Translations under genes and position numbers: made by a program | In this document: one piece after another, positions 1 to 64,000 of the stretch | How positions within the stretch are numbered: position 1 is the stretch's first letter | Layout of the letters: each line of letters begins with the position of its first letter | The notes under the pieces: generated by a model | Told to the model about the DNA's origin: nothing | The model's input: the letters and a program-made list of their open reading frames with translations, nothing else | Databases searched by the model: none | From: Podarcis gaigeae | Lineage: Eukaryota | Length of the DNA stretch: 64,000 bases | Assembly: GCA_964106915.2 (NCBI GenBank) | Contig: OZ066924.1 | Direction: 5' to 3' (one strand)

Positions 1-621
1 GTGGGCATGAGTTTTCCAGCTGCTCAAATAACTGAGAAGCTCAGCTGGCTTCAATCCTTCATCCCTTCTGCTGTGTCCTCAGATCATTTTTCGTGATGCT
101 CTTTGTTCTTTGCCCATATCAAAATCCCTGTGCTCAGAATGGAGTGCCATATTTAAGGCACCAGATAACCCCTTTTAGAAAGATATCCCCCATGTTTTTA
201 GGTGTTGTAAGCTGTTCTGGGGATTGAAGAAAAGAATATAAAGCAAAAATAGGCACAACACTGTGTTGACCATACATAGGGTGAGGGAGAATGTCCCCCC
301 CCCAAAAATAAAATCCATTCAAAAGGAATCTGAATCTTAGCTATTCCCATGAATCTCATATTTTTATAGCATTCTAAAAATCAAAATAACTGTTGTGTGC
401 AATCAAGAGATTCAAGATTCTACACAGTTGCAACAAATAAACGGTACTCTAGAATCTGCTTGCACCCTGGCAAAACCACCTAGTAGGGAACGCCTTTGAC
501 CATACATAGGGTGCTTTTCCCTCACACAAGAAACAATCAGATTCAACATATGTGGGAACAGGAAGCAGGGACTCAGGATAAATGTGAGCTTTTGATAGTC
601 TTATATTCAGCATGTTCCTAC

Positions 622-722
622 CTGAGTACCCAGGCAGGCAACCATCATATGAGTAAGGAGTTTAGCTGCAAACATTGAAGACCTGGTACAAAACAGGTGT
701 GAACAAATAGCCAAGATCAAAC
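622..722 (-). CDS. ADGRV1: ADGRV1 exon (~83), TM1-TM2 region
   Basis: 101 nt, AG/GT bounded; [34 protein letters not shown]. Confidence 0.93.
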
Positions 723-1343
723 CTGTTTGAACAAAACAAAAACATGGGTTATACTAAGATTGTTATTTGGCAATAGGCCAGATTATAAAGTAGCCACAGA
801 ACTATGAAATATGCAAGAACCTCAGTGTACCATATATTTAATTTAGACCATTTCATAAGACCCATTTCAAAGTTATTGCACCACTGCTTACAACTCCAGG
901 CCAGCCTTTCATCTCTCCTGCTTCTGAGATATTTTCACAGTGTTTACCTTTTCCTGGAGAGTCACACATACCTTATGGGAATTCTCAGTGCTAGAATGTA
1001 TTCATGTACAAACAATGACTGTTTCAATAAAGAACCTTTATGCAGCACACAAATGTAATAGGATAGGGTTGTCATACATCCTCTTTTCCCCCGGACACAT
1101 CCTCTTTTTCAGGGATAAATTTTCAGTCTCGGTGGATTTTTTGAATTTTGCAAACAGAGCCAAGAAGTATGCATATGAGTATCACTCTTTACTTTTTCCT
1201 ATCTCTATGGATGCACCTGCTGCTCTCTGTACAAAGACTTGCTTTGCAAGCAGAGCCAGGAAGCGTGCATGCAAGGATCACTCTTAACCTTTTCCTATCC
1301 CTAGGGTACACCCGCTTGGTGGATGTTGGGATTGGGCTCATCA

Positions 1344-1964
1344 TGTAAGGGCAGATTGAACAGCTGCAACCTAGACCTCTCGGAGCTATTAGCCATGCTG
1401 ATGCCCAGTAAACGGCCCATGAGCAGGCAAGAAAGACTCCCTGAGGGGGTCTCTGCTGGCATCTCCCTTAGCAGGTCTCTCTTTCTCTCTGTCTCCCCTT
1501 CCATCCTTCCTCGCTTTAGGGTCTCCCATATACTCCTCTGCGTGCCTCAATGCCAGGAAACCCACCCCAAACCAGTGTATTATCCATTGATCGGATAACT
1601 CTATTCTGCAATATTAGAAAGACCTAAGAAAAGAAAGAGAGCTTGCTGGTAAAGAGTGTTCAGTGGTCTGTGTTTGCCTGAGCCTGAGTCTGGACTAAGG
1701 ATTCTGAGCTCCTGTGTTCTGATTCGATACATGATGTACAATCACAGAACATTTCAGGATTTGGGCCTCTGCCATTGGCCCTTGAACTCTGAGTCATGAT
1801 TTGCAGCTTAGAAGAGTAGACAGCCAATCACGTGGGGAGTGGGAGTGGCCCAGGCTTCCAGGAATGTATATAAGCAGTTGCTTTGCTCCTGTTTCCTAGT
1901 TATGTAGTTCAATAAAGGTTCTTGCTGTTATCACTGTGTCTTGCCTCATGGGAACCTACCTACA
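1344..1964 (+). mobile_element. Probable solo LTR
   Basis: TGTAAGG...CCTACA termini; 5-bp flanks catca/cttca; CCAAT (1824), CACGTG, TATATAA (1867) and AATAAA (1911) in LTR order. Confidence 0.65.
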
Positions 1965-2339
1965 CTTCAAAGAGCATCCCTCCGAGCTCTCGCAGTTCTA
2001 ATTAAACGTTATTTGTCTAAGACCAATGAGCTATTGGTTAGCTAGTGCGGAGATTAACTAAATAACATTGGGTACCTCTAAACACAATTCTTGAATGTAA
2101 GTTAAAATACACAGCTCTCATGTAAGGTCAGGGAAAGGCTTCCTTCCCCTTGTGTGTGTGTTCTGATTTATACATCTTGAAATCTTAGCAGACTGAAGAA
2201 CCTAGCAAAGGAAGTTCTGGGGGTTGGGGTGGGGGAAATGGCTGGAACACTTAGCACCCCATTTCTCCCCTAAAAGCTTTGCTCCTTTCGTTTGATCACC
2301 ACACTGCTTGAATCTTCATATTGTATTTTGTTTTTGTAA

Positions 2340-2480
2340 CCTTTAAAAGACACCTGAAGGCAGCCCTATATAGAGAAGTTTTTAAATGTTTAATTATGTT
2401 TTTATATATGTTGGAAGCCGCCTAGAGTGGCTAGGGCAACCGATTCAGATGGGTGGGGTACAAATAATTAAATTATTATT
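2340..2480 (+). mobile_element. LINE (L2-type) 3' end fragment
   Basis: ...gttggaagccgcctagagtggctagggcaaccgattcagatgggtgggg followed by an (ATT)-type tail; recognised from memory as a squamate LINE tail. Confidence 0.55.
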
Positions 2481-3668
2481 GCTGCTGCTGCTGTTGTGGA
2501 ATAGGATGTCCCTATTTTCATCTGAGAAATGTTGAAGGGTATATGGTGTGTGAGTCCGCGGTGATGGAAGGTGATGGTCTCCATGTCCTCTTTTTCACTC
2601 TTCACAACATGGCAACCCTATTTAAACAAGACAAACTGCTGGGCTGGATAAGATTTGGTGTCTAGAAGTGTTTGAATTTCAGCCAATGGATTTTACTCTG
2701 CATATTCATTTTGGGCCTGCTACATTTGTAGGGTTACACTTATAAATATTAGGCTGGTAACTAAAATATAAGGTCTTGGATCCAGAGTTGTGAATTGGAT
2801 GCTCCCGCAGGCAGGAGGGGGAGGGAAAAGCCATTTCTGCCCATTCCTCTTCCACCCTGCAGCCTCCTGTGCTCCCAAAATCTGCTCTGGGTAATCAGAA
2901 CTGGAGAGGAGAGCTGCAGGGGGAGGAGGAATAAATGAAAATTGCGAGCATCTCTGCTGGACCTGGCTCTTTTCTGCAAAGAAAAGCATCGCTACTGCCC
3001 ACTGAACAGCAGGACAGAATACAACCTATTGAGTGAAGAAGTCTAGAAGTCAAAAGATAAAGCTTTGGCCTACTGGGCACCACTGTAGAATCATTTCACC
3101 AAAGTGTGATTCCTTTTGATTTTACTCAACCAGTACGATTCTATGCATGTCTACTCAAAAGTAAGCCTACTCCCTTTCTAAAGAGTATATAGGATTGTAG
3201 CCTAAAGGTTGCTAGTTCCTGTTAACTAGAAGACTCTGAGATTTATTTTTACCCTTTGGTTCAAAGTTCAAGAGAGCAGGAACGCTGGGATTTTTATATT
3301 TGGGCATGTCCCCCTTTAGAGTTTGATTATGGGTTATAGCTTATTTTGTCTTGGATCCAAAAGAATCACATAACTAGTTTCATGTGCCCGAGAGAGGTTT
3401 GGACTTGTATGACTTAGTCTTCCATGCTGCACCAACAAATCTCTTTTAAAACCTGAGGGGAGTTCCAAAAGCCATTTGTGATAAGGCATTGAGGTCTGGG
3501 ATTCCGGGGGCGGGGCGGGGGAGGAGAATCAAAAATTCTTTGGATCATGGCCTATGTGCTTTCTGCTATTCAAGTCCATTCCAGAAACAATATTTTTCAT
3601 GCATTATTTGCTTTTAAAAAATCAGCACACAATTCATAAACGTAAAAATAATAATGTTATCAACTGAC

Positions 3669-3829
3669 CAGAAATGCAGATAAAACCAGATGAAAAGAAA
3701 GCTTCGTTGTAAGAAGACAAGCTGTCTGTTTGTGCATAAGCTGCGTAAATAGACATGTGCGAACAGGAGCATTCCACATAATCTGAGGAATCATCTATCA
3801 CTTTGCAGAACTGACTGTCAGACAACCAG
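3669..3829 (-). CDS. ADGRV1: ADGRV1 exon (~82), GPS autoproteolysis motif and start of TM1
   Basis: 161 nt; [53 protein letters not shown]. Confidence 0.96.
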
Positions 3830-4934
3830 CTACAGAGGAAACAAAGGTCAACGATGTTAATTCATTAGTCTTTAGTCTGGAAATCAATAATCATAATACA
3901 AACACGAGCAAAACGTGGAATATTTTGAGTTGTGGGCTCCATCACAAGGATAACATATTCTTCCAACTCCTCTCAAGTAAGAGTTAATGCACCTATTACA
4001 TGTGCCAAGGGGAAATACGTTCTGTGGTAATGAGTGACTGAGAATGCGAGATATCAATGAAAAAATTGTTGGAGGCAGTAGGCCTTTGAAGGCCAGTTGC
4101 TGGGAATCACAAGCAGTCAGGTCCTGCCTTCCGGCTTCCTGTTGCAGGCACAGTGAGAACAGAATGCTATATTAGATGACCTGATCCGGTAAGCTCTTCA
4201 TTTATTCTTAAAAGAAAGGATAGAATTTGAACAGGTTAATGTCTAACCTCACAGGGCAGGAGAGGGGCGGGCGGGTTAGATTCTGGTGGCAGATTCTTGG
4301 ATTTGATAATTTTGGAGAACTTGTCAGGCAAGAAAAAGTTTAAAAATGTAGCTGATATGAGGCCTGACAAATTAACTCAAGCAGATGAAGTAAATATGTG
4401 TTGATATGCCAAAGAGACTGCAAGCTCTGGTGTGCTATCACTGATCCCATGCCAAGCATAAGCAGGTCCAGGCTGAGGCCTGGCATAATGATCCATGTGG
4501 CATAAAAGTCTAGAGAAGTCCTCCCCAGGGATACTCTCTTACCCCATGGAATAGGGCAGGTTTCATTGTTAATTTAATGGCAATTATTATTGTGCTTCTC
4601 TCTCACTGCAGCAGTGCCAAATTAGCCCTTACTTGGCACCCCAACACAGATCAGTGATGCTTTCTACAAACGTTTGCAGACCAGGTTTGTTCCCAGAGCA
4701 TTGAAAAGATTCTGGTCCAGAATCAATCTAAATCTGAATAGTAATTTTGACTATTTAAAAGTATTAGCCCCAACTCAAAGCCAGTGAATATGTTTCTTTT
4801 TTAATGAAGAATTTGCTTTTAAATAGACCATTTCATTTTTATGCTTCCCTGAGATATAAATGAGTATATATCATTTTTAGGTTGCCTTTCCCAGCAGAAG
4901 TCTTCTCAGTGCAGTCAAGAATGAGAAAATATAC

Positions 4935-5074
4935 CTTTCAGCAGCCTGATTCCAAAGGAGACATAAAGACTTGTGTGGAACAATTCTGCTGTCTGTAGAA
5001 TAAATCCGATAGGTGACCTCATTGTTATCTTTCAGTAGAAGAGGACTCTGACTCTTCAAACTCATTGAAAAAAT
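4935..5074 (-). CDS. ADGRV1: ADGRV1 exon (~81), GAIN domain
   Basis: 140 nt; IFSMSLKSQSPLLLKDNNEVTYRIY...CLLWNQAAE. Confidence 0.94.
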
Positions 5075-6132
5075 CTAAAATGGGCAAAGTGGAGATTTAT
5101 TTTTACTCACAGAATCCTCATTTGTACACTAAATATGCAAAGCCAGACCTCTAGTCATTTTATCCTAGGCAGCAGTTTTGTCAAGATCTTAGACTTAGGG
5201 TAAGGTCTTTCCCATCTAAACCACCTCAGACACTTTACCTGAAGCTGCTGGGCACCATACCTGGGACCTCATAATGCATATATATATGCTCAGCTACTGA
5301 CATACTTGGTACTTCCTCTACTTTCTAAGGGAGAGAAGCCCAAACTCCACCTCAGTCGTATGACAGGAGAATATGAATATGCACTCCATGGTTACTAGGC
5401 TTAAACCGCAGAGCCAGTATCCATAATACCACCAGCTAAGTTCATCCTCAAACCATGTGTACATAAATAAAGCATATATAAATCAAACAGTTCAATTCCC
5501 TCCCCAAATATTTTTATTTTTTGTAGCATAAAAAATATTTATATAACATTTGCGATGGGTTTGTCACTTTACACAGGGTTGGCTACATTAAGACCTCTCC
5601 ACAAAGTTGTATGAGCTGTGGGAGGGGGGCATAAGTCTCACTGTTTGTAGATAAAGTCAAAGAATGGGCACCATAAAGCACAGAACCAGTCTTTTTTGTG
5701 TTGCCCCTTGCAAACTTGGTATGGTGGGGCTACCTGCCAAACTCTATCTAGCCACGTGTCATGTGAAGGCCAAACATACAGGTCAATTATTGTTTAGATA
5801 CAATTACATTAAAAAAAAAACCCTGCTCTAAAATAAGGCTATGCTATACAAATATATCACTAAAGACAAAAAGGAACAACCATAGTCTCTGTGTGTATTC
5901 TGCTCCAGATTAATATGGTTGCTCTTCCAAATGGTAACTATATTAAGCACTTTAAAAAACCCCTGAACACATGTCTAAATTTAAAAGCAGGGAGCAACTA
6001 ATCTTATAGCAGCAGCAAAACTAAGAGCGTGTGGACCTGATCAATGCTTGGGCGGGAGATTCCTGGCAGCTCCATATAAGCAGCTTTAAATTTTTTGGAT
6101 TAGAAACAATTAAATAAAAATAAAAATCATAC

Positions 6133-6370
6133 CTTATTTTTTAGGGCAGTTCCTTTGTCACCCATTATAAACCATTGCTGGCTACTATACTCAGTGACTT
6201 GAATGAACCTACAATTTTCATTTTCAGAATGAGAAACTTCCAACAAATGTTCAGGAATTCTAATGAAGTCGCCATCTTTTCCATCAAATCTGTGTCCATT
6301 GATTTGCTGTGGATACCAGTGATGGGCCATTATGATAATGTAAGGGCAATGGTCAAGGATGGTTTTGCCT
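6133..6370 (-). CDS. ADGRV1: ADGRV1 exon (~80), GAIN domain
   Basis: 238 nt; GKTILDHCPYIIIMAHHWYPQQINGHRFDGKDGD...ALKNK. Confidence 0.94.
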
Positions 6371-6800
6371 CTGTTAAAACAGAAAAGGAGCAACACGCTC
6401 AAGAAATGGAAAAGCCATTTGCTACCTGTGAAAGAAACATGTGCTGGATAATGCTTGTCTTAATGCCTTTGTCATCCTATTATTGGCCTATTAACTGGAT
6501 CTTTCATATATTATTAATTACTAATATGTCTCCAAGCATTAATGCAGAAGTTTTGATAATACGACAGGAAAAGAGCTGATTTTGGCATATGATCAATTCA
6601 TCATATCAAACCATTTGAATAAAACAATCATGTGTTGTTTATTTCATAGAATGCCAGATTTTTTAAAGAGCTTACTCTGCTCACTTCACATATTAAGATC
6701 TCTGGTCCCACAGGGCTATTATGCATAGACAGAATTCCAAGTGGACATCAACATCCAGTTCAATTTCAGAAATATTCCTGGCTCATGTGGAAAGACTTAC

Positions 6801-6985
6801 CGTTCACCCTGTGATCCACACAATACTCCAATAGGAAGAGAAAAGGCAAATTTTTCAGTAACATCAGCAAGGAAGCTGTAGCCTCGAGTATCCTTGCGTT
6901 TTGGGTTAATAAGCGCACAGAGGATCTCATACAAGAGACTTCGGTTTTTATCAGTGAGTGCCTGTTTTTCCCCCTCAGATATTAT
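6801..6985 (-). CDS. ADGRV1: ADGRV1 exon (~79)
   Basis: 185 nt; IISEGEKQALTDKNRSLLYEILCALINPKRKDTRG...CGSQGER. Confidence 0.94.
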
Positions 6986-7533
6986 CTTAGGGAACAAAAA
7001 ATTGGTCAAAGAATAAAAATTATTCCATGTGTACAGGTAGCAATCACACTTTCCTTCCATACCCAAACTAGTTTATTAGAATTAAGATTTTCCAAGACAA
7101 AGCCAACTAATGCTCTTATCCTAAAGGCATTATTTGGTTGATTACAATGATTACAGTTAATTTTTTCCCCCTACATAAGGGTCATGACCTTAAGTTCCCT
7201 CAAGTGGCCAGTGAAAATTCCCTTACAGGCTTGAATACTGGCTCTATCACAGCATACAATATTGCCCATCCCAACTTACTATCTAAGTTGGGCATCTGAA
7301 CCAACGGCTTTCATATAAGAAGCAGGCTGGCAAATACTTTCCTAGTATGTTCTTGTTACAGAAGACTCATAGTCCGTTCTGTTTTTCAGAATCAAAGCAA
7401 CACTTCCCCCCCCCCACAGAGCCATGGCTGCTGTTTATCATTTTCATCAGCTTACATCCCCCAAGGAGTTGCTGCATCCATGCCTAAATCTAGGGCCCAT
7501 TCATCATTGCCAAAGGAACATCTGCATATGTAC

Positions 7534-7941
7534 CTTATCAATTATGTGCATCACTGCAGCAAGCTGCTCTTCTGTACTTTCTGTGACCACTTTGATGTTT
7601 AAATACTGGAGGACTCTGTTCAAAATTATGTCATCAAGTGGTTGGGACAACTGATCAGCCAGACCCCAGACTGCTTGAGAGTTTGAATCAGACACAATGG
7701 TGATGTTGGCAATACCATAGATGTCATCAACTCTGGCACCACCAGTAGGATTGAAAAGCACAGCCTGGAAACGTTTAGGAAACGGATTTAAGGATCCAGT
7801 ATCTGGAGTGAGTGTTATATCCAGAACAGCATCTCTCTGCCCAGATGCAAAGGACAGCGTTCCTTCAGATCTGGCAAAATCTTGCCCAGAAATGGCTGGT
7901 GATATCATTATGCGGCCAAGAGCTTCAGGTCTCATCAGCTC
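7534..7941 (-). CDS. ADGRV1: ADGRV1 exon (~78)
   Basis: 408 nt; ELMRPEALGRIMISPAISGQDF...AAVMHIIDK. Confidence 0.94.
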
Positions 7942-7943
7942 CT

Positions 7944-7944
<1 letters not shown>

Positions 7945-7983
<39 letters not shown>
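7945..7983. repeat. (TAAA)n microsatellite abutting the exon ~78 acceptor
   Basis: About 9.5 perfect units, directly seen. Confidence 0.95.
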
Positions 7984-9290
7984 GCAAGCAAGCTCTAGGT
8001 AAGGATTAAGCAATACTGTGCAAAGCCAGGCTTGCTTCAAATTATGAACATTTTAAAATGCATTTTTCATTTTTGTTATCTTGACTTCAAATAAAATTAA
8101 TCAGGACGATGCTGGGAAATGTGTTTGGCAAAGTATTTCTAACAAAGTGCTAGGTTTGAGGCTGGCTAGTCAATGATGTATCGTGTTAGGCTGGGTTGTA
8201 AAATACATCTTTCTGAACTGTGTGGTCTGCGTCAGGAGAAGGCAGGACCAGAACACATGTCAAATGGGAATTAGCAAGATTTGATTGATGAGCTTGGCAC
8301 AGAATTGTAGCATCGATACTCCACCAGAGTATGGGAGCAACTGTTGCCACTGCTCTTAACGATGATTAACAAAGTACATTTCCTGCTCAACTAAAAATTG
8401 TAACAGTTCAGCCATGCCGGATAAAGTCGGTTTAAACCAGTTCCAAACAGAACTGCCTATTCTTTCTTAAGTAAACCAGTGCAGTTACTTATGAGAACTG
8501 ACATGTTAGAGAACAAAGTCATTGCCTGTCAGTTACTGGCAGAAACAACTGTTTATTTGCCCCTTCCAGATGGCTCAGTGAGACCAGCAAGAATGAAGGA
8601 AGTGGGGAGTGATTTTTTTTTTAATAATAAAAAAACCACCTAAAACTATTTGCAAGAGGAGAATGGGGATAAGGATCTCAAGGCAAATTCCTTGTTCTTC
8701 CTGCCTCCTACTTGACTTCCTTTCCCTCATCTCCTTCATGCTTTGGCAATCTGCCATGCATGCTTGTTAAGACCATGGAGGTTGCAGAGTGTGTGATCTA
8801 AATGAGGCAAATGATCATCAACCTGCAATTTTCATAGTTTGATTCTTATGTATTAGTGTCATGACATTGTGAAAATGCTGTGAAATAGCATGCATACAGT
8901 TGTATAATATAGTATCTCCAGAAAACACACACAGCAACAAAGCAAGTGTGCAAAAATAACTCAAGGACACTTAATAAACAAAGCAGAACATTTGAAACTA
9001 TGTTGCACTGAATCAGACCATCATCCTATAGGTTGGTATCAAACTCATTCTCTGAGTGGTAAACCTGATGGTAGTCAAAATGCTCCCATTCAAAATCAGG
9101 AGAGTCGCTACAACTGAGCTCAGAGGGACACAGGTCACAATTTACTCTTGCAAGTGTCAGCATAGCATAGCTGATGAAGTATGAGATTTAGACTAGGGAG
9201 ACCTCGGCTCAAGCCCCAGCTTAGCAATGAAGGTCCTGGATGATGTGTAACAGTCGCTATCTCACCATCCAATAGTAAGGGAAAGAAACC

Positions 9291-9425
9291 CAGGGCTTTT
9301 TCCAGTTGGGACTAGCGGAACTCAATTCCAGCACCTCTCAGGTGGACACCATTGCCATTTATAAGAGAATGAGGGAGGTGTTCATGGTGAGTTCCAGCAC
9401 CTCTTTTTCTAGGAAAATAGCCCTG
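9291..9425. mobile_element. hAT-type MITE
   Basis: CAGGGCTTTTT...AAATAGCCCTG terminal inverted repeats; 8-bp TSD aagaaacc/aagaaatc. Confidence 0.75.
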
Positions 9426-9561
9426 AAGAAATCCATGCTGCAGCATGCTATTGCTGTAATTTGTATCATAAAAATTTTGCAAAAATCAAACACCTGCTAA
9501 CTTTTTTCTTTGCATTAGAGAAGAAATGAAGATAGTATATACATTTGTGCATTAGTCCTAC

Positions 9562-9804
9562 CTGAGTACTGTAGCCAACTGAGGTGGCAAGTGCTGTGCT
9601 AGAATCTCTAATCACCTGAAGACTAATTAAAGTGGTCTTCTTATGGGCCACAGCCAGACGAGACCCCACAGCAAAGTAGATCAGACCCCGAGGAGAGTCA
9701 CTTTCTGGGACTATTATGTAGGCAAATCTGGCACTGTTGTTCAGTTCTGCTCCTGCACCCACTTCGTAGAGCTCCACAAAGAAATAGGTTTCAAATTCAG
9801 GTTC
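9562..9804 (-). CDS. ADGRV1: ADGRV1 exon (~77)
   Basis: 243 nt; EPEFETYFFVELYEVGAGAELNNSARFA...VGYSTQ. Confidence 0.94.
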
Positions 9805-11256
9805 CTGAAAATCAAAAGGATACTCAGAACTCTGTAAATACTCATGCCAAAAGGAACATCATTAAATGTGCTTTTGAACCGTGTCTTGCTCTATTAGAGA
9901 ATACATTTGTATATCATGCATTTCAAATCAAGGGATCAGCTCCCCAAAGATTTCTGAGACAGGCTGGTCCTGAAAACAGTTTGCATGAATATGTCTGTCA
10001 TCTTATATACAGCAGCTCTTTGGAATCTGAGGTCACTGTTTCCAGGATCTCCTGTGCATCTCTCACCTAAGCCATTCATATCACACATTGGCAGGAGAGT
10101 CATTGCAGTTAGCATCCCAAGCCTGGGAAAGTAAACGAGCCCCTCCTTTGAAACAATCGTAACAAGCACTACTTTTATGTCCTTTCATCCTTGGCTTCAA
10201 AGTATGATTCTCTCCAAGGTTTAAATATGCACTTAAAAGAAAATGGCATGAAACATCCCCCAAACGCTGAAATTTTCAAAATGAAATGGATTTTAAGGCA
10301 CTTGTACATGAAAGTGCATGTAAAAATAAATAAATCCAATGACAAATATTTTCTACTACATATTGATATTTGAAAGCATTTCAGCTCCCTATAAATCTAT
10401 GAAAGCAAGGCTTTGGAGGATACATTTGATATGCAATCTTCATCCCGCCCCCAAATTGCAGTCAAATGATCTCAGATTTTTCAGCAAAAATGTTTCAAGT
10501 CCACAATTCCACTTTAAATCATGTGCTAAATAAGTAGCCTTTATTACTCCCAGAACAAATAGGCAGACTGTGGGCAGTAAGGCAGCAATACTCGGGGAGA
10601 AAGAAAGAAGGAGGACTTGCAAAGATCTTACTTTCTGGAACGTAGCTTGGATGTCTTTGAGTGTTAAATTCAAAGACTTCCACAGAGGATGAAAGATAAG
10701 GCTTTCAATGGCTACGACCCATGATGCCTGTGTTCTGCCTCCATGATTGGAGGCAATAATGCTTCTGAATACCAGTTGTGGGGACCACAAGAGGTGAGGG
10801 TGTTTCTGTGCTTGAATCCTGCTTGCAGATTTCCTATAAACATTTCTGTTTGGCCACAGTATGGACACCAATTTCAAAAAGTGAAGTATTCATTTTATTC
10901 TATAGGGTATGCATGCTAGCTAGCCAAGAGCTTGCCTTTGGGGCAAGCAACAGTCCAATGGCTAAAGCTCTAGAATTTCCCAAAGTTATTTGTGTTCATG
11001 TGTGGAATTTCATGGATGTCACTGCACAGAAAACATGACAAAGAAGACCCAGTATATAAGACCCTTTCCTAAGTGTGAGCTGATGGTGTTTCAGGGCCAG
11101 TAGCTCAGTATAGTCTGATGGTGCAGCAAGGAAGCACCTTCTCCCCTGCACCTCCCCTGGCTACACCCTATTTCTTTTTATGCCCTGAGGGGGGTAGTGA
11201 GGGGAGATAAACACGCCGTCTTTCTAAGCAGCCAATCTGAAATAACCAGTACTCAC

Positions 11257-11428
11257 ATTATCAGGCTTTATCTCAATAACAATTGTGCATTTTGTTTGAC
11301 CAGCCTTGCAAGTGGCGACCCCTAGGACAGCCAGCAGTTCATTTGCCAGATCTGTGCCATCCTTCTGCAGGACAACAGATGTTCTGTTAAAGGTCACGCG
11401 CCAGGAGATTTTCACATCTTCGAAAGCC
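11257..11428 (-). CDS. ADGRV1: ADGRV1 exon (~76)
   Basis: 172 nt; AFEDVKISWRVTFNRT...IEIKPDN. Confidence 0.93.
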
Positions 11429-12234
11429 CTATCAACAAAGCAAACCAGAATAAACGCAACAACAGAGGCAGACATTCGGAAAACCAAAGCCAGCCCACCC
11501 AGCCATCCACATTTTCTCCTGCATTCCAAATGTAACATTGCACAGCAAAATGTTTCAAAGAAAGTGAAAGACATTCTCTTCATGGCATTACTTCCTAAAG
11601 CTGGTCTGATACATCTTACAGGAGCCACTGGATTTAATTTGTACATGTTGCCTGCCCTTCTTCCTTAAGGTCCCAGGATGGGGTATAGCACAAAATCTAG
11701 CTGCTTTTGAGCTTGATGCTGTAACTTATCCTGGGACTTTAGGGTGAGTGAATGAATGAATGATAGCAATAATACCACCAGCACAATTGATTTGATTCCC
11801 ACTTAAAAATGGATGGCAGCAAGGCTACTTTTGAGCCTGAGATGAAGCAAAGCCAGAACCCACAACCTCCAACCCTAATCAGCTGACCATTGCACCTTAC
11901 TTAGTGAAGTAAGCCATAAATCACAAGTGTGTGCAAAAAGCAAGGAAATTAATTTCACATCTCAGCTATTATGTATATGAGTTAGGTTGGTAGAGTGTTT
12001 AATTCTCTCATTTCTGTTCAGTTCTGGTAGACCGACTGACTGACTTAAATCATATTCTAAATTTATGAGGCAAGTTTGCCAAATTGCAGTAAACTATTAG
12101 AGCATCTTGAGAGCCAAAGATTTATGATAAAAGTTCTATGAGAACCTCTTCTGCTCAGAGCAGTTTCTTTGATTTCAAAACCACACACATTACAGCATGT
12201 GGAGACAGCCCTTTTTACCAGCCGTGGCCTGCAC

Positions 12235-12352
12235 CTGTTTGGTTGCCGGGTAACAATGAGTTGCACCTCCCTCTTTTCGGAATCTTCATCAAGCACAAGG
12301 CCACTTTGCGCCTCTTCACTGAATCCCAGAATTCCATTCTGAAGATCATTTC
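12235..12352 (-). CDS. ADGRV1: ADGRV1 exon (~75)
   Basis: 118 nt; GNDLQNGILGFSEEAQSGLVLDEDSEKREVQLIVTRQPNR. Confidence 0.93.
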
Positions 12353-13288
12353 CTGGGTGAGAAATGGGTCATCCAGAATTATTGAGAAGCACATACTTGC
12401 CAATCAATGTTCCATTATTCAAGAATTCATGCAGAACCTGAAATATCTCTGTGAAACTGAATGAGAAGGTATTATAACATGAATTGTTATAATGTATTAT
12501 AACATGAATTGAGAAACTGAAATATTCCTGTTTTAAAGGAAATCCTGCCGCAGGAATTATTATTATTATTATTAATAATAATACTTATACCCTGCCCATC
12601 TCACTGAGTTAACCCATCCACTCTGTTGTGTGTACACATAGTCACACACTTTGGGGTTTAAGCTACATTAGAATCAAACATTTTTGATATTGTGATCCCA
12701 CTGACTATGCTTGTGAAAAGGTATTTGCCATTTGCCATTTGGCTGTACACAATACTATCATCAAAGTGCAAAACTTGTTTAAAAAAAAAGTTAATTGAAA
12801 CTTTGGACATTAAAAAAGAAAATCACCCACAGTTCTTCAGTGTTTTACAGGCATTTTGGGAAGTTTGACTTATTGCAAGATTCATGGGCCTAGGGTGGCA
12901 TTAAAATATAGAAAAACATAGAGATATAGTGTAGAGAAAAATAGAGAGTACAGCAAAACTGAGTGCCAGAGCAACACAAGGTTTTTAGAACCCTGATCTA
13001 ACACAGGCTGCTTTGTTGATATCACCTTTGAAATTTGAGATTAGTACAATGGCCCTGATTTGCCTTGTAATTTTGGTCCCAGCCCAGAAGGGCTGCTTAT
13101 CCCTACTGTATATCTCATCAGCATGTTCCTTTTTTAAAAAAAATACTACAGTTTTTCTCTAAGCACTTTGCATAAAACCAACAAAAATACAACATTCAGC
13201 AAAACTTCTTAAAATCTAGGTAAGCATAAAGTAATAACCACCTTAACAGTGTTTAATTTATTTATTGATTCTACTAAAAAGCTCCTAC

Positions 13289-14142
13289 CATTGATAATAA
13301 CTGTGGCAAAACCTTGAAAACCATGTTCATCCACAGCTTCTGTAATCTGAGCTCCACCTTGAGGGTCAGAGAGCACAACATAAAACATTTCCTGTCCTTC
13401 AGGCTCATCATCATCAAGAATGCTGACAGACACCTGACTTTCTCGTTCCCCTTCCAGCAATGTAACAGACAGAGTCAGCTCCTCAAAATCGACTCCTTCA
13501 ATTGCCCAGGTTAGATTAGAAATCCCAGAGACAATCTCAAAAGGGAATGTATCTGTCCCACTCTGAGCACTTATTCCACCAAATGTTTTAACAGTGACAG
13601 AAACATTTCCCACAAAACCTAGAGTCCTCCTAATATGAATCAGAACTGCATTGGGTGTGCTGCTGTCGGTGTCTTCTTCAGTGTAAATAATAGCTGGTCC
13701 AAGACTTAAAATTCCATTATGGATAACAATATCACTTGCCAGTAAGGTAACTGATGCAACACTAAACTCTAGGTTCAAAAGTGGATTCCATGTTGGGTCA
13801 AATGGGTGTGTAGCTATAACTTCCACAGATGTTAAGTTCACAAAAAATATTTCATCTTCTTCTGAAATGCTGTCATCAATTATCAAGATTTCAAACACAA
13901 CCTCAGTCTGAAGGCGTCCAAAAACAAGCTCTCCATTATGAACAGGTTCAAAGTCTTCTAGTGGTTTGGCACTTCCTGCAATGGTCTCATAGAACAGTTT
14001 TGTGAGGTTGCTTTGGTAGCCAAAAAGTCTTTGTACATACAATTTGACCATTTGTGCTTCTTCCCTTACTAAAATATTTGTTGAGTTAGGTGCAAACTGG
14101 AAGATTCCCATTGGTTCAATTTCAGCAACGGTGAAGCCTGGT
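13289..14142 (-). CDS. ADGRV1: ADGRV1 large exon (~74), two Calx-beta repeats
   Basis: 854 nt open frame; PGFTVAEIEPMGIFQF...ILDDDEPEGQEMFYVVLSDPQGGA...ATVIING. Confidence 0.96.
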
Positions 14143-14374
14143 CTGGAACAAAAACAAAGTGAAAATTTTATTTGCGAAGACCTACAAAAGGAAGTACAAC
14201 CACAAGCAAAAACAGCTCATCTTACCATTTCTGGTTATCAGAAAAAATCTTTCTCCAGCCTTAGGTAAGAGCATCACCATTTTTTAACAGCTGGAACCAA
14301 CTAAGAACTTGGATGTAATTTTTCAAAAAGAAAAAGAAAAAAAGAGTGTGTATATTGGATTCATCTTAAATGTA

Positions 14375-14603
14375 CAGTCATACCTCGGGATAAATACGCT
14401 TCGGGTTAGGCAAATTTGGGTTGCGCACCACGGCGACCCAGAAGTAATGGAGCACATTACTTCCGGGTTTTGCCACACGCACATGCGCAGAACATAAAAA
14501 TGATGTCATGCGCACGCGCAGACGCGCCATCGCGTCTTGTGTTCCATTCGGGATGCGAACAGGGCTCTGGAACGGATCCCGTTCACATCCTGAGGTACCA
14601 CTG
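14375..14603. mobile_element. Tc1/mariner (Tigger-like) MITE
   Basis: TA|CAGTCATACCTCGGGAT...ATCCTGAGGTACCACTG|TA; CpG-rich interior. Confidence 0.8.
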
Positions 14604-14929
14604 TACTGGAAACATTAGTTCATAAAGAGATTTTCTGTGTGTGTGTTCTTTCTCATATGTATTTCTCCCCCCCCCCCCGCACACGGATAGAGAAATGCTC
14701 ATGTACACATCTCTGTGTAATGAATGGTCGGAAGGCAAGTTATAATGGTTTTTGCAAAGCTAGAAGGTTTGGCTCTGTAAGCTTCCCAAAGGGAAGACTA
14801 CTATGTGAGCAGGTCAAGATTCTTTGAATGAGTGGGGGATATAAGAGTAATTGAATAATGAAATGAGATCAAAGTTTTTACTGCCAATGTCCAGCTCCTG
14901 AATAGCATCTGACCAATAGCCTTTCTTAC

Positions 14930-15065
14930 CTCAGATGAGCTCCACCAGATACATTGCTATGCACAGCTGACAAATGTATAGCAAATGCTTCAGGGATACT
15001 TGGATTTGGTATAACATGGAAAGAAATTGTCCTGTTTGGTTCACCATGAGGAACAATAACAATGC
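14930..15065 (-). CDS. ADGRV1: ADGRV1 exon (~73)
   Basis: 136 nt; GIVIVPHGEPNRTISFHVIPNPSIPEAFAIHLSAVHSNVSGGAHLR. Confidence 0.92.
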
Positions 15066-15797
15066 CTGAAAAGAGAAAGGAAGGAAGTTGCTAAAAGAAC
15101 AATTGAATTTTTAAACAGAAACAACAGTTTCACATTAGATCGTAGTTTCAGATTTGTCTCTATTCATCAGTCAATCACAAAACAAAGGTTTGGTAATATC
15201 AACAGAAGTTAATTTATGTTGTGCTTATTTGGGTGTAAGGTAACTTACAAAGCTGTATTTTGCTGGTAGATGGTGGTATGCCTCTTTACAAAGACTTGGT
15301 TGCTCTTCTTTTAACAAATATTAAAATAAAATGAACATATGCAAATTTGAATAAAACCCTAATGAATAAAAGCGTAACACAAAACTTGAATTTTGAATAT
15401 CCCTGGCAAGACACAGCATTCTCTCTTAAGAATTTTATCCTCTCATCAGATAATGCAAGCAGGAAATGAGCAGTCTTTACAGTTCTATATGATTAAAGAT
15501 AATAAAAGTTATATATGTTTTCCCCCCAGATGTCTGGGCCAGGAATAGAACAGGAAAATGCCATCTTTAACCCAGTGTTCTCAAGAACTTTCTTCTTCCA
15601 ATGAAATAAAACTGCAACAGTCAGGGTCGTGATGTGATGAACATACTTCTGGCCTGTAAGGGGCAAAATCATCAACAGCCTAAGCCTTGTGATTTAAAGA
15701 TTCTATGAAGCAAAAGATGGTGCCAACAGTAGAGCATATGATTTGCATGTAGAAGATCTCAGGTTCTTCTTGTACGGGGCAAAATGGAGGCACTCAC

Positions 15798-15969
15798 CAG
15801 AAGCTGGTGTAATATTGCCTGGTTGAAGGAACTCTGGAATCAAGCCAGGTGGATATCCAGAACTCCACATTACTGTGATGGAGCCATACACTCCTTCCCG
15901 AGTTATCATTGCTTGGGTTGTCCCTGCTGTAATATTTGTAAGTCGTAAGATAGCAGACTCAAAGGCAAC
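15798..15969 (-). CDS. ADGRV1: ADGRV1 exon (~72)
   Basis: 172 nt; VAFESAILRLTNITAGTTQAMITREGVYGSITVMWSSGYPPG...PAS. Confidence 0.93.
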
Positions 15970-16600
15970 CTACCCAAATGGAGAAAGATGTTGTTATTGT
16001 GAGAAATGGATGATTTTACCTGCACATACATGTTATTCTTTAGCAGCAGCCACATGGTGCTTAAAGTAAATTTATACTTTTGTGGATCAAATATTCCTAT
16101 ATGAAGTATTGCTTCTACTGGCAGCATCATACACTCCTTTAACAACCCTAGAATTTTTACATCTGGCTCTGGAACGCATCTAATTCTCACACTATCAACA
16201 CAAGGTATTTTTTTTGCATATACACATGGCAACAAGATACAGTGTTTCACTTCTCTCCTCTGAAGTCTAATGATATCTAAATGAAAATTTCCTGAAGCAG
16301 TTGATAGAATTTGGAACCATATAACAAAAACTATTCATGTTTTTCAAAACCAAATGTATTAGTATTTGATCCATAAAAATCTACATTCTGCTCTTTGCAC
16401 ATGTTGCTTCCTAAATGCATGGCAAGTAAATGCAAGCACATATTGAAACCAAAAACCTCACCAGTTTTTACACAGATACATTTACAAATAATTTGTTCAA
16501 ATGCTTCAACATATGGCAGCCAGTTAATTCTAACAACATTGTGTCTGCATTAATTTTGATCTGCCCTCTGGTGGTACAGATGTTACATGGCTGTACTTAC

Positions 16601-16744
16601 CTGAGAATTGGCAGCTTCTTTGGGAATTGGGACAGAGACTGACATCGTTGTATTTAATATTTTAGGCACAATATTGGCACTAACATTGAACAGGGTTACG
16701 CTGTTCAGTTTCAGAGTAAAATTCAAGCCCAGGAAGAGAAACAC
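16601..16744 (-). CDS. ADGRV1: ADGRV1 exon (~71)
   Basis: 144 nt; VFLFLGLNFTLKLNSVTLFNVSANIVPKILNTTMSVSVPIPKEAANSQ. Confidence 0.92.
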
Positions 16745-17408
16745 CTGAAAGGAGATAATCACTTATCTGTTTTGTCATCAGCTAGGAAATAAGAACTACG
16801 TGTGAGACATTCAAACAAGAAATCCTCATATTGAGAACTGTTTTAAACATGTTGTTTTCTAAAATCTTTCCCAAAAGAATAATAGAATATAATGTTAAAT
16901 TATGAATAATGGCAGATGGTGGCATATTCAAGCCACAACTGTTTTAAGTTCATCTTCAGTATTTATTTATTGCCTATAAGCAGAATACAATTATAATTAA
17001 TCATTTACAGTGTGCAAGGAGGGTTGTTGTAGTAGTAACAAGGTGTTCAGCCATGCAAACCCTCACCCAGTATAGTTCATGAAAAAGCTGAAAGCATAAT
17101 CAGGCCCCAAGGCAGATGTTTCCTCATGGACAGAGACTGTACCCAAGCAAGATTCTGGATCATGAAAGACTATACTATGGGAAACATGCTGTCACTAAGA
17201 AAATATTTTAAATTGCAAGTTTTCTTTGTCCATCAGTACTGCGTATAGAAAAAGCGTATTTCAAAGACTACAATTCAGGGACTGCTATTGAAAGGGCTTT
17301 CCTGGGAGACAATGTTTTCATATGATAAGAGGAAATGCACAGGCAATCCCTCCCTACTGCACATGTCAAACCTCCCTTCCTTTGAAAGGTCCCAGCCACA
17401 ATCTCTTA

Positions 17409-17850
17409 AAGGATATTGACAGACTGGAATGTGTCCCAGAGGAGGAAAGATTGAAGGAGTTGTGTGCGTTTAGCAAGGAGAAGAGATTATTAAGAGGTGA
17501 TGTAATAGCCATTTTCAGATTTTCGAAGGGCTGACACATCAATGGTGGAACAAATTTGTTGCTCCAGCAGGCAGGAACCAAACCAACAAGTGCATATTAA
17601 AGTGGTTTAAGACTTAACATCAGGAAGAACTTTGTGATGGTAAAATTTATTACTAGTTTTTACCATCCATTACTATTCAGTAATGGAACAGACAGCATCA
17701 GAAGATGGTGGATTCCTTAGTTAGAGGGTTTTTTAAAAAAAAAACTAGAGGCCAGATGGCTACTGACCAAGGATGCTACAACAGCAGATTTCCTGCCCAG
17801 GCAGGGATTAGGATCGATGACCTCTGGGGTGCCTCTCCACTCTGATTCTA
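17409..17850 (+). mobile_element. CR1 LINE 3' fragment (decayed ORF2 C-terminus and 3'UTR)
   Basis: KDIDRLECV/EERLKEL..FS.EKR.LRGD.IA.F motif typical of CR1 ORF2; ends in a gatgacct...ctctgattcta tail. Confidence 0.8.
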
Positions 17851-17986
17851 GAAAATGGGACTCTTACTTTTCTAGAAAGCTTTGGGTTGCAGCCAAACTT
17901 ATAATGGACAATGGTCACAAAGTATTGCTATGCTGCTTACTCAACTCAGTTTCAAGGACCTCACAAGGTAAAGAGAAATTACAGAC

Positions 17987-18460
17987 CTGGGTATGTATTG
18001 GCACAGTCTTCACTCCAAAACTGGAACCTGCTTTAACTAGCAGATGTCCCACTGCATTGGTTGGCGTGACTAAGCTTTCTTCACTAGGAGATGAAACATG
18101 ATACTCCACAATCACATCTCCAAAAGTCCCCGCATGACGAGTTACGTTAATCTGGATGTGCCGGCTCAGATCGTGCTTCACCAGCACTGACTGCTTTTCA
18201 GAATACAAGGCAAATACTCCATGGGGATCATCATTTGCCAAAACAGTGAATCCAGAAGTGCTTTTCTCCTGATCCACATCAGCTCCTCCTTCCACTGAAG
18301 TAAGCTGTACCACATAATGCTCATCTATTTCAGGGACATCATCAGGCAATAAGAATATAACAATCTCAGATGTCCTTTGCTCATCAGGAATCACAGCAGA
18401 GCCACTGGTGGAAAGGAAATCATCTGTAGTATCTGAATCACTACTTAGCTCCCAGTGAAC
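17987..18460 (-). CDS. ADGRV1: ADGRV1 exon (~70), Calx-beta
   Basis: 474 nt; VHWELSSDSDTTDDFLSTSGS...LPDDVPEIDE...ANDDPHGVF...PIHTQ. Confidence 0.96.
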
Positions 18461-18548
18461 CTGAAATAAAAATCTTTGATCAGTAAGTTCAAAAAGTGGT
18501 GAGACCTTCATATCTTTTTACATATTAGACAATTACTTTTAAAATGAA

Positions 18549-18584
<36 letters not shown>
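18549..18584. repeat. (ATT)n microsatellite, likely the tail of a minus-strand LINE fragment
   Basis: About 12 units seen. Confidence 0.9.
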
Positions 18585-19491
18585 TATTTGATTTGTATAT
18601 ACCCTTTAATCAATGATCCCAGAGCAGTGTACGACATTAAGAAAATAATTCATACAGCATAATAATAAACCATAATGCACAGCATAGTAGCAAAATACTC
18701 ATAATAACAGTTCCCCTAAATATGTCCCTCTAAAAGTAATAAGCACATTCCTCTAAGAAACATTTAAACTGATTTATTGTTTATGCTTGACATAGTTTTC
18801 CAAATCATTCCAACAAAGAAATACAGTATGATTGCCTATTATGCACATTTAACTTGCACAATTTCAACCATATGTGGCTGAAGGCCACATAAGTTAAATG
18901 CAAGCAAGGGGGAGATATTAAAAAGGGTTTTCCTGCTGCAAAAAAGAGTTTTTTAAGGTTTTTGCCTTGCTTGGGAAGTAAGGTCCAGTCCACGTGGCAA
19001 ATCTGGGATGCTCCTGTGAGATCTTGCAGGAACTCAGACAGCCCTGTGAGATCTTGCAAGAGCATCTTGGGGGCTCCAGAGCTGACATGTGGAGGCGGCT
19101 TTGTTCCCCAAGCAAGGCAGTGAGCTTAAAAGCGCTGGGGAAACCCAATGCCAAATGAGCTTCTAAGCTCCCTGCTTTGCACTGTGTCCAGAAGCACCAG
19201 GATGCTCATGCGGCGACAGTTCCAAGAGTTTGAGTATATGTATTTTTGCAGATACATGGAACCCTTGTGTAAGATGTGATCATACTGTAAATTTAAAAAC
19301 CTAAAACATTCAGAAACTTTAGTTAAGAACTTTACGAATCTACCATACATTGCACAATGTCTCCATAAGATCTAATTTCACCTTCATAGTCAAGGGTGAG
19401 ATCAAATGTGCTGCTAAAGACTTCAGATTACACTGTTGCAATTTGTAGCAAAAGTCGAAACCACCAAATAAGCACCAAAGGTTGAAACTAC

Positions 19492-19641
19492 CGTAATGTT
19501 CCCCATGGTGCCTTGAATTCGCATTATGAATAGCACGATACGTAGTGGCCCTTCAGATGCTGACGGCTCCTCGTAGTACTTTGGGGATAATGATTCAGGG
19601 GCAAACTGCACAATTCCATTGGGATCTCCAAACTTCAGAAT
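19492..19641 (-). CDS. ADGRV1: ADGRV1 exon (~69)
   Basis: 150 nt; ILKFGDPNGIVQFAPESLSPKYYEEP...GTMGNIT. Confidence 0.93.
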
Positions 19642-20743
19642 CTAAAAATGTTTTCAATAGCATATAATTGACTTTCCTTGCTTGTGGGACAAATAAAAAT
19701 TAAACAGTTTAAGCAACAATTCATGAGATATTAATTCCATGTTTACTTATTCCCTTTAAAAAAAATGGCATAAGATCCAAACAACAATGCAACTAATCTT
19801 TTATGCTGTGACTTTGAGCTTGTTTTTGAACAAATAAACAAACCTAAGCATGGCAGCTAATTGTTTTGTTAAGGTTACAATGAGAGCAGCATGTAAATTA
19901 CAAAAGGACCTGAACTGTGATAATAGGATTTTGTGTGCATATTCTGCAAATGAAATCAAGTGTATTGACTTCACACAACAATGGTCAATAATAATTTTGG
20001 ATGCTGATAAACATAAATTATTAAAAAGAACAAATTAAATGTTGGGAAGGTTAGAATGACTCAGTTCTTTGGGGGAAGAAAAGTTTAATAAAACTGAAAT
20101 GGGGAAAATTATTGATCCACTCATGTTCAGGAAGGAGAAACAGTAGAAGAAATGTTATCTAAGAAGAACAATGGCCAAGATACAGATGACTGTATCAGTG
20201 CCTGCTTCTCAACAGCTTGGTAGGGCAAGATGCCCACTTATTTTCACTCAGCTGCAAATGCCTCCATATTTTGAAAAGAGGTATTGGTGGGGAGGCTGTG
20301 GGGCCATGAGGTTAACCCCACTCCCATGGTCAATATGCACATTGGCCACACCATGTCACTGCCAATGCAGCAAGCATGAGAAGGGGCTATATGCATGCAT
20401 GTTCCCAGAACGCCTCAACACAAGAGGAACTCTTATTTCAGCCAAGATTCGCCTTCCTAAGGAGGAGCTTTATTCATCAGTATGTGCATAGAATAGCTTC
20501 AGATTTTGGTCAAAGCACAGATGGACATGGCTCTTATGTGTGCCAGTAGTGGGAGTGGGGCTAGTCAGGTATCCCCACAACTTTCTCACACATTCTTTAA
20601 ATGCAGGGAGGAGGAATGGCTGAGCCTTCCTCATGTCGCAAAGCTTTCAACAATTCCTGGGCAGGAAAAACACTGAGCAACCCAACCTGCTTTACTACAG
20701 AAACAGTCCCAATTTTTTTATTTTTTTTTAAAAAAAGATTTAC

Positions 20744-20983
20744 TATTAGTGTAATGCTGGCAGCCTTTGGATCCAGTTCTGTTTCACCCTTTGCAATGCT
20801 CAGTCGAACAATGTAGGTCTCCTGAACTTCAACTTCTTCATGAGGATAAATTTCCAAGGTGATGCTTCTCAGACCACCTTCTGCTTCTTCAAAATAAAAG
20901 GATCCGTTCACCGGGTCACCAATGTCACTGTTCAGAGCAGGTAAAATTGTCTCTGAGTTAGGTCCTAAAATATCCCAGTTAAT
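20744..20983 (-). CDS. ADGRV1: ADGRV1 exon (~68)
   Basis: 240 nt; INWDILGPNSETILPALNSDIGDPVNGSFYF...ASITLI. Confidence 0.94.
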
Positions 20984-21608
20984 CTGTGAAATATATAAAT
21001 TCCAAAGGTAGCATTTGTTAGTATTATAAGCAAGTTGCAATAGAACAATTATGGTAGCTAGTACCTTTTACGAAAGACATTAACTGGAGGATGGCTGGAG
21101 AGTTGCTCTATTTCCCATGTGAGTATTGGCAAGAGAAGCACAGTCCTTCTAACCTCAAGTGGCTTAACTGATCTAACAACCCTTAGCCCATAGCAGTGAG
21201 TCCCATTTTACTCATGTTTTTTTTTTTATATCCCACCTTTCTGTCCATGAAAACCCTCAAGCAGTTAATGATGTATCAGTTATTTTTTAAAATGTAAAAG
21301 ACAGCAAGCAATACACCAATCTGCAAAACTGGAAAGCACACAAACCAGAAAAAAACAACCACAGTAAGAGGGGTGGGGAATGGATAGCCAAATTACCACC
21401 TACTCTAAATGCAGGTTAAAATAATCTTATCACATTCAGTAGATGCGTAGACCAGAAACAATTCCTGTATAATCTGGTTTACAATCTTATACGACACAAT
21501 CTTATAGAAAAATGAGGGAGTGTGAAATTTAATCTCATTCATTTCATAATAAAATGCATCCTTACAAAAGGAATTCACCAGCATCTAATTTAAGACGGGG
21601 AGCCATAC

Positions 21609-21828
21609 CTGAGATTCTCCCACCAAGCCTCCAGTTCTTTCCAGGACCAAGGACAGCGTCAATGACATATCAGGATTGGGGATAATTATTCGGCTTTGGT
21701 TGAGGAACCGGACAATCCCATGCGGAGAGTCGCTCTTAGCAATAGTTATCTGGGTCACTAGGTGGAGCCCAAGGACTGCTCCCCCACTAGCACTTATTAG
21801 CTGGATTTCAAACTGCTCAGCATATTCT
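21609..21828 (-). CDS. ADGRV1: ADGRV1 exon (~67)
   Basis: 220 nt; EYAEQFEIQLISASGGAVLG...ERTGGLVGESQ. Confidence 0.94.
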
Positions 21829-22218
21829 CTATTCCAGAAACAATAGAAAAGATCACATTTTGCTACCAAACATGACCTCTCTGTATAGGCATCATTAAAA
21901 TCTGAATGCCCAGCAATTCACCAGAACATTTGCATATATTCAATATTAATTATGGGTGGTTTACACTGTAGACATAAGAAAGGGAAAATAACTGCCAGTG
22001 CATGATCTGCATTTATATATGTAATTGCAGCTTATTTAACAGACACATAGAAACTCTATTTTTTAATTTCTTCTTCATAAGAGAAATTTACAGGAAACCA
22101 GAAAAGAGACTGAGATAATAATGGTTGTTCTCTATTTTATTCTTGATCAATGTTTGCTTCACAGCTAAAAATTTTGTTTACAGCAAAAAAAAAAGTTTAT
22201 CAGCAACTTTTTAAAACG

Positions 22219-22340
22219 AAGTTTTTAAGCAGAGGTTGGATGGCCATCTGTCTTTGATGCTTTAGTTGAAATTCCTGAATTGCAAGGGTTGGATCAGATG
22301 ACTCTTGGAGTCCCTTCTAATTCTACAATTCTATGATTCA
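22219..22340 (+). mobile_element. CR1 LINE 3' end
   Basis: ttttaagcagaggttggatggccatctg...gtcccttctaattctacaattctatgattc, a CR1-type terminal repeat. Confidence 0.75.
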
Positions 22341-22416
22341 AAAGATATTCTCATATATTTTTAGACCTCCTTATCCATTTCCCTGTCATATGCAAAGAAG
22401 TCTTCAACATCATTAC

Positions 22417-22618
22417 CTTTCATCGTCATCTATGATTAAGACACTGATGAAACTCTGGTTTTGGCCATGATGAAAAATGACTGAATTATTTATGATACTG
22501 TAGTCAACACCGCCAGGAAGAGCTGAAATACTTCTAGATATGAAATCTGCAGTCACTAAGCCGTAAGTCCCACGTCTTCGCACCACTGGAATCATTATCA
22601 ATCCAACATCTTCTTCCA
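22417..22618 (-). CDS. ADGRV1: ADGRV1 exon (~66)
   Basis: 202 nt; VEEDVGLIMIPVVRRRGTYG...IIDDDER. Confidence 0.94.
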
Positions 22619-23511
22619 CTACAAAAAATGAATTCAAAGTGAATGAGTGACATTTTCTAAATTGCATGCTTGTATATGGCCATATCATTTATTCTTTTAC
22701 TTGAGTTCATATGTTTGGGGAGGGGGGTACTCAGGCAATATTAGGAAATTGCCCCCAAATGCCACCAGTGGTAGGACAAAAATTGGAATTGCAAAGTGAT
22801 TATTTCACAAAGACATTTGTTGCATATCCTTGAAAGCTGATTATTTCTACTTGTTTGAACCACAGAGGGAGAGAATCACTCAGAAGGTCCCTGTTGGTAC
22901 ATTTCATTTTACATTTCTCACAAGCTATTTAACCCATAGAGATTCATGGAAAAGCTTTGCATTTTCCAGTGCAGCACACAGTGAGGCGCTGCTATTGCTA
23001 CTTACTGCTGCTCTCAGCTGCTGAACTGGGCTGAACTCCCACCATCCCAAGAGCCAAGGGCATCTTGTGAGGAACAGCAGCAAAACTTTCTGCTTTAGGG
23101 GTGATAGTATCAATGGGACATCTGTAAGAGTACCTGTCACAACAGTTATGTTTTTGTTTCCTGGTGCTAAAAAACAACTTTAAACTCTGTTTGGGGGAGA
23201 TGTTTAAGTGCACTTTTGCATTCTTCTGTAGCTATTGATGCCACCAAAGAAAATAAATAAGGAAATCGAAACCTAAAACAAGTACAAGATTTTGAATGGA
23301 TAGTACTGTTTTATTATATTTTTATTACATTAATATTCTGCTTCTCCCTGACATGCATATCATGTGCATGGGATTCTGAAAAGACCTGCAGAGGTCCAGC
23401 AAGAGTGCTCAACCATCTGTTTCCACACCAAGCTCAGAGGTCATCATTAACAATGATAAAGTCATTCATTTGCTCTTTAAAATGCAGCATGATGCTATAT
23501 CCTTAACCTAC

Positions 23512-23660
23512 CTTGCAGACTTGTATAGAGTGGATCAAATTCAATTATGCCCTCTGCATTGTCACTTTTCGATATAATGATTTTTATTACTGAGGCATTT
23601 CCTATCTCAGGGGGTTGGTCAACTTGCAGTCCATTTTCTTTTATCGTAAAATCAAATCCA
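23512..23660 (-). CDS. ADGRV1: ADGRV1 exon (~65)
   Basis: 149 nt; GFDFTIKENGLQVDQPPEIGNASVIKIIISKSDNAEGIIEFDPLYTSLQ. Confidence 0.93.
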
Positions 23661-24065
23661 CTTGCAAAAGTATGTGAAGGGAAATATAAAGAAATTAGGC
23701 AATAAGCTCAGATTCCTGGCTGTCCCAGTTTTTGTCCTGTGACAAACTGGCTTAGTTCAGACATAGCTGCACTGCTAACCATAGTTTCATGCCAAGAGAA
23801 TGAGCCTGGATTTGGTCCTGGTTTGTAATATAGATTAGTTGGGCAACTGCAAATTGTAGTAGTAGTAGAAGAAGAAGACGAACAACAACAACAACAACAA
23901 CAACACCCAGTCATTAATCTCTATCTTGCAATCTACAGTTGAATCCAAAACATAACATCAAGTAAGATATCCAGGGTTACTAAATTTGTTATATATATGT
24001 ACCACATATAGCAAATTCTGTCGCCATGGTTAATCTTCTCCCATGCAATGAAATTTATTTTTTAC

Positions 24066-24298
24066 CTTCCCAGTAGTTCAACTTTTGTCATTTCTATTGA
24101 AAACTCCTCAGGACCTTCAGGGAGGTCATCATCATGGATTTCTGCATAAATAGTTTTCATAGTCTCCTTGGGTTCAAAAGTAACCTCTCTGAACATGAGA
24201 GTAAAATCCATGCCTTCAACGGCAGTTCCATTCATCGCCTGATACCAGAGGCGAATTTGCCCGTAATATCCATGTGAACGGACAACTGTGATATTAGC
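24066..24298 (-). CDS. ADGRV1: ADGRV1 exon (~64), Calx-beta
   Basis: 233 nt; ANITVVRSHGYYGQIRLWYQ...IHDDDLPEGPEEFSIEMTKVELLG. Confidence 0.94.
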
Positions 24299-24453
24299 CT
24301 GTTGAGGACAAGCATTCCTTAAGGCTCCAATGACACTACATCATGTTGCATTGTAACGTTGATTACAGCTGTATGTTATAACTGTTGCAGGTGCCGCACA
24401 ATACTCATTACACACTTGTAAGAAACCATTATTTTAGGGTGGAGGCACACTAT

Positions 24454-24491
24454 GACCATGATCGTATAGTGGTTAGTACTCTGCGTTGTGG
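24454..24491 (+). pseudogene. 5' half of tRNA-His(GTG), tailless retro-fragment
   Basis: ccatgatcgtatagtggttagtactctgcgttgtgg matches vertebrate tRNA-His positions about 2-37 (GCCGTGATCGTATAGTGGTTAGTACTCTGCGTTGTGG, recalled); the 3' half is absent. Confidence 0.85.
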
Positions 24492-24529
24492 TTAAAACAT
24501 TTTTCTTTAAGCAAGCCTACCCAGACATG

Positions 24530-24685
24530 CTTGAATTTTGTTTTAGATTTTTGCTGATTTTAACTGTTTCTAAAATACTTTTACTTTTGTTTTCAACTGT
24601 TTTAATAATTTTACTACTTTTGCAAGCTGCTTAGAGGTTTTGTTACAAACCAAGTGGTATATAAGTTTTGTTAAATAAATAAATA
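24530..24685 (+). mobile_element. LINE (L2-type) 3' tail
   Basis: T-rich run, then gcaagctgcttagaggttttgttacaaaccaagtggtatataagttttgtt and (AAAT)n. Confidence 0.55.
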
Positions 24686-24708
24686 CAATAAGTGAACTCC
24701 CCACTTGC

Positions 24709-24894
24709 CCATTTTTCTTCTTCAGACGTCTGCAGCAGTTCCTGGGAGAACGCAAACTTCCCATAGGGGAAGTCACTAGCAGCCATGGTGATGTTTGCTG
24801 TGCTGGCAGACTCATTTATGATTCCTCCATCACTGATACCACTTAGATGAAACTGATAGTGATGTTTTTCCTCTGGAACATCGTCATCTAGAGC
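24709..24894 (-). CDS. ADGRV1: ADGRV1 exon (~63), non-canonical GC donor
   Basis: 186 nt; ALDDDVPEEKHHYQFHLSGISDGG...QTSEEEKW followed by TGG|GCAAGT; phase 0 is required by the next exon. Confidence 0.88.
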
Positions 24895-26137
24895 CTAAAG
24901 AAATGCAAGCAGACAAACCAGTAAGAATTTTGCAATGTTCACTTTGATGGAAAGCCCATTTACATGTGAACCAAAATGCAAAATCTAACCAACATGGAAC
25001 ACAGCAGTCACAAGCCTATACTCGATGTATACGAGTGAAGGGGCTATCAAATACAGCAGAAGCCTTGTGACAGTGGCACAACATCAGATAGGCCACTGTC
25101 AAGGTAGCTATGCTGGAACAACATCTGGAATACACTGATAGAAGAGCCTGCCAGTGCAGCCACAGTGCCAAAGAGGCACCTGCAGAATAGTTAAAATGTG
25201 TTGGAGTTGTGAGTGGAACTGGGGAAGCACAGAGCAGCATCCCACTTGTGCTGTATCCTGCAGACCAGTCACAAAGACCTGACTAAAGGAATTTCATCCC
25301 ATTGGATTTGATGAGGGGAGAAATAACTCTAATATAATATCTGTCTGCAAAAAACCCAACGCCATCATACACACATTGGAATAACATAGTATAGGATATG
25401 ATGCAAGTCAGCACCCAATCACAGTGCACCCACTGCAGTATATAAACCCGACAAATTAATACCATAACCTAGATGACAGGGCACACAGTATGGAGCTATC
25501 CTTCTCTGGCCTCCAGTCCTGCCTACTTAGAGCTCAGAAGGGCAAACTCTATTGAGAGGAACTGTGGAGAAGAGCACTGCGTAAAAAGTGAGCACTTTGC
25601 ACAAAGCAGCACAAGTAAGGACTTGAGCACATAGGTACCCAATAGGTACATTTTTTGTTGTTGTGGGTGTAATTGTTATTAGTCCCCTGTGCATGTTGTG
25701 ATCCAAAGTTGTGCTTGTGAGCAGCACAAAGGGATTCAAACCAGGGACTCCCAATAGTGGGGTTACTGCTGTCATGGGGTGAAGGGGCACTATGGAGTCA
25801 CTATGTGTGCTGTGATGCAGGCAAGAGTTCTAAGGTCTTTTCCCAATTGTCATGGTTCATTAGTTACTTCTGTGGTTGCAAGTGCCATGTGGACATCATT
25901 GGCACAGTTCCTGCTGGTGGACACTGGAGGTTTACATGACTGATGCAGTCATAACTGCTTTTTCATGCCATTTGGAGATTTGTCATAGTGTTGTGTTTTC
26001 CCCTCCCTTCTTTGGCCTAGTCTATAGAGGACACAGAGGGTATTACCCTCGCATAGCAGCAGCATATTTTCCCCTCCCATTCCATATAATGAGAGTATAG
26101 GATTGCTCAGCTGGGAGGGAAAAAATGTAGTTCATAC

Positions 26138-26276
26138 CTGTATCAGTACGATGGCAGCAGACTGCCTGTCTTTCATGGTCAACATTCCTGATACCTCAGC
26201 AAATTTCTTCTGATCGGGTGGTGTTATATTCCAGAAGACAGTGACCTCTCCAAAAATCCCTGGCCCACGTACTAGG
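26138..26276 (-). CDS. ADGRV1: ADGRV1 exon (~62)
   Basis: 139 nt; LVRGPGIFGEVTVFWNITPPDQKKFAEVSGMLTMKDRQSAAIVLIQ. Confidence 0.93.
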
Positions 26277-27910
26277 CTGCAGGCAATGACAGGAGCATGG
26301 TCAGGTTTCAAGTTTGATTTCATGGTTTTGGCTCTCCCTTCAATTTCAAACACTGCAGTCAATCCTAAACAGATCTTTCCCCTGTCTTCAAATAAAGCTG
26401 CAGCAAATTATTGGGTTTTTTTAAAATGGGAAAACTGTGTACTGAAACAGCCGTTTCTTGGATCTCTGAACTCATGTGAATTGTCACAAAATATATTGTT
26501 GTTTATTGTTTATTTAATTTCTATACCACCCTTCATCTTAAGTTCACAGGGAGGTTTACAACATATATAGGTACTTAAAATTTATTCATATGTGGCTTGG
26601 TGTATCAAAATCTGACCTGCAGCTGCATGGTATGTGAACTCCTGGGTATTCTGAGAGTGCTTCTGGACACCAGCTTCTCTAACAATCATAAGAAGCACCT
26701 GTTATCATAAGCTTTTGCAGCTAGGCTGTGGAAGTGGCGGCGGTCAAAACTGTTACTTCTCACATGTTGAGATAAGTAGTGGGTTTGGTCTAGCAGCACT
26801 CTGGAAAGGGATCAGAACACTTGACATCTCATGTGTGGTATTTGCTTGGCATGCCGGCATGCTGGTCACCCACCAAAATATTATGATAACTAGAGAAGCA
26901 TTGGGAAAAACTCTGAGATTTCCCAGTCTAATTGAAAGCATAAGTGATGACTCCTCCCATAGTTAATTAAAATTAATTAAAGCTTTCACCAGATGGTGGG
27001 AATCTCAGGACCAAAGTAAACTTGCATTTATTGCACAGTTTACCTTTGCATAGTTCATTTTTCTTTAACAAATACTTGGCTAGGGAGGGGGCACACAGCA
27101 GTTCAGGATTGTGGTATGGGAACAGAGACGCCAATGAGAGCAAACTGCATGACAGACACTGCAAATAGTTTAGCTCTTTTTGGAAATATATTCCATAAAA
27201 TAATCAAAATATTTTATTTGGATTTGGATATAATTGTGTGTGCATGTCCTAACTTTGAGAGCCAATGATGTGAATGGAAACTACTAGAATTACTTGAGAT
27301 TTCTACAAATGAGATTTCTATAAATGACAGGGTTGTGACATTTTGACAAGGTTAGGGCATTAAAAAACCCCATAAAGCTGCAAATTGCTATAAAGCTTCT
27401 CATTCTTCTTGTTGCTCAACATTGGAAGGACCTAAAGGGTGACACATTAGCTAATTGGCATAAGACAGTTTGGCAAGTTGATATGTTGGGAAAATTAACA
27501 AATAATCTGCATCTGGCTAAAGGAACAAAATGTAAAAGTTATTTTGTGACAGATTGGCCCTGTTTTATTGTTTATGCAAGCAAACAGGGGATACAAAGGC
27601 ATCTTCTAGCAGTGTGCAAAATGTTTTAGACTTGGATTTTGATACTTTTGAATAGGCTATACTGACAGATTAAAGTTTTTTGGTTTTTTATTGTTTTACA
27701 TTTGGCTCCCCTTGTTTGCTGTGTGAAATGAGGAGATTAACTGTTTTGTCCTGTTAAAATTCTGCTCATCAAAAATTTAAAACCTAGAAGAAAAGAAAGC
27801 TCCATATATACAGCAGTGGGATCTACTTTAAGGCAAATCTACGTTGACACATATTTATAGATTGCAACAGTGTTTTACAATGAATGTAGATATCTCAGAG
27901 ATGTATCTAC

Positions 27911-28034
27911 CCAATAAAAGCTGTCCCATTGTACTTTCCTATGGGCTCGCCAATCAGGATATGGGTGGATGATGAAGCTATCCCAACAATCCCAGAAGCT
28001 CCCAGGTCTCCCAGTACAGTGATGGTTGCCACAC
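27911..28034 (-). CDS. ADGRV1: ADGRV1 exon (~61)
   Basis: 124 nt; GVATITVLGDLGASGIVGIASSSTHILIGEPIGKYNGTAFIG. Confidence 0.92.
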
Positions 28035-28789
28035 CTGTGAATACAAAAAAAGTTTCCTAATTAAAAAACAAAAATCACTGACATAACTGATTAATCTTTA
28101 CTCTGTTTTCTCTTTGGATGAAAACCAGAGGGGCTTACACATACAAAAGAAAGACATTTTTCGCAAGGCCCTCATGGCATTGGGTTGTATCCAATGGCTT
28201 TATTGGCCTATCTGTAGATAAGGGAGGGAAGCCACACATACCATGCAGCCACACACACGCCCTGGGGAAAAAAACCTGCAGAGATTTGAGGTACCTTCTA
28301 CAGCAGAATTAGGGTGGCTTAGGGGGCTGCATGAAAGAAGGGAATAACAAAAAACAGCTATCCTCTCAGCTCCACTGACAGAAGCATTTGGTAAGCTGAG
28401 TGACTTTGCTGAACAGAACCCACAGCTGAGTTTTCATTTAGTTCTCACTATTGCCACAGTCAAACTTTTTTTTGGGGGGGGATGTAAATTTGCCACTGTG
28501 AAACACTAAAGTTAGGCTCTGCAATTAAATTGTAAGGCAATCCTTGTTATCACCACTTGTTCTATAAAGTACCATTAGTTTATTTTTCAGTTTAATTTAT
28601 TTTACATGCTAATTGGCTGAGACAAACAAGAGCTTTAGTGCTCAGCAGTTAATAAGTTTGTTTGCAAGGCAAGAACTCCACTGAGTGCTGAGAGGTCAGA
28701 AGGAAATTTATTGCAGGTGTTCAGAACGCAGTTTTACATTTCTACTCTGAATACCAGTTCAAATTAAACCTTATTTTCATAGGAGTAGA

Positions 28790-29075
28790 GTAAGTCGCCT
28801 TATACTGAGACATATCATTGGTCCATCTAGTTCTGTATTGTCTACAGTGACTAGCAGCGACTTTCTAGGCTTTTAGATTAGGGCATAGCTGTCAACTTTT
28901 CCCTTTTCTTGCAAGAAATCCTATTCAGAATAAGGGAATGTCCCTTTAAAAAAGGCAAAAGTTGACAGCCATGGATTGGGGTCTCTCTCAGCCCCACCTG
29001 GAGATGTCATTCTTTCAGCCTGGGACCTACTGCATGCAAAGCAGATGTTCTACCAGTAAGCCACAGCCTTTCCCT
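28790..29075 (-). mobile_element. tRNA-derived squamate SINE, interrupted by a MITE
   Basis: Minus-strand head gggaaaggctgtggcttactggtagaacatctgctttgcatgcagtaggtcccagg; 3' part ctagatggaccaatgat...cagtataaggc. Confidence 0.6.
28884..28973. mobile_element. hAT-type MITE nested in a SINE
   Basis: TIRs CATAGCTGTCAACTTTT / AAAAGTTGACAGCCATG; 8-bp TSD gattaggg/gattgggg. Confidence 0.8.
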
Positions 29076-29462
29076 CTTAATTTCAGGAGGGACAAAGTAT
29101 GTTAAAACACAACACAATTTCTCCCTTGAGAACTCAGGTATCAGAATAATAGCTAATGTGAGTTTCAAGTTCAAAACACAGCTTGACCAAAACACATGTT
29201 TTTAATGGCCTCATAAACATTGATTTACTTGGTCAGTAAAATACTTTATCTTAATGTTGGGGACAGAGAGCCACCTAATCAAATCCACTCCTTAATTCTA
29301 CCCAAATTTACCCAAATTATGCCACTCTGTAACCTTTTACAAACAGCAGGTAAGGAGAAAGCCATGAAAGCAGGCCAGCTGGACCCCCATGGCCTCCCTG
29401 TAATTCAAGCACTTATCGTCTTTGGACATTCAGTGGAAATGGCTTTCCCCCCTTATGTTTAC

Positions 29463-29580
29463 CATTTATTGGTGAGATCTCTGTGCCATCAGTAGAGACC
29501 AGTTGAATTGTGTAACTTTCATCACCTTCCAACAGACCATCTTGAATTGCTTGCAAAACTATGGTTTTTTGGGATTCCAT
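29463..29580 (-). CDS. ADGRV1: ADGRV1 exon (~60)
   Basis: 118 nt; MESQKTIVLQAIQDGLLEGDESYTIQLVSTDGTEISPIN. Confidence 0.92.
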
Positions 29581-30116
29581 CTGTATTAGAATGGAGCAGA
29601 CAATAGTTCAACTTACAGCTGTCACTTAGTATATTAACAGAAGAGAATGTACCTTCAGTTCTAAGCAAAATTTACCATATCTAATTAATTAAACAACATT
29701 CTGACAAGACAGATTTAGCCTCTCAGGTGGCTCCTTGGTGAAGCAGAAGGTGTCTAATTACGAATGTAGAAAATGGACTCCTCAGAAAAAATGTAGCAAT
29801 GACTCATTTGGAACAGAAGTTGTCACCCCTTCTCTAGCAGCAGTTAAAGCCAGACCAATCTCACTACAGGTGATCTTGAATAAATCTTCCTGCTTACTTT
29901 CTGAGTCAAATTAACTGTGCAAATAGTGCACCACGTTGGGGCCAAACAACACAACAATTTGTCTCTATAAGTATGGCTGATTCAGGGGTATTTAGGCATG
30001 TTCAGGACCTCCTATAGAAGATTGTTTTCTTCAGTTCCATGACCCTCAGATAGACTGGTAAATGGATACACAAGCATCAAAGAAAAAAGGGAAATGGTAG
30101 AAAACAGTAGGTTTAC

Positions 30117-30281
30117 CTCAGCAAAGAGAAGAGTCCCATTGAGAGGAGTGAGATCATATTTAGCTGCCTCCTCTAGTATCCAAATGAGCCGAACTTCCCC
30201 CTTGCCTCCTTCACTCCGACTTACAGTAAGAAACACATTTGCGGCAGGATCATCAATTGACTGGGGCTCCTTCACGGTTAC
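30117..30281 (-). CDS. ADGRV1: ADGRV1 exon (~59)
   Basis: 165 nt; VTVKEPQSIDDPAANVFLTVSRSEGGKG...NGTLLFAE. Confidence 0.93.
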
Positions 30282-32194
30282 CTAAAACAACGAAGGCAAG
30301 AAAAGGTTAGAGCAGATATGTCACATTTTGCACATATGGAGGCTAATGTGGGAAAATAAGTGGAAGTCACACACACACACACACACACAAACCAAGGACC
30401 TGGTGTCCAAAGAAAGACAGCACTAACATCCTCTAAGTACCACACATGGAGTACTTGATCCAGTACTGGAACCCCCAATACAGAACCTAGAGTCAGATGC
30501 ACAGATCCAGTGCCGGGAGGGAACTGTATAGAAGCAGCAGCCAACTTCTTTGCACATACCAGCCTCTCTAGGTTGAAACTAAAACATCTATTTGCTCTCT
30601 ACACTCAACATTCTGATTCGTGACTCATACTTCCTACTTCTTTTATTTTATTTTTTCAAGTGGGTGGGAAACATACAAAATACTAGTATTTGATTCAACA
30701 GAACAATCATTCAGCAAAACCCATCAACAGAAATGTTACAGTGTCATATGGACATAACCTAGTGTCCTTCCTGCGCAACAGTCTCCTAGCAACCACAGGC
30801 TTGAGGATGATCTGAAACATGCCTATCTTAAAAACCTGCTTACAAATAACATCCTTTCTCTGGTACTGAACCTGGCTACTATGTGCATCTCTAACAATAA
30901 AGCTATCTAGGTAAGGAAGCAAACCAAAGATTAATGAGGCTCTGTGTTGGAACACTGGAATACATGGAAATCAAAGAAGCAATTTTGAAATTCAATTTAC
31001 AGAGAAAAATCCATTTTTTAAAAAATACCATACCATATGCAAGCAATTTTGCTACTTTGTCTTATGTGGAGAGTTTGCCTCTGAAAAATGAAACCAGTTT
31101 AAATGCCCAAAATATAAACCTGGCAACTTTGCTCATGACACTTTCCATCACCTTTGGCCTAAAGTAGCCACTGATTCATGCAACACAGTAAGCCAAACTA
31201 TGGTTTAAGAAGACTGTGTGAATATGCAGGCACCCAGACAGGAGTGTGCAGCCATTTTGCTCCTCCCCCATTTTTTCTACTGTTGCACAATGGGGAGCTA
31301 AGCTCCTCATGGTTAGTGTGGAGAGAGCTTAACCATGACGCACAAAGCCGAACCTTTGATTAGCTCAGTGTGATACAGCAGTAAAAGAACCAGAGTGGAG
31401 CAAAGCAGCTGTGAGCATCTTCCCCCACCAAGCCAACACATTTGCATGGTCTTCCTAAGCCACAGCGTGTTTTGCCGTGTTGTGCAAACCAGCTCATTAT
31501 CAGTGAAAAGTTAAGACCTAAGAAATGATGCCCTCCTCTAACAATATGTACTGCAATTTACTTTGTGTCATGACATGATCAAACTTTGTGTCTCCCCAAG
31601 CCCTTTCTACATCATTGGCAGGGGCAAAGAGTCACCCAGGGGCGTGAGACAAGCTGTACTAAATTGTGGTGGAGGAGAAACTCAGCGGCAGGCTGCCATG
31701 TTTTCTGTAGCAGCTAGTTTTGCTCTCAGCCCCAGAGGTAGGTTTGTAGTTCCTAAAGAAATATTCCTAATAGAATTACGGAAATAATAAATTTAAAATG
31801 ATTAAAGAATAAAGGAAGGCTATATAGCCTCTGGACTCGTGAGATATGGAGACAAGGAATGGAGGCAGCCCCACAGCTGACATACTGTGTTGACTGGCAG
31901 AACAACTTCCAGTTTACTTGAAAAACATGCAAAAGAAGAAGCTCTTCCCTTTCTCAGCCACATGCTTTCTTGTGGTAAATGAGCTGCCATTTCAAGATCC
32001 AAGGCTTTACATTTTAGTCTTGTTATACAACAACAGCACTTATAATATGTATACATTATAAAAGTTTTATAAAATGTAAGTAGTTTTGTTTGGATGGGTG
32101 CTTCATTCAATATTTCCCTGACATTTTTAAGTAATTGGTGATTCAATAGCTACAGAACCAAGACCACACAAACATTCCCAATTGTACCACTTAC

Positions 32195-32374
32195 ATGCTT
32201 TTCTTCAAACCCAAATACGCCAACAGGAGAGTCATTTGGTGGAATAGTGACAGTCACTTGCACATCCTCCCCTAATCGGGCACCACCTGTCACTCTGACT
32301 AAAGTGACAGTGAATATCTCTAAAAACTCAACAAGGTCATCATCTATGATGGTGATCTCTATCACTCCTGTCAC
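32195..32374 (-). CDS. ADGRV1: ADGRV1 exon (~58)
   Basis: 180 nt; VTGVIEITIIDDDLVEFLE...PPNDSPVGVFGFEEKH. Confidence 0.94.
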
Positions 32375-32932
32375 CTGGAAAAACAAAACAAAACTCTATG
32401 AAATAGGTGACATATATCATTATATGATGAGCATGCTGCGACTTAGACAATACAATCAGTGAATGGCACCCTGCCATAAATCCAAACACAGAGAGTATAC
32501 AGTCCTTGTTGAAACCAACAAGTGTATGTACCAGGTGCTTTAAAAAATCCTAAAGGAAGATTAAACATTCTGCACTGACCTTTGAAACCTGTATAAAACT
32601 GTGTTTGCTTTTGGGGTACATTTTTACGTTGCTATATTCCCTATGTCTATTCCCATAGACATAGGGAATATGCAGGGGGCCTTTCAAATCCCTTTCAAAT
32701 CTTCCATACAAATTGCACATGAAGAATGAAAAGCTGTGAATATGTGAAGGATGATGCTGTGCCTGTGTTCTATTTTGTTTTTTAAAGAGAGGAAACGTGA
32801 CGGGCATGTGATGGGACTGTCACATGATTAACTGCATTCATCATGTGAAGAACATAGTCATGAAAACATAGAAACTAAGGAGTACAAGATGATCTAAAAT
32901 GTTGTGAATTTTTGCATCAGCATACTCCATAC

Positions 32933-33115
32933 TTCTCCATCAGCAAATGTTAGGTTCCCGGATGACGGCGTGAAGTCTTCCAGGCTAGCAGTGGCAGGTG
33001 TGGCTTCCCAATACAGATTTACTGATCCAAATTTTCCTGCCCCTCGAGCAACTGGTAGCTTCAGAACATTATCTGGTGGAGGAACTTCAAAGCCAGCTAC
33101 CATTCCACTCATATC
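32933..33115 (-). CDS. ADGRV1: ADGRV1 exon (~57)
   Basis: 183 nt; DMSGMVAGFEVPPPDNVLKLPVARGAGKFG...LTFADGE. Confidence 0.94.
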
Positions 33116-33857
33116 CTGGAAAGAAAGCAGTATTTTAAATTCAGCTTGGGACAGTTATTCAGAGCACTATAATGATTTCATTTCTGACATAGAAAAGCCG
33201 GGATATCAAACCATGGTTTGAAGTTGGTTTTAAAATCTGGCATGTTCCAAGCCTAGCAGCCGTAGCTTTCCTGGTTCAGATGAAACAGGAAACAATGGTT
33301 ATTTATAGATTTTCTTGTTTAATTGTAGGCCTGCTCCCATGTTACACTGTACAAGCTATCTCTGCACATGTACAAGTGTTTGTGTGAAAAAGCATACACT
33401 TGTTGATTTTTACATGTCAACTGCTGAGTGCATAGGTGCACAGACTATACACTTGCTGAATGCTGCATGTGAATAATTGTATGACTGCACAGCTCAGCTA
33501 TTTGGGGACACAGACTGTGAACTCAAATGTACTCGTGACTTGGGCAAAAGGTAGAACAAAGAGGTCGCATGTGTGGTTGAAAGGCTAGTGCAGAGGTGAT
33601 CAATGTGGGGACCTCCAGATGTTGAACTCCAGCTCCCATCAGCCCCAGACAACATGACCAATGATCAGGGATGATGAAAGAAACATCTGTGGGACACCAC
33701 ACTGGCATCCCCATGGCAAGTGATATCTCAGCTTCTTAAGCTGAGATATAAAATGCCCCAATCAGCCCAACCATCTACAAACAAAGTCAGTTTCAGATTA
33801 CTGAGACCAAGAATAACGACAGCATGGGGGCATTGACATTTTTCAGTTTGTTCTCAC

Positions 33858-34034
33858 CTTGGCAGCACTGAAATAAAATATTCCTCTAGGATCATCATTC
33901 TCTTCAATTGTTATCTCAGCTATTTCTAAGCCAAGTCTTTTCACACTTGGCCCTCCGCCAGTAAGGGATGAGTCCAGCAACTGTACACTGCTAATATTGA
34001 TTACAAATATCTCCTGTAATTCTGGAATGTTATC
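33858..34034 (-). CDS. ADGRV1: ADGRV1 exon (~56)
   Basis: 177 nt; DNIPELQEIFVINISSVQL...EENDDPRGIFYFSAAK. Confidence 0.94.
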
Positions 34035-34261
34035 CTGTCGGGGTGGAAATGACAAATGGAAAGGTGGAATGTGAATCTCTCAAATACTGGGGCTGTAACA
34101 AAATGGACACACTCTTCCCCCATTCTTTTGCCTATGAAAATATTGCATTGCAATTGCATCTTATTATTGTATATGTAAATTGCCCTTGCAAAGTATAAAG
34201 GCCCCATCACACTTATATAGAGATAGCATTTTGGCCATAGTACTTGACTCTAGGCCTAGTT

Positions 34262-34444
34262 CAGTGGTTCCCAATTAGCTAAGTACTGCGGACCCCCTGT
34301 TTTTCAAAAGCCAAGCCATGGACCCCCTACTTTTGGCAATTTTGATATCTCTGTGGTAGTTTTTGTTGTGAATGCTGCCACAGACCCCCTGAGTGGGTTA
34401 TGTAAACTCCCTTGGGTCCACAGACCACCAGTTCAGAACCACTG
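34262..34444. mobile_element. hAT (Charlie-like) MITE
   Basis: CAGTGGTTC...GAACCACTG; perfect 8-bp TSD gcctagtt. Confidence 0.85.
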
Positions 34445-35304
34445 GCCTAGTTCATACATCACCTCAGTCCAGTCTCAGTGAGCAGAAACCAAGGCGGTAA
34501 TCCTATGCATGGGAGTAAGCGCTATCAAACAGAGTGGAAACTATTTCTGAGTAATCACTGCAGCATGAAAATCTCAGCAGTTATAAACCATACATTCAAA
34601 GCACATTGATTCTCCCAAAGAATCCTGGGGATGGCAGTTTACCCCTCAAAGAGCTATAATTCCCAGGATTCTCTGAGGGAAGTCATGTGCTTTAAATATA
34701 TGGTGTTTACAAAGTCTAGGACTCCAAACAGTAATGGGTGCCCTGACCCAACTGTAAACAAGAATTGGGCAGCTGGTTTAGGAGTCCAGTCAAATAAATT
34801 AGAATAAACATTTTCTTCTATTTTGAGCTTTGTAAACCTGGCTGAATTTTAGAACGTGTGTTATCAAAGTGCATCTTGAGAACATAGGATTGTATCCCAT
34901 ATTAGTCATAAAATTAAGGGTATGGCTAATTGTGTTCTGTTAATTTCAATGGGCCTGCTCTGAGCAGAACTTGTTTAGATGCAATCTGTAGGGCACTGAT
35001 TGTGAACTTTGTTTCCCATCATGGCCTCATGCATCACAATGCATCCTCCCACACTCTTATCACATGTGCTTCATGTACAAATGAAGTAGATCAACAGAGC
35101 ACAGACAGAGGCGGCAGCTGTGGAGTAACAAGCAACAGAAGTGAATTTGCCTATTTGCTAGATGATCTGGCATGATGCATCTTTTGCCAGTCATCAGAAC
35201 TGTCATTTACTAGGCCCAGGAATGTGGGTAGAGTTTGGCTGCTTAGTCACATCAACCATGGAGAGCTACATGAGTGAAGGAAAAAGATATATTAAAATAC
35301 TCAC

Positions 35305-35507
35305 TGGCAAAATGACTACATTTACTGAAGCCATTGTCACGTTCGCTGGCATAATAATGGTCTTGTTTTCCAACCTATAATCCTCATTTTCACTGGCTTG
35401 ATTGACAAGCGGGATTGAAAAAATGGGCTGGGGGATCAACTGCACACTGATATCACCAGCAAATCCTTGTTCTCTAAGAACATGTAAAGTAACAATGGTG
35501 GGTTTCT
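35305..35507 (-). CDS. ADGRV1: ADGRV1 exon (~55)
   Basis: 203 nt; EKPTIVTLHVLREQGFAGDISVQL...ASVNVVILP. Confidence 0.93.
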
Positions 35508-35548
35508 CTGAAAAGATTGGAGAAAAAACTTGTAATAAAGTTTTAAAA

Positions 35549-35551
35549 TAT

Positions 35552-35594
<43 letters not shown>

Positions 35595-35789
35595 TTGTTA
35601 CATTTATATTCCACCCTTTCTTCAAAGAGCTAAAGGTGGCACACACACAACACACCTGTCAAGTAGGTTATGATGAGAGACATTAGCTGGCCCAAAGTCA
35701 CTCAGTGGGCTTCATGACAGAGGGGTGATTAAAACCCTGGTCCCCTAAGTCCTACTCCAGCTCTCTACCATTACCCCACATTGGATCTC
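35549..35789 (-). mobile_element. MIR-like tRNA-derived SINE with (AAAT)n tail
   Basis: Reverse complement of the family at 42687; (TTTA)n at 35549-35596. Confidence 0.6.
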
Positions 35790-35946
35790 TTACCCAACAT
35801 GTCTTTGATATAATTTCTGAAACAGAATAAATTTATTTTCTTCTAGTTCAGTGAGTTACAACTGCAGTGGAAGCATTTCTTGGAGGTGAGGGAAAATGAT
35901 CGAAATCTGGGGCTAGTAGCACTTTACAATTCAAAGCTATATTGGT

Positions 35947-36028
35947 CAGTAAAGCAAACTGAGTGCCGCAACCCCAGAGTTGTTCGTGACTGGACTTAAC
36001 TGTCAGGGGTCCTTTACCTTTACCTTTT
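35947..36028 (+). mobile_element. 5'-truncated Sauria SINE
   Basis: gcaaccccagag...gactgg...caggggtcctttacctttacctt tail; flanks tattggt/tatcggt. Confidence 0.7.
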
Positions 36029-37185
36029 TATCGGTACATTTGATTCAACTCAGTTTTATTCTGGTTGGTCCTTACAAGAACCAAGTAACTAAGAAGTGGT
36101 GCCAGAGTTTGATTCCACCATGCTCCAGCCCCTTTTCTGTTTGTGTCATATGCTTCAGATTGTAAGCCTAAAACAGGGACTGCCTTATCCCAGGCTGTTC
36201 TGGAGTTTTCTTCAGCTGAAGAGTGGCATTAAAATGAATACAACAATATATTTACTTAAAATAAAACAACAGTTGAAATAACAGAACACACTGTGATGCA
36301 ATGAATCAGCAACAAATGTTGGGATCTGCCTTGCTTTGCTCCCTTTCATTATATCACAACTTGAAAAGCATCCAGCGGGGCTAACTGAACAGCAACGACT
36401 CATTCAATAAATTACATTTAAAAAACTGCATCAACAGGGCCAAGGAAATCTGCCCAATCTGGACATGACTGAAAGCAAATTTAGATGGCTAAAACACGCG
36501 AGGCCAAGCCCTGTGCTACAGCAGAGGGTGGAAATATTTTGCAAAGCAAGCCTCTTAAGGTGTTTTGTACTCGGGCACAAGTACAAAATGCACACATGGA
36601 GAATGCAGAGATAATACTGTACATTCTCTTTTTAAAATATACGGATCTCACTGCTATATCACTGCATCTCAAAGGTGTGGGGTTTTTTAAGTCATTTGGC
36701 AGAAAAAAATACTAAGAGGACTATCTTAACTTTTCCCGTCTGCCAGTGAACAGGAGCACCAGTAGATAGTGGGCTCCACCACTGTGGAAGCCTCGGCTGC
36801 ACCAAGGTGAGCTGACAGCTATGGCCAGCATTTTCCCCACAGATGAAAGTCCCCAAACTTTCTGAGGCAAGGAAGGGGCAGGTTGATGGCAACTTTGGGT
36901 CCTCAGGCTCTCCTCAGGGCTGATGTAGTGAGGACAAGGGAAGCAACAGCTGGCACAAGCCAATAGGTGGATGTACTTCTTTCTTCCCGGCCCCCAATCA
37001 AGACTGCTCTGTAAAGCTGAACTGTTCTCATAAAGAGATCTGGAAATATTTTTAATTACCTGCCCATCACCAGCAGGTCCCAGGATGGGTTACAGCAATT
37101 TAAATGTTGATATTAAAACTGGTTAAAACAAATTACCATCACAGGAAAATGTGCTTTTCACAGGAGGATCACAGAATTGACTCAC

Positions 37186-37441
37186 CTTCAGGTTCCGCTA
37201 CTTTAACAAAGAGAGAGTCTGTATGCCATCCTACTGTGCCGTAAGGAATGTCATTAGGCAAAATGGAAAGTACAGCTTTTGCTCTGTTTGGATCAATGGT
37301 GGCTCCAATTTTGGGATCCAGAACTCCCATAGTGCTGACACGAGTAAGAGTTATAATCACAGTCTCTGCAACTTCAGGAATGACATCTGCAAGGACTGTT
37401 AAGGTGATTGTGGACAAGGCTTGACCTTCCGAAAATGTAAT
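37186..37441 (-). CDS. ADGRV1: ADGRV1 exon (~54)
   Basis: 256 nt; ITFSEGQALSTITLTVLADVIPEVAE...KVAEPE. Confidence 0.94.
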
Positions 37442-37910
37442 CTAAAGATTTTGAGGAGGAAATATTTAAAAGAATGTTTTAAAAGTAGCCTAGGATAAAA
37501 CATTGATTCAGAAACTGTAGATTGAATTCAACTAAGATCTACTCAGAGTAGATCCATTGAAATGAATAGGCTTAAATTAGGCATGTTGCAGATTGTACAT
37601 TTGCTCATGCAAGAAGTAGTTCATGATTTAGGCTGGTTTGTTCATATCCCATATGGTCTCATGCCCCTCAGGAGCTCATAATGGCTGCATTTGCTCACAA
37701 TGGAAACCAAAGTGCATTTCAAATGACCAAGTCATTATCCATGACATCATAAATCAATATAAGAAAACTTTTTCTCCTGTTAATCTGTCAGCAAACATGA
37801 TTTTTAGTGCTTACATATGCAACTTAGTAATTAATTAGATTACTTGTATACTAGTAATTAGAGCTTTACACATTTTCTGCAGCTAATATTCAGCTTGACA
37901 AAATACGTAC

Positions 37911-38057
37911 CACCCCTGAAGTTGGAAATATATCGTTACTGCTCCCATGGGCCTCCCACTGTACTGTAACACGCCCATAGGTACTTATTAAGCGTTCAAC
38001 ATTCAAGGTGATCAAAGTGTCCTTTTCCATTTCTTCTACTTGTTTAAATAAAGAATT
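37911..38057 (-). CDS. ADGRV1: ADGRV1 exon (~53)
   Basis: 147 nt; NSLFKQVEEMEKDTLITLNVERLISTYGRVTVQWEAHGSSNDIFPTSGV. Confidence 0.93.
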
Positions 38058-38283
38058 CTAAAAAATGTACAAATGAAATAGAAAAGCATGTGAGCAACTT
38101 CAACAGGAATGCATAAAAAGGTTACAGCTAAGTAGCATGGGGGGACGGACGGACTTGATTCTTCATATTTAATTTCCAAATCAATATATAAGGAGTTTTA
38201 CATACACATTAACTTCATGTTTTAAAATAGTCCAAGTTCTCATATGTTTCAGGAAAGGCGTGTTCTCCTTCATGGAGAGCACG

Positions 38284-39075
38284 TGTTGCGGTGGGGGCCG
38301 CCAGGACACTCCAAAGTTGTGGGGCGGGCTAATTGACTGTTGGCCACTGATGCAATTGGGCTTCCCTTGTTGTTGGGAAGAAGTTAATGTTGCCATTTGT
38401 TGATTGACAGCCAGAAATGCTTAAACTCCTTGTATGAGGCTAGGGCTTCCTCTTTTTGCCCGTGCATCGGATTGCCCATCCCCCCCTCCCTAGAACTAGG
38501 GTTGTTCGCTTTGACCTTGCTATGCCTGTCATGGGGTCATCTGCTTTTGGGGCAGGGGCCCGGTAGGAATTTTGTCCATCTGGCTGATTGGCTGGGGCCA
38601 TTTGGTTTTTGCCTACTGCATAGCAAATTGTCACAACTTGTAAGGTTGCAGTTAGGCATTGGTTTATGGTTTGGTTGGTTGAGGGGCATGGATTGGCTGT
38701 GCCTGCCTCTCTAATGCTGCTGCTGCAAGGGATTCCGTTAAAGGAATCGGGGGCTAACTATTGCTTGTCCACCCTGTCAAGGGGGCTCAGGCCACTGCAA
38801 GAGCTCCTGGCTGCATTTGGGGAGGGCTGAGGGCAGGTTCCCTGCTCCGTCGCTACCCCCAAGTGTATTGCCCTTTTCTGACTTTCACAGGCGTGCAGAA
38901 TGTCAGTCTGTCCCCCACGGTGGGGGCAGATAGTCGCAACCAATGCCTAAGCAACCACTCACATGTTTGTATTTTAATAAAGTTGTGGCCAAAATTATGC
39001 CAAAAACCTTAAACAAAAAGATTTGGTGTGATGTGTGAGTTATTGGGGTGGCCCTGGGGACCTCCACACGCAACT
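38284..39075 (+). mobile_element. Probable solo LTR (about 790 bp)
   Basis: GC-rich island in an AT-rich intron; termini TGTTGCG...CGCAAC(t); AATAAA near 38976; degenerate 6-bp flanks agcacg/agcata. Confidence 0.55.
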
Positions 39076-39220
39076 AGCATAGAGCAGCAACTAGAATGGT
39101 GGACTTGGACTAGAGACCTGGGTCTGAGCCCCTCTTAGCAGTGAAGCTCAGTGGGTGATATTGGGCAAGCTATTCTCTCTCAGACCAACTAACCTCACAG
39201 GTTTGTTCTGTAGATAAAAT
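39076..39220 (+). mobile_element. MIR-like tRNA-derived SINE (decayed)
   Basis: ggacttggactagagacctgggt...gtgaagctcagtgggtga...ctctctcagaccaactaacctcacagg. Confidence 0.55.
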
Positions 39221-39547
39221 TAAGGGAGATGGAATCCACATACATACCCTAAGCTAAGAGGTGCAAATGCAGTAAATTTAATTTCATGTATTATTATAAT
39301 TTGTTCCATTGTAAGCTAAGCGAATTACATGATAAAAAGCTCCAAGTTACAGTGAATAACATGGTGGGCTATTTTGCAAGGGGGAACTATTTAGACATGA
39401 TTTTATGTAGCCTTACATCTAACATACTTATTTTCATCCATATAAAGAAGGTGTGGATAATAATAATGCATCAGAATAATAGATCTAAGTATTCACGTTG
39501 CTCTGATATTGGTCTACTGCAAATATATTCTAATATAACTCAATAAC

Positions 39548-39752
39548 CTGGGCAAAAGCAACAACTCCATGGGCATCATCATTTGGTGGTATAATTATGG
39601 TAACATAACCATTAGGACCAATTTCTGCACCACCCTTTGGATTTTTCAGCCATACTCGAAAAAATTCTTCTTCCTCCGGGATTGTGTCATCAAAGATATT
39701 GATTGCTATCACAGCTTCTTGATCTCCAGGTTCAAATATCAGTTCACCTGAA
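39548..39752 (-). CDS. ADGRV1: ADGRV1 exon (~52), Calx-beta
   Basis: 205 nt; SGELIFEPGDQEAVIAINIFDDTIPEEEE...PNDDAHGVVAFAQ. Confidence 0.94.
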
Positions 39753-40598
39753 CTAGCATAAAAACACATATAGAGAGCATAATTATAATTAAAGACTAGT
39801 TATCCAAGACAACCATAGCAAAAAAATGGGTTTGTCATGCAAAAATAATGTATCATAGACCATAATAATTAAAAGGTACAAATCTGACTCCTAAGTTTTC
39901 AGTTACCATTTGTTGTATTTTATGTAGCATTACAAGAAACATATTACTCATACATACTTTAAGCAAACAATTTATATTGTATTTTCTTCCTCTTTTGAGC
40001 CAGCATGTAGTAGGGATGGTTATGAGTAGAACACACCTTAACTTTAAACTCCTTTGAACTCAAGAAGACGGAGGAGGTGTTTTTTTACTGGATTGAGCAA
40101 TACATCAGATTAATAAAGACTTTTACCTCTAGGGTGAGGGCGACAGAGGTCTCCCAACAGCTCTCAGAACCCCTTATTAAATGGCAGTCCCCAGGATTCA
40201 CTGGGGGGAACCATTTCTGTATAAAATGGTATGAGACTGTTTTAAATGTATAATGCAGATGAGGCTTCTATCCTGACTATTTTGGCTCCTACTACAGCAT
40301 GTCTGTTTACTTCCCTTTCCCTGCCTACTCTATCCTGGGTTTCTACATAGCTCCACAGATAGTATTCTCAGTGACTGATTTGTACAAAGCTTTCTGACTA
40401 TAGCATGTTCACTAGATATTCAAAGGGTCAGAACTGATGTGCAGATTATAGGATCATATAAGGGTCCCATAAAGTTAAAGCAAAGGGAAGAGAAAGAAGA
40501 TTGTGGATATAAAAGTTGTTTTAGACATTACAACCAAAACTAGACAGGAAAACTCATTCCGTCTGCTTGTAAGTCAATGGATAAAATCAGGAACCTAC

Positions 40599-40821
40599 CT
40601 CGGTATAAAATCTGATTGGTTGGAGACTGCAGTCAGCTCATAAACATAGGAGTAGGATTCTGCAGACAAGACAATTAGACTTTTGTTGGAATTAAGAGAC
40701 ACTACACTGACAGTGGTGAAATGATTGGCAGAAGGGGCTTCCAGCAATGGAGAGAACTGGTTTTTTTCTGAGTTCCAAGAATACAGAGCTGATTTATCCT
40801 TGCTAGCAAAGAGCAAATGGC
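40599..40821 (-). CDS. ADGRV1: ADGRV1 exon (~51), EAR/EPTP region
   Basis: 223 nt; GHLLFASKDKSALYSWNSEKNQF...SNQSDFIP. Confidence 0.93.
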
Positions 40822-41612
40822 CTGCATCAAGAAACAGAAAAAGGAAAGAACTTTAGAGGGACAAATTTAAAATATTTATGTTGAAAGAAAAGAAGAGCTA
40901 GTTGGTTAGTTTGCTTTCAATGTTTGTTACATCTAAGCATCTGCTTAACATTTAATTCCTCTTTATATTTTTACTTCAAGTAAAGTTTTCAACTTATTTT
41001 TTAGAATATGAAAAATAAAGTTTAGAAAAGAATGGTTTACAACTATAACAAAATGCTTGCTCTGCCTAGATAAAATTGCTTTAGCAATTAACATTACTTC
41101 TGTCTCATCAACTCTTTTTATTTTCCTGTATAATATTGACATTTCATTTTGATTTCATAGGAAGATTGTTTCCTGCATTAAATTATTTGCTTCTTCTAAA
41201 CCTGGCATCAATATCCTTCAGTATATTAGTTTCATGTTCGTGTTCATGCAACTCCATGATACTACACAGAGCTAGTATGCCATACAGAGAAAATACGGTA
41301 ATATCAGCAACAAAACAACAAAAACATGCCCATTAAGTATCCTTCTAGATTCAGACCTTCAATCACCTTTTGACACCAGAATAAATGTATCCCAATCATT
41401 TTCCTGCATATGTACACTGAGAAGCCATGGCCAACTGCAACATCTCTCGGCGTGCATGTGCAGCAAAAAGGAATATTTGTGCTATTTATACATGATGTTG
41501 CCATGTATATGCTTTTTCCAACAAGGAGATGATACAAAGTGTTGGGAAAGCACTTTGTAGAAGCCAGCTGTAAGAGGACCTTCTCCCCACACCAACCAAA
41601 AAACCCACATAC

Positions 41613-41735
41613 CTACACCTGAGGGTGGAACAAAAGTATGGATTTCATTTACAGCTTTTATAAAAAGGGACTGAAAATGCCTGAATGAAGGTTGTCCTGT
41701 CTCCCACACAAAAACTTCACATGTATTGTTGGGCC
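41613..41735 (-). CDS. ADGRV1: ADGRV1 exon (~50), EAR/EPTP region
   Basis: 123 nt; GPNNTCEVFVWETGQPSFRHFQSL...FVPPSGV. Confidence 0.92.
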
Positions 41736-42324
41736 CTGTGGAGAAAAGAAGAGGAAGAGCATAAGCTTGCATGCAAATATTTTAACCAGATTATCAGGTA
41801 ATTATTTGTACAGTGACTAGCACCATAGTACCTGAAAGTATTTATTTTATGTATCTCAGGAAAAGCAAAAGTATGATATAACTAGAACCACAGATGGGAC
41901 CAACTTCTGGGATTTTATTTATTAATTTCTCCCTAAGTGAAAGTATTTGATAAAGATTTTTTAAAAAATTAAGAATCAAATAAAATGTAGAAATCAAAAT
42001 AATTGTAAATTACTAGCTTCTGATGTGCTTCTTGAAAAAATATCTGCTGCACATTTGATCATTGCTAGCCATCCTGAGTTCCTTTTGAAGGAAGAACAAG
42101 ATAGAAGAAATAATATTACTATTACCATTTTTTATTATTCAATATCATAAGTGCACCTTACATTGGCAAGGACAAGCTTTTTATATAATAAAGAGGCCAT
42201 AGAAACATTTTCTTGATAAGAGTCATAAAGAAATAATTTCCGTTCCCATTTCATGTTTCTATTTCCATAGTAACAGCTGAATCTTAATGTATTTCTGTCA
42301 AACAGCTCTTGTTTGTATGAATAC

Positions 42325-42577
42325 CTTTTGCAAAAATTAGGTAGATGTCAGATCCAGAAATGAAGGCTTTGACTCTTGCTATGCCATTGATTGGCAGTTC
42401 ATGAAACTTTCTAAATTTGTTATCTGACCACTGGTATAAAAGAGGAGCATGTGAGATGTCTGATGGAGCCACAACTAGATATGTAGTGCCTCCCCTTGAG
42501 AAAAGATCCACGCTTAGAACTCCATTCACCGAGAGCTGATGATGGAATCTAAAGATGCCATTATCCCAGAGGAAAAT
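42325..42577 (-). CDS. ADGRV1: ADGRV1 exon (~49), EAR/EPTP region
   Basis: 253 nt; IFLWDNGIFRFHHQLSVNGV...LYQWSDNKF...DIYLIFAK. Confidence 0.91.
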
Positions 42578-42686
42578 CTGTGGAAAATGAGGGGAGAAGA
42601 AAACACCTCTTGTTACAGCTCAGACTATACACAAAGAAATCAGAAGTCATGTTAAAATGTCATTAAGCCCAACATTAAGTCATTAA

Positions 42687-42845
42687 GAGCCAGTGTGGTG
42701 TAGTGGTTAGAGTGTTGCACTAGGACCTGGGAGATCAGGGTTCATAATCTTCATTTAACCATGAAGTACACTGGGTGAACTTGGTCCAGGTACTCACTCA
42801 CTCTCAACTTAGCATTCCTCACAGAATCATTGCTGTGAGCATAAA
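42687..42845 (+). mobile_element. MIR-like tRNA-derived SINE
   Basis: A-box tggtgtagtgg and B-box-like gggttcata; core catgaagtacactgggtga...cctcacag. Confidence 0.65.
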
Positions 42846-43527
42846 AAGGGCACAAGGTAAAGTATGTATGGCACATTGAGATATAAATGTAATAAAGATA
42901 TGAAATACTGGCATGGTGTTTATTTAGGATATGAAAAATCAGGATATGCCTCTTGTAAGTCACACCCTCAAAATGAGCTTGAGGTTGACTGATCAACTGA
43001 AGCATTCATGAAAGTATCAGAAACAAATGCAGTACTTACAAACAGAAAGCTATGATAGGGTACATGTAAGCCCAATACAACCCAAATTTGTAATTTATTA
43101 TTATTATAATTATATATTATATATTTATATATAATATATATAATTGATATATAATTATAAATTTGTAACTTATTATTATTATAGAACAAGCAGTTTAGTC
43201 AGTAAGCAAAGAAGCACCTCTGACAACTCCAGAATAATATAGCTTATTTTAGCTATATTTATTCTAGCTATATTTATTGGTGTGCTTTAGAAATCTTGTT
43301 TATGAAAATATATAGTAAGCATCTGCAGTCAATTTACAAATTATTGAACAACGACAGAAATTACCCCCATCTTCTGACTTCAATTACATCAAATTGAATT
43401 TGGTGCATTATTTCTACTCAGATGCTCAAACCATTCAGAATGCTGCAAAAGTTCTGAATACGTTGATCTCAAACAGTCTAAAGAACAAGCACACATTACA
43501 CAGGAAGAATAAGGAAGGTCTTTCAAC

Positions 43528-43635
43528 CTGGAGAGAATTGGATTCAGGGATACAACTTGCAATAACCAAGTAGTGGTTTTGGTCCAAACTGAAAAACTTT
43601 ATATCACTGCTATCCGGCACAAAGATGGTCTGGAT
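43528..43635 (-). CDS. ADGRV1: ADGRV1 exon (~48), EAR/EPTP region
   Basis: 108 nt; IQTIFVPDSSDIKFFSLDQNHYLVIASCIPESNSLQ. Confidence 0.91.
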
Positions 43636-44036
43636 CTGCAAGGCAAAAAAAGATTTATCAAATTTAGGGAATTAACACGCATGTAATTTATTTAATATTG
43701 TACTATAATGTAGCGAATGGAGAAGAACAGAAGGCAAGAGGCAGGCGGGCAGGGTCCCAATGAAATTTTAAAGACCCAGGTCTGCCACTGAAGAGAGGAT
43801 GGGAACAAATACAAAATAGGTAGCTGTCATTTCCTCCATTATGCCTAATTGCTGCTTGGGGCTTGATTTAAATTTGGGAAACAAGGGGGGAATTCCCCTT
43901 ACTCCAGCCCAGTTTGGACCCCCTTCCAACTATATGACAACTATCACAGGAAAGCATGCTGAGAGTGAATGCACTCCACCAAATCTATGTAAGTATATTG
44001 GGTTTAAAAAACTTTTGGATGAGCTAAAAACGTTAC

Positions 44037-44183
44037 CTGTAGCATCTGGAATCCAGGGGTGAAGGAGTACACAGTATTGTTAGAAGGTCTATCTTGTTTC
44101 ATTCCACCATGAGTAATTATTAGGTAGGAAGCGCCATTGATTTGAAATGCCATGCATTGATGAGGATTCGCAATACTAAAATC
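44037..44183 (-). CDS. ADGRV1: ADGRV1 exon (~47), EAR/EPTP region
   Basis: 147 nt; DFSIANPHQCMAFQINGASYLIITHGG...VYSFTPGFQMLQ. Confidence 0.91.
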
Positions 44184-44876
44184 CTAAGGGGGGGGGGGAA
44201 TTATGGCGTCAATGACTTAAGCACTTTTAGTACCATGCATGAACAATTGTTTTAAAACAAAAACATTTATTTAATGTTATATTAAGGTGAGATGAAGGCA
44301 GGTTCCAAAGGAGATTCTCTGTACGTAAGAAGAGAATGTTGGATCAGGTCAAAGGTCCATCTAGATCATCATTCTGTTCTCACAGCTGTCAACCAGCATG
44401 CAGTAATGGTTGGTGAGGCAGAGCAGAGTTGCTCACCTGCTTTTCCAACACAGAATTACTGCCAGTTGCTGAGAGGGAGGGGTACAAGGTGCAGAGAGCT
44501 AAGCACAGTGCAGGTGCACTGGCAGAGCCAATCCAACATTCCTGCCACTGTGCTCGCACCACACTGAGCTCTCAGTGCCTTGTGCCTTAGCTTCTCAGGA
44601 ACCAGCAGTGGTGCTTGATGTTGAGAAAGCAGGTGAGCAGCTCTGCCCTGCCTGCCCTGCCCCACCAACTGGCAACACTTCAAGCCCGTAGAGATCCAGG
44701 TTCGAGAAGCCTGTGGCCCAGCAGATGTTGTTGGACACTGGCTCCCTGTTACTGTTGTTGCAATATTTTGTATGTCCTGAAACAGTGCTAATAGTAATCT
44801 GGATTATTCCCGAGTGCTGTTATTTCCATTTTATTTTCACATGGGAACACTTGGTTTTATAACAGTGTGTATATAC

Positions 44877-45043
44877 CTCAACAGGAACGAAAACTCCCCG
44901 CCACTGGAATATTGAAGAATTTACAGCTGGGTGCGTCCGCAACAATATGCCATAGAGAGAGTCCCCTGCTGCAATGAAGCACCAACTGGATATTGGTTCT
45001 TCTGCAAAACTTTGTAAGATGGACAACACACTTAATCCACCTT
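44877..45043 (-). CDS. ADGRV1: ADGRV1 exon (~46), EAR/EPTP region
   Basis: 167 nt; KGGLSVLSILQSFAEEPISSWCF...IFQWRGVFVPVE; tandem CAGAAG acceptor. Confidence 0.9.
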
Positions 45044-45292
45044 CTGCAACAAGAATAAAATATGCACCAGTTACTGTGTGGATTGGCAGGAAAAAAAAGA
45101 AAGAGAAACCCATATTATAGAAGTGAGGGCCTCATCTCAAACGCAAAAGAAGAAAAAGCAGAGAAAACAGTGATAGATTTACAGCCAGTGACATTGGTCA
45201 AGTCAGCTCCTGGGTACAACTTAGTTCTCCTTGTTTTATTAGGCCAATTTGTAATATGTGATTTTAAAAAACCTACTCATGAATTGACTTAC

Positions 45293-45417
45293 TTATCCCA
45301 AATGCAGTATCAGACTGTGTTTCCCATTCCACACTCACTGATGTGTTCATCCCATTGCTCCGGGATATTTTCAAGTAGACTGTAGTGTTGGCTTCTTCAA
45401 TTATGAGAGAATTTGTC
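45293..45417 (-). CDS. ADGRV1: ADGRV1 exon (~45)
   Basis: 125 nt; TNSLIIEEANTTVYLKISRSNGMNTSVSVEWETQSDTAFGI. Confidence 0.93.
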
Positions 45418-45617
45418 CTAAAAGTTATGGAGACCATTACTAAAGTAAAGAAATTAATGTCCTTCATAAGACTAGGGTATGGAGGGCCTTCACGAAACAA
45501 GGATCTGAGGCCTGTTCCATCCTCCAAATTCAATCCTCCAAACCATGGGATTGGGTACATTAAGTGTGAAAAGATTCACTAGGTCCAGCAGTTACGGAGT
45601 CTGACTGGAATATAATA

Positions 45618-45853
45618 CAGTGGAACCTTGATTTTTGAGTGTCTCAGAAGCCGAATGTTTCGGAACCCAAACACTGAAAACCTGGAAGTAATTGCTTCCA
45701 TTTTTTAATGCACCTTGGAAGTTGAACGGCTTCTGCTGTGTGTTTTTCCATTTTCTCATTGCTGACAGTCCTTTGTGCCTCGGTTGTGGAACGCGTTTCG
45801 GAAATCGAACAGTCTTCCAGAACAGATTACGTTCGACAATCGAGGTTCCACTG
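45618..45853. mobile_element. Tc1/mariner (Tigger-like) MITE
   Basis: TA|CAGTGGAACCTTGATT...AATCGAGGTTCCACTG|TA. Confidence 0.85.
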
Positions 45854-46802
45854 TACTTACAATAGGGATGACAAAATTCATTTGCACTAACATGAAAGAA
45901 AATCACTATAAGGTTTTATATTATTTATTTCACCCCAAATAAGATAATTAACACATATGTTTACATATATAGTAGATATACTCTGCTGTGCAAACTGTCC
46001 TGGGTGGGGTGGGAATTGCGACTCAGATTTGAAGGTCCCATGAGCAGCTCTGCTCATGTAATGTTTGTGATGGAGAGGGAGGGGACCATTTTTTCTGATT
46101 CCTCTTTCCCTTGACGCCCCCTATGCCACAAGGAAAGCTGTGGGAGGTGGTACAGGCTGGGAATCAGCAAAAAAAAAACCCTTTCCCCCTTCCTCCTGTG
46201 GGAACTTCCTCTGGATTTCATTATTTTCCTCAAACGGAAGGAGCACGCCTGTTCATGCAAGGGATATTCCGGATCCCACCCTGTAAATGCAATTAATAAA
46301 ATGACAAACTATGAAGTGCCATAACTCCCATCATCTTACGTTGGGTCTTCTAAGGTATTTTTATGAAAATAGAATCATTCTTTAGTAAACAGATTCATGG
46401 ACATCTACAAAAAAAAGTTAGATGCAAAACGCTGGTAGAATCCGAAGACATCTACTATTAAAGAATAGATTATCAAGGTATGTTAGCTAGCACGATTGTC
46501 TAAAGTAAGTGAAATTTATGCATTAGGAGGTAATAAACAGAACATAGTTGTTTTTGTTAAGAGCTGACAACAGTTAATTGAGTTATGAAAATGAAAAATA
46601 TGTAATGATATCAGTGCTTATAGTGTATTTAATGATATATCTTAGATATGTTTGACTTATGGGTTTATAAGCATCTACATTTATCAGTATTTTAACATAA
46701 TTTTTTAAAAATGAATAATTGAACCAACATAAAATGCAGGGCAATATCCTATCCACAAACAAACAAAAAGTGGCATTTACTGTGATGGCATTGCTGGTGT
46801 AC

Positions 46803-46978
46803 CTATTTGAAACTGGGAAGATACTGAAAAGTCCCAATGGGGCTTGATTCTGCAACACTGTGATAAAAGTTTCTACTCTTGTGCCCAGTCTGGCTCCACC
46901 TGTTGGACTGAACAGGGTAACAACAAAATGTTCATCCATTTCTGGTTCAGTATCTAGTATGGCAGTTATATGCAAAGT
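46803..46978 (-). CDS. ADGRV1: ADGRV1 exon (~44)
   Basis: 176 nt; TLHITAILDTEPEMDEHFVVTLFSPTGGARLG...PVSNR. Confidence 0.94.
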
Positions 46979-47474
46979 CTGTAAGAGAAAACAAATGTAT
47001 AAAGTGAAATTATTGCATAGACAATGACAGTGAATTTTTGAAACAGAAAGTAGATAGATGCCAACTTCACCATATTATATTGGAACTGTTCTACACATAA
47101 TAAAATGGCGGACTTCTGGACTGTAACATTTCAGACAATGAAATCGCATTTTCATATAAAAATAGAAAAACCTGTTTTTGAATGATCCACCATGCAAATT
47201 CTCACGTATAGTGTATTTTTGTACATACTTTTTGCTAATCTAAGCATTATACTCTGTACTTTCCTCTAATATACGGTTTATTGTAACACATCTTTGGGTT
47301 GGAAAATTGCATCGTAAAATGAGGAGGTGTGTGAATTTTGAAGGAAAGCAAAATCTTGTTTTGTATATTGGTACAGAAAACAATAAGTTCTCATTAAAAT
47401 AGGAATTTCTTCCTCATCCCTATATGAAACCAAGTAACATTTCTTCCACTTTGTAATAACTACCTGCATATTAC

Positions 47475-47737
47475 CTTGAATCTGACTCCCTCTTCTAGAA
47501 CAACATAGCCTTGTGATGGAGTCAAATCTATAGATGCTTCAGAAGAATTTATCTCTCTCACAAGATACTGGACAGTCACAGTTCCAAAGATTCCCTGAGG
47601 AGGTTCCCTGATAATGGTTAGTACTGCAACACTTTCCATTAAATATAGTGCTGATGGTTCCCTTAGAAAGAAATGTTCACTGTTGTTGAAGGACAAAACT
47701 CCATGGCCATCATCATTGGCAAGGATAGTAACCGTGG
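47475..47737 (-). CDS. ADGRV1: ADGRV1 exon (~43)
   Basis: 263 nt; ATVTILANDDGHGVLSFNNSEHFFLREP...EEGVRFK. Confidence 0.94.
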
Positions 47738-48135
47738 CTTTGAACAGAAAATGAATGCAATTATTAAAATTCATCTAGGATAATCTTACCCATATTATAC
47801 ATAAAGGAGCAAAAATGCAAATGTGTTGCTATAAAACCCCCAAAAATGCTGGATCTTAGAATCAACTATTAAGTATGTGTTTTCCTTTGTACAACATTTA
47901 ACATGTGAGGTTACTATTTCTTCAACTAATTGCAAAACAATACCACAGATTGTTTGCTGCTAATTTTCTTGTCCCACAAATATTAAACAGTGCTGGTAGC
48001 TGGCTAATTCTCTTGTTGGAATTTAACAGTCTTGAGGAAAAACACATAATTATCCACTGGGGCTAACTATGGTTTGTACAATGTAATTCTGTAATCACAA
48101 CATACAGAACTAGTTTTAAGATTAGTTAATGTTAC

Positions 48136-48277
48136 CTGTTGTGTTTTCGCCTAACTCTAACCCAAGGGATGGGTTTGTCAAAATAAGCTGGAATTTCTCA
48201 TCCCCTTCAGGAATCTCATCATCAAAAATCATAACATCAACATATTTATACCTTTCTCCATCAGCAAAAGAAAGTGT
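48136..48277 (-). CDS. ADGRV1: ADGRV1 exon (~42)
   Basis: 142 nt; TLSFADGERYKYVDVMIFDDEIPEGDEKFQLILTNPSLGLELGENTT. Confidence 0.94.
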
Positions 48278-48957
48278 CTAGCAACAAAACACAATGACAC
48301 GGTATTTTAGAACATTTCAAAATTCAATACTTCATAAAAATTCAACAAATAAAGATAGGAAGAAAGATGCAAATCTTAGGTGACTTTTCCAAACCAGTGA
48401 TGGTAAGTATTAAAGACATTATAAATCCTTTTCAGATGACAAATGAGTATTCAAGGCACATGTGGAGCTCAGGAATGTGATCCTATCTGTCTCTCATCCT
48501 TACTTCCAAGTACTTATCTGAAAGTCAGAACTGAACCTACATCTCTATATAAAATATATACACTTACAAGCTCTCTCCATGCAGCTGTGAAACCTGCCTT
48601 TCTCATGGTTCCTGATCACATGGTGCATTGAGCACACATGAATAGATCTGTTCTGACCTTTGGGTGAATGTCCAGAGGTTGTAAGTGGGCTCGATCCCTC
48701 TCCTCTCTTATGTTCACACTATATGTGCTCACCATATGAAAAAGGTTGCATATATGATTTATTATTATTATTAACCTGTCAAGATGTTTGTGCTTCCTTT
48801 CCCTTCTAGAAAGCAATTGGTTCTCCTTTCTTCTCCTTCCAGCCCTAGAATTTAAAAATTCTAACTAGGCATGTTGTCTGATTATATTTCACTGCTGAAA
48901 CAAATTAGCTGGCTGGTACTATGGTGAACAGTATTTTTTATTAAGGTTAGTTCTTAC

Positions 48958-49096
48958 CTGTGAGGAAAAATTAAAATCCAGCCCTTGATGTGCTTCCAGA
49001 TTCTGAGCATACAAGAACAAGGACACTTTACCGTAAGATCCTCGGTCCCGGAATGCTACTAATGTCAAACTTCCATTTACTTCACTTATTTCAAAA
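48958..49096 (-). CDS. ADGRV1: ADGRV1 exon (~41)
   Basis: 139 nt; FEISEVNGSLTLVAFRDRGSYGKVSLFLYAQNLEAHQGLDFNFSSQ. Confidence 0.93.
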
Positions 49097-49184
49097 CTGT
49101 TGGGGGGAAAGAAGTACAGCCCTTCCCAATTATATGTATTGACAACAAGTTTATGATTTCATTGGCAATATTCAGATACTTTAT

Positions 49185-49283
49185 TAGGGCTGCCATACGT
49201 CCGGATTTCCCCAGACACATCTGGGAATCGGGCAGCTCAGCAATTCTGTCAGGATTTTCACTTTTGGGAATATGGCAACCCTA
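49185..49283. mobile_element. Short DNA-transposon MITE (hAT-like)
   Basis: TAGGGCTGCCATA...TATGGCAACCCTA; flanking duplication actttat. Confidence 0.75.
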
Positions 49284-49443
49284 ACTTTATAGACAACAAC
49301 TGATGTGCTGGTAAAATGGGGATCAGCTGAGGAGCTAGTTGCAAAAAAATACTTTAGTTATGGGCACTAATATACTAGGGGAAGGGAAATAGCTCAGGGG
49401 TACAATGTTCACTTTGCCAGCAGAATGTCCCAAGTCCAATCCC

Positions 49444-49486
49444 TAGATAGATAGATAGATAGATAGATAGGATACACACACACACA
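49444..49486. repeat. (GATA)n followed by (CA)n microsatellite
   Basis: Directly seen. Confidence 0.9.
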
Positions 49487-49859
49487 TTCCAGGTAGCATG
49501 CATAGTTCCCACACCCCAACATCAGTCAGAAAATCTAGTGCCTGAGTGAGGATTTCAACCAAGATCTCCCAGGTATAACACAGTGTCTCCCACATATAGC
49601 TACAGGAACTCCAAAGAGCCTAACCTGCTATTTGAACTTAGGATACTATAAGCATCTGAGGAGTTGGGGGAAGGAAATTCTGAGGGAAAACTCTTAGATA
49701 AATCAGGATACTCTGGAGTATCTGATCCGTTGGATCATAGCTTTTATCTAGAATTCATCTGGACTTTGACTGCTCAAAACTATCAACTGTGTAACACCAG
49801 AGGAAACAGTTCAGTGCTCAAACAACTGAAAACAAACATAAGCTGAAGATGAGACTTAC

Positions 49860-49938
49860 TTTGTGTTTTGCCAGCCAACTACTCCTCTTGCTCCATCATT
49901 TGCATCAATAATAACCTGTGCTGCTAAACCATCTACAT
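49860..49938 (-). CDS. ADGRV1: ADGRV1 exon (~40)
   Basis: 79 nt; DVDGLAAQVIIDANDGARGVVGWQNT. Confidence 0.91.
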
Positions 49939-50424
49939 CTAAAGATAAAATAGGTTTTAGTAGCGCATAATATTTTAAGCATTGTTAAGATTTCTGGTGG
50001 ATGCACAAATGTTTCGAGAACAGTGGATATTTATAACTATATTTGTATATTTATGAGTCAATAAACAACATCTATCCACAAAGTATGGGGGTTGATTAGT
50101 TCTGAATGCAGATGCATTGTCTTTACTGAATGAAGGCAATAGAACAGAGACATCTAATTATACCACAAGTCTAAATATTTTCTACACTACCTCTAGAATA
50201 CACATCTCAAGCGAACTACAATATATTTTTCTATTTACCTTTAAGTTTGTAATGAATTAACCCAGTCAAGTCTATAGACATGCAAATAAAGAAGGTTTAT
50301 TAGAGGTATACTGGAAACAGCCAGAAGGAGTACTGAAACTACAGACTCAGTCCATGCCCAAGACAGTAACTTGCTGAAAGGGACTAAGGATGCAGTGCCA
50401 GACAGAGGGATTGAGGATTTAGAG

Positions 50425-50558
50425 CAGTGTTTCTCAAACTTGGGTCCCCAGCTGTTGTTGGACTACAACTTCCATCATCCCTAGCTAGCAGACCAATGGT
50501 CAGGGATGATGGGAGTTGTAGTCCAACAACAGCTGGGGACCCAAGTTTGAGAAACACG
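50425..50558. mobile_element. Palindromic hAT (Charlie-like) MITE
   Basis: CAGTGTTTCTCAAACTTGG...CCAAGTTTGAGAAACAC; long self-complementary arms; 8-bp TSD atttagag. Confidence 0.9.
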
Positions 50559-51514
50559 ATTTAGAGGAAGCCCAACTGCACCAATGGAACAGCAGATATG
50601 CCACCGCCTGTCAGCTACATCTTTGAAAACCCCACCCTACTTATATGCCAACAGAACACTCCTAGGGTAGAGCAATAACTATCAGCAAAAGTAGTGGGTG
50701 CAATGGCCAAAATTAGCAAATTTACATCATATCCTATACTCCTCCAGATCACAACACCTGTGTCAACAGCAGAACTTTACATCAGTCCCAGATCTGGTGG
50801 AGAAAACTCAGTGACAGCCACTCCCTATCATGTCAGAGCATATGGTATCATGCAACCCAACACCCAACCAGAAAGGGGGAACACAACTCAAATGGCAGAG
50901 TGTGTGGCACAGGTCTGTAGTTCTCAGGCCTTGTGGCATATACACTTAAGAGCTCCGAAGAAGGCGCTTTGGTGAGAGGAAATTATGGAGAATGGGCAGT
51001 TTGCATTTTTCACAAAACAGTTTGGCCTCACTATCACAACATAGATGAGAATTTGAGTACATTGCTAACACTTTCCCAGAAGAGGCTGGTCAGGTGGGAG
51101 AGGGAAGGGTAAAGTGGCAGGGAGGTTGGTGCAGTGGACACACACTCCGGGGCTTCTGCTGGTGCATTTGCACTATACCGACAGTCGAGCCTTCACCGCA
51201 TGCCATTTTAGTAAGCAACAGTGACCTGCCTGCCAAGCACCTAACATAGGTATTCCACCCCAACCGATGAGCCACTTCTGCACTTCTCGACCAAGAACCT
51301 TACCAAGCCGCTCCTGTATTTAAATGCAAATACAGTTTGAATGCTATGCATTTAATGTAAGATGCTGTCTCATGCACACCAAAAAGTATTTTGAAAGCTT
51401 TCATATTTATAAAAGTTAGTGCAAGAAAATATATCCAAGTCACACACTGCGTATATTACTTGATATATACTTGATATAAAGTGTGGCACTAATGCAAAGA
51501 TGTGAAATGTATAC

Positions 51515-51608
51515 CAAGTCTGGGAGGGAAAGATGTCAAAGGATGCATGATAAGTTCCACGGATGTAAGATTAACCAGAAAGAATTCTTGTAACTCTGGT
51601 ATGTCATC
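51515..51608 (-). CDS. ADGRV1: ADGRV1 exon (~39)
   Basis: 94 nt; DDIPELQEFFLVNLTSVELIMHPLTSFPPRL. Confidence 0.92.
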
Positions 51609-51936
51609 CTGAAAAACAGAAATACAATAAATACTCATGCTATTGTATGTTAACATGCATTTCAAGAATAATCAAAGAAAGCCGTCTTTAACATCCTAAA
51701 ACAGTGGTAGGGAACCTTCAGGGGGTCAAATGCCAGTGGTAGGTGGGGCCAGAGCCAAAACTGAGAGGAGCAAGGTATGAGACATTCATTCCTTATGCTC
51801 CCACCCCTGCCTTAGAACACTTATTACACAAGGTCGTTTGAGTCTTCTCTCCCAAAAGATGATTAATTACCTGTCCTCAGGTGGGTCTTCACATAACATA
51901 TGTAAAATAATATATGATGTAATTTAAAACGATTGA

Positions 51937-52118
51937 CAGTCATACCTCGGGTTACAGACAGTACTAGAATGGGTTACTTCCGGGTTTCGGCGCTCACACA
52001 TGCGCAGAAGTGCCGAATCGTGACCCACGCATGCGCAGACGCGGCGCTACGGTTCGAATGCTGCAGGTTGTGAACGTGCCTCCTGCACGGATCATGTTCA
52101 CAACCCGAGCGTCCACTG
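51937..52118. mobile_element. Tc1/mariner (Tigger-like) MITE, related to 14375-14603
   Basis: CAGTCATACCTCGGGTT...AACCCGAGCGTCCACTG|TA; shared acttccggg and catgcgcaga core. Confidence 0.8.
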
Positions 52119-52458
52119 TATCAGTGACAAGAGCTGGTTCTGTCAATGAAGATTTACTGCATAGTGTAGCCAAGAGATTGAAAATGAAAAATGTGTAGTG
52201 ATCCATTATCACAGCACACTAGTTGTGACGGCAGCCAAATAAACCAGTTGATCTCACTTGTATGCATCTCATATCTCTGTTTGTAACTGTTCCCCATGAC
52301 TTATCAACCATGGGTGGGTGGTTGCATCTACAATTAACTCCATACAGCAATAAAATATACATAGCATAAATATGACTCTGTTATATTCAAAGTATTATGG
52401 CCTAAATCCTGCATCCATCAGAATCATTTTTTGTTGTTGAACAGAATTACTTATTTAC

Positions 52459-52622
52459 CTCTAGAATAGTAACATTTATGGTAGCCAATGTTTCACCTTC
52501 TCCTAAAAGCAGTGACCCAGATACAGGTATGTAATCAACTCCTGGTTCAGCCAAAATCACGTCAGTTTGATTCCTTATGCCAAGAAATCCTGGAACTGTT
52601 GCATAGGTGAGATTGATAACAC
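52459..52622 (-). CDS. ADGRV1: ADGRV1 exon (~38)
   Basis: 164 nt; GVINLTYATVPGFLGIRNQTDVILAEPGVDYIPVSGSLLLGEGETLATINVTILE. Confidence 0.93.
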
Positions 52623-53142
52623 CTAGTGAGCATGCAAGAAAAGAGTTCAGTAATAATTCTAATCAAGGGAGTTGAAACATGAAGAGACATAAATAACTCT
52701 TGTCAATTCCATATATTCTTGTGGAAGTGAGAGGTATGTAAAATGACTTACATATGCGACAAATTTATGAAAAAAACAGTAATTAACACTCAACAACTAG
52801 AATCTGATCCTGTTCAGTATTTCAGACATGTTTTCTTTCCAGATATTCCAATTCCATCTCCACCCTGATACAATATTCTATAGCATTTCATTGGTGGTGA
52901 TGCCCTTAGAGAAAACCTGCCAACTGTGGATGGGGCTAAAGCAGGCAGCAATATAGCCAGAGCAAAAATAGTCAGTCGCCCACTCACACAATCTCTTTCC
53001 CCTACCCACTCTTCCCATGGGCCGGAGGTTCCCCATCTGAGCTAGTAGAAAGGTGTGTGTGTATGTGTGGGTACACACACACATGCAAACATTATTAAAT
53101 ACATAAAATTAATTTAGAATCCAACCCACTCCACATACCAAC

Positions 53143-53322
53143 CTAGAGATCCAAATTCTCTGTTAATGAAAAGCTGAATGGTTTTATTTCCCTCTTGTAC
53201 CAAAACAACTCTAGATGAAGGAGCAAAACTCAGAACTCCATGTGGTTCATCACTCGCCTCTATTGTCAAAACTGCTTCATAGCCTTGGCTATCCAAGATA
53301 GCAGCTCCAGAAGAAGCAACCC
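53143..53322 (-). CDS. ADGRV1: ADGRV1 exon (~37)
   Basis: 180 nt; GVASSGAAILDSQGYEAVLTIEASDEPHGVLSF...INREFGSL. Confidence 0.94.
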
Positions 53323-53876
53323 CTGAAAAACAAAATCAATAGACTATGTTAATCAGAACTGTCACCCACCGTATTTTGTTGTTGTTGTTTAAATAGCCCA
53401 AAGATCAGTTTAGTTGTTTCTTGAAGATGCTGCAAACTCTATAATTTAATTCAAGCACTATCTCTTAAAGTCAAAGTTCTTAGGGCTGGCAGGGAAGGTC
53501 AAAGCAGGCTATTCTACCTGGGAGTCAGAGTTTGCAGCCTCCTAGTGGTCCTAAGGCCAGAGGCCAATGTCCTTCCCTGTTGCTCTGCAGTTTCCGGACA
53601 ACTCGCATCAATGTTCACAAAGACATATCCCTCACCTGATCACTGTAGTATGATGTGATCACTTGCCTTTGTGACATCACAGATCAAGCACTACAGACAA
53701 AACATCACTAGCACCACACATCACTTCAGACACAATGCTTTTCATCTGAATCACTTAATACATTCTGCTGAATCTGTTAATACATGTAAACCACAAAATG
53801 CTGAGTGCTCAATTAATAAGCATGCATGTACAGATGATCCCTTATTTGCTGTTTCTCCATTGTGACCTGATGTTAC

Positions 53877-53976
53877 CTTGAGTTCTAACGTTGTACAGAA
53901 TCACTTGATATTCTTCTTTTTCTTCAGGAATATGGTCATCCAACAAGTGAACATAAAATGTTGCATTCAGTGATCC
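53877..53976 (-). CDS. ADGRV1: ADGRV1 exon (~36)
   Basis: 100 nt; GSLNATFYVHLLDDHIPEEKEEYQVILYNVRTQ. Confidence 0.93.
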
Positions 53977-54327
53977 CTGTTATTTAAGGGAGAAACCAGT
54001 GAACCACTATGCAATAGACAACTGAGTACTATAAACAGTTAAGAAATCTTCAGTTCCTTTACAGAAGACCACAGCCCCGTATCTCCTGTAGCTGTTTTAC
54101 CACAAGCCAGAACTGATACCTCAGCATCTTGCACAGCACAAGTGGGAACTTTTTTTCACTTTCAAGGGCCACAAACCCTTGGGGATAATCTGTCAGGCAC
54201 ACGTACTGCTGCTGGAAGCAGCCAGAGCTAACAGTAGGGTGGAGCAACTCCATTTTCTCTTTCTCCCTTTCTGCCAGCAGACTTCCTGCTTGGAGAGGGA
54301 GAGGTCACTGTTACAAGGGCTCTAAAC

Positions 54328-54651
54328 CAGGGGTCAGCAACCTTTTTCAGCCATAGGCCGGTCCACCGTCCCTCAGACCATGTGGTGGGACTATATATAT
54401 TTTTGGGGGGCGGGGGATGAATGAATTCCTATGCCCCACAAATAACCCAGAGATGCATTTTAAACAAAAGCACACCTTCTACTCATGTAAAAACACCAGG
54501 CAGGCCCCACAAATAACCCAGAGATGCATTTTAAATAAAAGGACACATTCTACTTATGTGAAAACAGGCTGATTCCCAGACCGTCTGCGGGCCAGATTTA
54601 GAAGGCGATTGGGCTGCATCCGGCCCACGGGCCTTAGGTTGCCTACCCCTG
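54328..54651. mobile_element. hAT (Charlie-like) MITE with an internal tandem duplication
   Basis: CAGGGGTCAGCAACCT...AGGTTGCCTACCCCTG; perfect 8-bp TSD ctctaaac; gccccacaaataacccagagatgcattttaaa occurs twice. Confidence 0.9.
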
Positions 54652-54941
54652 CTCTAAACTGACTGCTTACAGAAGGCTTTCTCCCTCTCCTCCTTTCTTT
54701 ACTCCATCCATTTCAGTTCCCTGCCCCTCCTTCTTCTCTCTCTGGACTCCCATCCACATGCAACCATAGGCTCTCCAACTCTAGTGAACGGCATTCAGTG
54801 GAAATAGAACTTTACTCTGGATAAAGAGCTTTGCACTGGATTTCTAAGACAGTAAAGTAGGCAATTCGATAAGGAAAGAAATCTGCTGTGCTTAATTGCA
54901 GCCATTCATACTTCCTCTTTATATATTCATTTTGTAGTTAC

Positions 54942-55072
54942 CTCCAAAAAAAAGAGCATGCCAGAAACATTTTCAAAATTATGTTCCAAGTGGGGCCCAA
55001 CAATTTTCCAATCAACAGTGACATTCCCTGTTCCTGGGGCAGTCCTTAGGACATGAAATGACAGCAACTCTC
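54942..55072 (-). CDS. ADGRV1: ADGRV1 exon (~35)
   Basis: 131 nt; GELLSFHVLRTAPGTGNVTVDWKIVGPHLEHNFENVSGMLFFLE. Confidence 0.93.
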
Positions 55073-57217
55073 CTAGGAATTAAAGAAAGCAGAACACAAT
55101 AGTAACCACAAGGAAAGAGATGCAAATTTTGTGTATAACCCACCCGGAACTTCTCCTGTACAGTCCCCATTGCTGCAAACAGAAGTTTTTCAAGTATACC
55201 AATGTGCTCTTAAGCAGCTCCAAGTCATTATAATGGCAAATGTGCATGAGAAGTTTTGGGTGAGTTGTTTCCACTGCCGGGATTGCTCTTAAAAGACCCT
55301 GAAGCATGCAAACTGTAAATAAAATAATCACAGTAGCATCCTTAAAAAAACAAACTATCAGGTATATATAGAAAGCCTTGCTTTAGACACCCTATTAATG
55401 AATTCGTTTAGTGAAAAAAGATCCAGATTTGTTGGAATGCTGAATCATGAAAATCTGTCTTCAGAAAGCAGCAGGGAAATATATAAAATTCATGCAAAGA
55501 ATTTAAGTATAAACACAACTGAAAGCAAATTACCAACAGAACATGCAAAAAAAAAAGCAGTAAGAGGGAGAAAAATAAACTCCTGTCAACTAAAAGAAAA
55601 AATAAATGCTGTATGTACTAGCTGTCTCATGTGATTACTTAAAGTAGTTTTTACAAGAAAGATACATATAATGTAACATTGCACTGTAGTGGAATGTTAC
55701 ACAATGCATGCAGAAAAATGCTTGGAATTACCTGTAGATTCCATTTATTTCAGTTAAAACTTACATGATAACATCAGTGTTACAATTTTCTTTGATTTCA
55801 GAGGGAAGAGTTCACAAAAAGTTAATCGTTACCTGCGTTTGACATATCATGTGCATAGATATTGCTCATTCATACTTTAGTATGTGAATATAAGTATAGA
55901 TGTAATGCATACACATCTAATGTACATGTAATACATATAAGACTTGAAGTATATGCCAGGAACATAAGTTTTCTGCACAGCCATGACAGTGCTTTTGATA
56001 GAGTAGTTTTGCTAATAGGACAACATGGGTTAATATGCATAAAAAAATTCCCCCTCTTCTGATATTGTAAATAATTAGCATCTATGTTGAAATAATCAAA
56101 CAAGTATAACCAATGTGAATAAATAAACCAAGAACTGTATACACTGTGGCGTGCCCAAAAAGTTAATATGCAAAATTTACATTTTAATTTAAAAAATAAA
56201 TAATGGTTTTGACTTGCAGAAAACCTATGGCCCTGTCACAATTATGCTGCCTATGTATTACTACTGCATTTTTTCAGGTGAGCAAAGTTTCAGTTTGCCA
56301 GTACATACAGTATTGCATGGGTCAAAGGAAGGAAAATGTAAATATAGTAGAGAACATTTATTTTACACATTAGATACATAGAGCATCCTATTGTGCAAGT
56401 GTAATTGTTATGAACTATTTTTATATTATTGAATATGTGTTTTTTCCTGAAACTCTTAAATTCTGTTTTCGTTGCAAATAAAGGTGGAGGGCACAGTATT
56501 CATCTTTTAAAATTTAACTCACAGTTATAACCAGGTTGTATATATATGGCTATTCCTTACCCACACTGTGAAAACACATGGGGTACTAGGATAGAGCAAA
56601 CTGAGAATCCAAACTTAGTTGTTATTTTTTAAAGTCAGATGTGATTGAGGGGGTATAGGGAGGAATGGAAAAGCCTCTCCGGTGATGGAAAGGAGCTTCA
56701 CTGTGGGGGAATCATGCCTAGCACAAAGGCTCCAAGTATGCTCACAGAAAGCCCAGGAGGCATAGATCTACTGAAGGCAGTGTTCATGAGGGAAGTAGGT
56801 GTGAAACTGGGGGCTGCAAAAGCATTCAGTGGTCTAAGAACTACCAGTTTCAATGTCTCCTTGTATCCCCATTGTTTGGGGCCCCAAATGACACCAGAGG
56901 AAGCATAGGTAGCTTTCTTCATGTTAGAGAAGGGAAAACAAAAACTGCTCTCTCCTCAGTCCTACTTTGGCCAGAGTGGGTCAACAGCACTCTGGTGGTG
57001 GCAGTGTCCCTGCCACGGATATACACTTAAGATTGTTCTACTTCAGTAGAAAGACAGGCTAATTGCTGGCAAAGCTTCCAGATTTCAAAACTGAAGGGCG
57101 GGAGGGAAGGCTGAACTGGATCTTCACAATAGTTGAGGAATTAGTTTCCCTGCCCTTCTCAATCTCCATAATCTTGCAGACCACAATTTAATTTTTTTGT
57201 TTTACTAAAAGTTATTA

Positions 57218-57574
57218 GGTAAAGGTAAAGGTACCCCTGCCCATACGGGCCAGTCTTGCCAGACTCTGGGGTTGGTGCGCCCATCTCACTCAAGAGGCCG
57301 GGGGCCAGCGCTGTCCGGAGACACTTCCGGGTCACGTGGCCAGCGTGACATCGCTGCTCTGGCGAGCCAGAGCCGCACACGGAAACGCCGTTTACCTTCC
57401 CGCTAGTAAGCGGTCCCTATTTATCTACTTGCACCGAGGGGTGCTTTCGAACTGCTAGGTTGGCAGGCGCTGGGACCGAGCAGCGGGAGCACACCCCGCC
57501 GCAGGGATTCGAACCGCCGACCATTCGATCGGCAAGCCCTAGGCGCTGAGGCTTTTACCCACAGCGCCACCTCC
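57218..57574 (-). mobile_element. Sauria SINE, near full length
   Basis: tRNA-like head GGTGGCGCTGTGG...GGTTCGAATCCC on the minus strand; (ACCTTT)n tail; TSD gttatta. Confidence 0.92.
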
Positions 57575-58317
57575 GTTATTACTGTACTACAATAATTACT
57601 TCCAAGCACACATCTCATGTATAACTGCAGAACTGGAAGTGATAAAACAACATGTGCTATAGGACACTGCAATGAAAGTAACAAAGGGACAATTTTCAGA
57701 TTAGATGGTTGTAATTTGCAATATTGCCAGAATATAATAGTAAGTATGCAGTCACTGTTTTAATTTTGAATGATCAAAGATGGATTGTATATATTTATCA
57801 CCAAAATAATAATATAACTATTAAAAAAAAATCAAACTATCAATTCACATCACAAAGTGACACCTTGTTTAATGTTATCCAGAATTATAAAAGCGTTTGG
57901 GAACCTGCACTAGGAATTCTAGGAACTATTTGTAGAGATATCAGCAATAAGCCCACATACAATTTGCATAAATGCAATGCATGTCTTATTCTAACTGTTT
58001 GAATTTTTCTTTTCTGCCCAGAGTAGCAGTTTTGGAGGAGAAACAAAATATAATCTCCACCCCCCGCCTCCACCCCATCCCAATAATATTTTGTACTGTA
58101 CTGAAATACATTTTATCCTATTTGAGAATTTTGCACCAATATCAAAAAGCAAATTAATAAAAGTGTAAAAAAGTCCACAATAGCAAAATACACAAATAAG
58201 ACTCAATATAGTTCAACACACCATTATACCGCACTATTTTATATCATTTGTAATAAAACACATTATGATACAGAGTGTAGCTGGCAAATTGTCTAAAAGA
58301 AGACTACAACAGATGGT

Positions 58318-58531
58318 CAAAACAAAAAAAATTCCTTCCAGTAGCACCTTAAAGACCAACTAAGTCAGTTCTTGGTATGAGCTTTCGTGTGCATGCACAC
58401 TTCTTATCTGAAGAAGTGTGCATGCACACGAAAGCTCATACCAAGAACTGACTTAGTTGGTCTTTAAGGTGCTACTGGAAGGAATTTTTTTTGTTTTGCC
58501 TATGGCAGACCAACACGGCTACCTATCTGTA
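58318..58531 (+). mobile_element. Penelope-like element remnant (inverted pseudo-LTR palindrome)
   Basis: Perfect 88-bp inverted repeat (58318-58405 / 58411-58498) with a 33-bp tail; 15-bp TSD actacaacagatggt (58303-58317, 58532-58546); contains a hammerhead core. Confidence 0.85.
58405..58440 (+). ncRNA. Minimal type I hammerhead ribozyme motif (PLE-type)
   Basis: TAT-CTGAAGA-A-GTGTG(CATG)CACAC-GAA-AGCT-C-ATA: CUGANGA core, stem II, GAAA, palindromic AGCU stem III, UC cleavage site and a short stem I. Confidence 0.7.
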
Positions 58532-58908
58532 ACTACAACAGATGGTGGTTGAGATCAGATTTCATGTTTACATTCGGCCCTTCCGACATTACAAATATGA
58601 ACAGCATTGGGCACTGTCCAGTCACAGGTGTTATTACAGACTGAAATTAAAACATGTAATGTCAGGGACAGTCCTCAATGTGTCTGATGGCGTTTGCATG
58701 ACAATGAGCATGTCTATGGGTTTTCATATACATGAGATCTAATAAAAAATCAAAGCCTCCACAGGCTACTTCCAGTCCCTTAATGAAAGCAGTATTGGAC
58801 CATGATAATGAGCAGTATCCAATTAATGCATCCTGCCCATGCAAAGATTTCTACATGTGCAATGGGGCTTTCCACTGTTCAACCTCCCCCGGCACACATA
58901 CCCTAAAC

Positions 58909-59044
58909 CAGTGTTTCCCAACCTTGTGCCTCCAGATGTTTTTGGCCTACAACTCCCATCATCCCTAGCTAGCAAGACCAGTGGTCAGGGATGATGGGAG
59001 TTGTAGGCCAAAAACATCTGGAGGCACAAGGTTGGGAAACACTG
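58909..59044. mobile_element. Palindromic hAT (Charlie-like) MITE, related to 50425-50558
   Basis: CAGTGTTTCCCAACCTTG...CAAGGTTGGGAAACACTG; perfect 8-bp TSD ccctaaac. Confidence 0.92.
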
Positions 59045-59106
59045 CCCTAAACCACCCCCAAATCAGCTTCAGAGAACAGATTTGTGTAGGTGCAAGGGGA
59101 GGAGAG

Positions 59107-59183
59107 AATCACAGAATTGCAGAGTTGGAAAGTATCCCAAGGGTTACTGAGTGCAACCCCCTTGTAATGCAGGAATCTCAACT
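59107..59183 (-). mobile_element. CR1 LINE 3' end
   Basis: Reverse-complement match to the CR1 tail at 22219-22340. Confidence 0.6.
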
Positions 59184-60089
59184 TGATCATACATGGCATA
59201 ACAGAATAGAATGGGAGATAGGGAAGTTCCCACTGAATAAGTGGAAATCTTGGGGCACATTACTCAGCTCTACTTAAGGTACAACCCGGTGAGTAAGAAA
59301 AATGGCCAAGTTAGGTATGCAGTGCAATCATTTGAGGAGTTGACATTTTATCTGCTTTTATTACACCAAAGATTGATACCATTGGAAATAGTATTGTGCA
59401 ATGCAGAATTACAAGGGCACATGTTAAGAATTCCCTCATTCTAATGGATAAAAGGAGTATGTTTTTGAAAGATAGTGTGAAGGAAGGGATTATTATTATT
59501 ATTATTATTTTAAAAACTGTCATCTACATAATTCCGAAATCATGGCCTGCAGTCCTCAAAACCATTTCTCGAGAATAGCTCCCTCTGCTTCAGCTGAATT
59601 CCTTTAGGATAAACAATCTGAGGATCAAGTCATCACTTGATGATGGAATGATGACCTTCATTCCCTCATCAACATGGGTTGATGCTCATCATAACAGGTT
59701 AGTGCTGGAAGCAGTGGAAAGGTGAGTCTCTGAGATAGGTGTAAAAAACTGAGGAAACCGTAAGTGCTACCAAGATGGCAGATCGGTTGAGTAATAAGGT
59801 TAGGTTCTGCCTGTTTCAGGGAGGGAGCACCTTAATGGGCTGGATTTTCCTAATATGGAAATATGTTGATGACCCTAGCACTAATTAATAAAAATGAAAG
59901 CTTGACACCAAAGGAAATGTTTAGCCATTTCAGAACTTTTTGAATATCTACTGATTATTCTTTTTAAATGAACGTGTCTGGATAAAGCTAAAGTACTCTT
60001 AAACTTTAGAACCTGGAAGCTAAATGTTCACTGCGGTCTCTAAATTCTATAATAAAAAGTTATTTAGCTCCACAGTAGTGTGTGCGTCT

Positions 60090-60090
<1 letters not shown>

Positions 60091-60131
<41 letters not shown>
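60091..60131. repeat. (GT)20 microsatellite
   Basis: Directly seen. Confidence 0.97.
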
Positions 60132-60133
<2 letters not shown>

Positions 60134-62263
60134 GAAAACATAGTTGGTGGCAAACAGAGTCCATGAAGGTCACCATGCAGTTTGTGTTAATTCCTTGTGC
60201 TCATTGATGGATCTTCTTAGCATGTCAGGTTACAGCTGCTTTGACATGCTCATGAGAGCCATTAATGTGGGAAAGAACAGTAAGAAAGCTCAGGCATACA
60301 GCAGCACAGAATCAACAATGGTGACCTATGTGGAAACTTCCCAAAAACGGTAATGATGACCTTTCACATACAAGAGATATATACATAGATTAGACAGTTG
60401 ATATAACAGGGCCTGCAGAATCTTTAGTAAAAGTGCATCTAATGCATGCAGATTTTTGCTTAACAGTTACTGTCGTTCTTTCCAAGAGAAGGCAGCACTG
60501 TATCAGGAAATGCATCAAAAACATGAAAGAGGCATGCAGGTCCCCCAATCCACATTTTAAATACTAACAAAACAAGATTTGGTCAATTCCAACCATTACA
60601 GGCAGAGAGGGTGTGCAGTTAGGAATGTCAATCTCACATTAGTTTGACTACACATGACTATTTTCCACCAGTGGTGACATAATATTGCTATTTTTCATTC
60701 ATATGCTTGACAAGGAATTCTATACATGTCTGCTTGGAAGTAAGTTTGAGTACAATGTATGCATGTATAGGATTGGTACACCACCACCTCTGTTTGTATT
60801 CCACTGATGATGATTAGAGGCACTGGCTGTAGATTTGCTCCCAGGAGTTGGCATGCAGCCAAAAGCATAGTAAATTGGAAACAAATCCCATTGACTTAAT
60901 CCATTGGCTAAAGTGGTCTAGGGTAGCACTGTGAATTCAAGAGATAGTACAAACAGCTAACATAGGTGTTTGTGCTCTGGATGCTGTTACCTTGCCACTA
61001 ATTAGGAATGTTCTTCCTTATGGATTAGAAATACTCCTTTTAAGTATAACAGCAGTTTATAGCTACTGCTGTCATTATTGTTAGAAAACAGCCAAGAGTG
61101 CCTTAACTGTACTGATTATCCATAATGAAATTAAACAATTCATATACTTAAGGGTCACAGACAGCTGCAAACAAAAGCCTCTTACAGCAAATCAAATATA
61201 AAGACCTAGCTACTCAGCGCCTTCAGCGAAGGAAAGAGATTCCAGACATAGGCATAGCATAGCAACACCATGGCAGAATGCTTTCTTAACATCAGTGGGA
61301 GTCACCTAGAAGCAAAGGTGTTCAGGAAAGAAGTGGGAAAGTCTCACATGGCCCAAGTAAATGGCTAAATATTGCTGGAAGCAATATTAAGTTGCTTAAT
61401 CCAAGAAATCCAAGAAATACTTGGACTTTAGATTGGCTCACGTGCAATTGAAGAGCCATGAATGTGTCCTTACTAACACTTAAGTGGCCTAGCTTATTTA
61501 TATATATTAAATATTTCCAGAATTTGTTGTGAAAGAGATAAAGAAATTGAACAGGGTTTTTAAACAGAGGCTTGCACATGAACTGTAAGTAGCAAAACTC
61601 GGGCCAAAGTAGATGTCAAATGAATCCCTGCATTTTAAGGTGCACATTTTTATTGCAAATAGAAGTCCCTAGTGGGATTGATGATTATCAGGACTGCAGC
61701 AGGTAAGGAAGGTGGATTTAGCAATTTTCTCTCCTGTTGCAAGTTCTGAGGAAAATGCTTTCTACAAAGAATTCATTCCATTGGCACCCACTATGGATTT
61801 CCTCCAAATATAAATTATTATTATTTTTCTGAAAAGTGGTTTTCATCAGGACCAGAGCAAATAAGGAAAGGGTAAAACTTCCCCTTCCCACCTGTTGTAA
61901 TCCCAATAATTAACACACATGGCCTGGCATGGCTGCTATTTGCGTATTGCAAAATGTGCAAATTAAATGCAGAGATATATTTTGCATCATGTTTAGTTTG
62001 ACCTTGAATCTCTACAAAATAGTGGACAATGAAATTGTTTCTCCCCTTTCCTCATTAGGGATTTTTAAAAAAGTTTATTGCTTGTTTGATTTCTGATGCA
62101 CTATAGAAATAAATGATATATGTGGCTAAAGACCCTCTCAGAATTTTCTTTTCTCAATTTCAACCTATGTGGTAAATCAAAGTAAGCCATTACTGTGAGA
62201 AAGCATAGGCAAATGGATTGATAGCACACAGAGTGAGAGTAGTGAAAATGGAGAGGAACCCAC

Positions 62264-62473
62264 CTTCATGACCGATAACAGATCTCGAAGATGTCTGAAA
62301 GCTAATAATTCCTGCCACATTGTCATTGGCCAGAATAACCACAGTGACCGTATCTGAGCTGGGTTGAATACGACTGCCACCATCAGTGTGAATCAAACGG
62401 ATGATAATGCTTTCGTCATCCTCGGGTTCAGAGTCATCTAGAATTGTCAATGTGATTGTCTTTTTTGTTTCAC
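62264..62473 (-). CDS. ADGRV1: ADGRV1 exon (~34), Calx-beta
   Basis: 210 nt; GETKKTITLTILDDSEPEDDESII...LANDNVAGIISFQTSSRSVIGHE. Confidence 0.95.
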
Positions 62474-62847
62474 CTGACACAAAAAAATGAAAGGCTTTTA
62501 GACAATCCGTGCTACCACTGTTTCAGCAGTAATCATCCCAGTGCTTAAAATAAACAAACTGAACAGCTTTCTGGGGGGGCTAACACATAAGCAGAGCAAA
62601 TTCAGTTCATGGTACTATTTAATATGTTTATTTATTTTACCTTTGCTGATTAGTCATCCGAGTTGTTTTCTTTTACTCTTCTTGACACAGAGTCCCAACC
62701 CAGTGAGAGCTTCAGTCATCTAGACTAATCTATTTTATAGCATTTTAAATATACTGCAAGCTGCCTCAGGGTCTTCAGTAAAAAGACAAGGTATATACAT
62801 TTCAACCAAATAAATATCTTCATATTGGCCATATCTGCTAATATATA

Positions 62848-63209
62848 GGTAAAGGTAAAGGTACCCCTGCCCGTACGGGCCAGTCTTGACAGACTCTGGG
62901 GTTGTGCGCCCATCTCACTTAAGAGGCCAGGGGCCAGCGCTGTCCGGAGACACTTCCGGGTCACGTGGCCAGCGTGACAAAGCTGCATCTGGCGAGCCAG
63001 AGCCACACACGGAAACGCCGTTTACCTTCCCGCTGGTAAGCGGTCCCTATTTATCTACTTGCACCCGGAGGTGCTTTCGAACTGCTAGGTTGGCAGGCGC
63101 TGGGACCGAGCAGCGGGAGCGCACCCCGCTGCAGGGATTCGAACCGCCGACCTTTCGATCGGCAAGTCCTAGGCGCTGAGGCTTTAACCCACAGCGCCAC
63201 CTGCGTCCC
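62848..63209 (-). mobile_element. Sauria SINE, full length
   Basis: Starts GGGACGCAGGTGGCGCTGTGG on the minus strand; B-box GGTTCGAATCCC; (ACCTTT)n tail; perfect 13-bp TSD ctgctaatatata. Confidence 0.94.
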
Positions 63210-63354
63210 CTGCTAATATATACAACCACACAAAACTATTTTCTGATCAAAAATGGACTACCTTGTGGATAATAATCAACCGTGACATATGAGCCAGCTG
63301 AAATTTTGAAAGGATGAATGCCTTGTTCACAATACCAGTTCACCCATGGATATA

Positions 63355-63580
63355 CAGTGGTACCTCGGGTTACAGACGCTTCAGGTTACAGACTCTGCTA
63401 ACCCAGAAATAGTACCTTAAATTAAGAACTTTGCTTCAGGATGAGAACAGAAATCATGTCGCAGCAGCGCAGCAGAAGCAGGAGGCCCCATTAGCTAAAG
63501 TGGTGCTTCAGGTTAAGAACAGTTTCAGGTTAAGAACGGACCTCCGGAACGAATTAAGTTCTTAACCCGAGGTACCACTG
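63355..63580. mobile_element. Tc1/mariner (Tigger-like) MITE
   Basis: TA|CAGTGGTACCTCGGGTTA...TAACCCGAGGTACCACTG|TA. Confidence 0.88.
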
Positions 63581-64000
63581 TATTCCATGAAGAAACTGAA
63601 ATATTATCTCCTGTTTGGGGTGGGGGTGTGTGATATGGATTCATTTTGAGATTACACACCTCAGATGACAAATAACCTCTTTATCTGATGGGTTTGCACA
63701 ATGTTTTATACACTAATTGAATTTAAACTATGGTTTAAGAACAAAGAGTATGTCTGCTCCCTGCTCTGTGTATCACATAGGCTTTGGCCAGGACTGGCCC
63801 AAGACTTTTGGCTGCCTGAAGCAAAAGACAAACATGCCTCCTATATTCCATATAATTGTGATGGGTACCCTCTGCTGTACCCAAGAAAGCAGCAGGCTAC
63901 TTTGTGGGGTGTAGGGCAGGCCACATGGCATACACAACTCTGTCCTTCGGCACCTCCTTGCCACTCCATGCTCTACAGTATTTGCTGTCTGAGGCAGTTG

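Follow-up and report, generated by a model that had tools for sequence, protein, structure and literature searches.

The 214-nt insert that lies, with its target duplications, at 58303-58546 of the window (the whole 64-kb stretch of DNA analysed here) is very probably a stub of the hammerhead-bearing end of a high-copy Penelope-like repeat, and we give a probability of about 60% to the fuller account in which the mirror half of this Penelope-like stub was primed in the course of two-ended priming. An inverted, 5'-truncated and tail-less element end (58318-58405, minus strand) stands head to head with a direct, likewise 5'-truncated element end of 127 nt (58405-58531, plus strand), and base 58405 is common to both. 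The inverted arm mirrors 58411-58498 as an exact reverse complement (88/88 by sequence comparison) and lacks the CUGA box; a 5-nt loop, ATCTG (58406-58410), separates the 88-bp arms, and the direct part ends in a one-sided tail of 33 nt (58499-58531; 31-36 nt if short target matches at both ends are allowed), so that arms, loop and tail together make up the 214 nt. On either side lies one copy of an exact 15-bp direct repeat (58303-58317 and 58532-58546, no strand assigned), which shows no extension in the window; the last 2 bases of the left copy, in inverted orientation, and the first 3 bases of the right copy match the family sequence too. The first-pass annotation of this DNA had given the perfect arms, the loop, the tail and the duplication, and all of them were recovered at the positions it noted. 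The direct part contains a stop codon in all three frames, and the 64-kb window holds no second copy of the insert. The stub is a dead-end intron passenger without an open reading frame. A DNA-transposon (MITE) origin of the 214-nt insert was discarded because the tail leaves the right end without an inverted repeat.

On the plus strand the direct part opens with a minimal type I hammerhead motif (58405-58440), as judged from a descriptor match, folding, family depth and a comparison with a turtle motif. Stem I (58405-58407/58438-58440) has 3 bp here and 4 bp in the family, the CUGANGA core occupies 58408-58414 and is followed by an extra A after core position 9 (58415), and stem II (58416-58420/58425-58429) opens with the G10.1-C11.1 pair. 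The GAAA box (58430-58433) leads into a palindromic helix III remnant (15.2-16.2, 58433-58436), and C58437, after which the earlier annotation had predicted cleavage, does stand at the cleavage position of the motif, a UH cut site. The descriptor CTGANGANGN{8,24}CGAAANNTH has one match in the 64 kb, at 58408-58437 on the plus strand, against a mean of 0.03 matches in 100 shuffles (3/100 with a match), and with the core boxes intact the call of a minimal hammerhead holds. The features present at 58408-58437, namely CUGANGA, GAAA, UH, G10.1-C11.1, the extra base and the palindromic 15.2-16.2, are all listed for minimal type I hammerheads in PMC4209133. Such motifs are expected to have a stem I of about 4-5 bp, and several minimal-hammerhead rows in Figure S3 of that paper also have one of 2-3 bp. 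Compared by eye with the Chrysemys picta bellii motif in that figure, from whose PDF text the GAAA column was recovered separately, the family form is identical at 29/34 non-loop positions and the insert's own copy at 28/34. Four of the five differences between turtle and family make up two compensatory pairs, in stem I and stem II, and the fifth is the cleavage base; the extra base after position 9, G10.1-C11.1 and the palindromic helix III remnant are common to the turtle motif and the family. Loop II differs in length, 4 nt here against 7 nt in the turtle motif; the stem I of the insert is only 3 bp long, and the turtle row of Figure S3 carries no mark of a recognisable Penelope-like element. 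An Rfam search over the motif, which the first-pass annotation had proposed as a check, returned no hammerhead model: none appeared at E <=10 on 351 bases, the motif alone (58402-58452) gave 0 matches at E up to 10, and at gathering level the window as a whole gave no match. The 30 matches on the 351 bases, mostly miRNA and leader models, were all below their gathering scores; we ascribed the miRNA matches to the long hairpin shape and dismissed them. Judged from its sequence, the minimal hammerhead is a genuine feature of the family. We note that stem II and its loop (58416-58429) form a perfect 14-base palindrome, which could also pair between two RNA copies.

Contigs from 4 of the 24 listed runs were aligned to 57950-58900: X1 and X3, from two studies of organism A, X4 from organism B and X6 from organism D. 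An empty site is present in X4 (record 18) and in X6 (record 24), where 58302 is joined to 58532; these contigs skip 229 bases, the sum of 15 and 214, and retain one copy of the target, and their flanks differ from the window by 2.0% (X4) and 2.2% (X6). Both outer junctions of the insert are carried by X1 and X3, in which the left flank runs 25 bases (X1, record 1) or 23 bases (X3, record 9) into the inverted arm and other sequence runs from within the tail into the right flank. Position 58302 is G in the window and A in X1 and X3, where the duplication has 16 bp. The 15-bp repeat is a true target-site duplication, and the two outer junctions together with the empty sites show that the insertion, head to head as it stands, is real and younger than the splits from B and D. 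The young age and the target-site duplication that had been read from the window are borne out, sites without the insert, which it had been proposed to look for, occur in related organisms, and the insertion is recent and lineage-limited. The perfection of the arms is itself a weak clock, since zero differences in 88 bp has a probability of 0.5-0.7 at 0.4-0.8% divergence, the level within organism A. The 31-36 nt range given for the tail draws on loose contig ends at 58316, 58318, 58534 and 58535, and those behind 58534 have a common consensus start in X1, X4 and X6. We also weighed whether a longer or less symmetric insert could have been misassembled into the perfect palindrome or its centre, given that none of the listed contigs spans the centre, that the 5-nt loop rests on the window assembly and that assemblies often break at the inversions of Penelope-like elements (PMC8557442). 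This we hold to be highly improbable, as both outer junctions occur head to head in two samples from two studies and the centre is asymmetric and enters family sequence at one base, which a mirror artefact would not give.

The repeat to which the insert belongs is extremely abundant. In each of the four runs 9,553-23,078 contigs were aligned, and the summed insert depth amounts to 5e4-1.7e5 times that of the flank, a figure of contig depth and not of copy number. Since these contigs extend beyond 58405 on the upstream side and beyond 58534 on the downstream side, the insert is part of a longer element. The loop at 58406-58410 is ordinary element sequence, for family contigs match the insert from 58405 and have different letters upstream of it. 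At 58404 the family has G in 62-67% of its depth, which gives the 4-bp stem I, and at 58499 it has A in 99%. The G of the GAAA box at 58430, which lies within a CpG, is A in 14-20% of family depth, so that many genomic copies have a decayed core; the cleavage base is U in 6-16%. At 58366/58450 both arms have the same minority allele, the other letter being the family majority (55-72%), and from this common allele we infer that both arms derive from one source. Across the family we found 285 different inversion joints. In 10 of the 15 that are listed the direct part is 46-70 bases longer than the inverted arm, and in the other 5 the inverted arm extends beyond the 5' start of the direct part by 7-95 bases, with the proviso that most sides of the listed joints are shorter than 30 bases with unknown letters between them, that such joints are often repeat noise and that later deletions may have contributed. 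A further joint goes back from 58493 to 58405 and represents a partial tandem. The 285 joints and the loose ends before 58405 indicate variable 5' truncation among copies, evidence of moderate weight given the short sides. We also observed complementarity between five family bases upstream of 58405 and the first bases of the hammerhead core (58408-58412); the family bases come from a consensus of loose ends whose agreement is about 0.4. The predicted 5-bp hairpin could block the ribozyme or serve as a point of fold-back.

The diversity of joints bears on a further reading, that the insert is a copy of a discrete non-autonomous palindromic mini-element, transcribed as such, moved in trans and recognisable by a fixed junction. 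Non-autonomous derivatives of Penelope-like elements are known (PMC8557442; 10.64898/2026.07.22.740005), many of the listed joints fall on 58405 or within the 3 bases ahead of it, and even 0.3% of so large a family could amount to many copies. The landing at 58405 is, however, partly forced by the reference used, and the other copies show the 285 different joints. Contigs that pass 58404 with a letter other than G there make up no more than 0.21-0.43% of the depth at 58430, an upper bound on the share of the family that can pass the insert's junction. Moreover, the RNA of such an element would hide the hammerhead motif in an 88-bp hairpin, and the window has just the one copy. We therefore consider a discrete palindromic family very unlikely, and a small subfamily with one common junction may exist. 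Of the two alternatives offered by the first-pass annotation, the truncated and inverted Penelope-like integration is supported, and the tiny discrete ribozyme-bearing family is not, in view of the many junctions and of copies that continue past both ends; the junctions, which the annotation had proposed to compare among copies, differ widely in the aligned contigs.

Five structural features of endonuclease-bearing Penelope-like elements are present in the insert and its family, in support of the initial identification as a Penelope-like insertion. The inverted 5'-truncated copy adjoins the 5' end, the 33-nt tail is one-sided and falls within the 30-40 bp expected of such tails, the target-site duplication is confirmed by the empty site, the hammerhead sits in a terminal repeat, and variable 5' truncation and partial tandems occur among copies, the last with moderate weight. 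Counting against this identity, the scanned collections gave no reverse transcriptase or GIY-YIG reading frame linked to the repeat: a longer relative with an open reading frame was found at 0 loci in the metagenome contigs and viral contigs scanned. The turtle motif, the closest published one, being unmarked as Penelope-associated in Figure S3, and the lack of a hammerhead match in Rfam also count against it. Pfam reported no reverse transcriptase or endonuclease domain in 54 of the 71 open stretches of the window. In a literature that lacks most subscription journals and repeat databases, and going by titles and the starts of abstracts, we found no paper that treats this family, whether in lacertids, Podarcis, turtles or squamates, and none on twin priming by Penelope-like elements that bears on it; we therefore claim no novelty for the family.

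How the inverted half arose may be reconstructed as follows. The element endonuclease would nick both target strands, 15 bases apart. With a 3-base match, the end of the bottom strand would start reverse transcription on an uncut RNA, from its tail end. The end of the top strand would prime from a second site, some 33 bases further inward at the tail boundary, where the left target end, given the family A at 58499, could make 5 pairs, including one G-U. This use of target matches (3 bases on the right, 5 pairs on the left) rests on one locus. Both cDNAs would be copied from the same source, would end close to the 5' border of the hammerhead and would be joined head to head over one common T, 58405, so that the mirror half was likely made during the same single insertion. 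The template would have been uncut after 58437, because the predicted cut site lies within both halves. The start of the inverted part at the tail boundary counts for two-ended priming. Biochemical precedent comes from a Penelope-like protein of the anole, which in vitro cleaves and extends both strands, uses uncleaved RNA as a template and has two reverse-transcription start sites that bound the tail, and for which a dimer is predicted (PMC11167929). The anole element in that report, which belongs to another family, starts without homology to the cut DNA, whereas the insert shows short matches.

The same Penelope-like stub could alternatively have gained its mirror half by fold-back self-priming, in which the first cDNA stops past the hammerhead core, turns with a 5-base loop, is copied back and is resolved at the tail boundary. 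The near symmetry of the insert suits this course and counts against two-ended priming, as the centre is offset by only 6 bases; the minority allele common to the arms, with the single source that it implies, is equally in keeping with fold-back. Palindromic junctions have been read as self-priming in PMC3846280, and the family letters upstream of 58405 that pair with the core start offer, as a 5-bp hairpin, a possible turning point. The 5-base loop could, however, be closed by no more than one base pair, the end of the arm at the tail boundary is not explained by fold-back itself, and among the 9 rows listed no insertion has a palindrome centred on the family hairpin. Furthermore, in 5 of the 15 listed joints the inverted arm exceeds the direct part, an outcome that copying by fold-back cannot produce. 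We consider fold-back possible and on the whole unlikely, and we favour two-ended priming. A more speculative extension, doubtful at present, is that the family may propagate mainly in the form of tiny non-coding stubs, the two halves of which would each be primed on its own from one of the target strands, with 5' ends that pile up at the hammerhead border and an upstream 5-bp hairpin that could hold the ribozyme off. If this were true, the thousands of junctions and empty sites would form an in vivo record that settles the origin of the inverted ends of Penelope-like elements. A census of family junctions could test two-ended priming against fold-back. The single locus matters little in itself, being one copy of a very common repeat with a published layout, and it serves as a clean and dated case, the site being empty in relatives whose flanks differ by about 2%.

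The insert lies in an intron of about 7.2 kb on the minus strand (55073-62263, with GT at 62263 and AG at 55074-55073), more than 3 kb from either flanking exon. By alignment, some 30 stretches between 7507 and 62522 of the window on the minus strand resemble exons of a Calx-beta/EPTP gene; the Pfam search of 54 of the 71 open stretches reported Calx-beta (4) and EPTP (1) on that strand, and a PDB search with one exon matched only Calx-beta-bearing exchangers. From the pair of domains we take the host gene to be ADGRV1-like. As the motif is on the plus strand and the gene on the minus strand, the hammerhead is antisense to its host. No RNA run is among those listed for the insert, which speaks neither for nor against its expression. 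Folding of the full insert places the probability of the hammerhead pairs at about 0, with a cost of 51.8 kcal/mol to force them; when the direct part is folded by itself, the probability is 0.9 for stem II and 0.03 for stem I. Stem I is cut to 3 bp because the inversion junction falls there. With this 3-bp stem, a core buried in the 88-bp hairpin and the antisense position, the ribozyme at the insert is, on these models, probably inactive. The first-pass reading of a ribozyme was thus right about the motif and overlooked the short stem I, the burial of the core and the antisense position. For the motif to be an active ribozyme that affects the host transcript, one could cite the intact core boxes and the stem II that is predicted to form when the direct part is transcribed by itself. 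Against this, transcripts of the host gene would come from the strand without a CUGA box, stem I is scarcely predicted to form even in the direct part, and the insertion is recent and lineage-limited. Single minimal motifs failed to cleave and dimers cleaved at a low level in PMC4209133, and the anole motif needs protein (PMC11167929). We regard such activity as barely conceivable, and an intact-looking hammerhead core in a stub of this kind need not equal an active ribozyme.

Other repeats were observed in the window. A second perfect palindrome, with 58-bp arms, a 20-nt spacer and an 8-bp direct repeat on each side, lies at 58909-59044 and has relatives at 50425-50557 (86%) and 33612-33676; we presume it to be like a hAT-type MITE. 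Two 362-bp copies that are 94.8% alike (57216-57576, in the insert's intron, and 62846-63206) look to us like Sauria SINEs, a repeat type that points to a lizard or snake. Three older imperfect palindromes (18951-19131, 34587-34704 and 44416-44653; 67-70% self-identity) are, from their sequence, probably decayed DNA-transposon relics, and a 71-bp tandem duplication is found at 54433-54566 (1.9 copies, 92% matches).

The layout of the insert, an inverted truncated copy with a one-sided tail and a duplication, is a described one and not unusual, as PMC8557442 and PMC3846280 attest. In the former a typical Penelope-like insertion has an inverted 5'-truncated copy and a one-sided tail of 30-40 bp, and the origin of the inverted ends is there called still undefined. 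The insert shares with Pen2a_Av (PMC3846280; PMC8557442, Figure 2) the head-to-head inverted copy on the 5' side, the flanking target-site duplication and the hammerhead in the repeat, and the tails are of similar length, 33 nt here and 31 bp in Pen2a_Av (PMC3846280). The duplication has 15 bp here, in contrast to 8-10 bp in the rotifer examples, and the insert holds only 127 nt of the direct end and no open reading frame, unlike insertion units of the Pen2a_Av type. A small, non-coding nature, a type I hammerhead and a relation to Penelope-like elements are also characteristic of the non-LTR retrozymes (PMC7229834; 10.64898/2026.07.22.740005). These are head-to-tail tandem repeats, however, and those of PMC7229834 have canonical hammerheads, whereas the insert consists of a single head-to-head unit whose motif is minimal; a tandem retrozyme was accordingly rejected, and the 12 tandem-repeat rows contain no such array. 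Poseidon PAc of Anolis carolinensis (PMC11167929) is a squamate Penelope-like element whose hammerhead lies close to its end and whose tail is delimited by two reverse-transcription start sites, with both strands primed and an uncleaved RNA template. By eye, the letters of the PAc stem-loop in supplement 1 of that paper show no likeness to the insert, which makes PAc another family.
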